64,000 nt of DNA, from assembly GCA_964016885.1 (NCBI GenBank), contig OZ024743.1, positions 131,378,001 to 131,442,000 on the forward strand. The letters are read 5' to 3'. Below are positions 1 to 64,000 of the stretch, piece after piece. The DNA comes from Eledone cirrhosa (lineage: Eukaryota). Positions within the stretch are counted from its first letter, which is position 1. Each line of letters starts with the position of its first letter. The notes below the pieces were generated by a model. The model was given only the letters and a program-made list of their open reading frames with translations. It did no database searches and had not been told where the DNA came from. A program made the translations under genes and the position numbers.

Positions 1-3000
1 TTTGGTGGTAGGTGCTTGGTGTTTGGTGCTTGGTGCTTGGTGTTTGGTGCCTGGTGCTTGGTGTTTGGTGTTTGGTGTTTGGTGCTTGGTGCTTGGTGTT
101 TGGTGTTTGCTGTTTGCTGTTTGTTGTTTGGTGTTTGCTGTTTGGTGTTTGGTGTTTGCTTTTTGGTGCTTGGTGTTTGATGCTTGGTGCTTGGTGCTTG
201 GTGTTTGGTGCTTGGTGCTTGGTGTTTGGTGTTTGGTGCTTGGTGCTTGGTGTTTGGTGCTTGCTCGTGGCTGCTTGGTGTTTCGTGCTTGGTGATTGGT
301 GCTTGGTGTTTGGTGCTTGGTGTTTGGTGTTTGGTGCTAGGTGCTTGGTGTTTGGTGCTTGGTGCTTGGTGTTTGTACTTGGTGCTTGGTCCTTGGTTCT
401 TGGTGTTTGGTGCTTGGTGCTTGGTGTTTGGTGCTTGGTGCTTGGTGTTTGGTGCTTGGTGTTTGGTGCTTGGTGTTTGGTGTTTGGTGCTTGGTGCTTG
501 GTGTTTGGTGCTTGGTGTTTGGTGCTTGGTGTTAGGTGTTTGGTGCTTGGTGCTTGGTGTTTGGTGTTTGGTGCTTGGCGTTTGGTGTTTGGTGTTATAT
601 GCTTGGTGTTTGATGCTTGGTGCTTGGTGCTTGGTGTTTGGTGCTTGGTGTTTGATGCTTGGTGCTTGGTGCTTGGTGTTTGGTGCTTGGTGCTTGGTGT
701 TTGTACTTGGTGCTTGGTGCTTGGTTCTTGGTGTTTGGTGCTTGGTGCTTGGTGTTTGGTGTTTGGTGCTTGGTGTTTGGTGCTTGGTGTTTGGTGCTTG
801 GTGCTTGGTGCTTAGTGCTTGGTGTTTGGTGCTTGGTGTTAGGTGTTTGGTGCTTGGTGCTTGGTGTTTGGTGTTTGGTGCTTGGTGTTTGGTGCTTGGT
901 GTTTGGTGCTTGGTGTTTGGTGCTTGGTACTTGGTGCTTGGTGCTTGGTGTTAGGTGTTTGGTGCTTGGTGCTTGGTGTTTGGTTTTTGGTGCTTGGTGC
1001 TTGGTGTTTGGTGTTTGGGGCTTGCTGCTGGCTGCTTGGTGTTTGGTGTTTGGTGTTTGGTGCTTGGTACTTGGTGCTTGGTGCTTGGTGTTAGGTGTTT
1101 GGTGCTTGGTGTTTGGTGTCTGGTTTTTGGTGCTTGGTGCTTGGTGTTTGGTGCTTGCTGCTGGCTGCTTGGTGTTTGGTGCTTGGTGATTGGTGCTTGG
1201 TGTTTGGTGCTTGGTGTTTGGTGTTTGGTGCTAGGTGCTTGGTGTTTGGTGCTTGGTGCTTGGTGTTTGTACTTGGTGCTTGGTGCTTGGTTCTTGGTGT
1301 TTGGTGCTTGGTGCTTGGTGTTTGGTGCTTGGTGCTTGGTGTTTGGTGCTTTGTGTTTGGTGCTTGGTGTTTGGTGCTTGGTGCTTGGTGCTTGGTGTTT
1401 GGTGCTTGGTGTTTGGTGCTTGGTGTTAGGTGTTTGGTGCTTGGTGCTTGGTGTTAGGTGTTTGGTGCTTGGTGTTTGGTGCTTGGTGTTTGGTGCTTGG
1501 TGCTTGGTGCTTGGTGCTTGGTGTTTGGTGGTTGGTGTTTGGTGCTTGGTGTTAGGTGTTTGGTGCTTGGTGCTTGGTGTTTGGTGTTTGGTGCTTGGTG
1601 TTTGGTGTTTGGTGCTTGGTGTTTGGTGCTTTTTGCTTGGTGCTTGGTGCTTGGTGTTTGGTGCTTGGTGCTTGGTGTTTGGTGCTGGGTGCTTGGTGTT
1701 TGGTGTTTGGTGTTATATGCTTGGTGTTTGATGCTTGGTGCTTGGTGCTTGGTGTTTGGTGTTTGGTGCTTGGTGTTTGATGCTTGGTGCTTGGTGCTTG
1801 GTGTTTGGTGCTTGGTGCTTGGTGTTTGGTGCTTGGTGCTTGGTGTTTAGTGCTTGGTGTTTGGTGCTTGGTGTTTGGTGCTTGGTGCTTGGTGCTTGGT
1901 GCTTGGTGTTTGGTGGTTGGTGCTTGGTGCTTGGTGTTAGGTGTTTGGTGCTTGGTGCTTGGTGTTTGGTGTTTGGTGCTTGGTGTTTGGTGTTTGGTGC
2001 TTGGTGTTTGGTGCTTGGTACTTGGTGCTTGGTGCTTGGTGTTAGGTGTTTGGTGCTTGGTGTTTGGTGTCTGGTTTTTGGTGCTTGGTGCTTGGTGCTT
2101 AGTGTTTGGTGCTTGGTGCTTAGTGTTTGGTGCTAGGTGCTTGGTGTTTGGTGCTTGGTGCTTGGTGTTTGGTGCCTGGTGCTTGGTGTTTGGTGTTTGG
2201 TGTTTGGTGCTTGGTGCTTGGTGTTTGGTGTTTGCTGTTTGCTGTTTGTTGTTTGGTGTTTGCTGTTTGGTGTTTGGTGTTTGCTTTTTGGTGCTTGGTG
2301 TTTGATGCTTGGTGCTTGGTGCTTGGTGTTTGGTGCTTGGTGCTTGGTGTTTGGTGTTTGGTGCTTGGTGCTTGGTGTTTGGTGCTTGCTGCTGGCTGCT
2401 TGGTGTTTGGTGCTTGGTGATTGGTGCTTGGTGTTTGGTGCTTGGTGTTTGGTGTTTGGTGCTAGGTGCTTGGTGTTTGGTGCTTGGTGCTTGGTGTTTG
2501 TACTTGGTGCTTGGTCCTTGGTTCTTGGTGTTTGGTGCTTGGTGCTTGGTGTTTGGTGCTTGGTGCTTGGTGTTTGGTGCTTGGTGTTTGGTGCTTGGTG
2601 TTTGGTGTTTGGTGCTTGGTGCTTGGTGTTTGGTGCTTGGTGTTTGGTGCTTGGTGTTAGGTGTTTGGTGCTTGGTGCTTGGTGTTTGGTGTTTGGTGCT
2701 TGGCGTTTGGTGTTTGGTGTTATATGCTTGGTGTTTGATGCTTGGTGCTTGGTGCTTGGTGTTTGGTGCTTGGTGTTTGATGCTTGGTGCTTGGTGCTTG
2801 GTGTTTGGTGCTTGGTGCTTGGTGTTTGTACTTGGTGCTTGGTGCTTGGTTCTTGGTGTTTGGTGCTTGGTGCTTGGTGTTTGGTGTTTGCTGTTTGGTG
2901 TTTGGTGCTTGGTGTTTGGTGCTTGGTGCTTGGTGCTTAGTGCTTGGTGTTTGGTGCTTGGTGTTAGGTGTTTGGTGCTTGGTGCTTGGTGTTTGGTGTT

Positions 3001-3230
3001 TGGTGCTTGGTGTTTGGTGCTTGGTGTTTGGTGTTAGGTATTTGGTGCTTGGTGTTTGGTGTTTGGTGCTTGGTGTTTGGTGCTTGGTGTTTGGTGCTTG
3101 GTGTTTGGTGCTTGGTACTTGGTGCTTGGTGCTTGGTGTTAGGTGTTTGGTGCTTGGTGCTTGGTGTTTGGTTTTTGGTGCTTGGTGCTTGGTGTTTGGT
3201 GTTTGGGGCTTGCTGCTGGCTGCTTGGTGT
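1..3230 (+). repeat. Higher-order duplication: ~1-1040 repeated at ~2126-3230 (offset 2125, later 2188)
   Basis: Matching ORF pairs 2/2127, 12/2137, 184/2309, 341/2466, 659/2784, and the same order of variant monomers. Confidence 0.9.
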
Positions 3231-6200
3231 TTGATGCTTGGTGATTGGTGCTTGGTGTTTTGTGCTTGGTGTTTGGTGTTTGGTGTTTGGTGCTAGGTGC
3301 TTGGTGTTTGGTGCTTGGTGCTTGGTGCTTGGTGTTTGGTGTTTGGTGTTAGGTGCTTGATGCTTGGTGTTTGGTGCTTGGTGCTGGGTGGTTGGTGTTT
3401 AGTGCTTGGTGTTTGGTGCTGGGTGCTTGGTGTTTGGTGCTTGGTGCTTGGTCTTTGGTGCTTGGTGTTTGGTGTTTGGTGCTTGGTGCTTGGTGCTTGG
3501 TGTTTGGTGCTTGGTGCTTGGTGTTTGGTGCTTGGTGCTTAGTGTTTGGTGCTTGGTGCTTAGTGTTTGGTGCTAGGTGCTTGGTGTTTGGTGCTTGGTG
3601 CTTGGTGTTTGGTGCCTGGTGCTTGGTGTTTGGTGTTTGGTGTTTGGTGCTTGGTGCTTGGTGTTTGGTGTTTGCTGTTTGCTGTTTGTTGTTTGGTGTT
3701 TGCTGTTTGGTGTTTGGTGTTTGCTTTTTGGTGTTTGGTGTTTGCTGTATGTTGGTTGCTGTTTGGTGTTTGGTGTTTGCTGTTTGGTGCTTGGTGTTCG
3801 GTGCTTGGTGCTTGGTGTTTGGTGCCTGGTGCTTGGTGCTTGGTGCTTGGTGTTTGGTGTTTGGTGCTTGGTGCTTGGAGTTTGGTGTTTTGTGCTTGGT
3901 GCTTGGTGTTTTGTGTTTCGTGTTTGGTTTTTGGTGCTTGGTGCTTGGTGTTTGGCGTTTGGTTCTTGGTTCTTGGTGTTTGGTGTTTGGCGTTTGGTGT
4001 TTGGTGCTTGGTGCTTGGTGTTTGGTGCTTGGTGCTTGGTGTTTGGTGCCTGGTGCTTGGTGCTTGGTGTTTGGTGTTTGGTGCTTGGTGCTTGGTGCTT
4101 GGAGTTTGGTGTTTGGTGCTTGGTGCTTTGTGTTTTGTGTTTGGTGTTTGGTTTTTGGTGCTTGGTGCTTGGTCCTTGGTGTTTGGTGCTGGGTGCTTTG
4201 TGTTTGGTGCTTGGTGCTTGGTGTTTGGTGTTTGCTGCTTGGTGTTTGATGCTTGGTGCTTGGTGCTTGGTGTTTTGTGTTTGGTGCTTGGTTCTTGGTG
4301 TTTGGTGCTTGGTGCTTGGTACTTGGTGTTTGTACTTGGTGCTTGGTGCTTGGTGTTTGGTTCTTGGTTCTTGGTGTTTGGTACTTGGTGCTTCGTGCTT
4401 GATGTTTGGTGTTTGGTGCTTGGTGTTTGGTGCTTGGTGCTTGGTGCTTGGTGTTAGGTGTTTGGTGCTTGGTCCTTGGTGTTTGGTGCTTGGTGTTTGG
4501 TGTTTGCTGTTTGGTGTTTGGTGTTTGGTGTTTGGTGTTTGCTGTTTGGTGTCTGCTTTTTGGTGTTCAGTGTTTGCTGTATGGTGTTTGGTGTTTGCTG
4601 TTTGGTGTTTGGTCTTTGGTCCTTGGTGTTTGGTGCTTGGTGCTTGGTGTTTGGTGTTTGGTGCTTGGTGCTTGGTGTTTGGTGTTTGGTGCTTGGTGTT
4701 TGGTGTTTGGTGCTTGGTGTCTGGTGCTTGGTGTTTGGTTTTTAGTGCTTGGTGTTTGGTGTTTGGTGTTTGGTGTTTGGTGCTTGGAGCTTGGTGTTTG
4801 GTGTTTGGTGCTTGGTGTCTGGTGCTTGGTGTTTGGTGTTTGGTGCTTGGTGTTTGGTGTTTGGTGTTTGGTGCTTGGTACTTGGTGCTTGGTGTTTGGT
4901 GTTTGGTGCTTGGTGTTTGGTGCTTGGTGCTGGGTGGTTGGTGTTTGGTGCTTGGTGTTTGGTGCTGGGTGCTTGGTGTTTGGTGCTGGGTGCTTGGTGT
5001 TTGGTGCTTGGTGCTTGGTCTTTGGTGCTTGGTGTTTGGTGCTTGGTGCTTGGTGCTTGGCGTTTGGTGGTTGGTGCTTGGTGTTTGGTGCTTGGTGCAT
5101 GGTGTTTGGTTTTTGGTGCTTGGTGCTTGGTGTTTGGTGTTTGGTGCTTGCTGCTGGCTGCTTGGTGTTTGATGCATGGTGATTGGTGCTTGGTGTTTGG
5201 TGCTTGGTGTTTGGTGTTTGATGCTTGGTGCTTGGTGCTTGGTGTTTGGTGCTTGGTGCTTGGTGTTTGGTGCTTGGTGCTTGGTGTTTGGTGCTTGGTG
5301 TTTGGTGCTTGGTGTTTGGTGCTTGGTGCTTGGTGCTTGGTGTTTGGTGGTTGGTGCTTGGTGCTTGGTGTTAGGTGTTTGGTGCTTGGTGCTTGGTGTT
5401 TGGTGTTTGGTGCTTGGTGTTTGGTGTTTGGTGCTTGGTGTTTGGTGCTTGGTACTTGGTGCTTGGTGCTTGGTGTTAGGTGTTTGGTGCTTGGTGCTTG
5501 GTGTCTGGTTTTTGGTGCTTGGTGCTTGGTGTTTGGTGTTTGGTGCTTGCTGCTGGCTGCTTGGTGTTTGGTGCTTGGTGATTGGTGCTTGGTGTTTGGT
5601 GTTTGGTGTTTGGTGTTTGGTGCTTGGTGATTGGTGTTTGTACTTGGTGCTTGGTGCTTGGTTCTTGGTGTTTGGTGCTTGGTGCTTGGTGTTTGGTGTT
5701 ATATGCTTGGTGTTTGATGCTTGGTGCTTGGTGCTTGGTGCTTGGTGTTTGGTGTTTGGTGTTTGATGCTTGGTGCTTGGTGTTTGGTGCTTGGTGCTTG
5801 GTGTTTGTACTTGGTGCTTGGTGCTTGGTGCTTGGTGTTTGGTGCTTGGTGCTTGGTGCTTGGTCCTTGGTGCTTGGTGTTTGGTGGTTGGTGTTTGGTG
5901 CTTGGTGTTAGGTGTTTGGTGCTTGGTGCTTGGTGTTTGGTGTTTGGTGCTTGGTGTTTGGTGTTTGGTGCTTGGTATTTGGTGCTTGGTACTTGCTGCT
6001 TGGTGCTTGGTGTTAGGTGTTTGGTGCTTGGTGTTTGGTGCTTGGTGTTTGGTGTTTGGTGCTTGGTGCTTGGTGCTTGGTGTTTGGTGGTTGGTGTTTG
6101 GTGCTTGGTGTTTGGTGCTTGGTGTTAGGTGCTTGGTGATTGGTGCTTGGTGTTTGGTGTTTGGTGCTTGGTGTTTGGTGTTTGGTGCTTGGTGTTTGGT

Positions 6201-9200
6201 GCTTTTTGCTTGGTGCTTGGTGCTTGGTGTTTGGTGCTGGGTGCTTGGTGCTTGGTGTTTGGTGTTATATGCTTGGTGTTTGATGCTTGGTGCTTGGTGC
6301 TTGGTGTTTGGTGTTTGGTGCTTGGTGTTTGATGCTTGGTGCTTGGTGCTTGGTGTTTGGTGCTTGGTGCTTGGTGTTTGGTGCTTGGTGCTTGGTATTT
6401 GGTGCTTGGTGTTTGGTGCTTGGTGTTTGGTGCTTGGTGCTTGGTGCTTGGGGCTTGGTGTTTGGTGGTTGGTGCTTGGTGCTTGGTGTTAGGTGTTTGG
6501 TGCTTGGTGCTTGGTGTCTGGTTTTTGGTGCTTGGTGCTTGGTGTTTGGTGCTTGTTGCTGGATGCTTGGTGTTTGGTGCTTGGTGATTGGTGCTTGGTG
6601 TTTGGTGCTTGGTGTTTGGTGTTTGGTGCTTGGTGTTTGTACTTGGTGTTTGGTGCTTGGTGTTTGGTGCTAGGTGCTTGGTGTTTGGTGCTTGGTGCTT
6701 GGTGTTTGGTGCCTGGTGCTTGGTGTTTGGTGTTTGGTGTTTGGTGCTTGGTGCTTGGTGTTTGGTGTTTGCTGTTTGCTGTTTGGTGTTTGTTGTTTGG
6801 TGTTTGTTGTTTGGTGTTTGCTGTTTGGTGTTTGGTGTTTGCTTTTTGGTGTTTGGTGTTTGATGTATGTTGTTTGCTGTTTGGTGTTTGGTGTTTGGTG
6901 TTTGGTGCTTGGTGCTTGGTGTTTGGTGCTTGGTGCTTGGTGTTTGGTGCCTGGTGCTTGGTGTTTGGTGTTTGGTGCTTGGTGCTTGGAGTTTGGTGTT
7001 TGGTGCTTGGTGCTTGGTGTTTCGTGTTTCGTGTTTGGTGCTTGGTGCTTGGTGCTTGGTCCTTGGTGTTTGGTGCTGGGTGCATTGTGTTTGGTGCTTG
7101 GTGCTTGGTGCTTGGTGCTTGGTGTTTGGTGTTTGCTGCTTGGTGTTTGATGCTTGGTGCTTGGTGCTTGGTGTTTTGTGTTTGGTGCTTGGTGCTTGGT
7201 GCTTGGTGTTTGGTGCTTGGTGCTTGGTGCTTGGTGTTTTGTGTTTGGTGCTTGGTGCTTGGTGTTTGGTGCTTGGTGCTGGGTGGTTGGTGTTTGGTGC
7301 TTGGTGTTTGGTGCTGGGTGCTTGGTGTTTGGTGCTGGGTGCTTGGTGTTTGGTGTTTGGTGCTTGGTGTTTGGTGCTTGGTGCTGGGTGGTTGGTGTTT
7401 GGTGATTGGTGTTTGGTGCTGGGTGCTTGGTGTTTGGTGCTGGGTGCTTGGTGTTTGGTGCTTGGTGCTTGGTCTTTGGTGCTTGGTGTTTGGTGCTTGG
7501 TGCTTGGTGCTTGGTGTTTGGTGCTTGATGCTTGGTGTTTGGTGCTTGGTGCTTGGGGTTTGGTTTTTGGTGCTTGGTGCTTGGTGTTTGGTGTTTGGTG
7601 CTTGCTGCTGGCTGCTTGGTGTTTGATGCATGGTGATTGGTGCTTGGTGTTTGGTGCTTGGTGTTTGGTGTTTGATGCTTGGTGCTTGGTGCTTGGTGTT
7701 TGGTGCTTGGTGCTTGGTGTTTGGTGCTTGGTGCTTGGTGTTTGGTGCTAGGTGTTTGGTGCTTGGTGTTTGGTGCTTGGTGCTTGGTGCTTGGTGCTTG
7801 GTGTTTGGTGGTTGGTGCTTGGTGCTTGGTGTTAGGTGTTTGGTGCTTGGTGCTTGGTGTTTGGTGTTTGGTGCTTGGTGTTTGGTGTTTGGTGCTTGGT
7901 GTTTGGTGCTTGGTGCTTGGTGCTTGGTGCTTGGTGTTAGGTGTTTGGTGCTTGGTGCTTGGTGTCTGGTTTTTGGTGCTTGGTGCTTGGTGTTTGGTGT
8001 TTGGTGCTTGCTGCTGGCTGCTTGGTGTTTGGTGCTTGGTGATTGGTGCTTGGTGTTTGGTGCTTGGTGTTTGGTGTTTGGTGCTTGGTGATTGGTGTTT
8101 GTACTTGGTGCTTGGTACTTGGTTCTTGGTGTTTGGTGCTTGGTGCTTGGTGCTTGGTGCTTGGTCCTTGGTGCTTGGTGTTTGGTGGTTGGTGTTTGGT
8201 GCTTGGTGTTAGGTGTTTGGTCCTTGGTGCTTGGTGTTTGGTGGTTGGTGTTTGGTGCTTGGTGTTAGGTGTTTGGTGCTTGGTGCTTGGTGTTTGGTGT
8301 TTGGTGCTTGGTGTTTGGTGTTTGGTGCTTGGTGTTTGGTGCTTGGTACTTGGTGCTTGGTGCTTGGTGTTAGGTGTTTGGTGCTTGGTGTTTGGTGCTT
8401 GGTGTTTGGTGCTTGGTGCTTGGTGCTTGGTGCTTGGTCCTTGGTGCTTGGTGTTTGGTGGTTGGTGTTTGGTGCTTGGTGTTAGGTGTTTGGTGCTTGG
8501 TGCTTGGTGCTTGGTGTTTGGTGCTTGGTGCTTGGTGCTTGGTGCTTGGTCCTTGGTGCTTGGTGTTTGGTGGTTGGTGTTTGGTGCTTGGTGTTAGGTG
8601 TTTGGTGCTTGGTGCTTGGTGTTTGGTGTTTGGTGCTTGGTGTTTGGTGTTTGGTGCTTGGTGTTTGGTGCTTGGTACTTGGTGCTTGGTGCTTGGTGTT
8701 AGGTGTTTGGTGCTTGGTGTTTGGTGCTTGGTGTTTGGTGCTTGGTGCTTGGTGCTTGGTGCTTGGTGTTTGGTGCTTGGTTCTTGGTGTTTGGTGCTTG
8801 GTGCTTGGTACTTGGTGTTTGTACTTGGTGCTTGGTGCTTGGTGTTTGATTCTTGGTTCTTGGTGTTTGGTACTTGGTGCTTCGTGCTTGATGTTTGGTG
8901 TTTGGTGCTTGGTGTTTGGTGCTTGGTGCTTGGTGCTTGGTGTTAGGTGTTTGGTGCTTGGTCCTTGGTGTTTGGTGCTTGGTGTTTGGTGTTTGCTGTT
9001 TGGTGTTTGGTGTTTGGTGTTTGGTGTTTGCTGTTTGGTGTCTGCTTTTTGGTGTTCAGTGTTTGCTGTATGGTGTTTGGTGTTTGCTGTTTGGTGTTTG
9101 GTCTTTGGTCCTTGGTGTTTGGTGCTTGGTGCTTGGTGTTTGGTGTTTGGTGCTTGGTGCTTGGTGTTTGGTGTTTGGTGCTTGGTGTTTGGTGTTTGGT

Positions 9201-12200
9201 GCTTGGTGTCTGGTGCTTGGTGTTTGGTTTTTAGTGCTTGGTGTTTGGTGTTTGGTGTTTGGTGTTTGGTGCTTGGAGCTTGGTGTTTGGTGTTTGGTGC
9301 TTGGTGTCTGGTGCTTGGTGTTTGGTGTTTGGTGCTTGGTGTTTGGTGTTTGGTGTTTGGTGCTTGGTACTTGGTGTTTGGTGTTTGGTGCTTGGCGTTT
9401 GGTGTTTGGTGTTATATGCTTGGTGTTTGATGCTTGGTGCTTGGTGCTTGGTGTTTGGTGCTTGGTGTTTGATGCTTGGTGCTTGGTGCTTGGTGTTTGG
9501 TGCTTGGTGCTTGGTGTTTGTACTTGGTGCTTGGTGCTTGGTTCTTGGTGTTTGGTGCTTGGTGCTTGGTGTTTGGTGTTTGGTGTTTGGTGTTTGGTGC
9601 TTGGTGTTTGGTGCTTGGTGCTTGGTGCTTAGTGCTTGGTGTTTGGTGCTTGGTGTTAGGTGTTTGGTGCTTGGTGCTTGGTGTTTGGTGTTTGGTGCTT
9701 GGTGTTTGGTGCTTGGTGTTTGGTGTTAGGTGTTTGGTGCTTGGTGTTTGGTGTTTGGTGCTTGGTGTTTGGTGCTTGGTGTTTGGTGCTTGGTGTTTGG
9801 TGCTTGGTACTTGGTGCTTGGTGCTTGGTGTTAGGTGTTTGGTGCTTGGTGCTTGGTGTTTGGTTTTTGGTGCTTGGTGCTTGGTGTTTGGTGTTTGGGG
9901 CTTGCTGCTGGCTGCTTGGTGTTTGATGCTTGGTGATTGGTGCTTGGTGTTTTGTGCTTGGTGTTTGGTGTTTGGTGTTTGGTGCTAGGTGCTTGGTGTT
10001 TGGTGCTTGGTGCTTGGTGCTTGGTGTTTGGTGTTTGGTGTTAGGTGCTTGATGCTTGGTGTTTGGTGCTTGGTGCTGCGTGGTTGGTGTTTAGTGCTTG
10101 GTGTTTGGTGCTGGGTGCTTGGTGTTTGGTGCTTGGTGCTTGGTATTTGGTGCTTGGTGTTTGGTGTTTGGTGCTTGGTGCTAGGTGCTTGGTGTTTGGT
10201 GCTTGGTGCTTGGTGTTTGGTGCCTGGTGCTTGGTGTTTGGTGTTTGGTGTTTGGTGCTTGGTGCTTGGTGTTTGGTGTTTGCTGTTTGCTGTTTGTTGT
10301 TTGGTGTTTGCTGTTTGGTGTTTGGTGTTTGCTTTTTGGTGTTTGGTGTTTGCTGTATGTTGTTTGCTGTTTGGTGTTTGGTGTTTGCTGTTTGGTGCTT
10401 GGTGTTCGGTGCTTGGTGCTTGGTGTTTGGTGCCTGGTGCTTGGTGCTTGGTGCTTGGTGTTTGGTGTTTGGTGCTTGGTGCTTGGAGTTTGGTGTTTGG
10501 TGCTTGGTGCTTGGTGTTTCGTGTTTCATGTTTGGTTTTTGGTGCTTTGTGCTTGGTGTTTGGCGTTTGGTTCTTGGTTCTTGGTGTTTGGTGTTTGGCG
10601 TTTGGTGTTTGGTGCTTGGTGCTTGGTGTTTGGTGCTTGGTGCTTGGTGTTTGGTGCCTGGTGCTTGGTGCTTGGTGTTTGGTGTTTGGTGCTTGGTGCT
10701 TGGTGCTTGGAGTTTGGTGTTTGGTGCTTGGTGCTTTGTGTTTTGTGTTTGGTGTTTGGTTTTTGGTGCTTGGTGCTTGGTCCTTGGTGTTTGGTGCTGG
10801 GTGCTTTGTGTTTGGTGCTTGGTGCTTGGTGTTTGGTGTTTGCTGCTTGGTGTTTGATGCTTGGTGCTTGGTGCTTGGTGTTTTGTGTTTGGTGCTTGGT
10901 TCTTGGTGTTTGGTGCTTGGTGCTTGGTACTTGGTGTTTGTACTTGGTGCTTGGTGCTTGGTGTTTGGTTCTTGGTTCTTGGTGTTTGGTACTTGGTGCT
11001 TCGTGCTTGATGTTTGGTGTTTGGTGCTTGGTGTTTGGTGCTTGGTGCTTGGTGCTTGGTGTTAGGTGTTTGGTGCTTGGTCCTTGGTGTTTGGTGCTTG
11101 GTGTTTGGTGTTTGCTGTTTGGTGTTTGGTGTTTGGTGTTTGGTGTTTGCTGTTTGGTGTCTGCTTTTTGGTGTTCAGTGTTTGCTGTATGGTGTTTGGT
11201 GTTTGCTGTTTGGTGTTTGGTCTTTGGTCCTTGGTGTTTGGTGCTTGGTGCTTGGTGTTTGGTGTTTGGTGCTTGGTGCTTGGTGTTTGGTGTTTGGTGC
11301 TTGGTGTTTGGTGTTTGGTGCTTGGTGTCTGGTGCTTGGTGTTTGGTTTTTAGTGCTTGGTGTTTGGTGTTTGGTGTTTGGTGTTTGGTGCTTGGAGCTT
11401 GGTGTTTGGTGTTTGGTGCTTGGTGTCTGGTGCTTGGTGTTTGGTGTTTGGTGCTTGGTGTTTGGTGTTTGGTGTTTGGTGCTTGGTACTTGGTGCTTGG
11501 TGTTTGGTGTTTGGTGCTTGGTGTTTGGTGCTTGGTGCTGGGTGGTTGGTGTTTGGTGCTTGGTGTTTGGTGCTGGGTGCTTGGTGTTTGGTGCTGGGTG
11601 CTTGGTGTTTGGTGCTTGGTGCTTGGTCTTTGGTGCTTGGTGTTTGGTGCTTGGTGCTTGGTGCTTGGCGTTTGGTGGTTGGTGCTTGGTGTTTGGTGCT
11701 TGGTGCATGGTGTTTGGTTTTTGGTGCTTGGTGCTTGGTGTTTGGTGTTTGGTGCTTGCTGCTGGCTGCTTGGTGTTTGATGCATGGTGATTGGTGCTTG
11801 GTGTTTGGTGCTTGGTGTTTGGTGTTTGATGCTTGGTGCTTGGTGCTTGGTGTTTGGTGCTTGGTGCTTGGTGTTTGGTGCTTGGTGCTTGGTGTTTGGT
11901 GCTTGGTGTTTGGTGCTTGGTGTTTGGTGCTTGGTGCTTGGTGCTTGGTGCTTGGTGTTTGGTGGTTGGTGCTTGGTGCTTGGTGTTAGGTGTTTGGTGC
12001 TTGGTGCTTGGTGTTTGGTGTTTGGTGCTTGGTGTTTGGTGTTTGGTGCTTGGTGTTTGGTGCTTGGTACTTGGTGCTTGGTGCTTGGTGTTAGGTGTTT
12101 GGTGCTTGGTGCTTGGTGTCTGGTTTTTGGTGCTTGGTGCTTGGTGTTTGGTGTTTGGTGCTTGCTGCTGGCTGCTTGGTGTTTGGTGCTTGGTGATTGG

Positions 12201-14760
12201 TGCTTGGTGTTTGGTGTTTGGTGTTTGGTGTTTGGTGCTTGGTGATTGGTGTTTGTACTTGGTGCTTGGTGCTTGGTTCTTGGTGTTTGGTGCTTGGTGC
12301 TTGGTGTTTGGTGTTATATGCTTGGTGTTTGATGCTTGGTGCTTGGTGCTTGGTGCTTGGTGTTTGGTGTTTGGTGTTTGATGCTTGGTGCTTGGTGTTT
12401 GGTGCTTGGTGCTTGGTGTTTGTACTTGGTGCTTGGTGCTTGGTGCTTGGTGTTTGGTGCTTGGTGCTTGGTGCTTGGTCCTTGGTGCTTGGTGTTTGGT
12501 GGTTGGTGTTTGGTGCTTGGTGTTAGGTGTTTGGTGCTTGGTGCTTGGTGTTTGGTGTTTGGTGCTTGGTGTTTGGTGTTTGGTGCTTGGTATTTGGTGC
12601 TTGGTACTTGCTGCTTGGTGCTTGGTTTTAGGTGTTTGGTGCTTGGTGTTTGGTGCTTGGTGTTTGGTGTTTGGTGCTTGGTGCTTGGTGCTTGGTGTTT
12701 GGTGGTTGGTGTTTGGTGCTTGGTGTTTGGTGCTTGGTGTTAGGTGCTTGGTGATTGGTGCTTGGTGTTTGGTGTTTGGTGCTTGGTGTTTGGTGTTTGG
12801 TGCTTGGTGTTTGGTGCTTTTTGCTTGGTGCTTGGTGCTTGGTGTTTGGTGCTGGGTGCTTGGTGCTTGGTGTTTGGTGTTATATGCTTGGTGTTTGATG
12901 CTTGGTGCTTGGTGCTTGGTGTTTGGTGTTTGGTGCTTGGTGTTTGATGCTTGGTGCTTGGTGCTTGGTGTTTGGTGCTTGGTGCTTGGTGTTTGGTGCT
13001 TGGTGCTTGGTGTTTGGTGCTTGGTGTTTGGTGCTTGGTGTTTGGTGCTTGGTGCTTGGTGCTTGGGGCTTGGTGTTTGGTGGTTGGTGCTTGGTGCTTG
13101 GTGTTAGGTGTTTGGTGCTTGGTGCTTGGTGTCTGGTTTTTGGTGCTTGGTGCTTGGTGTTTGGTGCTTGTTGCTGGATGCTTGGTGTTTGGTGCTTGGT
13201 GATTGGTGCTTGGTGTTTGGTGCTTGGTGTTTGGTGTTTGGTGCTTGGTGTTTGTACTTGGTGTTTGGTGCTTGGTGTTTGGTGCTAGGTGCTTGGTGTT
13301 TGGTGCTTGGTGCTTGGTGTTTGGTGCCTGGTGCTTGGTGTTTGGTGTTTGGTGTTTGGTGCTTGGTGCTTGGTGTTTGGTGTTTGCTGTTTGCTGTTTG
13401 GTGTTTGTTGTTTGGTGTTTGTTGTTTGGTGTTTGCTGTTTGGTGTTTGGTGTTTGCTTTTTGGTGTTTGGTGTTTGATGTATGTTGTTTGCTGTTTGGT
13501 GTTTGGTGTTTGGTGTTTGGTGCTTGGTGCTTGGTGTTTGGTGCTTGGTGCTTGGTGTTTGGTGCCTGGTGCTTGGTGTTTGGTGTTTGGTGCTTGGTGC
13601 TTGGAGTTTGGTGTTTGGTGCTTGGTGCTTGGTGTTTCGTGTTTCGTGTTTGGTGCTTGGTGCTTGGTGCTTGGTCCTTGGTGTTTGGTGCTGGGTGCAT
13701 TGTGTTTGGTGCTTGGTGCTTGGTGCTTGGTGTTTGGTGTTTGGTGTTTGCTGCTTGGTGTTTGATGCTTGGTGCTTGGTGCTTGGTGTTTTGTGTTTGG
13801 TGCTTGGTGCTTGGTGCTTGGTGTTTGGTGCTTGGTGCTTGGTGCTTGGTGTTTTGTGTTTGGTGCTTGGTGCTTGGTGTTTGGTGCTTGGTGCTGGGTG
13901 GTTGGTGTTTGGTGCTTGGTGTTTGGTGCTGGGTGCTTGGTGTTTGGTGCTGGGTGCTTGGTGTTTGGTGCTTGGTGCTTGGTGTTTGGTGCTTGGTGCT
14001 GGGTGGTTGGTGTTTGGTGCTTGGTGTTTGGTGCTGGGTGCTTGGTGTTTGGTGCTGGGTGCTTGGTGTTTGGTGCTTGGTGCTTGGTCTTTGGTGCTTG
14101 GTGTTTGGTGCTTGGTGCTTGGTGCTTGGTGTTTGGTGCTTGGTGCTTGGTGTTTGGTGCTTGGTGCTTGGGGTTTGGTTTTTGGTGCTTGGTGCTTGGT
14201 GTTTGGTGTTTGGTGCTTGCTGCTGGCTGCTTGGTGTTTGATGCATGGTGATTGGTGCTTGGTGTTTGGTGCTTGGTGTTTGGTGTTTGATGCTTGGTGC
14301 TTGGTGCTTGGTGTTTGGTGCTTGGTGCTTGGTGTTTGGTGCTTGGTGCTTGGTGTTTGGTGCTAGGTGTTTGGTGCTTGGTGTTTGGTGCTTGGTGCTT
14401 GGTGCTTGGTGCTTGGTGTTTGGTGGTTGGTGCTTGGTGCTTGGTGTTAGGTGTTTGGTGCTTGGTGCTTGGTGTTTGGTGTTTGGTGCTTGGTGTTTGG
14501 TGTTTGGTGCTTGGTGTTTGGTGCTTGGTGCTTGGTGCTTGGTGCTTGGTGTTAGGTGTTTGGTGCTTGGTGCTTGGTGTCTGGTTTTTGGTGCTTGGTG
14601 CTTGGTGTTTGGTGTTTGGTGCTTGCTGCTGGCTGCTTGGTGTTTGGTGCTTGGTGATTGGTGCTTGGTGTTTGGTGCTTGGTGTTTGGTGTTTGGTGCT
14701 TGGTGATTGGTGTTTGTACTTGGTGCTTGGTACTTGGTTCTTGGTGTTTGGTGCTTGGTG
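2690..14760 (+). repeat. Higher-order duplication: ~2690-8140 repeated at ~9385-14760 (offset 6608-6692)
   Basis: ORF pairs 2784/9476 (6692), 4406/11014 (6608), 5582/12197, 6493/13108, 7630/14245 (6615) have near-identical translations. Confidence 0.92.
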
Positions 14761-14929
14761 CTTGGTGTTTGGTGTTATATGCTTGGTGTTTGATGCTTGG
14801 TGCTTGGTGCTTGGTGTTTGGTGTTTGGTGTTTGATGCTTGGTGCTTGGTGTTTGGTGCTTGGTGCTTGGTGTTTGTACTTGGTGCTTGGTGCTTGGTGC
14901 TTGGTGTTTGGTGCTTGGTGCTTGGTGCT

Positions 14930-17900
14930 TGGTGCTTGGTCCTTGGTGCTTGGTGTTTGGTGGTTGGTGTTTGGTGCTTGGTGTTAGGTGTTTGGTGCTT
15001 GGTGCTTGGTGTTTGGTGTTTGGTGCTTGGTGTTTGGTGTTTGGTGCTTGGTGTTTGGTGCTTGGTACTTGGTGCTTGGTGCTTGGTGTTAGGTGTTTGG
15101 TGCTTGGTGTTTGGTGCTTGGTGTTTGGTGCTTGGTGCTTGGTGCTTGGTGCTTGGTGTTTGGTGGTTGGTGTTTGGTGCTTGGTGTTTGGTGCTTGGTG
15201 TTTGGTGTTTGGTGCTTGGTGTTTGGTGTTTGGTGCTTGGTGTTTGGTGCTTTTTGCTTGGTGCTTGGTGCTTGGTGTTTGGTGCTGGGTGCTTGGTGCT
15301 TGGTGTTTGGTGTTATATGCTTGGTGTTTGATGCTTGGTGCTTGGTGCTTGGTGTTTGGTGTTTGGTGCTTGGTGTTTGATGCTTGGTGCTTGGTGCTTG
15401 GTGTTTGGTGCTTGGTGCTTGGTGTTTGGTGCTTGGTGCTTGGTGTTTGGTGCTTGGTGTTTGGTGCTTGGTGCTTGGTGTTTGGTGGTTGGTGCTTGGT
15501 GCTTGGTGTTAGGTGTTTGGTGCTTGGTGCTTGGTGTCTGGTTTTTGGTGCTTGGTGCTTGGTGTTTGGTGCTTGTTGCTGGCTGCTTGGTGTTTGGTGC
15601 TTGGTGATTGGTGCTTGGTGTTTGGTGCTTGGTGTTTGGTGTTTGGTGCTTGGTGTTTGTACTTGGTGTTTGGTGCTTGGTGTTTGGTGCTAGGTGCTTG
15701 GTGTTTGGTGCTTGGTGCTTGGTGTTTGGTGCCTGGTGCTTGGTGTTTGGTGTTTGGTGTTTGGTGCTTGGTGCTTGGTGTTTGGTGTTTGCTGTTTGCT
15801 GTTTGGTGTTTGTTGTTTGGTGTTTGTTGTTTGGTGTTTGCTGTTTGGTGTTTGGTATTTGCTTTTTGGTGTTTGGTGTTTGATGTATGTTGTTTGCTGT
15901 TTGGTGTTTGGTGTTTGGTGTTTGGTGCTTGGTGCTTGGTGTTTGGTGCTTGGTGCTTGGTGTTTAGTGCCTGGTGCTTGGTGCATGGTGCTTGGTGTTT
16001 GGTGTTTGGTGCTTGGTGCTTGGAGTTTGGTGTTTGGTGCTTGGTGCTTGGTGTTTCGTGTTTCGTGTTTGGTTTTTGGTGCTTGGTGCTTGGTGCTTGG
16101 TCCTTGGTGTTTGGTGCTGGGTGCATTGTGTTTGGTGCTTGGCGCTTGGTGCTTGGTGCTTGGTGTTTGGTGTTTGCTGCTTGGTGTTTGATGCTTGGTG
16201 CTTGGTGCTTGGTGTATTGCGCTTGGTGCTTGGTGCTTGGTGTTTGGTGCTTGGTGCTTGGTGCTTGGTGTTTGTACTTGGTGCTTGGTGATTGGTGTTT
16301 GGTTCTTGGTTCTTGGTGTTTGGTGTTTGGCGTTTGGTGTTTGGTGCTTGGTGCTTGGTGTTTGGTGCTTGGTGCTTGGTGTTTGGTGCCTGGTGCTTGG
16401 TGCTTGGTGTTTGGTGTTTGGTGCTTGGTGCTTGGTGCTTGGAGTTTGGTGTTTGGTGCTTGGTGCTTTGTGTTTTGTGTTTGGTGTTTGGTTTTTGGTG
16501 CTTGGTGCTTGGTCCTTGGTGTTTGGTGCTGGGTGCTTTGTGTTTGGTGCTTGGTGCTTGGTGTTTGGTGTTTGCTGCTTGGTGTTTGATGCTTGGTGCT
16601 TGGTGCTTGGTGTTTTGTGTTTGGTGCTTGGTTCTTGGTGTTTGGTGCTTGGTGCTTGGTACTTGGTGTTTGTACTTGGTGCTTGGTGCTTGGTGTTTGG
16701 TTCTTGGTTCTTGGTGTTTGGTACTTGGTGCTTGGTGCTTGATGTTTGGTGTTTGGTGCTTGGTGTTTGGTGCTTGGTGCTTGGTGCTTGGTGTTAGGTG
16801 TTTGGTGCTTGGTCCTTGGTGTTTGGTGCTTGGTGTTTGGTGTTTGCTGTTTGGTGTTTGGTGTTTCGTGTTTGGTGTTTGCTGTTTGGTGTCTGCTTTT
16901 TGGTGTTTGCTGTTTGGTGTCTGCTTTTTGGTGTTTAGTGTTTGCTGTATGGTGTTTGGTGTTTGCTGTTTGGTGTTTGGTCTTTGGTGCTTGGTGTTTG
17001 GTGCTTGGTGCTTGGTGCTTGGTGTTTGGTGTTTGGTGCTTGGTGCTTGGTGTTTGGTGTTTGGTGCTTGGTGTTTGGTGTTTGGTGCTTGGTGTCTGGT
17101 GCTTGGTGTTTGGTTTTTGGTGCTTGGTGTTTGGTGTTTGGTGCTTGGTGTTTGGTGTTTGGTGTTTGGTGCTTGGTGCTTGGTGTTTGGTGTTTGGTGT
17201 TTGGTGCTTGGTGTCTGGTGCTTGGTGTTTGGTGTTTGGTGCTTGGTGTTTGGTGTTTGGTGTTTGGTGCTTGGTGTCTGGTGCTTGGTGTTTGGTGTTT
17301 GGTGCTTGGTGTTTGGTGTTTGGTGTTTGGTGCTTGGTGCTTGGTGTTTTGTGTTTGGTGCTTGGTGCTTGGTGTTTGGTGCTTGGTGCTGGGTGGTTGG
17401 AGTTTGGTGCTTGGTGTTTGGTGCTGGGTGCTTGGTGTTTGGTGCTGGGTGCTTGGTATTTGGTGCTTGGTGCTTGGTCTTTGGTGCTTGGTGTTTGGTG
17501 CTTGGTGCTTGGTGTTTGGTGCTTGGTGCTTGGTGTTTGGTGCTTGGTGCTTGGTGTTTGGTTTTTGGTGCTTGGTGCTTGGTGTTTGGTGTTTGGTGCT
17601 TGCTGCTGGCTGCTTGGTGTTTGATGCATGGTGATTGGTGCTTGGTGTTTGGTGCTTGGTGTTTGGTGTTTGATGCTTGGTGCTTGGTGCTTGGTGTTTG
17701 GTGCTTGGTGCTTGGTGCTTGGTGCTTGGTGTTTGGTGCTTGGTGTTTGGTGCTTGGTGTTTGGTGCTTGGTGCTTGGTGCTTGGTGCTTGGTGTTTGGT
17801 GGTTGGTGCTTGGTGCTTGGTGTTAGGTGTTTGGTGCTTGGTGCTTGGTGGTTGGTGTTTGGTGCTTGGTGCTTGGTGTTTGGTGCTTTGTGTTTGGTGC

Positions 17901-20900
17901 TTGGTGCTTGGTGCTTGGTGTTTGGTGTTTGGTGCTTGGTGTTTGGTGCTTGGTGCTTGGTGTTTGGTTTTTGGTGCTTGGTGTTTGGTGTTTGGTGCTT
18001 GGTGCTTGGTGCTTGGTGTTTGTACTTGGTGCTAGGTGATTGGTGTTTGGTTCTTGGTTCTTGGTGTTTGGTGTTTGGCGTTTGGTGTTTGGTGCTTGGT
18101 GCTTGGTGTTTGGTGCTTGGTGCTTGGTGTTTGGTGCCTGGTGCTTGGTGCTTGGTGTTTGGTGTTTGGTGCTTGGTGCTTGGTGCTTGGAGTTTGGTGT
18201 TTGGTGCTTGGTGCTTTGTGTTTTGTGTTTGGTGTTTGGTTTTTGGTGCTTGGTGCTTGGTCCTTGGTGTTTGGTGCTGGGTGCTTTGTGTTTGGTGCTT
18301 GGTGCTTGGTGTTTGGTGTTTGCTGCTTGGTGTTTGATGCTTGGTGCTTGGTGCTTGGTGTTTTGTGTTTGGTGCTTGGTTCTTGGTGTTTGGTGCTTGG
18401 TGCTTGGTACTTGGTGTTTGTACTTGGTGCTTGGTGCTTGGTGTTTGGTTCTTGGTTCTTGGTGTTTGGTACTTGGTGCTTGGTGCTTGATGTTTGGTGT
18501 TTGGTGCTTGGTGTTTGGTGCTTGGTGCTTGGTGCTTGGTGTTAGGTGTTTGGTGCTTGGTCCTTGGTGTTTGGTGCTTGGTGTTTGGTGTTTGCTGTTT
18601 GGTGTTTGGTGTTTCGTGTTTGGTGTTTGCTGTTTGGTGTCTGCTTTTTGGTGTTTGCTGTTTGGTGTCTGATTTTTGGTGTTTAGTGTTTGCTGTATGG
18701 TGTTTGGTGTTTGCTGTTTGGTGTTTGGTCTTTGGTGCTTGGTGTTTGGTGCTTGGTGCTTGGTGTTTGGTGTTTGGTGCTTGGTGCTTGGTGTTTGGTG
18801 TTTGGTGCTTGGTGCTTGGTGCTTGGTGCTTGGTCCTTGGTGCTTGGTGTTTGGTGGTTGGTGTTTGGTGCTTGGTGTTAGGTGTTTGGTGCTTGGTGCT
18901 TGGTGTTTGGTGTTTGGTGCTTGGTGTTTGGTGTTTGGTGCTTGGTGTTTGGTGCTTGGTACTTGGTGCTTGGTGCTTGGTGTTAGGTGTTTGGTGCTTG
19001 GTGTTTGGTGCTTGGTGTTTGGTGCTTGGTGCTTGGTGCTTGGTGCTTGGTGTTTGGTGGTTGGTGTTTGGTGCTTGGTGTTTGGTGCTTGGTGTTTGGT
19101 GTTTGGTGCTTGGTGTTTGGTGTTTGGTGCTTGGTGTTTGGTGCTTTTTGCTTGGTGCTTGGTGCTTGGTGTTTGGTGCTGGGTGCTTGGTGCTTGGTGT
19201 TTGGTGTTATATGCTTGGTGTTTGATGCTTGGTGCTTGGTGCTTGGTGTTTGGTGTTTGGTGCTTGGTGTTTGATGCTTGGTGCTTGGTGCTTGGTGTTT
19301 GGTGCTTGGTGCTTGGTGTTTGGTGCTTGGTGCTTGGTGTTTGGTGCTTGGTGTTTGGTGCTTGGTGCTTGGTGTTTGGTGGTTGGTGCTTGGTGCTTGG
19401 TGTTAGGTGTTTGGTGCTTGGTGCTTGGTGTCTGGTTTTTGGTGCTTGGTGCTTGGTGTTTGGTGCTTGTTGCTGGCTGCTTGGTGTTTGGTGCTTGGTG
19501 ATTGGTGCTTGGTGTTTGGTGCTTGGTGTTTGGTGTTTGGTGCTTGGTGTTTGTACTTGGTGTTTGGTGCTTGGTGTTTGGTGCTAGGTGCTTGGTGTTT
19601 GGTGCTTGGTGCTTGGTGTTTGGTGCCTGGTGCTTGGTGTTTGGTGTTTGGTATTTGGTGCTTGGTGCTTGGTGTTTGGTGTTTGCTGTTTGCTGTTTGG
19701 TGTTTGTTGTTTGGTGTTTGTTGTTTGGTGTTTGCTGTTTGGTGTTTGGTATTTGCTTTTTGGTGTTTGGTGTTTGATGTATGTTGTTTGCTGTTTGGTG
19801 TTTGGTGTTTGGTGTTTGGTGCTTGGTGCTTGGTGTTTGGTGCTTGGTGCTTGGTGTTTAGTGCCTGGTGCTTGGTGCATGGTGCTTGGTGTTTGGTGTT
19901 TGGTGCTTGGTGCTTGGAGTTTGGTGTTTGGTGCTTGGTGCTTGGTGTTTCGTGTTTCGTGTTTGGTTTTTGGTGCTTGGTGCTTGGTGCTTGGTCCTTG
20001 GTGTTTGGTGCTGGGTGCATTGTGTTTGGTGCTTGGCGCTTGGTGCTTGGTGCTTGGTGTTTGGTGTTTGCTGCTTGGTGTTTGATGCTTGGTGCTTGGT
20101 GCTTGGTGTATTGCGCTTGGTGCTTGGTGCTTGGTGTTTGGTGCTTGGTGCTTGGTGCTTGGTGTTTGTACTTGGTGCTTGGTGATTGGTGTTTGGTTCT
20201 TGGTTCTTGGTGTTTGGTGTTTGGCGTTTGGTGTTTGGTGCTTGGTGCTTGGTGTTTGGTGCTTGGTGCTTGGTGTTTGGTGCCTGGTGCTTGGTGCTTG
20301 GTGTTTGGTGTTTGGTGCTTGGTGCTTGGTGCTTGGAGTTTGGTGTTTGGTGCTTGGTGCTTTGTGTTTTGTGTTTGGTGTTTGGTTTTTGGTGCTTGGT
20401 GCTTGGTCCTTGGTGTTTGGTGCTGGGTGCTTTGTGTTTGGTGCTTGGTGCTTGGTGTTTGGTGTTTGCTGCTTGGTGTTTGATGCTTGGTGCTTGGTGC
20501 TTGGTGTTTTGTGTTTGGTGCTTGGTTCTTGGTGTTTGGTGCTTGGTGCTTGGTACTTGGTGTTTGTACTTGGTGCTTGGTGCTTGGTGTTTGGTTCTTG
20601 GTTCTTGGTGTTTGGTTCTTGGTGCTTGGTGCTTGATGTTTGGTGTTTGGTGCTTGGTGTTTGGTGCTTGGTGCTTGGTGCTTGGTGTTAGGTGTTTGGT
20701 GCTTGGTCCTTGGTGTTTGGTGCTTGGTGTTTGGTGTTTGCTGTTTGGTGTTTGGTGTTTCGTGTTTGGTGTTTGCTGTTTGGTGTCTGCTTTTTGGTGT
20801 TTGCTGTTTGGTGTCTGCTTTTTGGTGTTTAGTGTTTGCTGTATGGTGTTTGGTGTTTGCTGTTTGGTGTTTGGTCTTTGGTGCTTGGTGTTTGGTGCTT

Positions 20901-21690
20901 GGTGCTTGGTGCTTGGTGTTTGGTGTTTGGTGCTTGGTGCTTGGTGCTTGGTGTTTGGTGTTCGGTGCTTGGTGCTTGGTGTTTGGTGTTTGGTGCTTGG
21001 TGTTTGGTGTTTGGTGCTTGGTGTCTGGTGCTTGGTGTTTGGTTTTTGGTGCTTGGTGTTTGGTGTTTGGTGCTTGGTGTTTGGTGTTTGGTGTTTGGTG
21101 CTTGGTGCTTGGTGTTTGGTGTTTGGTGTTTGGTGCTTGGTGTCTGGTGCTTGGTGTTTGGTGTTTGGTGCTTGGTGTTTGGTGTTTGGTGTTTGGTGCT
21201 TGGTGTCTGGTGCTTGGTGTTTGGTGTTTGGTGCTTGGTGTTTGGTGTTTGGTGTTTGGTGCTTGGTGCTTGGTGCTTGGTGTTTTGTGTTTGGTGCTTG
21301 GTGCTTGGTGTTTGGTGCTTGGTGCTGGGTGGTTGGTGTTTGGTGCTTGGTGTTTGGTGCTGGGTGCTTGGTGTTTGGTGCTGGGTGCTTGGTATTTGGT
21401 GCTTGGTGCTTGGTCTTTGGTGCTTGGTGTTTGGTGCTTGGTGCTTGGTGTTTGGTGCTTGGTGCTTGGTGTTTGGTGCTTGGTGCTTGGTGTTTGGTTT
21501 TTGGTGCTTGGTGCTTGGTGTTTGGTGTTTGGTGCTTGCTGCTGGCTGCTTGGTGTTTGATGCATGGTGATTGGTGCTTGGTGTTTGGTGCTTGGTGTTT
21601 GGTGTTTGATGCTTGGTGCTTGGTGCTTGGTGTTTGGTGCTTGGTGCTTGGTGCTTGGTGCTTGGTGTTTGGTGCTTGGTGTTTGGTGCT
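14930..21690 (+). repeat. Higher-order duplication, offset 3894: ~14930-17750 vs ~18830-21690
   Basis: ORF pairs 15093/18987, 15513/19407, 16195/20089, 16746/20640. Confidence 0.9.
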
Positions 21691-24210
21691 TGGTGTTTGG
21701 TGCTAGGTGCTTGGTGTTTGGTGCTTGGTGCTTGGTGTTTGGTGCCTGGTGCTTGGTGTTTGGTGTTTGGTATTTGGTGCTTGGTGCTTGGTGTTTGGTG
21801 TTTGCTGTTTGCTGTTTGGTGTTTGTTGTTTGGTGTTTGTTGTTTGGTGTTTGCTGTTTGGTGTTTGGTATTTGCTTTTTGGTGTTTGGTGTTTGATGTA
21901 TGTTGTTTGCTGTTTGGTGTTTGGTGTTTGGTGCTTGGTGCTTGGTGTTTGGTGTTTGGTGCTTGCTGCTGGCTGCTTGGTGTTTGATGCATGGTGATTG
22001 GTGCTTGGTGTTTGGTGCTTGGTGTTTGGTGTTTGATGCTTGGTGCTTGGTGCTTGGTGTTTGGTGCTTGGTGCTTGGTGCTTGGTGCTTGGTGTTTGTA
22101 CTTGGTGTTTGGTGCTTGGTGTTTGGTGCTAGGTGCTTGGTGTTTGGTGCTTGGTGCTTGGTGTTTGGTGCCTGGTGCTTGGTGTTTGGTGTTTGGTATT
22201 TGGTGCTTGGTGCTTGGTGTTTGGTGTTTGCTGTTTGCTGTTTGGTGTTTGTTGTTTGGTGTTTGTTGTTTGGTGTTTGCTGTTTGGTGTTTGGTATTTG
22301 CTTTTTGGTGTTTGGTGTTTGATGTATGTTGTTTGCTGTTTGGTGTTTGGTGTTTGGTGTTTGGTGCTTGGTGCTTGGTGTTTGGTGCTTGGTGCTTGGT
22401 GTTTAGTGCCTGGTGCTTGGTGCATGGTGCTTGGTGTTTGGTGTTTGGTGCTTGGTGCTTGGAGTTTGGTGTTTGGTGCTTGGTGCTTGGTGTTTCGTGT
22501 TTCGTGTTTGGTTTTTGGTGCTTGGTGCTTGGTGCTTGGTCCTTGGTGTTTGGTGCTGGGTGCATTGTGTTTGGTGCTTGGCGCTTGGTGCTTGGTGCTT
22601 GGTGTTTGGTGTTTGCTGCTTGGTGTTTGATGCTTGGTGCTTGGTGCTTGGTGTATTGCGCTTGGTGCTTGGTGCTTGGTGTTTGGTGCTTGGTGCTTGG
22701 TGCTTGGTGTTTGTACTTGGTGCTTGGTGATTGGTGTTTGGTTCTTGGTTCTTGGTGTTTGGTGTTTGGCGTTTGGTGTTTGGTGCTTGGTGCTTGGTGT
22801 TTGGTGCTTGGTGCTTGGTGTTTGGTGCCTGGTGCTTGGTGCTTGGTGTTTGGTGTTTGGTGCTTGGTGCTTGGTGCTTGGAGTTTGGTGTTTGGTGCTT
22901 GGTGCTTTGTGTTTTGTGTTTGGTGTTTGGTTTTTGGTGCTTGGTGCTTGGTCCTTGGTGTTTGGTGCTGGGTGCTTTGTGTTTGGTGCTTGGTGCTTGG
23001 TGTTTGGTGTTTGCTGCTTGGTGTTTGATGCTTGGTGCTTGGTGCTTGGTGTTTTGTGTTTGGTGCTTGGTTCTTGGTGTTTGGTGCTTGGTGCTTGGTA
23101 CTTGGTGTTTGTACTTGGTGCTTGGTGCTTGGTGTTTGGTTCTTGGTTCTTGGTGTTTGGTTCTTGGTGCTTGGTGCTTGATGTTTGGTGTTTGGTGCTT
23201 GGTGTTTGGTGCTTGGTGCTTGGTGCTTGGTGTTAGGTGTTTGGTGCTTGGTCCTTGGTGTTTGGTGCTTGGTGTTTGGTGTTTGCTGTTTGGTGTTTGG
23301 TGTTTCGTGTTTGGTGTTTGCTGTTTGGTGTCTGCTTTTTGGTGTTTGCTGTTTGGTGTCTGCTTTTTGGTGTTTAGTGTTTGCTGTATGGTGTTTGGTG
23401 TTTGCTGTTTGGTGTTTGGTCTTTGGTGCTTGGTGTTTGGTGCTTGGTGCTTGGTGCTTGGTGTTTGGTGTTTGGTGCTTGGTGCTTGGTGCTTGGTGTT
23501 TGGTGTTCGGTGCTTGGTGCTTGGTGTTTGGTGTTTGGTGCTTGGTGTTTGGTGTTTGGTGCTTGGTGTCTGGTGCTTGGTGTTTGGTTTTTGGTGCTTG
23601 GTGTTTGGTGTTTGGTGCTTGGTGTTTGGTGTTTGGTGTTTGGTGCTTGGTGCTTGGTGTTTGGTGTTTGGTGTTTGGTGCTTGGTGTCTGGTGCTTGGT
23701 GTTTGGTGTTTGGTGCTTGGTGTTTGGTGTTTGGTGTTTGGTGCTTGGTGTCTGGTGCTTGGTGTTTGGTGTTTGGTGCTTGGTGTTTGGTGTTTGGTGT
23801 TTGGTGCTTGGTGCTTGGTGCTTGGTGTTTTGTGTTTGGTGCTTGGTGCTTGGTGTTTGGTGCTTGGTGCTGGGTGGTTGGTGTTTGGTGCTTGGTGTTT
23901 GGTGCTGGGTGCTTGGTGTTTGGTGCTGGGTGCTTGGTATTTGGTGCTTGGTGCTTGGTCTTTGGTGCTTGGTGTTTGGTGCTTGGTGCTTGGTGTTTGG
24001 TGCTTGGTGCTTGGTGTTTGGTGCTTGGTGCTTGGTGTTTGGTTTTTGGTGCTTGGTGCTTGGTGTTTGGTGTTTGGTGCTTGCTGCTGGCTGCTTGGTG
24101 TTTGATGCATGGTGATTGGTGCTTGGTGTTTGGTGCTTGGTGTTTGGTGTTTGATGCTTGGTGCTTGGTGCTTGGTGTTTGGTGCTTGGTGCTTGGTGCT
24201 TGGTGCTTGG
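19530..24210 (+). repeat. Higher-order duplication, offset 2545: ~19530-21660 vs ~22080-24210
   Basis: ORF pairs 19588/22133, 20089/22634, 20640/23185, 21564/24109. Confidence 0.9.
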
Positions 24211-27200
24211 TGTTTGGTGCTTGGTGTTTGGTGCTTGGTGTTTGGTGCTTGGTGCTTGGTGCTTGGTGCTTGGTGTTTGGTGGTTGGTGCTTGGTGCTTG
24301 GTGTTAGGTGTTTGGTGCTTGGTGCTTGGTGGTTGGTGTTTGGTGCTTGGTGTTTGGTGCTGGGTGCTTGGTTTTTGGTGCTGGGTGCTTGGTGTTTGGT
24401 GCTTGGTGCTTGGTGTTTAGTGCTTTGTGTTTGGTGCTTGGTGCTTGGTGCTTGGTGTTTGGTGTTTGGTGCTTGGTGTTTGGTGCTTGGTGCTTGGTGT
24501 TTGGTTTTTGGTGCTTGGTGTTTGGTGTTTGGTGCTTGGTGCTTGGTGCTTGGTGTTTGTACTTGGTGCTTGGTGATTGGTGTTTGGTTCTTGGTTCTTG
24601 GTGTTTGGTGTTTTGCGTTTGGTGTTTGGTGCTTGGTGCTTGGTGTTTGGTGCTTGGTGCTTGGTGTTTGGTGCCTGGTGCTTGGTGCTTGGTGTTTGGT
24701 GTTTGGTGCTTGGTGCTTGGTGCTTGGAGTTTGGTGTTAGGTGCTTGGTGCTTTGTGTTTTGTGTTTGGTGTTTGGTTTTTGGTGCTTGGTTCTTGGTCC
24801 TTGGTGTTTGGTGCTGGGTGCTTTGTGTTTGGTGCTTGGTGCTTGGTGTTTGGTGTTTGCTGCTTGGTGTTTGATGCTTGGTGCTTGGTGCTTGGTGTTT
24901 TGTGTTTGGTGCTTGGTTCTTGGTGTTTGGTGCTTGGTGCTTGGTACTTGGTGTTTGTACTTGGTGCTTGGTGCTTGGTGTTTGGTTCTTGGTTCTTGGT
25001 GTTTGGTACTTGGTGCTTGGTGCTTGATGTTTGGTGTTTGGTGCTTGGTGTTTGGTGCTTGGTGCTTGGTGCTTGGTGTTAGGTGTTTGGTGCTTGGTCC
25101 TTGGTGTTTGGTGCTTGGTGTTTGGTGTTTGCTGTTTGGTGTTTGGTGTTTCGTGTTTGGTGTTTGCTGTTTGGTGTCTGCTTTTTGGTGTTTGCTGTTT
25201 GGTGTCTGCTTTTTGGTGTTTAGTGTTTGCTGTATGGTGTTTGGTGTTTGCTGTTTGGTGTTTGGTCTTTGGTGCTTGGTGTTTGGTGCTTGGTGCTTGG
25301 TGTTTGGTGTTTGGTGCTTGGTGCTTGGTGTTTGGTGTTTGGTGCTTGGTGTTTGGTGTTTGGTGCTTGGTGTCTGGTGCTTGGTGTTTGGTTTTTGGTG
25401 CTTGGTGTTTGGTGTTTGGTGCTTGGTGTTTGGTGTTTGGTGTTTGGTGCTTGGTGCTTGGTGTTTGGTGTTTGGTGTTTGGTGCTTGGTGTCTGGTGCT
25501 TGGTGTTTGGTGTTTGGTGCTTGGTGTTTGGTGTTTGGTGTTTGGTGCTTGGTGTCTGGTGCTTGGTGTTTGGTGTTTGGTGCTTGGTGTTTGGTGTTTG
25601 GTGTTTGGTGCTTGGTGCTTGGTGCTTGGTGTTTTGTGTTTGGTGCTTGGTGCTTGGTGTTTGGTGCTTGGTGCTGGGTGGTTGGTGTTTGGTGCTTGGT
25701 GTTTGGTGCTGGGTGCTTGGTGTTTGGTGCTGGGTGCTTGGTATTTGGTGCTTGGTGCTTGGTCTTTGGTGCTTGGTGTTTGGTGCTTGGTGCTTGGTGT
25801 TTGGTGCTTGGTGCTTGGTGTTTGGTGCTTGGTGCTTGGTGTTTGGTTTTTGGTGCTTGGTGCTTGGTGTTTGGTGTTTGGTGCTTGCTGCTGGCTGCTT
25901 GGTGTTTGATGCATGGTGATTGGTGCTTGGTGTTTGGTGCTTGGTGTTTGGTGTTTGATGCTTGGTGCTTGGTGCTTGGTGTTTGGTGCTTGGTGCTTGG
26001 TGCTTGGTGCTTGGTGTTTGGTGCTTGGTGTTTGGTGCTTGGTGTTTGGTGCTTGGTGCTTGGTGCTTGGTGCTTGGTGTTTGGTGGTTGGTGCTTGGTG
26101 CGTGGTGTTAGGTGTTTGGTGCTTGGTGCTTGGTGGTTGGTGTTTGGTGCTTGGTGTTTGGTGCTGGGTGCTTGGTTTTTGGTGCTGGGTGCTTGGTGTT
26201 TGGTGCTTGGTGCTTGGTGTTTGGTGCTTTGTGTTTGGTGCTTAGTGCTTGGTGCTTGGTGTTTGGTGTTTGGTGCTTGGTGTTTGGTGCTTGGTGCTTG
26301 GTGTTTGGTTTTTGGTGCTTGGTGTTTGGTGTTTGGTGCTTGGTGCTTGGTGCTTGGTGTTTGTACTTGGTGCTTGGTGATTGGTGTTTGGTTCTTGGTT
26401 CTTGGTGTTTGGTGTTTTGCGTTTGGTGTTTGGTGCTTGGTGCTTGGTGTTTGGTGCTTGGTGCTTGGTGTTTGGTGCCTGGTGCTTGGTGCTTGGTGTT
26501 TGGTGTTTGGTGCTTGGTGCTTGGTGCTTGGAGTTTGGTGTTAGGTGCTTGGTGCTTTGTGTTTTGTGTTTGGTGTTTGGTTTTTGGTGCTTGGTTCTTG
26601 GTCCTTGGTGTTTGGTGCTGGGTGCTTTGTGTTTGGTGCTTGGTGCTTGGTGTTTGGTGTTTGCTGCTTGGTGTTTGATGCTTGGTGCTTGGTGCTTGGT
26701 GTTTTGTGTTTGGTGCTTGGTTCTTGGTGTTTGGTGCTTGGTGCTTGGTACTTGGTGTTTGTACTTGGTGCTTGGTGCTTGGTGTTTGGTTCTTGGTTCT
26801 TGGTGTTTGGTACTTGGTGCTTGGTGCTTGATGTTTGGTGTTTGGTGCTTGGTGTTTGGTGCTTGGTGCTTGGTGCTTGGTGTTAGGTGTTTGGTGCTTG
26901 GTCCTTGGTGTTTGGTGCTTGGTGTTTGGTGTTTGCTGTTTGGTGTTTGGTGTTTCGTGTTTGGTGTTTGCTGTTTGGTGTCTGCTTTTTGGTGTTTGCT
27001 GTTTGGTGTCTGCTTTTTGGTGTTTAGTGTTTGCTGTATGGTGTTTGGTGTTTGCTGTTTGGTGTTTGGTCTTTGGTGCTTGGTGTTTGGTGCTTGGTGC
27101 TTGGTGTTTGGTGTTTGGTGCTTGGTGCTTGGTGTTTGGTGTTTGGTGCTTGGTGTTTGGTGTTTGGTGCTTGGTGTCTGGTGCTTGGTGTTTGGTTTTT

Positions 27201-27900
27201 GGTGCTTGGTGTTTGGTGTTTGGTGCTTGGTGTTTGGTGTTTGGTGTTTGGTGCTTGGTGCTTGGTGTTTGGTGTTTGGTGTTTGGTGCTTGGTGTCTGG
27301 TGCTTGGTGTTTGGTGTTTGGTGCTTGGTGTTTGGTGTTTGGTGTTTGGTGCTTGGTGTCTGGTGCTTGGTGTTTGGTGTTTGGTGCTTGGTGTTTGGTG
27401 TTTGGTGTTTGGTGCTTGGTGCTTGGTGCTTGGTGTTTTGTGTTTGGTGCTTGGTGCTTGGTGTTTGGTGCTTGGTGCTGGGTGGTTGGTGTTTGGTGCT
27501 TGGTGTTTGGTGCTGGGTGCTTGGTGTTTGGTGCTGGGTGCTTGGTATTTGGTGCATGGTGCTTGGTCTTTGGTGCTTGGTGTTTGGTGCTTGGTGCTTG
27601 GTGTTTGGTGCTTGGTGCTTGGTGTTTGGTGCTTGGTGCTTGGTGTTTGGTTTTTGGTGCTTGGTGCTTGGTGTTTGGTGTTTGGTGCTTGCTGCTGGCT
27701 GCTTGGTGTTTGATGCATGGTGATTGGTGCTTGGTGTTTGGTGCTTGGTGTTTGGTGTTTGATGCTTGGTGCTTGGTGCTTGGTGTTTGGTGCTTGGTGC
27801 TTGGTGCTTGGTGCTTGGTGTTTGGTGCTTGGTGTTTGGTGCTTGGTGTTTGGTGCTTGGTGCTTGGTGCTTGGTGCTTGGTGTTTGGTGGTTGGTGCTT
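22700..27900 (+). repeat. Tandem ~1.8 kb higher-order unit, about three copies (periods 1846, 1804)
   Basis: ORF series 22731/24577/26381 and 24109/25913/27717. ATGCAT marker at 24105, 25909, 27713. Confidence 0.9.
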
Positions 27901-30900
27901 GGTGCTTGGTGTTTTGTGTTTGGTGCTTGGTGCTTGGTGTTTGGTGCTTGGTGCTTGGTGGTTGGTGTTTGGTGCTTGGTGTTTGGTGCTGGATGCTTGG
28001 TTTTTGGTGCTGGGTGCTTGGTGTTTGGTGCTTGGTGCTTGGTGTTTGGTGCTTTGTGTTTGGTGCTTGGTGCTTGGTGCTTGGTGTTTGGTGTTTGGTG
28101 CTTGGTGTTTGGTGCTTGGTGCTTGGTGTTTGGTTTTTGGTGCTTGGTGTTTGGTGTTTGGTGTTTGGTGCTTGCTGCTGGCTGCTTGGTGTTTGATGCA
28201 TGGTGATTTGTGCTTGGTGTTTGGTGCTTGGTGTTTGGTGTTTGATGCTTGGTGCTTGGTGTTTGGTGTTTGATGCTTGGTGCTTGGTGCTTGGTGTTTG
28301 GTGCTTGGTGTTTGGTGCTTGGTGCTTGGTCATTGGTGTTTCTACTTGGTGCTTGGTGCTTGGTTCTTGGTGTTTGGTGCTTGGTGCTTGGTGTTTGGTG
28401 TTATATGCTTGGTGTTTGATACTTGGTGCTTGGTGCTTGGTGTTTGGTGTTTGGTGTTTGATGCTTGGTGCTTGGTGTTTGGTGCTTGGTGCTTGGTGTT
28501 TGTACTTGGTGCTTGGTGCTTGGTGCTTGGTGTTTGGTGCTTGGTATTTGGTGCTTGGTGCTTGGTGCTTGGTCCTTGGTTCTTGGTGTTTGGTGGTTGG
28601 TGTTTGGTGGTTGGTGTTAGGTGTTTGGTGCTTGGTGCTTGGTGTTTGGTGTTTGGTGTTTGGTGTTTGGTGCTTGGTGTTTGATGCTTTGTGCTTGGTG
28701 CTTGGTGTTTGGTGCTTGGTGCTTGGTGTTTGGTGCTTGGTGCTTGGTGTTTGGTGCTTGGTGTTTGGTGCTTGGTGTTTGGTGCTTGGTGCTTGGTGCT
28801 TGGTGCTTGGTGTTTGGTGTTTGGTGCTTGGTGTTTGGTGCTTGGTACTTGGTGCTTGGTGCTTGGTGTTAGGTGTTTGGTGCTTGGTGCTTGGTGTCTG
28901 GTTTTTGGTGCTTGGTTCTTGGTGTTTGGTGCTTGCTGCTGGCTGCTTGGTGTTTGGTGCTTGGTGATTGGTGCTTGGTGTTTGGTGTTTGGTGCTAGGT
29001 GCTTGGTGTTTGGTGCTTGGTGCTTGGTGTTTGTACTTGGTGCTTGGTGCTTGGTTCTTGGTGTTTGGTGCTTCGTGCTTCGTGTTTGGTGCTTGGTGCT
29101 TGGTGTTTGGTGCTTGGTGTTTGGTGCTTGGTGTTTGGTGCTTGGTGCTTGGTGCTTGGTGTTTGGTGCTTGGTGTTTGGTGCTTGGTGTTAGGTGTTTG
29201 GTGCTTGGTGCTTGGTGTTTGGTGTTTGGTGCTTGGTGTTTGGTGTTTGGTGTTATATGCTTGGTGTTTGATGCTTGGTGCTTGGTGCTTGGTGTTTGGC
29301 GCTTGGTGTTTGATGCTTGGTGCTTGGTGCTTGGTGTTTGGTGCTTGGTGCTTGGTGTTTTTACTTGGTGCTTGGTGCTTGGTTCTTGGTGTTTGGTGCC
29401 TGGTGTTTGGTGTTTGGTGTTATATGCTTGGTGTTTGATGCTTGGTGCTTGGTGCTTGGTGTTTGGTGCTTGGTGTTTGATGCTTGGTGCTTGGTGCTTG
29501 GTGTTTGGTGCTTGGTGCTTGGTGTTTGTACTTGGTGCTTGGTGCTTGGTTCTTGGTGTTTGGTGCTTGGTGCTTGGTGTTTGGTGCTTGGTGCTTGGTG
29601 CTTGGTCGTTGGTGCTTGGTGTTTGGTGCTTGGTGCTTGGTGTTTGGTGCTTGGTGCTTGGTGTTTGGTGCTTGGTGCTTGGTGTTTGGTTTTTGGTGCT
29701 TGGTGCTTGGTGTTTGGTGTTTGGTGCTTGCTGCTGGCTGCTTGGTGTTTGATGCATGGTGATTGGTGCTTGGTGTTTGGTGCTTGGTGTTTGGTGTTTG
29801 ATGCTTGGTGCTTGGTGCTTGGTGTTTGGTGCTTGGTGCTTGGTGCTTGGTGCTTGGTGTTTGGTGCTTGGTGTTTGGTGCTTGGTGTTTGGTGCTTGGT
29901 GCTTGGTGCTTGGTGCTTGGTGTTTGGTGGTTGGTGCTTGGTGCTTGGTGTTTTGTGTTTGGTGCTTGGTGCTTGGTGTTTGGTGCTTGGTGCTTGGTGG
30001 TTGGTGTTTGGTGCTTGGTGTTTGGTGCTGGGTGCTTGGTTTTTGATGCTGGGTGCTTGGTGTTTGGTGCTTGGTGCTTGGTGTTTGGTGCTTTGTGTTT
30101 GGTGCTTGGTGCTTGGTGCTTGGTGTTTGGTGTTTGGTGCTTGGTGTTTGGTGCTTGGTGCTTGGTGTTTGGTTTTTGGTGCTTGGTGTTTGGTGTTTGG
30201 TGTTTGGTGCTTGCTGCTGGCTGCTTGGTGTTTGATGCATGGTGATTTGTGCTTGGTGTTTGGTGCTTGGTGTTTGGTGTTTGATGCTTGGTGCTTGGTG
30301 TTTGGTGTTTGATGCTTGGTGCTTGGTGCTTGGTGTTTGGTGCTTGGTGTTTGGTGCTTGGTGCTTGGTCATTGGTGTTTCTACTTGGTGCTTGGTGCTT
30401 GGTTCTTGGTGTTTGGTGCTTGGTGCTTGGTGTTTGGTGTTATATGCTTGGTGTTTGATGCTTGGTGCTTGGTGCTTGGTGTTTGGTGTTTGGTGTTTGA
30501 TGCTTGGTGCTTGGTGTTTGGTGCTTGGTGCTTGGTGTTTGTACTTGGTGCTTGGTGCTTGGTGCTTGGTGTTTGGTGCTTGGTATTTGGTGCTTGGTGC
30601 TTGGTGCTTGGTCCTTGGTTCTTGGTGTTTGGTGGTTGGTGTTTGGTGGTTGGTGTTAGGTGTTTGGTGCTTGGTGCTTGGTGTTTGGTGTTTGGTGTTT
30701 GGTGTTTGGTGCTTGGTGTTTGATGCTTTGTGCTTGGTGCTTGGTGTTTGGTGCTTGGTGCTTGGTGTTTGGTGCTTGGTGCTTGGTGTTTGGTGCTTGG
30801 TGTTTGGTGCTTGGTGTTTGGTGCTTGGTGCTTGGTGTTTGGTGCTTGGTGTTTGGTGTTTGGTGCTTGGTGTTTGGTGCTTGGTACTTGGTGCTTGGTG

Positions 30901-31630
30901 CTTGGTGTTAGGTGTTTGGTGCTTGGTGCTTGGTGTCTGGTTTTTGGTGCTTGGTTCTTGGTGTTTGGTGCTTGCTGCTGGCTGCTTGGTGTTTGGTGCT
31001 TGGTGATTGGTGCTTGGTGTTTGGTGTTTGGTGCTAGGTGCTTGGTGTTTGGTGCTTGGTGCTTGGTGTTTGTACTTGGTGCTTGGTGCTTGGTTCTTGG
31101 TGTTTGGTGCTTCGTGCTTCGTGTTTGGTGCTTGGTGCTTGGTGTTTGGTGCTTGGTGTTTGGTGCTTGGTGTTTGGTGCTTGGTGCTTGGTGCTTGGTG
31201 TTTGGTGCTTGGTGTTTGGTGCTTGGTGTTAGGTGTTTGGTGCTTGGTGCTTGGTGTTTGGTGTTTGGTGCTTGGTGTTTGGTGTTTGGTGTTATATGCT
31301 TGGTGTTTGATGCTTGGTGCTTGGTGCTTGGTGTTTGGCGCTTGGTGTTTGATGCTTGGTGCTTGGTGCTTGGTGTTTGGTGCTTGGTGCTTGGTGTTTT
31401 TACTTGGTGCTTGGTGCTTGGTTCTTGGTGTTTGGTGCCTGGTGTTTGGTGTTTGGTGTTATATGCTTGGTGTTTGATGCTTGGTGCTTGGTGCTTGGTG
31501 TTTGGTGCTTGGTGTTTGATGCTTGGTGCTTGGTGCTTGGTGTTTGGTGCTTGGTGCTTGGTGTTTGTACTTGGTGCTTGGTGCTTGGTTCTTGGTGTTT
31601 GGTGCTTGGTGCTTGGTGTTTGGTGCTTGG
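27580..31630 (+). repeat. Tandem 2039-bp higher-order unit, two copies
   Basis: ORF pairs 27717/29756, 28200/30239, 28968/31007, 29317/31356. Confidence 0.9.
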
Positions 31631-34600
31631 TGCTTGGTGTTTGGTGCTTGGTGTTTGGTGCTTGGTGTTTGGTGCTTGGTGCTTGGTGCTTAGTGCTTGG
31701 TGTTTGGTGCTTGGTGTTTGGTGCTTGGTGTTTGGTGCTTGGTACTTGGTGCTTGGTGCTTCGTGTTAGGTGTTTGGTGCCTGGTGCTTGGTGTTTGGTG
31801 TTTGGTTTTTGGTGCTTGGTGTTTGGTGTTTGGTGTTTGGTGCTTGCTGCTGGCTGCTTGGTGTTTGATGCATGGTGATTTGTGCTTGGTGTTTGGTGCT
31901 GGGTGTTTGGTGTTTGATGCTTGGTGCTTGGTGTTTGGTGTTTGATGCTTGGTGCTTGGTGCTTGGTGTTTGGTGCTTGGTGTTTGGTGTTTGGTGCTTG
32001 GTCATTGGTGTTTCTACTTGGTGCTTGGTGCTTGGTTCTTGGTGTTTGGTGCTTGGTGCTTGGTGTTTGGTGTTATATGCTTGGTGTTTGATGCTTGGTG
32101 CTTGGTGCTTGGTGTTTGGTGTTTGGTGTTTGATGCTTGGTGCTTGGTGTTTGGTGCTTGGTGCTTGGTGTTTGTACTTGGTGCTTGGTGCTTGGTGCTT
32201 GGTGTTTGGTGCTTGGTATTTGGTGCTTGGTGCTTGGTGCTTGGTCCTTGGTGCTTGGTGTTTGGTGGTTGGTGTTTGGTGGTTGGTGTTAGGTGTTTGG
32301 TGCTTGGTGCTTGGTGTTTGGTGTTTGGTGCTTGGTGTTTGGTGTTTGGTGCTTGGTGTTTGGTGTTTGGTACTTGGTGCTTGGTGCTTGGTGTTAGGTG
32401 TTTGGTGCTTGGTGTTTGGTGCTTGGTGTTTGGTGCTTGGTGCTTGGTGCTTGGTGCTTGGTGTTTGGTGGTTGGTGTTTGGTGCTTGGTGTTTGGTGCT
32501 TGGTGTTACGTGTTTGGTGCTTGGTGCTTGGTGTTTGGTGTTTGGTGCTTGGTGTTTGGTGTTTGGTGCTTGGTGTTTGGTGCTTTTTGCTTGGTGCTTG
32601 GTGCTTGGTGTTTGGTGCTTGGTGCTGGGTGGTTGGTGTTTGGTGCTTGGTGTTTGGTGCTGGGTGCTTGGTGTTTGGTGCTGGGTGCTTGGTATTTGGT
32701 GCTTGGTGCTTGGTCTTTGGTGCTTGGTGTTTGGTGCTTGGTGCTTGGTGTGTGGTGCTTGGTGCTTGGTGTTTGGTGCTTGGTGCTTGGTGTTTGGTTT
32801 TTGGTGCTTGGTGCTTGGTGTTTGGTGTTTGGTGCTTGCTGCTGGCTGCTTGGTGTTTGATGCATGGTGATTGGTGCTTGGTGTTTGGTGCTTGGTGTTT
32901 GGTGTTTGATGCTTGGTGCTTGGTGCTTGGTGTTTGGTGCTTGGTGCTTGGTGCTTGGTGCTTGGTGTTTGGTGCTTGGTGTTTGGTGCTTGGTGTTTGG
33001 TGCTTGGTGCTTGGTGCTTGGTGCTTGGTGTTTGGTGGTTGGTGCTTGGTGCTTGGTGTTAGGTGTTTGGTGCTTGGTGCTTGGTGGTTGGTGTTTGGTG
33101 CTTGGTGTTTGGTGCTGGGTGCTTGGTTTTTGGTGCTGGGTGCTTGGTGTTTGGTGCTTGGTGCTTGGTGTTTGGTGCTTTGTGTTTGGTGCTTGGTGCT
33201 TGGTGCTTGGTGTTTGGTGTTTGGTGCTTGGTGTTTGGTGCTTGGTGCTTGGTGTTTGGTTTTTGGCGCTTGGTGTTTGGTGTTTGGTGCTTGGTGCTTG
33301 GTGCTTGGTGTTTGTACTTGGTGCTTGGTGATTGGTGTTTGGTTCTTGGTTCTTGGTGTTTGGTGTTTGGCGTTTGGTGTTTGGTGCTTGGTGCTTGGTG
33401 TTTGGTGCTTGGTGCTTGGTGTTTGGTGCCTGGTGCTTGGTGCTTGGTGTTTGGTGTTTGGTGTTTGGTGCTTGGTGCTTGGAGTTTGGTGTTTGGTGCT
33501 TGGTGCTTTGTGTTTTGTGTTTGGTGTTTGGTTTTTGGTGCTTGGTGCTTGGTCCTTGGTGTTTGGTGCTGGGTGCTTTGTGTTTGGTGCTTGGTGCTTG
33601 GTGTTTGGTGTTTGCTGCTTGGTGTTTGATGCTTGGTGCTTGGTGCTTGGTGTTTTGTGTTTGGTGCTTGGTTCTTGGTGTTTGGTGCTTGGTGCTTGGT
33701 ACTTGGTGTTTGTACTTGGTGCTTGGTGCTTGGTGTTTGGTTCTTGGTTCTTGGTGTTTGGTACTTGGTGCTTGATGCTTGATGTTTGGTGTTTGGTGCT
33801 TGGTGTTTGGTGCTTGGTGCTTGGTGCTTGGTGTTAGGTGTTTGGTGCTTGGTCCTTGGTGTTTGGTGCTTGGTGTTTGGTATTTGCTGTTTGGTGTTTG
33901 GTGTTTCGTGTTTGGTGTTTGCTGTTTGGTGTCTGCTTTTTGGTGTTTGCTGTTTGGTGTCTGCTTTTTGGTGTTTAGTGTTTGCTGTATGGTGTTTGGT
34001 GTTTGCTGTTTGGTGTTTGGTCTTTGGTGCTTGGTGTTTGGTGCTTGGTGCTTGGTGTTTGGTGTTTGGTGCTTGGTGCTTGGTGTTTGGTGTTTGGTGC
34101 TTGGTGTTTGGTGTTTGGTGCTTAGTGTCTGGTGCTTGGTGTTTGGTTTTTGGTGCTTGGTGTTTGGTGTTTGGTGCTTGGTGTTTGGTGTTTGGTGTTT
34201 GGTGCTTGGTGCTTGGTGTTTGGTGTTTGGTGTTTGGTGCTTGGTGTCTGGTGCTTGGTGTTTGGTGTTTGGTGCTTGGTGTTTGGTGTTTGGTGTTTGG
34301 TGCTTGGTGTCTGGTGCTTGGTGTTTGGTGTTTGGTGCTTGGTGTTTGGTGTTTGGTGTTTGGTGCTTGGTGCTTGGTGCTTGGTGTTTTGTGTTTGGTG
34401 ATTGGTGCTTGGTGTTTGGTGCTTGGTGCTGGGTGGTTGGTGTTTGGTGCTTGGTGTTTGGTGCTGGGTGCTTGGTGTTTGGTGCTGGGTGCTTGGTATT
34501 TGGTGCTTGGTGCTTGGTCTTTGGTGCTTGGTGTTTGGTGCTTGGTGCTTGGTGTTTGGTGCTTGGTGCTTGGTGTTTGGTGCTTGGTGCTTGGTGTTTG

Positions 34601-37600
34601 GTTTTTGGTGCTTGGTGCTTGGTGTTTGGTGTTTGGTGCTTGCTGCTGGCTGCTTGGTGTTTGATGCATGGTGATTGGTGCTTGGTGTTTGGTGCTTGGT
34701 GTTTGGTGTTTGATGCTTGGTGCTTGGTGCTTGGTGTTTGGTGCTTGGTGCTTGGTGCTTGGTGCTTGGTGTTTGGTGCTTGGTGTTTGGTGCTTGGTGT
34801 TTGGTGCTTGGTGCTTGGTGCTTGGTGCTTGGTGTTTGGTGGTTGGTGCTTGGTGCTTGGTGTTTTGTGTTTGGTGCTTGGTGCTTGGTGTTTGGTGCTT
34901 GGTGCTTGGTGGTTGGTGTTTGGTGCTTGGTGTTTGGTGCTGGGTGCTTGGTTTTTGGTGCTGGGTGCTTGGTGTTTGGTGCTTGGTGCTTGGTGTTTGG
35001 TGCTTGGTGTTTGGTGCTTGGTGTTTGGTGCTTGGTGCTTGGTGCTTAGTGCTTGGTGTTTGGTGCTTGGTGTTAGGTGTTTGGTGCTTGGTGCTTGGTG
35101 TTTGGTGTTTGGTGCTTGGTGTTTGGTGCTTGGTGTTTGGTGTTAGGTGTTTGGTGCTTGGTGTTTGGTGTTTGGTGCTTGGTGTTTGGTGCTTGGTGTT
35201 TGGTGCTTGGTGTTTGGTGCTTGGTACTTGGTGCTTGGTGCTTCGTGTTAGGTGTTTGGTGCTTGGTGCTTGGTGTTTGGTGTTTGGTTTTTGGTGCTTG
35301 GTGTTTGGTGTTTGGTGTTTGGTGCTTGCTGCTGGCTGCTTGGTGTTTGATGCATGGTGATTTGTGCTTGGTGTTTGGTGCTGGGTGTTTGGTGTTTGAT
35401 GCTTGGTGCTTGGTGTTTGGTGTTTGATGCTTGGTGCTTGGTGCTTGGTGTTTGGTGCTTGGTGTTTGGTGTTTGGTGCTTGGTCATTGGTGTTTCTACT
35501 TGGTGCTTGGTGCTTGGTTCTTGGTGTTTGGTGCTTGGTGCTTGGTGTTTGGTGTTATATGCTTGGTGTTTGATGCTTGGTGCTTGGTGCTTGGTGTTTG
35601 GTGTTTGGTGTTTGATGCTTGGTGCTTGGTGTTTGGTGCTTGGTGCTTGGTGTTTGTACTTGGTGCTTGGTGCTTGGTGCTTGGTGTTTGGTGCTTGGTA
35701 TTTGGTGCTTGGTGCTTGGTGCTTGGTCCTTGGTGCTTGGTGTTTGGTGGTTGGTGTTTGGTGGTTGGTGTTAGGTGTTTGGTGCTTGGTGCTTGGTGTT
35801 TGGTGTTTGGTGCTTGGTGTTTGGTGTTTGGTGCTTGGTGTTTGGTGCTTGGTACTTGGTGCTTGGTGCTTGGTGTTAGGTGTTTGGTGCTTGGTGTTTG
35901 GTGCTTGGTGTTTGGTGCTTGGTGCTTGGTGCTTGGTGCTTGGTGTTTGGTGGTTGGTGTTTGGTGCTTGGTGTTTGGTGCTTGGTGTTACGTGTTTGGT
36001 GCTTGGTGCTTGGTGTTTGGTGTTTGGTGCTTGGTGTTTGGTGTTTGGTGCTTGGTGTTTGGTGCTTTTTGCTTGGTGCTTGGTGCTTGGTGTTTGGTGC
36101 TGGGTGCTTGGTGCTTGGTGTTTGGTGTTATATGCTTGGTGTTTGATGCTTGGTGCTTGGTGCTTGGTGTTTGGTGTTTGGTGCTTGGTGTTTGATGCTT
36201 GGTGCTTGGTGCTTGGTGTTTGGTGCTTGGTGCTTGGTGTTTGGTGCTTGGTGCTTGGTGTTTGTTGCTTGGTGTTTGGTGCTTGGTGTTTGGTGCTTGG
36301 TGCTTGGTGCTTGGTGCTTGGTGTTTGGTGTTTGGTGCTTGGTGTTTGGTGCTTGGTACTTGGTGCTTGGTGCTTGGTGTTAGGTGTTTGGTGCTTGGTG
36401 CTTGGTGTCTGGTTTTTGGTGCTTGGTGCTTGGTGTTTGGTGCTTGCTGCTGGCTGCTTGGTGTTTGGTGCTTGGTGATTGGTGCTTGGTGTTTGGTGTT
36501 TGGTGCTAGGTGCTTGGTGTTTGGTGCTTGGTGCTTGGTGTTTGTACTTGGTGCTTGGTGCTTGGTTCTTGGTGTTTGGTGCTTCGTGCTTGGTGTTTGT
36601 ACTTGGTGCTTGGTGATTGGTGTTTGGTTCTTGGTTCTTGGTGTTTGGTGTTTGGCGTTTGGTGTTTGGTGCTTGGTGCTTGGTGTTTGGTGCTTGGTGC
36701 TTGGCGTTTGGTGCCTGGTGCTTGGTGCTTGGTGTTTGGTGTTTGGTGCTTGGTGCTTGGTGCTTGGAGTTTGGTGTTTGGTGCTTGGTGCTTTGTGTTT
36801 TGTGTTTGGTGTTTGGTTTTTGGTGCTTGGTGCTTGGTCCTTGGTGTTTGGTGCTGGGTGCTTTGTGTTTGGTGCTTGGTGCTTGGTGTTTGGTGTTTGC
36901 TGCTTGGTGTTTGATGCTTGGTGCTTGGTGCTTGGTGTTTTGTGTTTGGTGCTTGGTTCTTGGTGTTTGGTGCTTGGTGCTTGGTACTTGGTGTTTGTAC
37001 TTGGTGCTTGGTGCTTGGTGTTTGGTTCTTGGTTCTTGGTGTTTGGTACTTGGTGCTTGGTGCTTGATGTTTGGTGTTTGGTGCTTGGTGTTTGGTGCTT
37101 GGTGCTTGGTGCTTGGTGTTAGGTGTTTGGTGCTTGGTCCTTGGTGTTTGTTGCTTGGTGTTTGGTGTTTGCTGTTTGGTGTTTGGTGTTTCGTGTTTGG
37201 TGTTTGCTGTTTGGTGTCTGCTTTTTGGTGTTTAGTGTTTGCTGTATGGTGTTTGGTGTTTGCTGTTTGGTGTTTGGTCTTTGGTGCTTGGTGTTTGGTG
37301 CTTGGTGCTTGGTGTTTGGTGTTTGGTGCTTGGTGCTTGGTGTTTGGTGTTTGGTGCTTGGTGTTTGGTGTTTGGTGCTTGGTGTCTGGTGCTTGGTGTT
37401 TGGTTTTTGGTGCTTGGTGTTTGGTGTTTGGTGCTTGGTGTTTGGTGTTTGGTGTTTGGTGCTTGGTGCTTGGTGTTTGGTGTTTGGTGTTTGGTGCTTG
37501 GTGTCTGGTGCTTGGTGTTTGGTGTTTGGTGCTTGGTGTTTGGTGCTTGGTGCTTGGTGTTTGGTGCTTGGTGCTGGGTGGTTGGTGTTTGGTGCTTGGT

Positions 37601-40600
37601 GTTTGGTGCTGGGTGCTTGGTGTTTGGTGCTGGGTGCTTGGTATTTGGTGCTTGGTGCTTGGTCTTTGGTGCTTGGTGTTTGGTGTTTGGTGCTTGGTCA
37701 TTGGTGTTTCTACTTGGTGCTTGGTGCTTGGTTCTTGGTGTTTGGTGCTTGGTGCTTGGTGTTTGGTGTTATATGCTTGGTGTTTGATGCTTGGTGCTTG
37801 GTGCTTGGTGTTTGGTGTTTGGTGTTTGATGCTTGGTGCTTGGTGTTTGGTGCTTGGTGCTTGGTGTTTGTACTTGGTGCTTGGTGCTTGGTGCTTGGTG
37901 TTTGGTGCTTGGTATTTGGTGCTTGGTGCTTGGTGCTTGGTCCTTGGTGCTTGGTGTTTGGTGGTTGGTGTTTGGTGGTTGGTGTTAGGTGTTTGGTGCT
38001 TGGTGCTTGGTGTTTGGTGTTTGGTGCTTGGTGTTTGGTGTTTGGTGCTTGGTGTTTGGTGCTTGGTACTTGGTGCTTGGTGCTTGGTGTTAGGTGTTTG
38101 GTGCTTGGTGTTTGGTGCTTGGTGTTTGGTGCTTGGTGCTTGGTGCTTGGTGCTTGGTGTTTGGTGGTTGGTGTTTGGTGCTTGGTGTTTGGTGCTTGGT
38201 GTTACGTGTTTGGTGCTTGGTGCTTGGTGTTTGGTGTTTGGTGCTTGGTGTTTGGTGTTTGGTGCTTGGTGTTTGGTGCTTTTTGCTTGGTGCTTGGTGC
38301 TTGGTGTTTGGTGCTGGGTGCTTGGTGCTTGGTGTTTGGTGTTATATGCTTGGTGTTTGATGCTTGGTGCTTGGTGCTTGGTGTTTGGTGTTTGGTGCTT
38401 GGTGTTTGATGCTTGGTGCTTGGTGCTTGGTGTTTGGTGCTTGGTGCTTGGTGTTTGGTGCTTGGTGCTTGGTGTTTGTTGCTTGGTGTTTGGTGCTTGG
38501 TGTTTGGTGCTTGGTGCTTGGTGCTTGGTGCTTGGTGTTTGGTGTTTGGTGCTTGGTGTTTGGTGCTTGGTACTTGGTGCTTGGTGCTTGGTGTTAGGTG
38601 TTTGGTGCTTGGTGCTTGGTGTCTGGTTTTTGGTGCTTGGTGCTTGGTGTTTGGTGCTTGCTGCTGGCTGCTTGGTGTTTGGTGCTTGGTGATTGGTGCT
38701 TGGTGTTTGGTGTTTGGTGCTAGGTGCTTGGTGTTTGGTGCTTGGTGCTTGGTGTTTGTACTTGGTGCTTGGTGCTTGGTTCTTGGTGTTTGGTGCTTCG
38801 TGCTTGGTGTTTGGTGCTTGGTCCTTGGTGCTTGGTGTTTGGTGGTTGGTGTTTGGTGGTTGGTGTTAGGTGTTTGGTGCTTGGTGCTTGGTGTTTGGTG
38901 TTTGGTGCTTGGTGTTTGGTGTTTGGTGCTTGGTGTTTGGTGCTTGGTACTTGGTGCTTGGTGCTTGGTGTTAGGTGTTTGGTGCTTGGTGTTTGGTTCT
39001 TGGTGTTTGGTGCTTGGTGTTTGGTGCTTGGTGCTTGGTGCTTGGTGTTTGGTGCTTGGTGTTTGGTGCTTGGTGTTAGGTGTTTGGTGCTTGGTGCTTG
39101 GTGTTTGGTGTTTGGTGCTTGGTGTTTGGTGTTTGGTGTTATATGCTTGGTGTTTGATGCTTGGTGCTTGCTGCTTGGTGTTTGGCGCTTGGTGTTTGAT
39201 GCTTGGTGCTTGGTGCTGGGTGTTTGGTGCTTGGTGCTTGGTGTTTGTACTTGGTGCTTGGTGCTTGGTTCTTGGTGTTTGGTGCCTGGTGTTTGGCGTT
39301 TGGTGCTTGGTGTTTGGTGTTTGGTGTTATATGCTTGGTGTTTGATGCTTGGTGCTTGGTGCTTGGTGTTTGGTGCTTGGTGTTTGATGCTTGGTGCTTG
39401 GTGCTTGGTGTTTGGTGCTTGGTGCTTGGTGTTTGTACTTGGTGCTTGGTGCTTGGTTCTTGGAGTTTGGTGCTTGGTGCTTGGTGTTTGGTGCTTGGTG
39501 CTTGGTGTTTGGTGCTTGGTGTTTGGTGCTTGGTGTTTGGTGCTTGGTGCTTGGTGCTTAGTGCTTGGTGTTTGGTGCTTGGTGTTAGGTGTTTGGTGCT
39601 TGGTGCTTGGTGTTTGGTGTTTGGTGCTTGGTGTTTGGTGCTTGATGTTTGGTGTTAGGTGTTTGGTGCTTGGTGTTTGGTGTTTGGTGCTTGGTGTTTG
39701 GTGCTTGGTGTTTGGTGCTTGGTGTTTGGTGCTTGGTACTTGGTGCTTGGTGCTTCGTGTTAGGTGTTTGGTGCTTGGTGCTTGGTGTTTGGTTTTTGGT
39801 GCTTGGTGCTTGGTGTTTGGTGTTTGGTGCTTGCTGCTGGCTGCTTGGTGTTTGATGCTTGGTGATTGGTGCTTGGTGTTTTGTGCTTGGTGTTTGGTGT
39901 TTTGTGCTAGGTGCTTGGTGTTTGGTGCTTGGTGCTTGGTGCTTGGTGTTTGGTGTTTGGTTTTAGGTGCTTGGTGCTTGGTGTTTGGTGCTTGGTGCTG
40001 GGTGGTTGGTGTTTAGTGCTTGGTGTTTGGTGCTGGGTGCTTGGTGTTTGGTGCTTGGTGCTTGGTCTTTGGTGCTTGGTGTTTGGTGTTTGGTGCTTGG
40101 TGCTTGGTGCTTGGTGTTTGGTGCTTGGTGCTTGGTGTTTGGTGCTTGGTGCTTAGTGTTTGGTGCTTGGTGCTTAGTGTTTGGTGTTTGGTGCTTGGTG
40201 CTTGGTGTTTAGTGCTTAGTGTTTGGTGCTTGGTGCTTGGTGTTTGGTGTTTGCTGTTTGCTGTTTGGTGTTTGTTGTTTGGTGTTTGTTGTTTGGTGTT
40301 TGCTGTTTGGTGTTTGGTGTTTGCTTTTTGGTGTTTGGTGTTTGCTGTATGTTGTTTGGTGTTTGGTGTTTGGTGTTTGGTGTTTGGTGCTTGTTGCTTA
40401 GTGTTTGGTGCTTGGTGCTTGGTGTTTGGTGCCTGGTGCTTGGTGCTTGGTGCTTGGTGTTTGGTGTTTGGTGCTTGGTGCTTGGAGTTTGGTGTTTGGT
40501 GCTTGGTGCTTGGTGTTTCGTGTTTCGTGTTTCGTTTTTGGTGCTTGGTGCTTGGTGATTGGTCCTTGGTGTTTGGTGCTGGGTGCATTGTGTTTGGTGC

Positions 40601-43600
40601 TTGGTGCTTGGTGCTTGGTGTTTGGTGTTTGCTGCTTGGTGTTTGATGCTTGGTGCTTGGTGGTTGGTATTTTGTGTTTGGTGCTTGGTGCTTGGTGTTT
40701 GGTGCTTGGTGCTTGGTGCTTGGTGTTTGGTTCTTGGTTCTTGGTGTTTGGTGTTTGGCGTTTGGTGTTTGCTGCTTGGTGCTTGGTGTTTGGTGCTTGG
40801 TGCTTGGTGTTTGGTGCCTGGTGCTTGGTGCTTGGTGCTTGGTGTTTGGTGTTTGGTGCTTGGTGCTTGGTGCTTGGAGTTTGGTGTTTGGTGCTTGGTG
40901 CTTGGTGCTTGGTGTTTGGTGCTTGGTGCTTGGTGTTTGGTGCTTGGTGCTTGGTGTTTGGTGTTTGGTGCTTGGTGCTTGGTGCTTGGTGCTTGGTGTT
41001 TGGTGTTTGGTGCTTGGTGTTTGGTGCTTGGTACTTGGTGCTTGGTGCTTGGTGTTAGGTGTTTGGTGCTTGGTGCTTGGTGTCTGGTTTTTGGTGCTTG
41101 GTTCTTGGTGTTTGGTGCTTGCTGCTGGCTGCTTGGTGTTTGGTGCTTGGTGATTGGTGCTTGGTGTTTGGTGTTTGGTGCTAGGTGCTTGGTGTTTGGT
41201 GCTTGGTGCTTGGTGTTTGTACTTGGTGCTTGGTGCTTGGTTCTTGGTGTTTGGTGCTTCGTGCTTCGTGTTTGGTGCTTGGTGCTTGGTGTTTGGTGCT
41301 TGGTGTTTGGTGCTTGGTGTTTGGTGCTTGGTGCTTGGTGCTTGGTGTTTGGTGCTTGGTGTTTGGTGCTTGGTGTTAGGTGTTTGGTGCTTGGTGCTTG
41401 GTGTTTGGTGTTTGGTGCTTGGTGTTTGGTGTTTGGTGTTATATGCTTGGTGTTTGATGCTTGGTGCTTGGTGCTTGGTGTTTGGCGCTTGGTGTTTGAT
41501 GCTTGGTGCTTGGTGCTTGGTGTTTGGTGCTTGGTGCTTGGTGTTTTTACTTGGTGCTTGGTGCTTGGTTCTTGGTGTTTGGTGCCTGGTGTTTGGTGTT
41601 TGGTGTTATATGCTTGGTGTTTGATGCTTGGTGCTTGGTGCTTGGTGTTTGGTGCTTGGTGTTTGATGCTTGGTGCTTGGTGCTTGGTGTTTGGTGCTTG
41701 GTGCTTGGTGTTTGTACTTGGTGCTTGGTGCTTGGTTCTTGGTGTTTGGTGCTTGGTGCTTGGTGTTTGGTGCTTGGTGCTTGGTGTTTGGTGCTTGGTG
41801 TTTGGTGCTTGGTGTTTGGTGCTTGGTGCTTGGTGCTTAGTGCTTGGTGTTTGGTGCTTGGTGTTTGGTGCTTGGTGTTTGGTGCTTGGTACTTGGTGCT
41901 TGGTGCTTCGTGTTAGGTGTTTGGTGCCTGGTGCTTGGTGTTTGGTGTTTGGTTTTTGGTGCTTGGTGTTTGGTGTTTGGTGTTTGGTGCTTGCTGCTGG
42001 CTGCTTGGTGTTTGATGCATGGTGATTTGTGCTTGGTGTTTGGTGCTGGGTGTTTGGTGTTTGATGCTTGGTGCTTGGTGTTTGGTGTTTGATGCTTGGT
42101 GCTTGGTGCTTGGTGTTTGGTGCTTGGTGTTTGGTGTTTGGTGCTTGGTCATTGGTGTTTCTACTTGGTGCTTGGTGCTTGGTTCTTGGTGTTTGGTGCT
42201 TGGTGCTTGGTGTTTGGTGTTATATGCTTGGTGTTTGATGCTTGGTGCTTGGTGCTTGGTGTTTGGTGTTTGGTGTTTGATGCTTGGTGCTTGGTGTTTG
42301 GTGCTTGGTGCTTGGTGTTTGTACTTGGTGCTTGGTGCTTGGTGCTTGGTGTTTGGTGCTTGGTATTTGGTGCTTGGTGCTTGGTGCTTGGTCCTTGGTG
42401 CTTGGTGTTTGGTGGTTGGTGTTTGGTGGTTGGTGTTAGGTGTTTGGTGCTTGGTGCTTGGTGTTTGGTGTTTGGTGCTTGGTGTTTGGTGTTTGGTGCT
42501 TGGTGTTTGGTGCTTGGTACTTGGTGCTTGGTGCTTGGTGTTAGGTGTTTGGTGCTTGGTGTTTGGTGCTTGGTGTTTGGTGCTTGGTGCTTGGTGCTTG
42601 GTGCTTGGTGTTTGGTGGTTGGTGTTTGGTGCTTGGTGTTTGGTGCTTGGTGTTACGTGTTTGGTGCTTGGTGCTTGGTGTTTGGTGTTTGGTGCTTGGT
42701 GTTTGGTGTTTGGTGCTTGGTGTTTGGTGCTTTTTGCTTGGTGCTTGGTGCTTGGTGTTTGGTGCTTGGTGCTGGGTGGTTGGTGTTTGGTGCTTGGTGT
42801 TTGGTGCTGGGTGCTTGGTGTTTGGTGCTGGGTGCTTGGTATTTGGTGCTTGGTGCTTGGTCTTTGGTGCTTGGTGTTTGGTGCTTGGTGCTTGGTGTGT
42901 GGTGCTTGGTGCTTGGTGTTTGGTGCTTGGTGCTTGGTGTTTGGTTTTTGGTGCTTGGTGCTTGGTGTTTGGTGTTTGGTGCTTGCTGCTGGCTGCTTGG
43001 TGTTTGATGCATGGTGATTGGTGCTTGGTGTTTGGTGCTTGGTGTTTGGTGTTTGATGCTTGGTGCTTGGTGCTTGGTGTTTGGTGCTTGGTGCTTGGTG
43101 CTTGGTGCTTGGTGTTTGGTGCTTGGTGTTTGGTGCTTGGTGTTTGGTGCTTGGTGCTTGGTGCTTGGTGCTTGGTGTTTGGTGGTTGGTGCTTGGTGCT
43201 TGGTGTTAGGTGTTTGGTGCTTGGTGCTTGGTGGTTGGTGTTTGGTGCTTGGTGTTTGGTGCTGGGTGCTTGGTTTTTGGTGCTGGGTGCTTGGTGTTTG
43301 GTGCTTGGTGCTTGGTGTTTGGTGCTTTGTGTTTGGTGCTTGGTGCTTGGTGCTTGGTGTTTGGTGTTTGGTGCTTGGTGTTTGGTGCTTGGTGCTTGGT
43401 GTTTGGTTTTTGGCGCTTGGTGTTTGGTGTTTGGTGCTTGGTGCTTGGTGCTTGGTGTTTGTACTTGGTGCTTGGTGATTGGTGTTTGGTTCTTGGTTCT
43501 TGGTGTTTGGTGTTTGGCGTTTGGTGTTTGGTGCTTGGTGCTTGGTGTTTGGTGCTTGGTGCTTGGTGTTTGGTGCCTGGTGCTTGGTGCTTGGTGTTTG

Positions 43601-45930
43601 GTGTTTGGTGCTTGGTGCTTGGTGCTTGGAGTTTGGTGTTTGGTGCTTGGTGCTTTGTGTTTTGTGTTTGGTGTTTGGTTTTTGGTGCTTGGTGCTTGGT
43701 CCTTGGTGTTTGGTGCTGGGTGCTTTGTGTTTGGTGCTTGGTGCTTGGTGTTTGGTGTTTGCTGCTTGGTGTTTGATGCTTGGTGCTTGGTGCTTGGTGT
43801 TTTGTGTTTGGTGCTTGGTTCTTGGTGTTTGGTGCTTGGTGCTTGGTACTTGGTGTTTGTACTTGGTGCTTGGTGCTTGGTGTTTGGTTCTTGGTTCTTG
43901 GTGTTTGGTACTTGGTGCTTGATGCTTGATGTTTGGTGTTTGGTGCTTGGTGCTTGGTGTTAGGTGTTTGGTGCTTGGTCCTTGGTGTTTGGTGCTTGGT
44001 GTTTGGTGTTTGCTGTTTGGTGTTTGGTGTTTCGTGTTTGGTGTTTGCTGTTTGGTGTCTGCTTTTTGGTGTTTGCTGTTTGGTGTCTGCTTTTTGGTGT
44101 TTAGTGTTTGCTGTATGGTGTTTGGTGTTTGCTGTTTGGTGTTTGGTCTTTGGTGCTTGGTGTTTGGTGCTTGGTGCTTGGTGTTTGGTGTTTGGTGCTT
44201 GGTGCTTGGTGTTTGGTGTTTGGTGCTTGGTGTTTGGTGTTTGGTGCTTGGTGTCTGGTGCTTGGTGTTTGGTTTTTGGTGCTTGGTGTTTGGTGTTTGG
44301 TGCTTGGTGTTTGGTGTTTGGTGTTTGGTGCTTGGTGCTTGGTGTTTGGTGTTTGGTGTTTGGTGCTTGGTGTCTGGTGCTTGGTGTTTGGTGTTTGGTG
44401 CTTGGTGTTTGGTGTTTGGTGTTTGGTGCTTGGTGTCTGGTGCTTGGTGTTTGGTGTTTGGTGCTTGGTGTTTGGTGTTTGGTGTTTGGTGCTTGGTGCT
44501 TGGTGCTTGGTGTTTTGTGTTTGGTGCTTGGTGCTTGGTGTTTGGTGCTTGGTGCTGGGTGGTTGGTGTTTGGTGCTTGGTGTTTGGTGCTGGGTGCTTG
44601 GTGTTTGGTGCTGGGTGCTTGGTATTTGGTGCTTGGTGCTTGGTCTTTGGTGCTTGGTGTTTGGTGCTTGGTGCTTGGTGTTTGGTGCTTGGTGCTTGGT
44701 GTTTGGTGCTTGGTGCTTGGTGTTTGGTTTTTGGTGCTTGGTGCTTGGTGTTTGGTGTTTGGTGCTTGCTGCTGGCTGCTTGGTGTTTGATGCATGGTGA
44801 TTGGTGCTTGGTGTTTGGTGCTTGGTGTTTGGTGTTTGATGCTTGGTGCTTGGTGCTTGGTGTTTGGTGCTTGGTGCTTGGTGCTTGGTGCTTGGTGTTT
44901 GGTGCTTGGTGTTTGGTGCTTGGTGTTTGGTGCTTGGTGCTTGGTGCTTGGTGCTTGGTGTTTGGTGGTTGGTGCTTGGTGCTTGGTGTTTTGTGTTTGG
45001 TGCTTGGTGCTTGGTGTTTGGTGCTTGGTGCTTGGTGGTTGGTGTTTGGTGCTTGGTGTTTGGTGCTGGGTGCTTGGTTTTTGGTGCTGGGTGCTTGGTG
45101 TTTGGTGCTTGGTGCTTGGTGTTTGGTGCTTGGTGTTTGGTGCTTGGTGTTTGGTGCTTGGTGCTTGGTGCTTAGTGCTTGGTGTTTGGTGCTTGGTGTT
45201 AGGTGTTTGGTGCTTGGTGTTTGGTGTTTGGTGCTTGGTGTTTGGTGCTTGGTGTTTGGTGTTAGGTGTTTGGTGCTTGGTGTTTGGTGTTTGGTGCTTG
45301 GTGTTTGGTGCTTGGTGTTTGGTGCTTGGTGTTTGGTGCTTGGTACTTGGTGCTTGGTGCTTCGTGTTAGGTGTTTGGTGCTTGGTGCTTGGTGTTTGGT
45401 GTTTGGTTTTTGGTGCTTGGTGTTTGGTGTTTGGTGTTTGGTGCTTGCTGCTGGCTGCTTGGTGTTTGATGCATGGTGATTTGTGCTTGGTGTTTGGTGC
45501 TGGGTGTTTGGTGTTTGATGCTTGGTGCTTGGTGTTTGGTGTTTGATGCTTGGTGCTTGGTGCTTGGTGTTTGGTGCTTGGTGTTTGGTGTTTGGTGCTT
45601 GGTCATTGGTGTTTCTACTTGGTGCTTGGTGCTTGGTTCTTGGTGTTTGGTGCTTGGTGCTTGGTGTTTGGTGTTATATGCTTGGTGTTTGATGCTTGGT
45701 GCTTGGTGCTTGGTGTTTGGTGTTTGGTGTTTGATGCTTGGTGCTTGGTGTTTGGTGCTTGGTGCTTGGTGTTTGTACTTGGTGCTTGGTGCTTGGTGCT
45801 TGGTGTTTGGTGCTTGGTATTTGGTGCTTGGTGCTTGGTGCTTGGTCCTTGGTGCTTGGTGTTTGGTGGTTGGTGTTTGGTGGTTGGTGTTAGGTGTTTG
45901 GTGCTTGGTGCTTGGTGTTTGGTGTTTGGT
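30830..45930 (+). repeat. ~5 kb block ~30830-35800 repeated at ~40980-45930 (offset 10147, falling to 10119)
   Basis: ORF pairs 31007/41154, 31872/42019, 32864/43011, 33779/43926 (10147), 34668/44794 (10126), 35354/45473 (10119). Shared private variants include GGTGTGTGG (~32750/~42897) and TTGATGC TTGATGT (~33772/~43919). Confidence 0.92.
35470..38805 (+). repeat. Higher-order duplication, offset 2214: ~35470-36590 vs ~37685-38805
   Basis: ORF pairs 35880/38094, 36150/38364, 36510/38724. Confidence 0.88.
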
Positions 45931-48900
45931 GCTTGGTGTTTGGTGCTTGGTGTTTGGTTCTTGGTTCTTGGTGTTTGGTACTTGGTGCTTGGTGCTTGAT
46001 GTTTGGTGTTTGGTGCTTGGTGTTTGGTGCTTGGTACTTGGTGCTTGGTGCTTGGGGTTAGGTGTTTGGTGCTTGGTGCTTGGTGTTTGGTTTTTGGTGC
46101 TTGGTGCTTGGTGTTTGGTGTTTGGTGCTTGCTGCTGGCTGCTTGGTGTTTGATGCTTGGTGATTGGTGCTTGGTGTTTTGTGCTTGGTGTTTGGTGTTT
46201 GGTGCTAGGTGCTTGGTGTTTGGTGCTTGGTGCTTGGTGCTTGGTGTTTGGTGTTTGGTGTTAGGTGCTTCATGCTTGGTGTTTGGTGCTTGGTGCTGAG
46301 TGGTTGGTGTTTAGTGCTTGGTGTTTGGTGCTGGGTGCTTGGTGTTTGGTGCTTGGTGCTTGGTCTTTGGTGCTTGGTGTTTGGTGTTTGGTGCTTGGTG
46401 CTTGGTGCTTGGTGTTTGGTGCTTGGTGCTTGGTGTTTGGTGCTTGGTGCTTAGTGTTTGGTGCTTGGTGCTTAGTGTTTGGTGCTAGGTGCTTGGTGTT
46501 TGGTGCTTGGTGCTTGGTGTTTGGTGCCTGGTGCTTGGTGTTTGGTGTTTGGTGTTTGGTGCTTGGTGCTTGGTGTTTGGTGTTTGCTGTTTGCTGTTTG
46601 GTGTTTGTTGTTTGGTGTTTGTTGTTTGGTGTTTGCTGTTTGGTGTTTGGTGTTTGCTTTTTGGTGTTTGGTGTTTGCTGTATGTTGTTTGCTGTTTGGT
46701 GTTTGGTGTTTGGTGTTTGGTGCTTGGTGCTTGCTGCTGGCTGCTTGGTGCTTGGTGTTTGGTGCCTGGTGCTTGGTGCTTGGTGCTTGGTGTTTGGTGT
46801 TTGGTGCTTGGTGCTTGGAGTTTGGTGTTTGGTGCTTGGTGCTTGGTATTTCGTGTTTCGTGTTTGGTTTTTGGTGCTTGGTGCTTGGTGCTTGGTCCTT
46901 GGTGTTTGGTGCTGGGTGCTTGGTGTTTGGTGCTTGGTGCTTGGTTTTTGGTGCTTTGTGTTTGGTGCTTGGTGCTTGGTGTTTGGTGCTTGGTGCTTGG
47001 TGTTTGGTGCTTGGTGCTTGGTGCTTGGTGTTTGGTTTTTGGTGCTTGGTGTTTGGTGTTTGGTGTTTGGTGCTTGCTGCTGGCTGCTTGGTGTTTGATG
47101 CATGGTGATTTGTGCTTGGTGTTTGGTGCTTGGTGTTTGGTGTTTGATGCTTGGTGCTTGGTGTTTGGTGTTTGATGCTTGGTGCTTGGTGCTTGGTGCT
47201 TGGTGCTTGGTGTTTGTTGTTTGGTGTTTGCTGTTTGGTGTTTGGTGTTTGCTTTTTGGTGTTTGGTGTTTGCTGTATGTTGTTTGGTGTTTGGTGTTTG
47301 GTGTTTGGTGTTATATGCTTGGTGTTTGATGCTTGGTGCTTGCTGCTTGGTGTTTGGCGCTTGGTGTTTGATGCTTGGTGCTTGGTGCTTGGTGTTTGGT
47401 GCTTGGTGCTTGGTGTTTGTACTTGGTGCTTGGTGCTTGGTTCTTGGTGTTTGGTGCCTGGTGTTTGGCGTTTGGTGCTTGGTGTTTGGTGTTTGGTGTT
47501 ATATGCTTGGTGTTTGATGCTTGGTGCTTGGTGCTTGGTGTTTGGTGCTTGGTGTTTGATGCTTGGTGCTTGGTGCTTGGTGTTTGGTGCTTGGTGCTTG
47601 GTGTTTATACTTGGTGCTTGGTGCTTGGTTCTTGGAGTTTGGTGCTTGGTGCTTGGTGTTTGGTGCTTGGTGCTTGGTGTTTGGTGCTTGGTGTTTGGTG
47701 CTTGGTGTTTGGTGCTTGGTGCTTGGTGCTTAGTGCTTGGTGTTTGGTGCTTGGTGTTAGGTGTTTGGTGCTTGGTGCTTGGTGTTTGGTGTTTGGTGCT
47801 TGGTGTTTGGTGCTTGGTGTTTGGTGTTAGGTGTTTGGTGCTTGGTGTTTGGTGTTTGGTGCTTGGTGTTTGGTGCTTGGTGTTTGGTGCTTGGTGTTTG
47901 GTGCTTGGTACTTGGTGCTTGGTGCTTCGTGTTAGGTGTTTGGTGCTTGGTGCTTGGTGTTTGGTTTTTGGTGCTTGGTGCTTGGTGTTTGGTGTTTGGT
48001 GCTTGCTGCTGGCTGCTTGGTGTTTGATGCTTGGTGATTGGTGCTTGGTGTTTTGTGCTTGGTGTTTGGTGTTTTGTGCTAGGTGCTTGGTGTTTGGTGC
48101 TTGGTGCTTGGTGCTTGGTGTTTGGTGTTTGGTTTTAGGTGCTTGGTGCTTGGTGTTTGGTGCTTGGTGCTGGGTGGTTGGTGTTTAGTGCTTGGTGTTT
48201 GGTGTTGGGTGCTTGGTGTTTGGTGCTTGGTGCTTGGTCTTTGGTGCTTGGTGTTTGGTGTTTGGTGCTTGGTGCTTGGTGCTTGGTGTTTGGTGCTTGG
48301 TGCTTGGTGTTTGGTGCTTGGTGCTTAGTGTTTGGTGCTTGGTGCTTAGTGTTTGGTGTTTGGTGCTTGGTGCTTGGTGTTTAGTGCTTAGTGTTTGGTG
48401 CTTGGTGCTTGGTGTTTGGTATTTGCTGTTTGCTGTTTGGTGTTTGGTGTTTGCTTTTTGGTGTTTGGTGTTTGCTGTATGTTGTTTGGTGTTTGGTGTT
48501 TGGTGTTTGGTGTTTGGTGCTTGTTGCTTAGTGTTTGGTGCTTGGTGCTTGGTGTTTGGTGCCTGGTGCTTGGTGCTTGGTGCTTGGTGTTTGGTGTTTG
48601 GTGCTTGGTGCTTGGAGTTTGGTGTTTGGTGCTTGGTGCTTGGTGTTTCGTGTTTCGTGTTTCGTTTTTGGTGCTTGGTGCTTGGTGCTTGGTCCTTGGT
48701 GTTTGGTGCTGGGTGCATTGTGTTTGGTGCTTGGTGCTTGGTGCTTGGTGTTTGGTGTTTGCTGCTTGGTGTTTGATGCTTGGTGCTTGGTGGTTGGTGT
48801 TTTGTCGTTGGTGCTTGGTGCTTGGTGTTTGGTGCTTGGTGCTTGGTGCTTGGTGTTTGGTTCTTGGTTCTTGGTGTTTGGTGTTTGGCGTTTGGTGTTT

Positions 48901-49010
48901 GGTGCTTGGTGCTTGGTGTTTGGTGCTTGGTGCTTGGTGTTTGGTGCCTGGTGCTTGGTGCTTGGTGCTTGGTGTTTGGTGTTTGGTGCTTGGTGCTTGG
49001 TGCTTGGAGT
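39130..49010 (+). repeat. Dispersed duplication ~39130-40880 vs ~47300-49010 (offset 8172, then 8130)
   Basis: ORF pairs 39203/47375, 39911/48083, 40020/48192, 40405/48535. Confidence 0.87.
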
Positions 49011-50560
49011 TTGGTGTTTGGTGCTTGGTGCTTTGTGTTTTGTGTTTGGTGTTTGGTTTTTGGTGCTTGGTGCTTGGTCATTGGTGTTTGGTGCTGGGTG
49101 CTTTGTGTTTTGTCCTTGGTGCATGGTGTTTGGTGTTTGCTGCTTGGTGTTTGATGCTTGGTGCTTGGTGCTTGGTACTTGGTGTTTGTACTTGGTGCTT
49201 GGTGCTTGGTGTTTGGTTCTTGGTTCTTGGTGTTTGGTACTTGGTGCTTGGTGCTTGATGTTTGGTGTTTGGTGCTTGGTGTTTGGTGCTTGGTACTTGG
49301 TGCTTGGTGCTTGGGGTTAGGTGTTTGGTGCTTGGTGCTTGGTGTTTGGTTTTTGGTGCTTGGTGCTTGGTGTTTGGTGTTTGGTGCTTGCTGCTGGCTG
49401 CTTGGTGTTTGATGCTTGGTGATTGGTGCTTGGTGTTTTGTGCTTGGTGTTTGGTGTTTGGTGCTAGGTGCTTGGTGTTTGGTGCTTGGTGCTTGGTGCT
49501 TGGTGTTTGGTGTTTGGTGTTAGGTGCTTCATGCTTGGTGTTTGGTGCTTGGTGCTGAGTGGTTGGTGTTTAGTGCTTGGTGTTTGGTGCTGGGTGCTTG
49601 GTGTTTGGTGCTTGGTGCTTGGTCTTTGGTGCTTGGTGTTTGGTGTTTGGTGCTTGGTGCTTGGTGCTTGGTGTTTGGTGCTTGGTGCTTGGTGTTTGGT
49701 GCTTGGTGCTTAGTGTTTGGTGCTTGGTGCTTAGTGTTTGGTGCTAGGTGCTTGGTGTTTGGTGCTTGGTGCTTGGTGTTTGGTGCCTGGTGCTTGGTGT
49801 TTGGTGTTTGGTGTTTGGTGCTTGGTGCTTGGTGTTTGGTGTTTGCTGTTTGCTGTTTGGTGTTTGTTGTTTGGTGTTTGTTGTTTGGTGTTTGCTGTTT
49901 GGTGTTTGGTGTTTGCTTTTTGGTGTTTGGTGTTTGCTGTATGTTGTTTGCTGTTTGGTGTTTGGTGTTTGGTGTTTGGTGCTTGGTGCTTGCTGCTGGC
50001 TGCTTGGTGCTTGGTGTTTGGTGCCTGGTGCTTGGTGCTTGGTGCTTGGTGTTTGGTGTTTGGTGCTTGGTGCTTGGAGTTTGGTGTTTGGTGCTTGGTG
50101 CTTGGTATTTCGTGTTTCGTGTTTGGTTTTTGGTGCTTGGTGCTTGGTGCTTGGTCCTTGGTGTTTGGTGCTGGGTGCTTGGTGTTTGGTGCTTGGTGCT
50201 TGGTCTTTGGTGCTTTGTGTTTGGTGCTTGGTGCTTGGTGTTTGGTGCTTGGTGCTTGGTGTTTGGTGCTTGGTGCTTGGTGCTTGGTGTTTGGTTTTTG
50301 GTGCTTGGTGTTTGGTGTTTGGTGTTTGGTGCTTGCTGCTGGCTGCTTGGTGTTTGATGCATGGTGATTTGTGCTTGGTGTTTGGTGCTTGGTGTTTGGT
50401 GTTTGATGCTTGGTGCTTGGTGTTTGGTGTTTGATGCTTGGTGCTTGGTGCTTGGTGCTTGGTGCTTGGTGTTTGTTGTTTGGTGTTTGCTGTTTGGTGT
50501 TTGGTGTTTGCTTTTTGGTGTTTGGTGTTTGCTGTATGTTGTTTGGTGTTTGGTGTTTGG
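45940..50560 (+). repeat. Higher-order duplication, offset 3259: ~45940-47300 vs ~49200-50560
   Basis: ORF pairs 46003/49262, 46265/49524, 46489/49748, 47102/50361. Confidence 0.88.
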
Positions 50561-52859
50561 TGTTTGGTGTTTGGTGCTTGTTGCTTGGTGTTTGGTGCTT
50601 GGTGCTTGGTGTTTGTTGCCTGGTGCTTGGTGCTTGGTGCTTGGTGTTTGGTGTTTGGTGCTTGGTGCTTGGAGTTTGGTGTTTGGTGCTTGGTGCTTGG
50701 TGTTTCGTGTTTCGTGTTTGGTTTTTGGTGCTTGGTGCTTGGTGCTTGGTCCTTGGTGTTTGGTGCTGGGTGCATTGTGTTTGGTGCTTCGTGCTTGGTG
50801 CTTGGTGTTTGGTGTTTGCTGCTTGGTGTTTGATGGTTGGTGTTTTGTGTTTGGTGCTTGGTGCTTGGTGTTTGGTGCTTCGTGCTTGGTGCTTGGTGTT
50901 TGGTTCTTGGTTCTTGGTGTTTGGTGTTTGGCGTTTGGTGTTTGGTGCTTGGTGCTTGGTGTTTGGTGCTGGGTGCTTGGTGTTTGGTGCCTGGTGCTTG
51001 GTGCTTGGTGCTTGGTGTTTGGTGTTTGGTGCTTGGTGCTTGGTGCTTGGAGTTTGGTGTTTGGTGCTTGGTGCTTTGTGTTTTGTGTTTGGTGTTTGGT
51101 TTTTGGTGCTTGGTGCTTGGTCATTGGTGTTTGGTGCTGGGTGCTTTGTGTTTTGTGCTTGGTGCTTGGTGTTTGGTGTTTGCTGCTTGGTGTTTGATGC
51201 TTGGTGCTTGGTGCTTGGTGTTTTGTGTTTGGTGCTTGGTTCTTGGTGTTTGGTGCTTGGTGCTTGGTACTTGGTCTTTGTACTTGGTGCTTGGTGCTTG
51301 GTGTTTGGTTCTTGGTTCTTGGTGTTTGGTACTTGGTGCTTGGTGCTTGAAGTTTGGTGTTTGGTGCTTGGTGTTTGGTGCTTGGTACTTGGTGCTTGGT
51401 GCTTGGGGTTAGGTGTTTGGTGCTTGGTGCTTGGTGTTTGGTTTTTGGTGCTTGGTGCTTGGTGTTTGGTGTTTGGTGCTTGCTGCTGGCTGCTTGGTGT
51501 TTGATGCTTGGTGATTGGTGCTTGGTGTTTTGTGCTTGGTGTTTGGTGTTTGATGCTTGGTGCTTGGTGCTTGGTGCTTGGTGCTTGGTGTTTGGTGCTT
51601 GGTCCTTGGTGTTAGGTGCTGGGTGCTTTGTGTTTGGTGCTTGGTGCTTGGTGTTTGGTGTTTGCTGCTTGGTGCTTGATGCTTGGTGTTTGGTGCTTGG
51701 TGCTTGGTGCTTGGTGTTTGTACTTGGTGCTTGGTGCTTGGTGTTTGGTTCTTGGTTCTTGGTGTTTGGTGTTTGGCATTTGGTGTTTGGTGCTTGGTGC
51801 TTGGTGTTTGGTGCTTGGTGCTTGGTGTTTGGTGCCTGGTGCTTGGTGCTTGGTGCTTGGTGTTTGGAGTTTGGTGTTTGGTGCTTGGTGCTTGGTGCTT
51901 GGTCCTTGGTGTTTGGTGCTGGGTGCTTTGTGTTTGGTGATTGGTGCTTGGTGTTTGGTGTTTGCTGCTTGGTGTTTGATGCTTGGTGCTTGGTGTTTTG
52001 TGTTTGGTGCTTGGTGCTTGGTGTTTGGTGCTTGGTGCTTGGTGCTTGGTGTTTGTACTTGGTGCTTGGTGTTTGGTGTTTGGTTCTTGGTTCTTGGTGT
52101 TTGGTACTTGGTGCTTGGTGCTTGGTGCTTGGTGTTAGGTATTTGGTGCTTGGTGCTTCGTGTTTGGTGCTTGGTGTTTGGTGTTTGCTGTTTGGAGTTT
52201 GGTGTTTGGTGTTTGGTTTTGCTGTCTGGTGTCTGCTTTTTGGTGTTTATTGTTTGCTGTATGGTGTTTGCTGTTTCGTGTTTGGTGTTTGCTGTTTGGT
52301 GTTTGGTCTTTGGTGCTTGGTGTTTGGTGCTTGGTGTTTGGTGTTTGGTGCTTGCTGCTTGGTGTTTGGTGTTTGGTGCTTGGTGCTTGGTGTTTGGTGT
52401 TTAGTGTTTGGTGCTTGGTGTCTGGTGCTTGGTGTTTGGTGTTTGGTGTTTAGTGTTTGGTGCTTGGTGTCTGGTGCTTGGTGTTTGGTGTTTGGTTCTT
52501 TGTTCTTGGTGTTTGGTACTTGGTGCTTGGTGTTTGGTGTTTGCTGTTTGGTGTTTGGTGTTTGGTGTTTGCTGTTTGCTGTTTGGTGTCTGCTTTTTGG
52601 TGTTTAGTGTTTGCTGTATGGTGTTTGGTGTTTGCTGTTTGGTGTTTGGTCTTTGGTGCTTGGTGTTTGGTGCTCGGTGCTTGGTGTTTGGTATTCGGTG
52701 CTTGCTGCTTGGTGTTTGGTGCTTGGTGTTTGGTGTTTGGTGTTTGGTGCTTGGTGTCTGGTGCTTGGTGTTTGGTGCTTGGTTTTTGGTGTTTGGTGCT
52801 TGGTGTTTGGTGTTTGGTGTTTGGTGCTTGGTGCTTGGTGTTTGGTGTTTGGTGTTTGG

Positions 52860-53520
52860 TGCTTGGTGTCTGGTGCTTGGTGTTTGGTGTTTGGTGCTTG
52901 GTGTTTGGTGTTTGGTGTTTGTTGCTTGGTGCTTGGTGCTTGGTGTTTGGTGTTTGGTGTTTGGTGCTTGGTGCTTGGTGTTTGGTGCTTGGTGCTGAGT
53001 GGTTGGTGTTTGGTGCTTGGTGTTTGGTGCTGGGTGCTTGGTTTTTGGTCCTGGGTGCTTGGTGTTTGGTACTTGGTGCTTGGTGCTTGGTGTTTGGTGC
53101 TTGGTGCTTGGTGTTTGGTGCTTGGTGCTTAGTGTTTGGTGCTAGGTGCTTGGTGTTTGGTGCTTGGTGTTTGGTGCTTGGTGCTTGGTGTTTGGTGTTT
53201 GGTGTTTGGTGCTTGGTGTTTGGTGCTTGGTGCTTGGTGTTTGGTGTTTGGTGCTTGGTGCTTGGTGCTTGGTGTTTGGTGTTTGGTGTTTGGTGCTTGG
53301 TGCTTGGTGTTTGGTGCTTGGTGCTGAGTGGTTGGTGTTTGGTGCTTGGTGTTTGGTGCTGGGTGCTTGGTTTTTGGTCCTGGGTGCTTGGTGTTTGGTG
53401 CTTGGTGCTTGGTGCTTGGTGTTTGGTGCTTGGTGCTTGGTGTTTGGTGCTTGGTGCTTAGTGTTTGGTGCTAGGTGCTTGGTGTTTGGTGCTTGGTGTT
53501 TGGTGCTTGGTGCTTGGTGT
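52860..53520 (+). repeat. 329-bp (47-monomer) tandem duplication
   Basis: Marker TGAGTGG...GGTCCTGGG at 52996 and 53325. ORF pairs 53136/53465 and 53146/53475. Confidence 0.88.
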
Positions 53521-54399
53521 TTGGTGTTTGGTGTTTGGTGCTTGGTGCTTGGTGTTTGCTGTTTGCTGTTTGGTGTTTGTTGTTTGGTGTTTGTTGTTTG
53601 GTGTTTGCTGTTTGGTGTTTGGTGTTTGCTATTTGGTGTTTGGTGTTTGCTGTATGTTGTTTGCTGTTTGGTGTTTGGTGTTTGGTGTTTGGTGTTTGGT
53701 GTTTGGTGTTTGGTGCTTGGTGTTTGGTGCTTGGTGCTTGGTGTTTGGTGCCTGGTGCTTGGTGCTTGATGCTTGGTGTTTGGCTTTTGGTGCTTGGTGC
53801 TTGGTGCTTGGTCCTTGGTGTTTGGTGCTGGGTGCTTTGTGTTTGGTGCTTGGTGCTTGGTGCTTGGTGTTTGGTGTTTGCTGCTTGGTGTTTGATGCTT
53901 GGTGCTTGGTGCTTGGTGTTTTGTGTTTGGTGCTTGGTGCTTGGTGTTTGGTGCTTGGTGCTTGGTGCTTGGTGTTTGTACTTGGTGCTTGGTGCTTGGT
54001 GTTTGGTTCTTGGTTCTTGGTGTTTGGTGTTTTGCGTTTGGTGTTTGGTGCTTGGTGTTTGGTGCTTGGTGCTTGGTGTTTGGTGCCTGGTGCTTGGTGC
54101 TTGGTGCTTGGTGTTTGGTGTTTGGTGCTTGGTGCTTGGAGTTTGGTGTTTGGTGCTTGGTGCTTGGTGCTTGGTCCTTGGTGTTTGGTGCAGGGTGCTT
54201 TGTGTTTGGTGATTGGTGCTTGGTGTTTGGTGTTTGCTGCTTGGTGCTTGGTGCTTGGTGTTTCTACTTGGTGCTTGGTGCTTGGTGTTTGGTTCTTGGT
54301 TCTTGGTGTTTGGTACTTGGTGCTTGGTGCTTGGTGCTTGATGTTTGGTGTTTGGTGCTTGGTGTTTGGTGCTTGGTGGTTGGTGCTTGGTGCTTGGTG

Positions 54400-57100
54400 C
54401 TTGGTGTTACGTATTTGGTGCTTGGTGCTTGGTGTTTGGTGCTTGGTGTTTGGTGTTTGCTGTTTGGTGTTTGGTGTTTGCTGTTTGGTGTTTGCTGTTT
54501 GGTGTTTGGTGTTTGCTGTTTGGTGTTTGGTCTTTGGTGCTTGGTGTTTGGTGCTTGGTGTTTGGTGTTTGGTGCTTGGTGCTTGGTGCTTGGTGTTTGG
54601 TGCTTGGTGCTTGGTGTTTTGTGTTTCGTGTTTGGTTTTTGGTGCTTGGTGCTTGGTGCTTGGTCCTTGGTGTTAGGTGCTGGGTGCTTTGTGTTTGGTG
54701 CTTGGTGCTTGGTGTTTGGTGTTTGCTGCTTGGTGCTTGATGCTTGGTGTTTGGTGCTTGGTGCTTGGTGCTTGGTGTTTGTACTTGGTGCTTAGTGCTT
54801 GGTGTTTGGTTCTTGGTTCTTGGTGTTTGGTGCTTGGCATTTGGTGTTTGGTGCTTGGTGCTTGGTGTTTGGTGCTTGGTGCTTGGTGTTTGGTGCCTGG
54901 TGCTTGGTGCTTGGTGCTTGGTGTTTGGAGTTTGGTGTTTGGTGCTTGGTGCTTGGTGCTTGGTCCTTGGTGTTTGGTGCTGGGTGCTTTGTGTTTGGTG
55001 ATTGGTTCTTGGTGTTTGATGCTTGGTGCTTGGTGTTTTGTGTTTGGTGCTTGGTGCTTGGTGTTTGGTGCTTGGTGCTTGGTGCTTGGTGTTTGTACTT
55101 GGTGCTTGGTGTTTGGTGATTGATTCTTGGTTCTTGGTGTTTGGTACTTGGTGCTTGGTGCTTGGTGCTTGGTGTTAGGTATTTGGTGCTTGGTGCTTCG
55201 TGTTTGGTGCTTGGTGTTTGGTGTTTGCTGTTTGGAGTTTGGTGTTTGGTGTTTGGTTTTGCTGTCTGGTGTCTGCTTTTTGTTGTTTAGTGTTTGCTGT
55301 ATGGTGTTTGCTGTTTCGTGTTTGGTGTTTGCTGTTTGGTGTTTGGTCTTTGGTGCTTGGTGTTTGGTGCTTGGTGTTTGGTGTTTGGTGCTTGCTGCTT
55401 GGTGTTTGGTGTTTGGTGCTTGGTGCTGGGTGTTTGGTGTTTAGTGTTTGGTGCTTGGTGTCTGGTGCTTGGTGTTTGGTGTTTGGTGCTTGGTGTTTGG
55501 TGTTTGGTGATTGGTGCTTGGTGTTTGGTGTTTGCTGCTTGGTGTTTGATGCTTGGTGCTTGGTGTTTTGTGTTTGGTGCTTGGTGCTTGGTGTTTGGTG
55601 CTTGATGTTTGGTGTTTGGTACTTGGTGTTTGGTGCTTGGTGCTTGGTGCTTGGTGCTTGGTGCTTGGTGCTTGGTGTTAGGTATTTGGTGCTTGGTGCT
55701 TGGTGTTTGGTGCTTGGTGTTTGGTGTTTGCTGTTTGGTGTTTGGTGTTTGCTGTTTGGTGTTTGCTGTTTGGTGTTTGGTGTTTGCTGTTTGGTGTTTG
55801 GTCTTTGGTGCTTGGTGTTTGGTGCTTGGTGTTTGGTGTTTGGTGCTTGGTGCTTGGTGCTTGGTGTTTGGTGCTTGGTGCTTGGTGTTTTGTGTTTCGT
55901 GTTTGGTTTTTGGTGCTTGGTGCTTGGTGCTTGGTCCTTGGTGTTAGGTGCTGGGTGCTTTGTGTTTGGTGCTTGGTGCTTGGTGTTTGGTGTTTGCTGC
56001 TTGGTGCTTGATGCTTGGTGTTTGGTGCTTGGTGCTTGGTGCTTGGTGTTTGTACTTGGTGCTTAGTGTTTGGTGTTTGGTTCTTGGTTCTTGGTGTTTG
56101 GTGCTTGGCATTTGGTGTTTGGTGCTTGGTGCTTGGTGTTTGGTGCTTGGTGTTTGGTGTTTGGTGCCTGGTGCTTGGTGCTTGGTGCTTGGTGTTTGGA
56201 GTTTGGTGTTTGGTGCTTGGTGCTTGGTGCTTGGTCCTTGGTGTTTGGTGCTGGGTGCTTTGTGTTTGGTGATTGGTTCTTGGTGTTTGATGCTTGGTGC
56301 TTGGTGTTTTGTGTTTGGTGCTTGGTGCTTGGTGTTTGGTGCTTGGTGCTTGGTGCTTGGTGTTTGTACTTGGTGCTTGGTGTTTGGTGTTTGGTTCTTG
56401 GTTCTTGGTGTTTGGTACTTGGTGCTTGGTGCTTGGTGCTTGGTGTTAGGTATTTGGTGCTTGGTGCTTCGTGTTTGGTGCTTGGTGTTTGGTGTTTGCT
56501 GTTTGGAGTTTGGTGTTTGGTGTTTGGTTTTGCTGTCTGGTGTCTGCTTTTTGTTGTTTAGTGTTTGCTGTATGGTGTTTGCTGTTTCGTGTTTGGTGTT
56601 TGCTGTTTGGTGTTTGGTCTTTGGTGCTTGGTGTTTGGTGCTTGGTGTTTGGTGTTTGGTGCTTGCTGCTTGGTGTTTGGTGTTTGGTGCTTGGTGCTGG
56701 GTGTTTGGTGTTTAGTGTTTGGTGCTTGGTGTCTGGTGCTTGGTGTTTGGTGTTTGGTGCTTGGTGTTTGGTGTTTGGTGATTGGTGCTTGGTGTTTGGT
56801 GTTTGCTGCTTGGTGTTTGATGCTTGGTGCTTGGTGTTTTGTGTTTGGTGCTTGGTGCTTGGTGTTTGGTGCTTGATGTTTGGTGTTTGGTGCTTGGTGT
56901 TTGGTGCTTGGTGCTTGGTGCTTGGTGCTTGGTGCTTGGTGCTTGGTGTTAGGTATTTGGTGCTTGGTGCTTGGTGTTTGGTGCTTGGTGTTTGGTGTTT
57001 GCTGTTTGGTGTTTGGTGTTTGCTGTTTGGTGTTTGCTGTTTGGTGTTTGGTGTTTGCTGTTTGGTGTTTGGTCTTTGGTGCTTGGTGTTTGGTGCTTGG
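54400..57100 (+). repeat. Tandem 1271-bp higher-order unit; related copies at ~51600-52440 and ~57830-58917
   Basis: ORF pairs 54677/55948, 55200/56471, 55609/56880 (1271), 51616/54677 (3061), 55609/57902 (2293). Markers GGCATTTGG and GGTTTTGCTGTCTGG. Confidence 0.88.
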
Positions 57101-58904
57101 TGTTTGGTGTTTGGTGCTTGGTGCCTGGTGTTTGGTGTTTGGTGTTTGGTGCTTGGTGTCTGGTGCTTGGTGTTTGGTGCTTGGTGTTTGTTGTTTGGTG
57201 CTTGGTGCTTGGTGTTTGGTGTTTGGTGCTTGGTGTTTGGTGTTTGGTGCTTGTTGCTTGGTGCTTGATGTTTGGTGCTTGGTGCTTGGTGTTTGGTGCT
57301 GGGTGCTTGGTGCTTGTTATTTGGTTTTTGGTGCTTGGTGCTTGGTGTTTGGTGTTTGGTGTTATATGCTTGGTGTTTGATGCTTGGTGCTTGGTGCTTG
57401 GTGTTTGGTGTTTGGTGTCTGGTGCTTGGTGCTTGGTGTTTGGTGCTTGGTGCTGAGTGGTTGGTGTTTGGTGCTTGGTGTTTGGTGCTGGGTGCTTGGT
57501 GTTTGGTGCTGGGTGCTTGGTGTTTGGTGCTTGGTGCTTGGTCTTTGGTGCTTGGTGTTTGGTGCTTGGTGCTTGGTGCTTGGTGTTTGGTGCTTGGTGC
57601 TTGGTGTTTGGTGCTTGGTGCTTGGTGTTTGCTGTTTGCTGTTTGCTGTTTGTTGTTTGGTGTTTGTTGTTTGGTGTTTGCTGTTTGGTGTTTGGTGTTT
57701 GCTTTTTGGTGTTTGGTGTTTGCTGTATGTTGTTTGCTGTTTGGTGTTTGGTGTTTGGTGCCTGGTGCTTGGTGCTTGGTGCTTGGTGTTTGGTGTTTGG
57801 TGCTTGGTGCTTGGTGTTTGGTGTTTGCTGCTTGGTGTTTGATGCTTGGTGCTTGGTGTTTTGTGTTTGGTGCTTGGTGCTTGGTGTTTGGTGCTTGATG
57901 TTTGGTGTTTGGTACTTGGTGTTTGGTGCTTGGTGCTTGGTGCTTGGTGCTTGGTGCTTGGTGCTTGGTGTTAGGTATTTGGTGCTTGGTGCTTGGTGTT
58001 TGGTGCTTGGTGTTTGGTGTTTGCTGTTTGGTGTTTGGTGTTTGGTGTTTGCTGTTTGGTGTTTGCTGTTTGGTGTTTGGTGTTTGCTGTTTGGTGTTTG
58101 GTCTTTGGTGCTTGGTGTTTGGTGCTTGGTGTTTGGTGTTTGGTGCTTGGTGCTTGGTGCTTGGTGTTTGGTGCTTGGTGCTTGGTGTTTTGTGTTTCGT
58201 GTTTGGTTTTTGGTGCTTGGTGCTTGGTGCTTGGTCCTTGGTGTTAGGTGCTGGGTGCTTTGTGTTTGGTGTTTGCTGCTTGGTGCTTGATGCTTGGTGT
58301 TTGGTGCTTGGTGCTTGGTGCTTGGTGTTTGTACTTGGTGCTTGGTGCTTGGTGTTTGGTTCTTGGTTCTTGGTGTTTGGTGTTTGGCATTTGGTGTTTG
58401 GTGCTTGGTGCTTGGTGTTTGGTGCTTGGTGCTTGGTGTTTGGTGCCTGGTGCTTGGTGCTTGGTGCTTGGTGTTTGGTGTTTGGGGCTTGGTGCTTGGA
58501 GTTTGGTGTTTGGTGCTTGGTGCTTGGTGCTTGGTGTTTGGTGCTGGGTGCTTTGTGTTTGGTGCTGGGTGCTTTGTGTTTGGTGATTGGTTCTTGGTGT
58601 TTGATGCTTGGTGCTTGGTGTTTTGTGTTTGGTGCTTGGTGCTTGGTGTTTGGTGCTTGGTGCTTGGTGCTTGGTGTTTGTACTTGGTGCTTGGTGTTTG
58701 GTGTTTGGTTCTTGGTTCTTGGTGTTTGGTACTTGGTGCTTGGTGCTTGGTGCTTGGTGTTAGGTATTTGGTGCTTGGTGCTTCGTGTTTGGTGCTTGGT
58801 GCTTGGTGTTTGCTGTTTGGAGTTTGGTGTTTGGTGTTTGGTTTTGCTGTCTGGTGTCTGCTTTTTGGTGTTTAGTGTTTGCTGTATGGTGTTTGCTATT
58901 TCGT

Positions 58905-58930
58905 GTTTGGTGTTTGCACCCAACACCAAA
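58905..58930. other. Strand-switch (head-to-head) junction between the two arms
   Basis: Sequence reads ...TCGTGTTTGGTGTTTG-C-ACCCAACACCAAA... with no spacer. C58917 can be assigned to either arm. Confidence 0.97.
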
Positions 58931-61900
58931 CACCAAACATCAAACACCAATCACGAATCACCAAACAGCAAACAGCAAACACCAAACACCAAACACCAAA
59001 CACCAAGCACCAAGCACCAAACACCAAACACCAAGCACCAAGCACCAAACACCAAATACCAAGCACCAAGCACCAAGCACCAAGCACCAAACACCAAGCA
59101 CCAAGCACCAAGCACCAAACACCAAGCACCAAACACCAAGCACCAGACACGAAGCACCAAGCACCAAATACCAAGCACCAAAAACCAAGCACCAAGCTCC
59201 AAGGAACAAACACCAAGCACCAAACAACAAGCACCAAGCACCAAGCATGAAACACCAAGCACCAAGCGCCAAACACCAAACACCAAGCACCAAGCACCAA
59301 ATACCAAGCACCAAGCACCAAGCACCAAGCACCAAACACCAAACACCAAACACCAAACAGCAAACAGCAAACTCCAAACACCAAACACCAAACAGCAAAC
59401 ACCAAACACCAAACAGCAAACACTAAACAGCAAACAGCAAACACCAAACACCAACCAGCAAACACCAAGCACCAAACACCAAGCACCAAGCAACAAGCAC
59501 CAATCACCAAGCACCAAGCACTAAACACCAAACACCAAGCACCAAGCACCATGGACCAAACACCAAGCATCAAGCACCAAGCACCAAACGCCAAGCACCA
59601 AGCACCAAACACCAAGCACCAAGCACCATGCACCAAACACCAAGCACCAAAGACCAAGCACCAAATACCAAGCACCAAGCACCAAACACCAATCACCAAG
59701 CACCAAGCACCAAACACCAAGAACCCAGCACCAATCACTAAACACCAAACACCAAGCACCAAGCACCAAGTACCAAACTCCAAACACCAAACACCAAGCA
59801 CAAAGCACCAAATCGCAAGCACCAAACACCAAGCACCAAGCACCAAACACCAAACACCAAGCACCAAGCACCATGCACCAATCACCAAACACCAAGCACC
59901 AAGCACCAAACACCAAACACTAAGCACCAAGCACCAAACACCAAACACCAAGCACCTAGCACCAAGCACCAAGCACCAAGCACCAAACACCAAGCACCAA
60001 ACACCAAGCACCAGACACGAAGCACCAAGCACCAAATACCAAGCACCAAAAACCAAGCACCAAGCTCCAAGGACCAAACACCAAGCACCAAACACCAAAC
60101 ACCAAGCACCAAGCATGAAACACCAAGCACCAAGCGCCAAACACCAAACACCAAGCACCAAGCACCAAATACCAAGCACCAAGCACCAAGCACCAAGCAC
60201 CAAACACCAAACACCAAACACCAAACACAAAACAGCAAACAGCAAACTCCAAACACCAAACACCAAACAGCAAACACCAAACACCAAACAGCAAACACCA
60301 AACAGCAAACACTAAACACCAACCAGCAAACACCAAACACCAAACACCAAACAGCAAACGCCAAACAGCAAACGCCAAACACCAAACGCCAAACAGTAAG
60401 CACCAAGCACCAAACACCAAACACCAAGCACCAAGCACCAAACACCAAACACCAAGCACCAAGCACCAAACACCAAACACCAAGCACCAAGCACTAAACA
60501 CCAAACACCAAGCACCAAGCACCAAGCCCCAAACACCAAGCACCAAGCACCAAGCACCAAACACCAAGCACCAAGCACCAAACACGAACCAGCAAACACC
60601 AAACACCAAACACCAAGCACCAAGCACCAAACACCAAACACCAAGCACCTAGCACCAAAGAGCAAACACCAAGCCCCAAGCACCAAACACCCAACACCAA
60701 ACACCAAACATCAAACACCAATCACGAATCACCAAACAGCAAACAGCAAACACCAAACACCAAACACCAAACACCAAGCACCAAGCACCAAACACCAAAC
60801 ACCAAGCACCAAGCACCAAACACCAAATACCAAGCACCAAGCACCAAGCACCAAGCACCAAACACCAAGCACCAAGCACCAAGCACCAAACACCAAGCAC
60901 CAAACACCAAGAACTAGACACGAAGCACCAAGCACCAAATACCAAGCACCAAAAACCAAGCACCAAGCTCCAAGGACCAAACACCAAGCACCAAACACCA
61001 AACACCAAGCACCAAGCATGAAACACCAAGCACCAAGCGCCAAACACCAAACACCAAGCACCAAGCACCAAATACCAAGCACCAAGCACCAAGCACCAAG
61101 CACCAAACACCAAACACCAAACACCAAACAGCAAACAGCAAACTCCAAACACCAAACACCAAACAGCAAACACCAAACACCAACCAGCAAACACCAAGCA
61201 CCAAACACCAAGCACCAAGCACCAAATCGCAAGCACCAAACACCAAGCACCAAGCACCAAACACCAAACACCAAGCACCAAGCACCATGCACCAATCACC
61301 AAACACCAAGCACCAAGCACCAAAGACCAAACACTAAGCACCAAGCACCAAACACCAAACACCAAGCACCTAGCACCAAGCACCAAGCACCAAGCACCAA
61401 ACACCAAGCACCAAGCACCAAGCCCCAAACACCAAGCACCAAACACCAAGCACCAGACACGAAGCACCAAGCACCAAATACCAAGCACCAAAAACCAAGC
61501 ACCAAGCTCCAAGGACCAAACACCAAGCACCAAACACCAAACACCAAGCACCAAGCCTGAAACACCAAGCACCAAGCGCCAAACACCAAACACCAAGCAC
61601 CAAGCACCAAATACCAAGCACCAAGCACCAAGCACCAAGCACCAAACACCAAACACCAAACACCAAACACCAAACAGCAAACAGCAAACTCCAAACACCA
61701 AACACCAAACAGCAAACACCAAACACCAAACAGCAAACACCAAACAGCAAACACCAAACACCAACCAGCAAACACCAAACACCAAACACCAAACAGCAAA
61801 CGCCAAACATCAAACGCCAAACACCAAACGCCAAACAGCAAACGCCAAACACCAAACGCCAAACAGTAAGCACCAAGCACCAAACACCAAACACCAAGCA

Positions 61901-64000
61901 CCAAGCACCAAACACCAAACACCAAGCACCAAGCACCAAACACCAAACACCAAGCACCAAGCACTAAACACCAAACACCAAGCACCAAGCACCAAGCCCC
62001 AAACACCAAGCACCAAACACCAAGCACCAAACACCAAGCACCAAACACCAAGCACCAAACACCAAGCACCAAGCACCAAGCACCAAACACCAAGCACCAA
62101 GCACCAAACACCAACCAGCAAACACCAAACACCAAACACCAAACAGCAAACACCAAACACCAAACACCAAATAGCAAACGCCAAAAAGCAAACGCCAAAC
62201 CCCAAATGCCAAACAGCAAACACCAAGCACCAAACACCAAACACCAAGCGCCAAGCACCAAACACCAAACACCAAGCTCCAAGCACCAAACACCAAACAC
62301 CAAGCACCAAGCACCAAAGAGCAAACACCAAGCCCCAAGCACCAAACACCCAACACCAAACACCAAACATCAAACACCAATCACGAATCACCAAACAGCA
62401 AACAGCAAACACCAAACACCAAACACCAAACACCAAGCACCAAGCACCAAACACCAAACACCAAGCACCAAGCACCAAGCACCAAGCACCAAACACCAAG
62501 CACCAAGCACCAAGCACCAAACACCAAGCACCAAACACCAAGCACCAGTCACGAAGCACCAAGCACCAAATACCAAGCACCAAAAACCAAGCACCAAGCT
62601 CCAAGGACCAAACACCAAGCACCAAACACCAAACACCAAGCACCAAGCATGAAGCACCAAGCACCAAGCGCCAAACACCAAAAACCAAGCACCAAGCACC
62701 AAATACCAAGCACCAAGCACCAAGCACCAAGCACCAAACACCAAACACCAAACACCAAACAGCAAACAGCAAACTCCAAACACCAAACACCAAACAGCAA
62801 ACACCATCACCAAACAGCAAACACCAAACAGCAAACAGCAAACACCAAACACCAACCAGCAAACACCAAGCACCAAACACCAAGCACCAAGCAACAAGCA
62901 CCAATCAACAAGCACCAAGCACTAAACACCAAACCCCAAGCACCAAGCACCTTGGACCAAACAACAAGCATCAAGCACCAAGCACCAAACGCCAAGCACC
63001 AAGCACCAAACACCAAGCACCAAGCACCATGCACCAAACACCAAGCACCAAAGACCAAGCACCAAATACCAAGCACCAAGCACCAAACACCAATCACCAA
63101 GCACCAAGCACCAAACACCAAGAACCCAGCACCAATCACTAAACACCAAACACCAAGCACCAAGCACCAAATCCCAAGCACCAAACACCAAGCACCAAGC
63201 ACCAAACACCAAACACCAAGCACCAAGCACCATGCACCAATCACCAAACACCAAGCACCAAGCACCAAACACCAAACACCAAGCACCAAGCACCAAACAC
63301 CAAACACCAAGCACCTAGCACCAAGCACCAAGCACCAAGCACCAAACACCAAGCAGCAAGCACCAAGCCCCAAACACCAAGCACCAAACACCAAGCACCA
63401 GACACGAAGCACCAAGCACCAAATACCAAGCACCAAAAACCAAGCACCAAGCTCCAAGGACCAAACACCAAGCACCAAACACCAAACACCAAGCACCAAG
63501 CATGAAACACCAAGCACCAAGCGCCAAACACCAAACACCAAGCACCAAGCACCAAATACCAAGCACCAAGCACCAAGCACCAAGCACCAAACACCAAACA
63601 CCAAACACCAAACACCAAACAGCAAACAGCAAACTCCAAACACCAAACACCAAACAGCAAACACCAAACACCAAACAGCAAACACCAAACAGCAAACACC
63701 AAACACCAAACACCAACCAGCAAACACCAAACACCAAACACCAAACAGCAAACGCCAAACATCAAACGCCAGACACCAAACGCCAAACAGCAAACGCCAA
63801 ACACCAAACGCCAAACAGCAAGCACCAAGCACCAAACACCAAACACCAGGCACCAAGCACCAAACACCAAACACCAAGCACCAAGCACCAAACACCAAAC
63901 ACCAAGCACCAAGCACTAAACACCAAACACCAAGCACCAAGCACCAAGCACCAAATACCAAGCACCAAACACCAAGCACCAAACACCAAGCACCAAGCAC
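58917..64000 (-). repeat. Same 7-bp satellite in inverted orientation (reads CACCAAA/CACCAAG on +), about 730 monomers; open at the right edge
   Basis: Reverse complement of TTGGTGY throughout. Composition flips abruptly from G/T-rich to C/A-rich. Confidence 0.99.
58917..64000 (-). repeat. Higher-order unit of the inverted arm, about 1.7 kb, three copies, each with two related sub-blocks
   Basis: Marker TCACGAATCA at 58951, 60722, 62381 (spacing 1771 = 253x7, 1659 = 237x7). Marker AG(A/T)CACGAAG...GCTCCAAGGA at 59145, 60013, 60916, 61455, 62547, 63400. Confidence 0.9.

Follow-up and report, generated by a model that had tools for sequence, protein, structure and literature searches.

What does an abrupt change of strand within a satellite repeat record? 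The question is raised by a 64,000-nucleotide stretch of the Eledone cirrhosa genome (hereafter the window; C4:131,378,001-131,442,000, on a scaffold of 378.8 Mb in a genome of 3.0 Gb), in which two arms of one satellite meet at position 58917. A first-pass annotation of the window had taken the site for a blunt or near-blunt end-joining event, either an end-to-end fusion or an inversion breakpoint. The site is here found to be an ordinary intra-satellite strand switch. It is neither a fusion scar nor an end of an intact simple inversion, and it is probably not an assembly artefact. With high probability it represents one of ten diverged copies of a single join in a 14.6-Mb array. That join probably arose a single time, through opposite-strand end-joining or a template switch during replication, and was probably multiplied afterwards by duplications on the megabase scale.

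Base-level structure of the strand switch

The window consists throughout of one 7-bp satellite, TTGGTGY on its G-rich strand. Positions 1 to 58916 are rich in G and T, and positions 58917 to 64000 in C and A; the strand changes only once, and a skew scan of the window placed the change of sign between 58001 and 60000. The G-rich strands run into the join from both sides, which defines its head-to-head polarity. The 16-mer ending at 58917 has 13 + strand occurrences in the window, 12 of which run on as G-strand satellite, while the junction alone does not. Sequences of 8 to 60 nt starting at 58917 have three + strand occurrences (58917, 60688, and 62347), and the base before the right-arm sequence is A at the parents 60688 and 62347 and G at the junction. 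Because the parent contexts differ from the junction at the base before 58917, exactly one C (58917) is common to both arms and there is zero filler; parents matching 299-300 of 300 bases confirm the 1-nt overlap. Anchor counts and parent alignment therefore bear out the first-pass description of a head-to-head junction with one shared C and no filler, and the coordinates given there for the parent contexts elsewhere in the window (56586-56610, ~60684, and ~62343) are correct (Table 1).

The left arm is the end of a G-oriented run spanning about 1.0 Mb (nine interior samples), with higher-order periods that lengthen from about 1.3 kb next to the junction to 1.8-2.5 kb farther out. Between 16 and 58865 it shows more than 80 one-base slips of the 7-bp register, all in one direction and reflecting 6-bp monomers within the higher-order units; one register slip was seen in the 5 kb of the right arm. 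The inverted block that begins with the right arm closes beyond the window, at a tail-to-tail join at C4:131,693,277.

Table 1. Features of the strand switch in the window (window coordinates) and positions of all copies of the join on C4
Feature	Position	Strand	Description
Left arm	1..58916	+	G/T-rich TTGGTGY satellite, 'alpha' subfamily
Left-arm parent context, uninterrupted	56586..56610	+	The window has 12 such contexts for the 16-mer anchor
Private substitution	58898..58898	+	A in the window copy, G in the other 9 junction copies
Shared C	58917..58917	.	Overlap of 1 nt at the head-to-head join (type A, 10 copies in the genome)
Right arm	58917..64000	-	Start of the 256,361-bp inverted 'delta' subfamily block
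Right-arm parent context, uninterrupted	60684..60747	-	Anchor match
Second right-arm parent context, uninterrupted	62343..62406	-	Anchor match
Type A copies (head-to-head)	C4 130.209, 131.437 (window), 133.037, 134.327, 134.761 (reversed), 135.989, 137.734, 138.740, 140.594, 141.034 Mb		34-nt pattern search

Strand switches along the array

A 46-nt sequence across the junction had eight exact matches in the genome. A 34-nt version had 10 matches at three or fewer mismatches, against 0 for the reversed-pattern control, and all of these lie in the C4 array between 130.2 and 141.0 Mb (type A; Table 1). Each of the 10 has a tail-to-tail partner (family H) on its C-rich/delta side, 104,862 to 256,361 bp away. 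Family H comprises 11 joins, ten of them centred on AAGCTT (one with a substitution) and one rewritten by deletion. Nine of the AAGCTT-centred joins are paired with type A and one, at 142.890 Mb, stands alone; the eleventh, rewritten join is the partner of the window copy, at 131.693 Mb. Family E has three copies, and B, C, D, and F are single-copy head-to-head joins, so that with A there are at least five head-to-head join types.

In the sequence read (about 1.6 of the 14.6 Mb of the array), satellite lies on both sides of the join in opposite orientation within one large array, and switches of both polarities are found along it. Switches resolved at sequence level number 28, including 14 tail-to-tail joins, and 24 of the 28 descend from three founder joins. 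Altogether 29 switches were located and the total is at least 31 (28 resolved, one next to a 200-N run, and two or more that are placed only approximately, near 139.95 Mb). The located switches alternate in polarity at a density of about 2 per Mb. A first map of 27 switches was incomplete, as 3 of 40 later samples were in an unexpected orientation, and a further two were subsequently placed. Four switches escaped the exact-gap patterns and were found by direct reading, at 134.327, 134.981, and 136.967 Mb and by the N run. Outside the array, the two loosest generic junction searches returned only scattered single matches (at 4 and 6 places), which were taken as chance, the controls of these searches being nonzero (160 and 3 per strand).

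Large-scale repeat units

K-mer clustering assigned the inverted block to the delta subfamily from end to end, with alpha before A and 'beta' after H. The G-oriented runs of different units carry the subfamilies in the same order (Spearman 0.76 over 44 tiles, with tiles that are non-independent nearest neighbours and three reversed samples included unflipped). Nine same-strand type A copies are spaced 0.44-1.85 Mb apart; the two longest A-A intervals (1.75 and 1.85 Mb) hold further inverted blocks of other subfamilies, and the 1.66-Mb interval holds an inverted unit. The reversed unit at 134.5-135.0 Mb mirrors 130.0-130.4 Mb in sequence as well as in the order of its joins (E, A, H), and the nearest relatives of its A and H joins are the pair at 130.2-130.4 Mb.

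The alternative that survives best is a simple two-break inversion, in which the type A join and its tail-to-tail partner would be the two ends and the reciprocal junction would have been rewritten by deletions before amplification. In its favour, an H join accompanies each of the type A copies, and the deletion-rewritten H join at 131.693 Mb implies that reciprocals can be lost. However, no tail-to-tail join was found to carry the two missing halves (the best of five tested matched 27 of 31 bases, with a repeat background of 22-27), and a reciprocal of type A was also absent from the generic genome list of tail-to-tail joins. Furthermore, delta is found at both ends of the block, with alpha before and beta after it, which is not the swapped pattern of an in-place inversion, and H has an older lineage without A. 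A simple inversion is thus unlikely, if still the most credible of the alternatives. The first-pass annotation had expected a search for the reciprocal tail-to-tail junction to separate the two cases, its presence pointing to inversion and its absence to fusion. This dichotomy fails, since tail-to-tail joins exist and none is reciprocal to type A.

A clean inverted insertion is not supported either, given that the G arm of H does not start at the break of the left parent (offsets of hundreds of bases or more).

Sequence divergence of the copies

The right arms of type A copies differ by 4.3-16.6 substitutions per kb, with a median of 8.4. In 14,316 aligned bases 54 changes are private and only 5 sites are shared, a star pattern with 0.38% per copy that cannot give the order of the duplications. 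Private substitutions occur in the flanks of each of the ten copies, at 2-12 per about 1.4 kb. In the window copy, private changes number 5 over 1,422 bases of the right arm and 2 over 320 of the left, and a rearrangement lies about 325 bases upstream of the join. Judged by their sequence, the ten type A copies are diverged paralogues.

Family H includes one strongly divergent member. Over 1,366 bases, 38 private changes were counted in the lone copy at 142.89 Mb, whereas eight other H copies have 1-6 each; the comparison excluded two whose left arms are rearranged. The delta block of the lone copy passes into a different subfamily and has no type A join. The G arm of the H join at 130.44 Mb has 10 variants in common with this diverged copy, and its other arm groups with the rest (L009, L135). 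Such sharing is likely the product of gene conversion over 12 Mb, a process that would blur the descent of the copies.

The private substitutions also bear on whether the switch was made by the assembly, through a chimeric or fold-back read or a mis-join. The sequence is highly repetitive, the array contains at least one N run, and the analysis used assembly sequence alone, all of which leave room for an error of this kind. Against it stand the occurrence of a base-exact join in 10 N-free places, each with private substitutions in its flanks, and the membership of the two arms in different subfamilies, where a fold-back would give a palindrome. In addition, one copy lies in reverse within a larger inverted duplicate, the A and H joins of which find their closest relatives in another pair, as described above. 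The unit at 134.28-134.47 Mb was read whole and contains no N, and the delta block beside the window copy is C-oriented and N-free over the 238,000 bases read, the 3 kb before the partner locus lying outside that reading. An artefact is accordingly very improbable. At a larger scale, one 200-N run in the array adjoins an orientation change, and the long-range order of the array may therefore rest partly on scaffolding.

Interstitial position and telomeric repeats

The array occupies C4:128,822,884-143,422,343 (bounds by sampling), which is 34-38% along C4. Both flanks are non-satellite and the array is interstitial. It holds kilobase higher-order repeats and several subfamily domains, and its outer ends are C-rich on the left and G-rich on the right. 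On the basis of its size, higher-order structure, and interstitial position, it is possibly a centromere or a heterochromatin block and is regarded here as a candidate for either.

Several other features were seen in and around the array. Two tRNA-Arg(TCG) genes 1.47 kb apart lie just outside its left end (L106:489-561, 1962-2037), possibly a tRNA gene repeat bordering the array there. Open reading frames in the right flank (L067:3-1727, L068:1-414) appear to resemble LINE retrotransposon proteins. About 0.6 kb of an unrelated short tandem repeat lies between the 200-N run and the satellite, at the orientation change (L227, middle), and is the only non-satellite insert seen in the about 1.6 Mb of array read. 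Elsewhere on C4, a roughly 28-bp tandem repeat is present at 127.0 Mb (L055) and a roughly 43-bp tandem repeat at the right end (L073, last 6 kb).

Eight-unit matches to TTAGGG number 21,966 forward and 19,166 reverse genome-wide, counted regardless of chromosome position, and a region of at least 128 kb at C1:217.84-217.97 Mb is rich in TTAGGG runs. The first and last 6 kb of C4 contain neither an array of the 7-bp satellite nor a TTAGGG array; the true ends of C4 are probably unassembled.

These data bear on the reading of the join as a telomere-telomere fusion scar, in which two ends capped by a G-rich repeat would have been joined head to head. The polarity does match, the human 2q13 fusion site being a head-to-head interstitial telomere in the available portion of its description (PMC7215372), and the window join is likewise interstitial. 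The same source, in that portion, reports that head-to-head telomeric stretches also arise by inversion. Unlike 2q13, the window join lies inside a 14.6-Mb array and is not a single join, there being ten copies that alternate with tail-to-tail joins, and at least five head-to-head join types (A, B, C, D, and F) occur. The polarity is reversed at the two outer ends of the array. The repeat is TTGGTGY and not TTAGGG, of which the genome has more than 41,000 eight-unit matches, and no array of the 7-mer is found in the end 6 kb of C4. A single fusion scar is refuted by the copy number, the alternation, the outer-end polarity, and the identity of the repeat, leaving a fusion origin with a negligible probability. 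Of the two readings offered in the first-pass annotation, a near-blunt opposite-strand join in the satellite, most simply an inversion-type breakpoint, is retained, and the end-to-end fusion is abandoned on account of the ten copies, the alternation, and the non-TTAGGG repeat.

Overlaps at the joins

Overlaps between the parent sequences are 1 nt at A, 2 nt at C, E, and H, 1 nt at the H deletion, 0 nt at F, and probably 0 nt at D, and filler is absent in all 7 join types with resolvable parents. Under a chance model of random G-strand to C-strand joins of the satellite (200,000 trials), an overlap of at least 1 nt is expected in 17.1% of cases and of at least 2 nt in 3.0%. The 1-nt overlap of a single join is weak evidence by itself. 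Overlaps of at least 1 nt occur in 5 of 7 join types against 17% by chance (p about 0.002) and 2-nt overlaps in 3 of 7 (p 0.0009), in a set of n=7 from which B was left out, in which the parents of D are ambiguous, and in which the delta-side parent of H matched over only 60 bases. The overlaps fit either end-joining or template switching, two mechanisms that they do not separate at so small an n.

Three resolved overlaps (A, E, and H) involve a GC step, the only self-complementary dinucleotide of the repeat. The anchors for the two parent contexts have 51 and 28 occurrences in the array sequence read, junction copies included. A recurrent hotspot, meaning a fragile or programmed site that produced the join on many independent occasions, could draw on these three overlaps but is exceedingly improbable, since all 10 copies have the same base and the same kilobase-scale flanks even though the parent contexts are common, and since independent events gave different joins (B, C, D, E, and F).

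Proposed origin and amplification

A single origin followed by copying may be envisaged in three steps. In the first, a broken or stalled alpha G-rich strand would have been joined to the opposite strand of delta through one shared base. The two strands of the repeat have no long homology, and so ordinary homologous recombination could not have made the join. In the second, a burst of unequal exchange or break-induced replication would have raised the number of units to the 10 observed. The macro-unit copied would consist of a G-oriented run, the type A join, the inverted delta block, and the tail-to-tail join, 0.4-1.9 Mb in all. In the third, units changed size, one unit was inverted, and one tail-to-tail join was rewritten by deletion, changes that can be read in the units themselves.

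The type A join may itself mark the seam left when a segment with an older tail-to-tail join H in it was first duplicated, a proposal we favour slightly. Tandem duplication of a segment with one switch would, by its geometry, create a switch of the other polarity at the seam. The lone H copy is strongly diverged and its delta block lacks a type A join, for which reasons H looks older and A may be the seam. The lone copy could instead have lost its type A join later. The type A join is regarded as a passenger mark of array growth, and no function is proposed for it.

Relation to other satellite arrays

Microhomology joins are known from satellite arrays, including an inversion in maize cent10, and break-induced replication with out-of-register restart is held to drive array growth, according to the available part of a review (PMC8997354). 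The Eledone joins resemble these in having short overlaps. In contrast, the Eledone overlaps are only 0-2 nt and fit classical end-joining equally well.

The alpha-satellite monomer is 171 bp and that of the Eledone array 7 bp. Inverted blocks of hundreds of kb within a higher-order array, as well as megabase duplications, are common to the Eledone array and to alpha arrays of the D1Z7 type; the Eledone block is present in ten copies, compared to one to three, and the centromere role of the Eledone array is only a candidate one. For active alpha-satellite arrays such as D1Z7, large inversions, duplications, and inverted duplications are described in the accessible text of a recent study (10.64898/2025.12.09.693231).

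The closest likeness is to human HSat3 and beta satellite, which are also multi-megabase short-repeat arrays with many internal switches. More than 200 orientation breakpoints are given for HSat3B5 and beta satellite (10.1101/2021.07.12.452052) and about 129 switches per chr9 haplotype (PMC13684623), both figures from the accessible parts of these texts. The available part of another text reports that the count of HSat3/beta-satellite switches scales with array length (r = 0.90), reads this as a by-product of expansion, and describes one haplotype in which an inverted array was later duplicated (10.64898/2026.07.22.740206). The Eledone array differs in its repeat, in its density of about 2 switches per Mb, in having joins resolved to the base, and in the descent of 24 of 28 from three founders. 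Human switches are not classified by descent in the accessible main texts, and supplements may do so. In a literature search with thin coverage of subscription journals, no description of the 7-bp repeat TTGGTGY or of amplified switch junctions was found.

Strand switches in large satellite arrays are already well known, and what is added here is a clean case of switches multiplying by copying. The single junction is ordinary; its value is as a marker of tenfold megabase-scale amplification. It provides base-level evidence that very large duplications carry an existing strand switch with them, and of a 0.4-1.9 Mb level of repetition above the kilobase higher-order repeats. A note of caution also follows: chromosome fusion should not be concluded from the head-to-head polarity of a G-rich repeat alone. 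The suggestion that switches are a by-product of expansion becomes directly testable by clustering junction sequences and counting founders. We tentatively raise the possibility, for which the chances appear somewhat below even, that the main source of new switches in giant satellite arrays is the copying of a few founder joins within a megabase macro-repeat, as opposed to fresh inversions. If so, founder copying would account for the correlation between switch number and array length in human HSat3 and beta satellite, and in Eledone the joins would be lineage marks dating the burst of 0.4-1.9-Mb duplications that built most of a 14.6-Mb, possibly centromeric, array.
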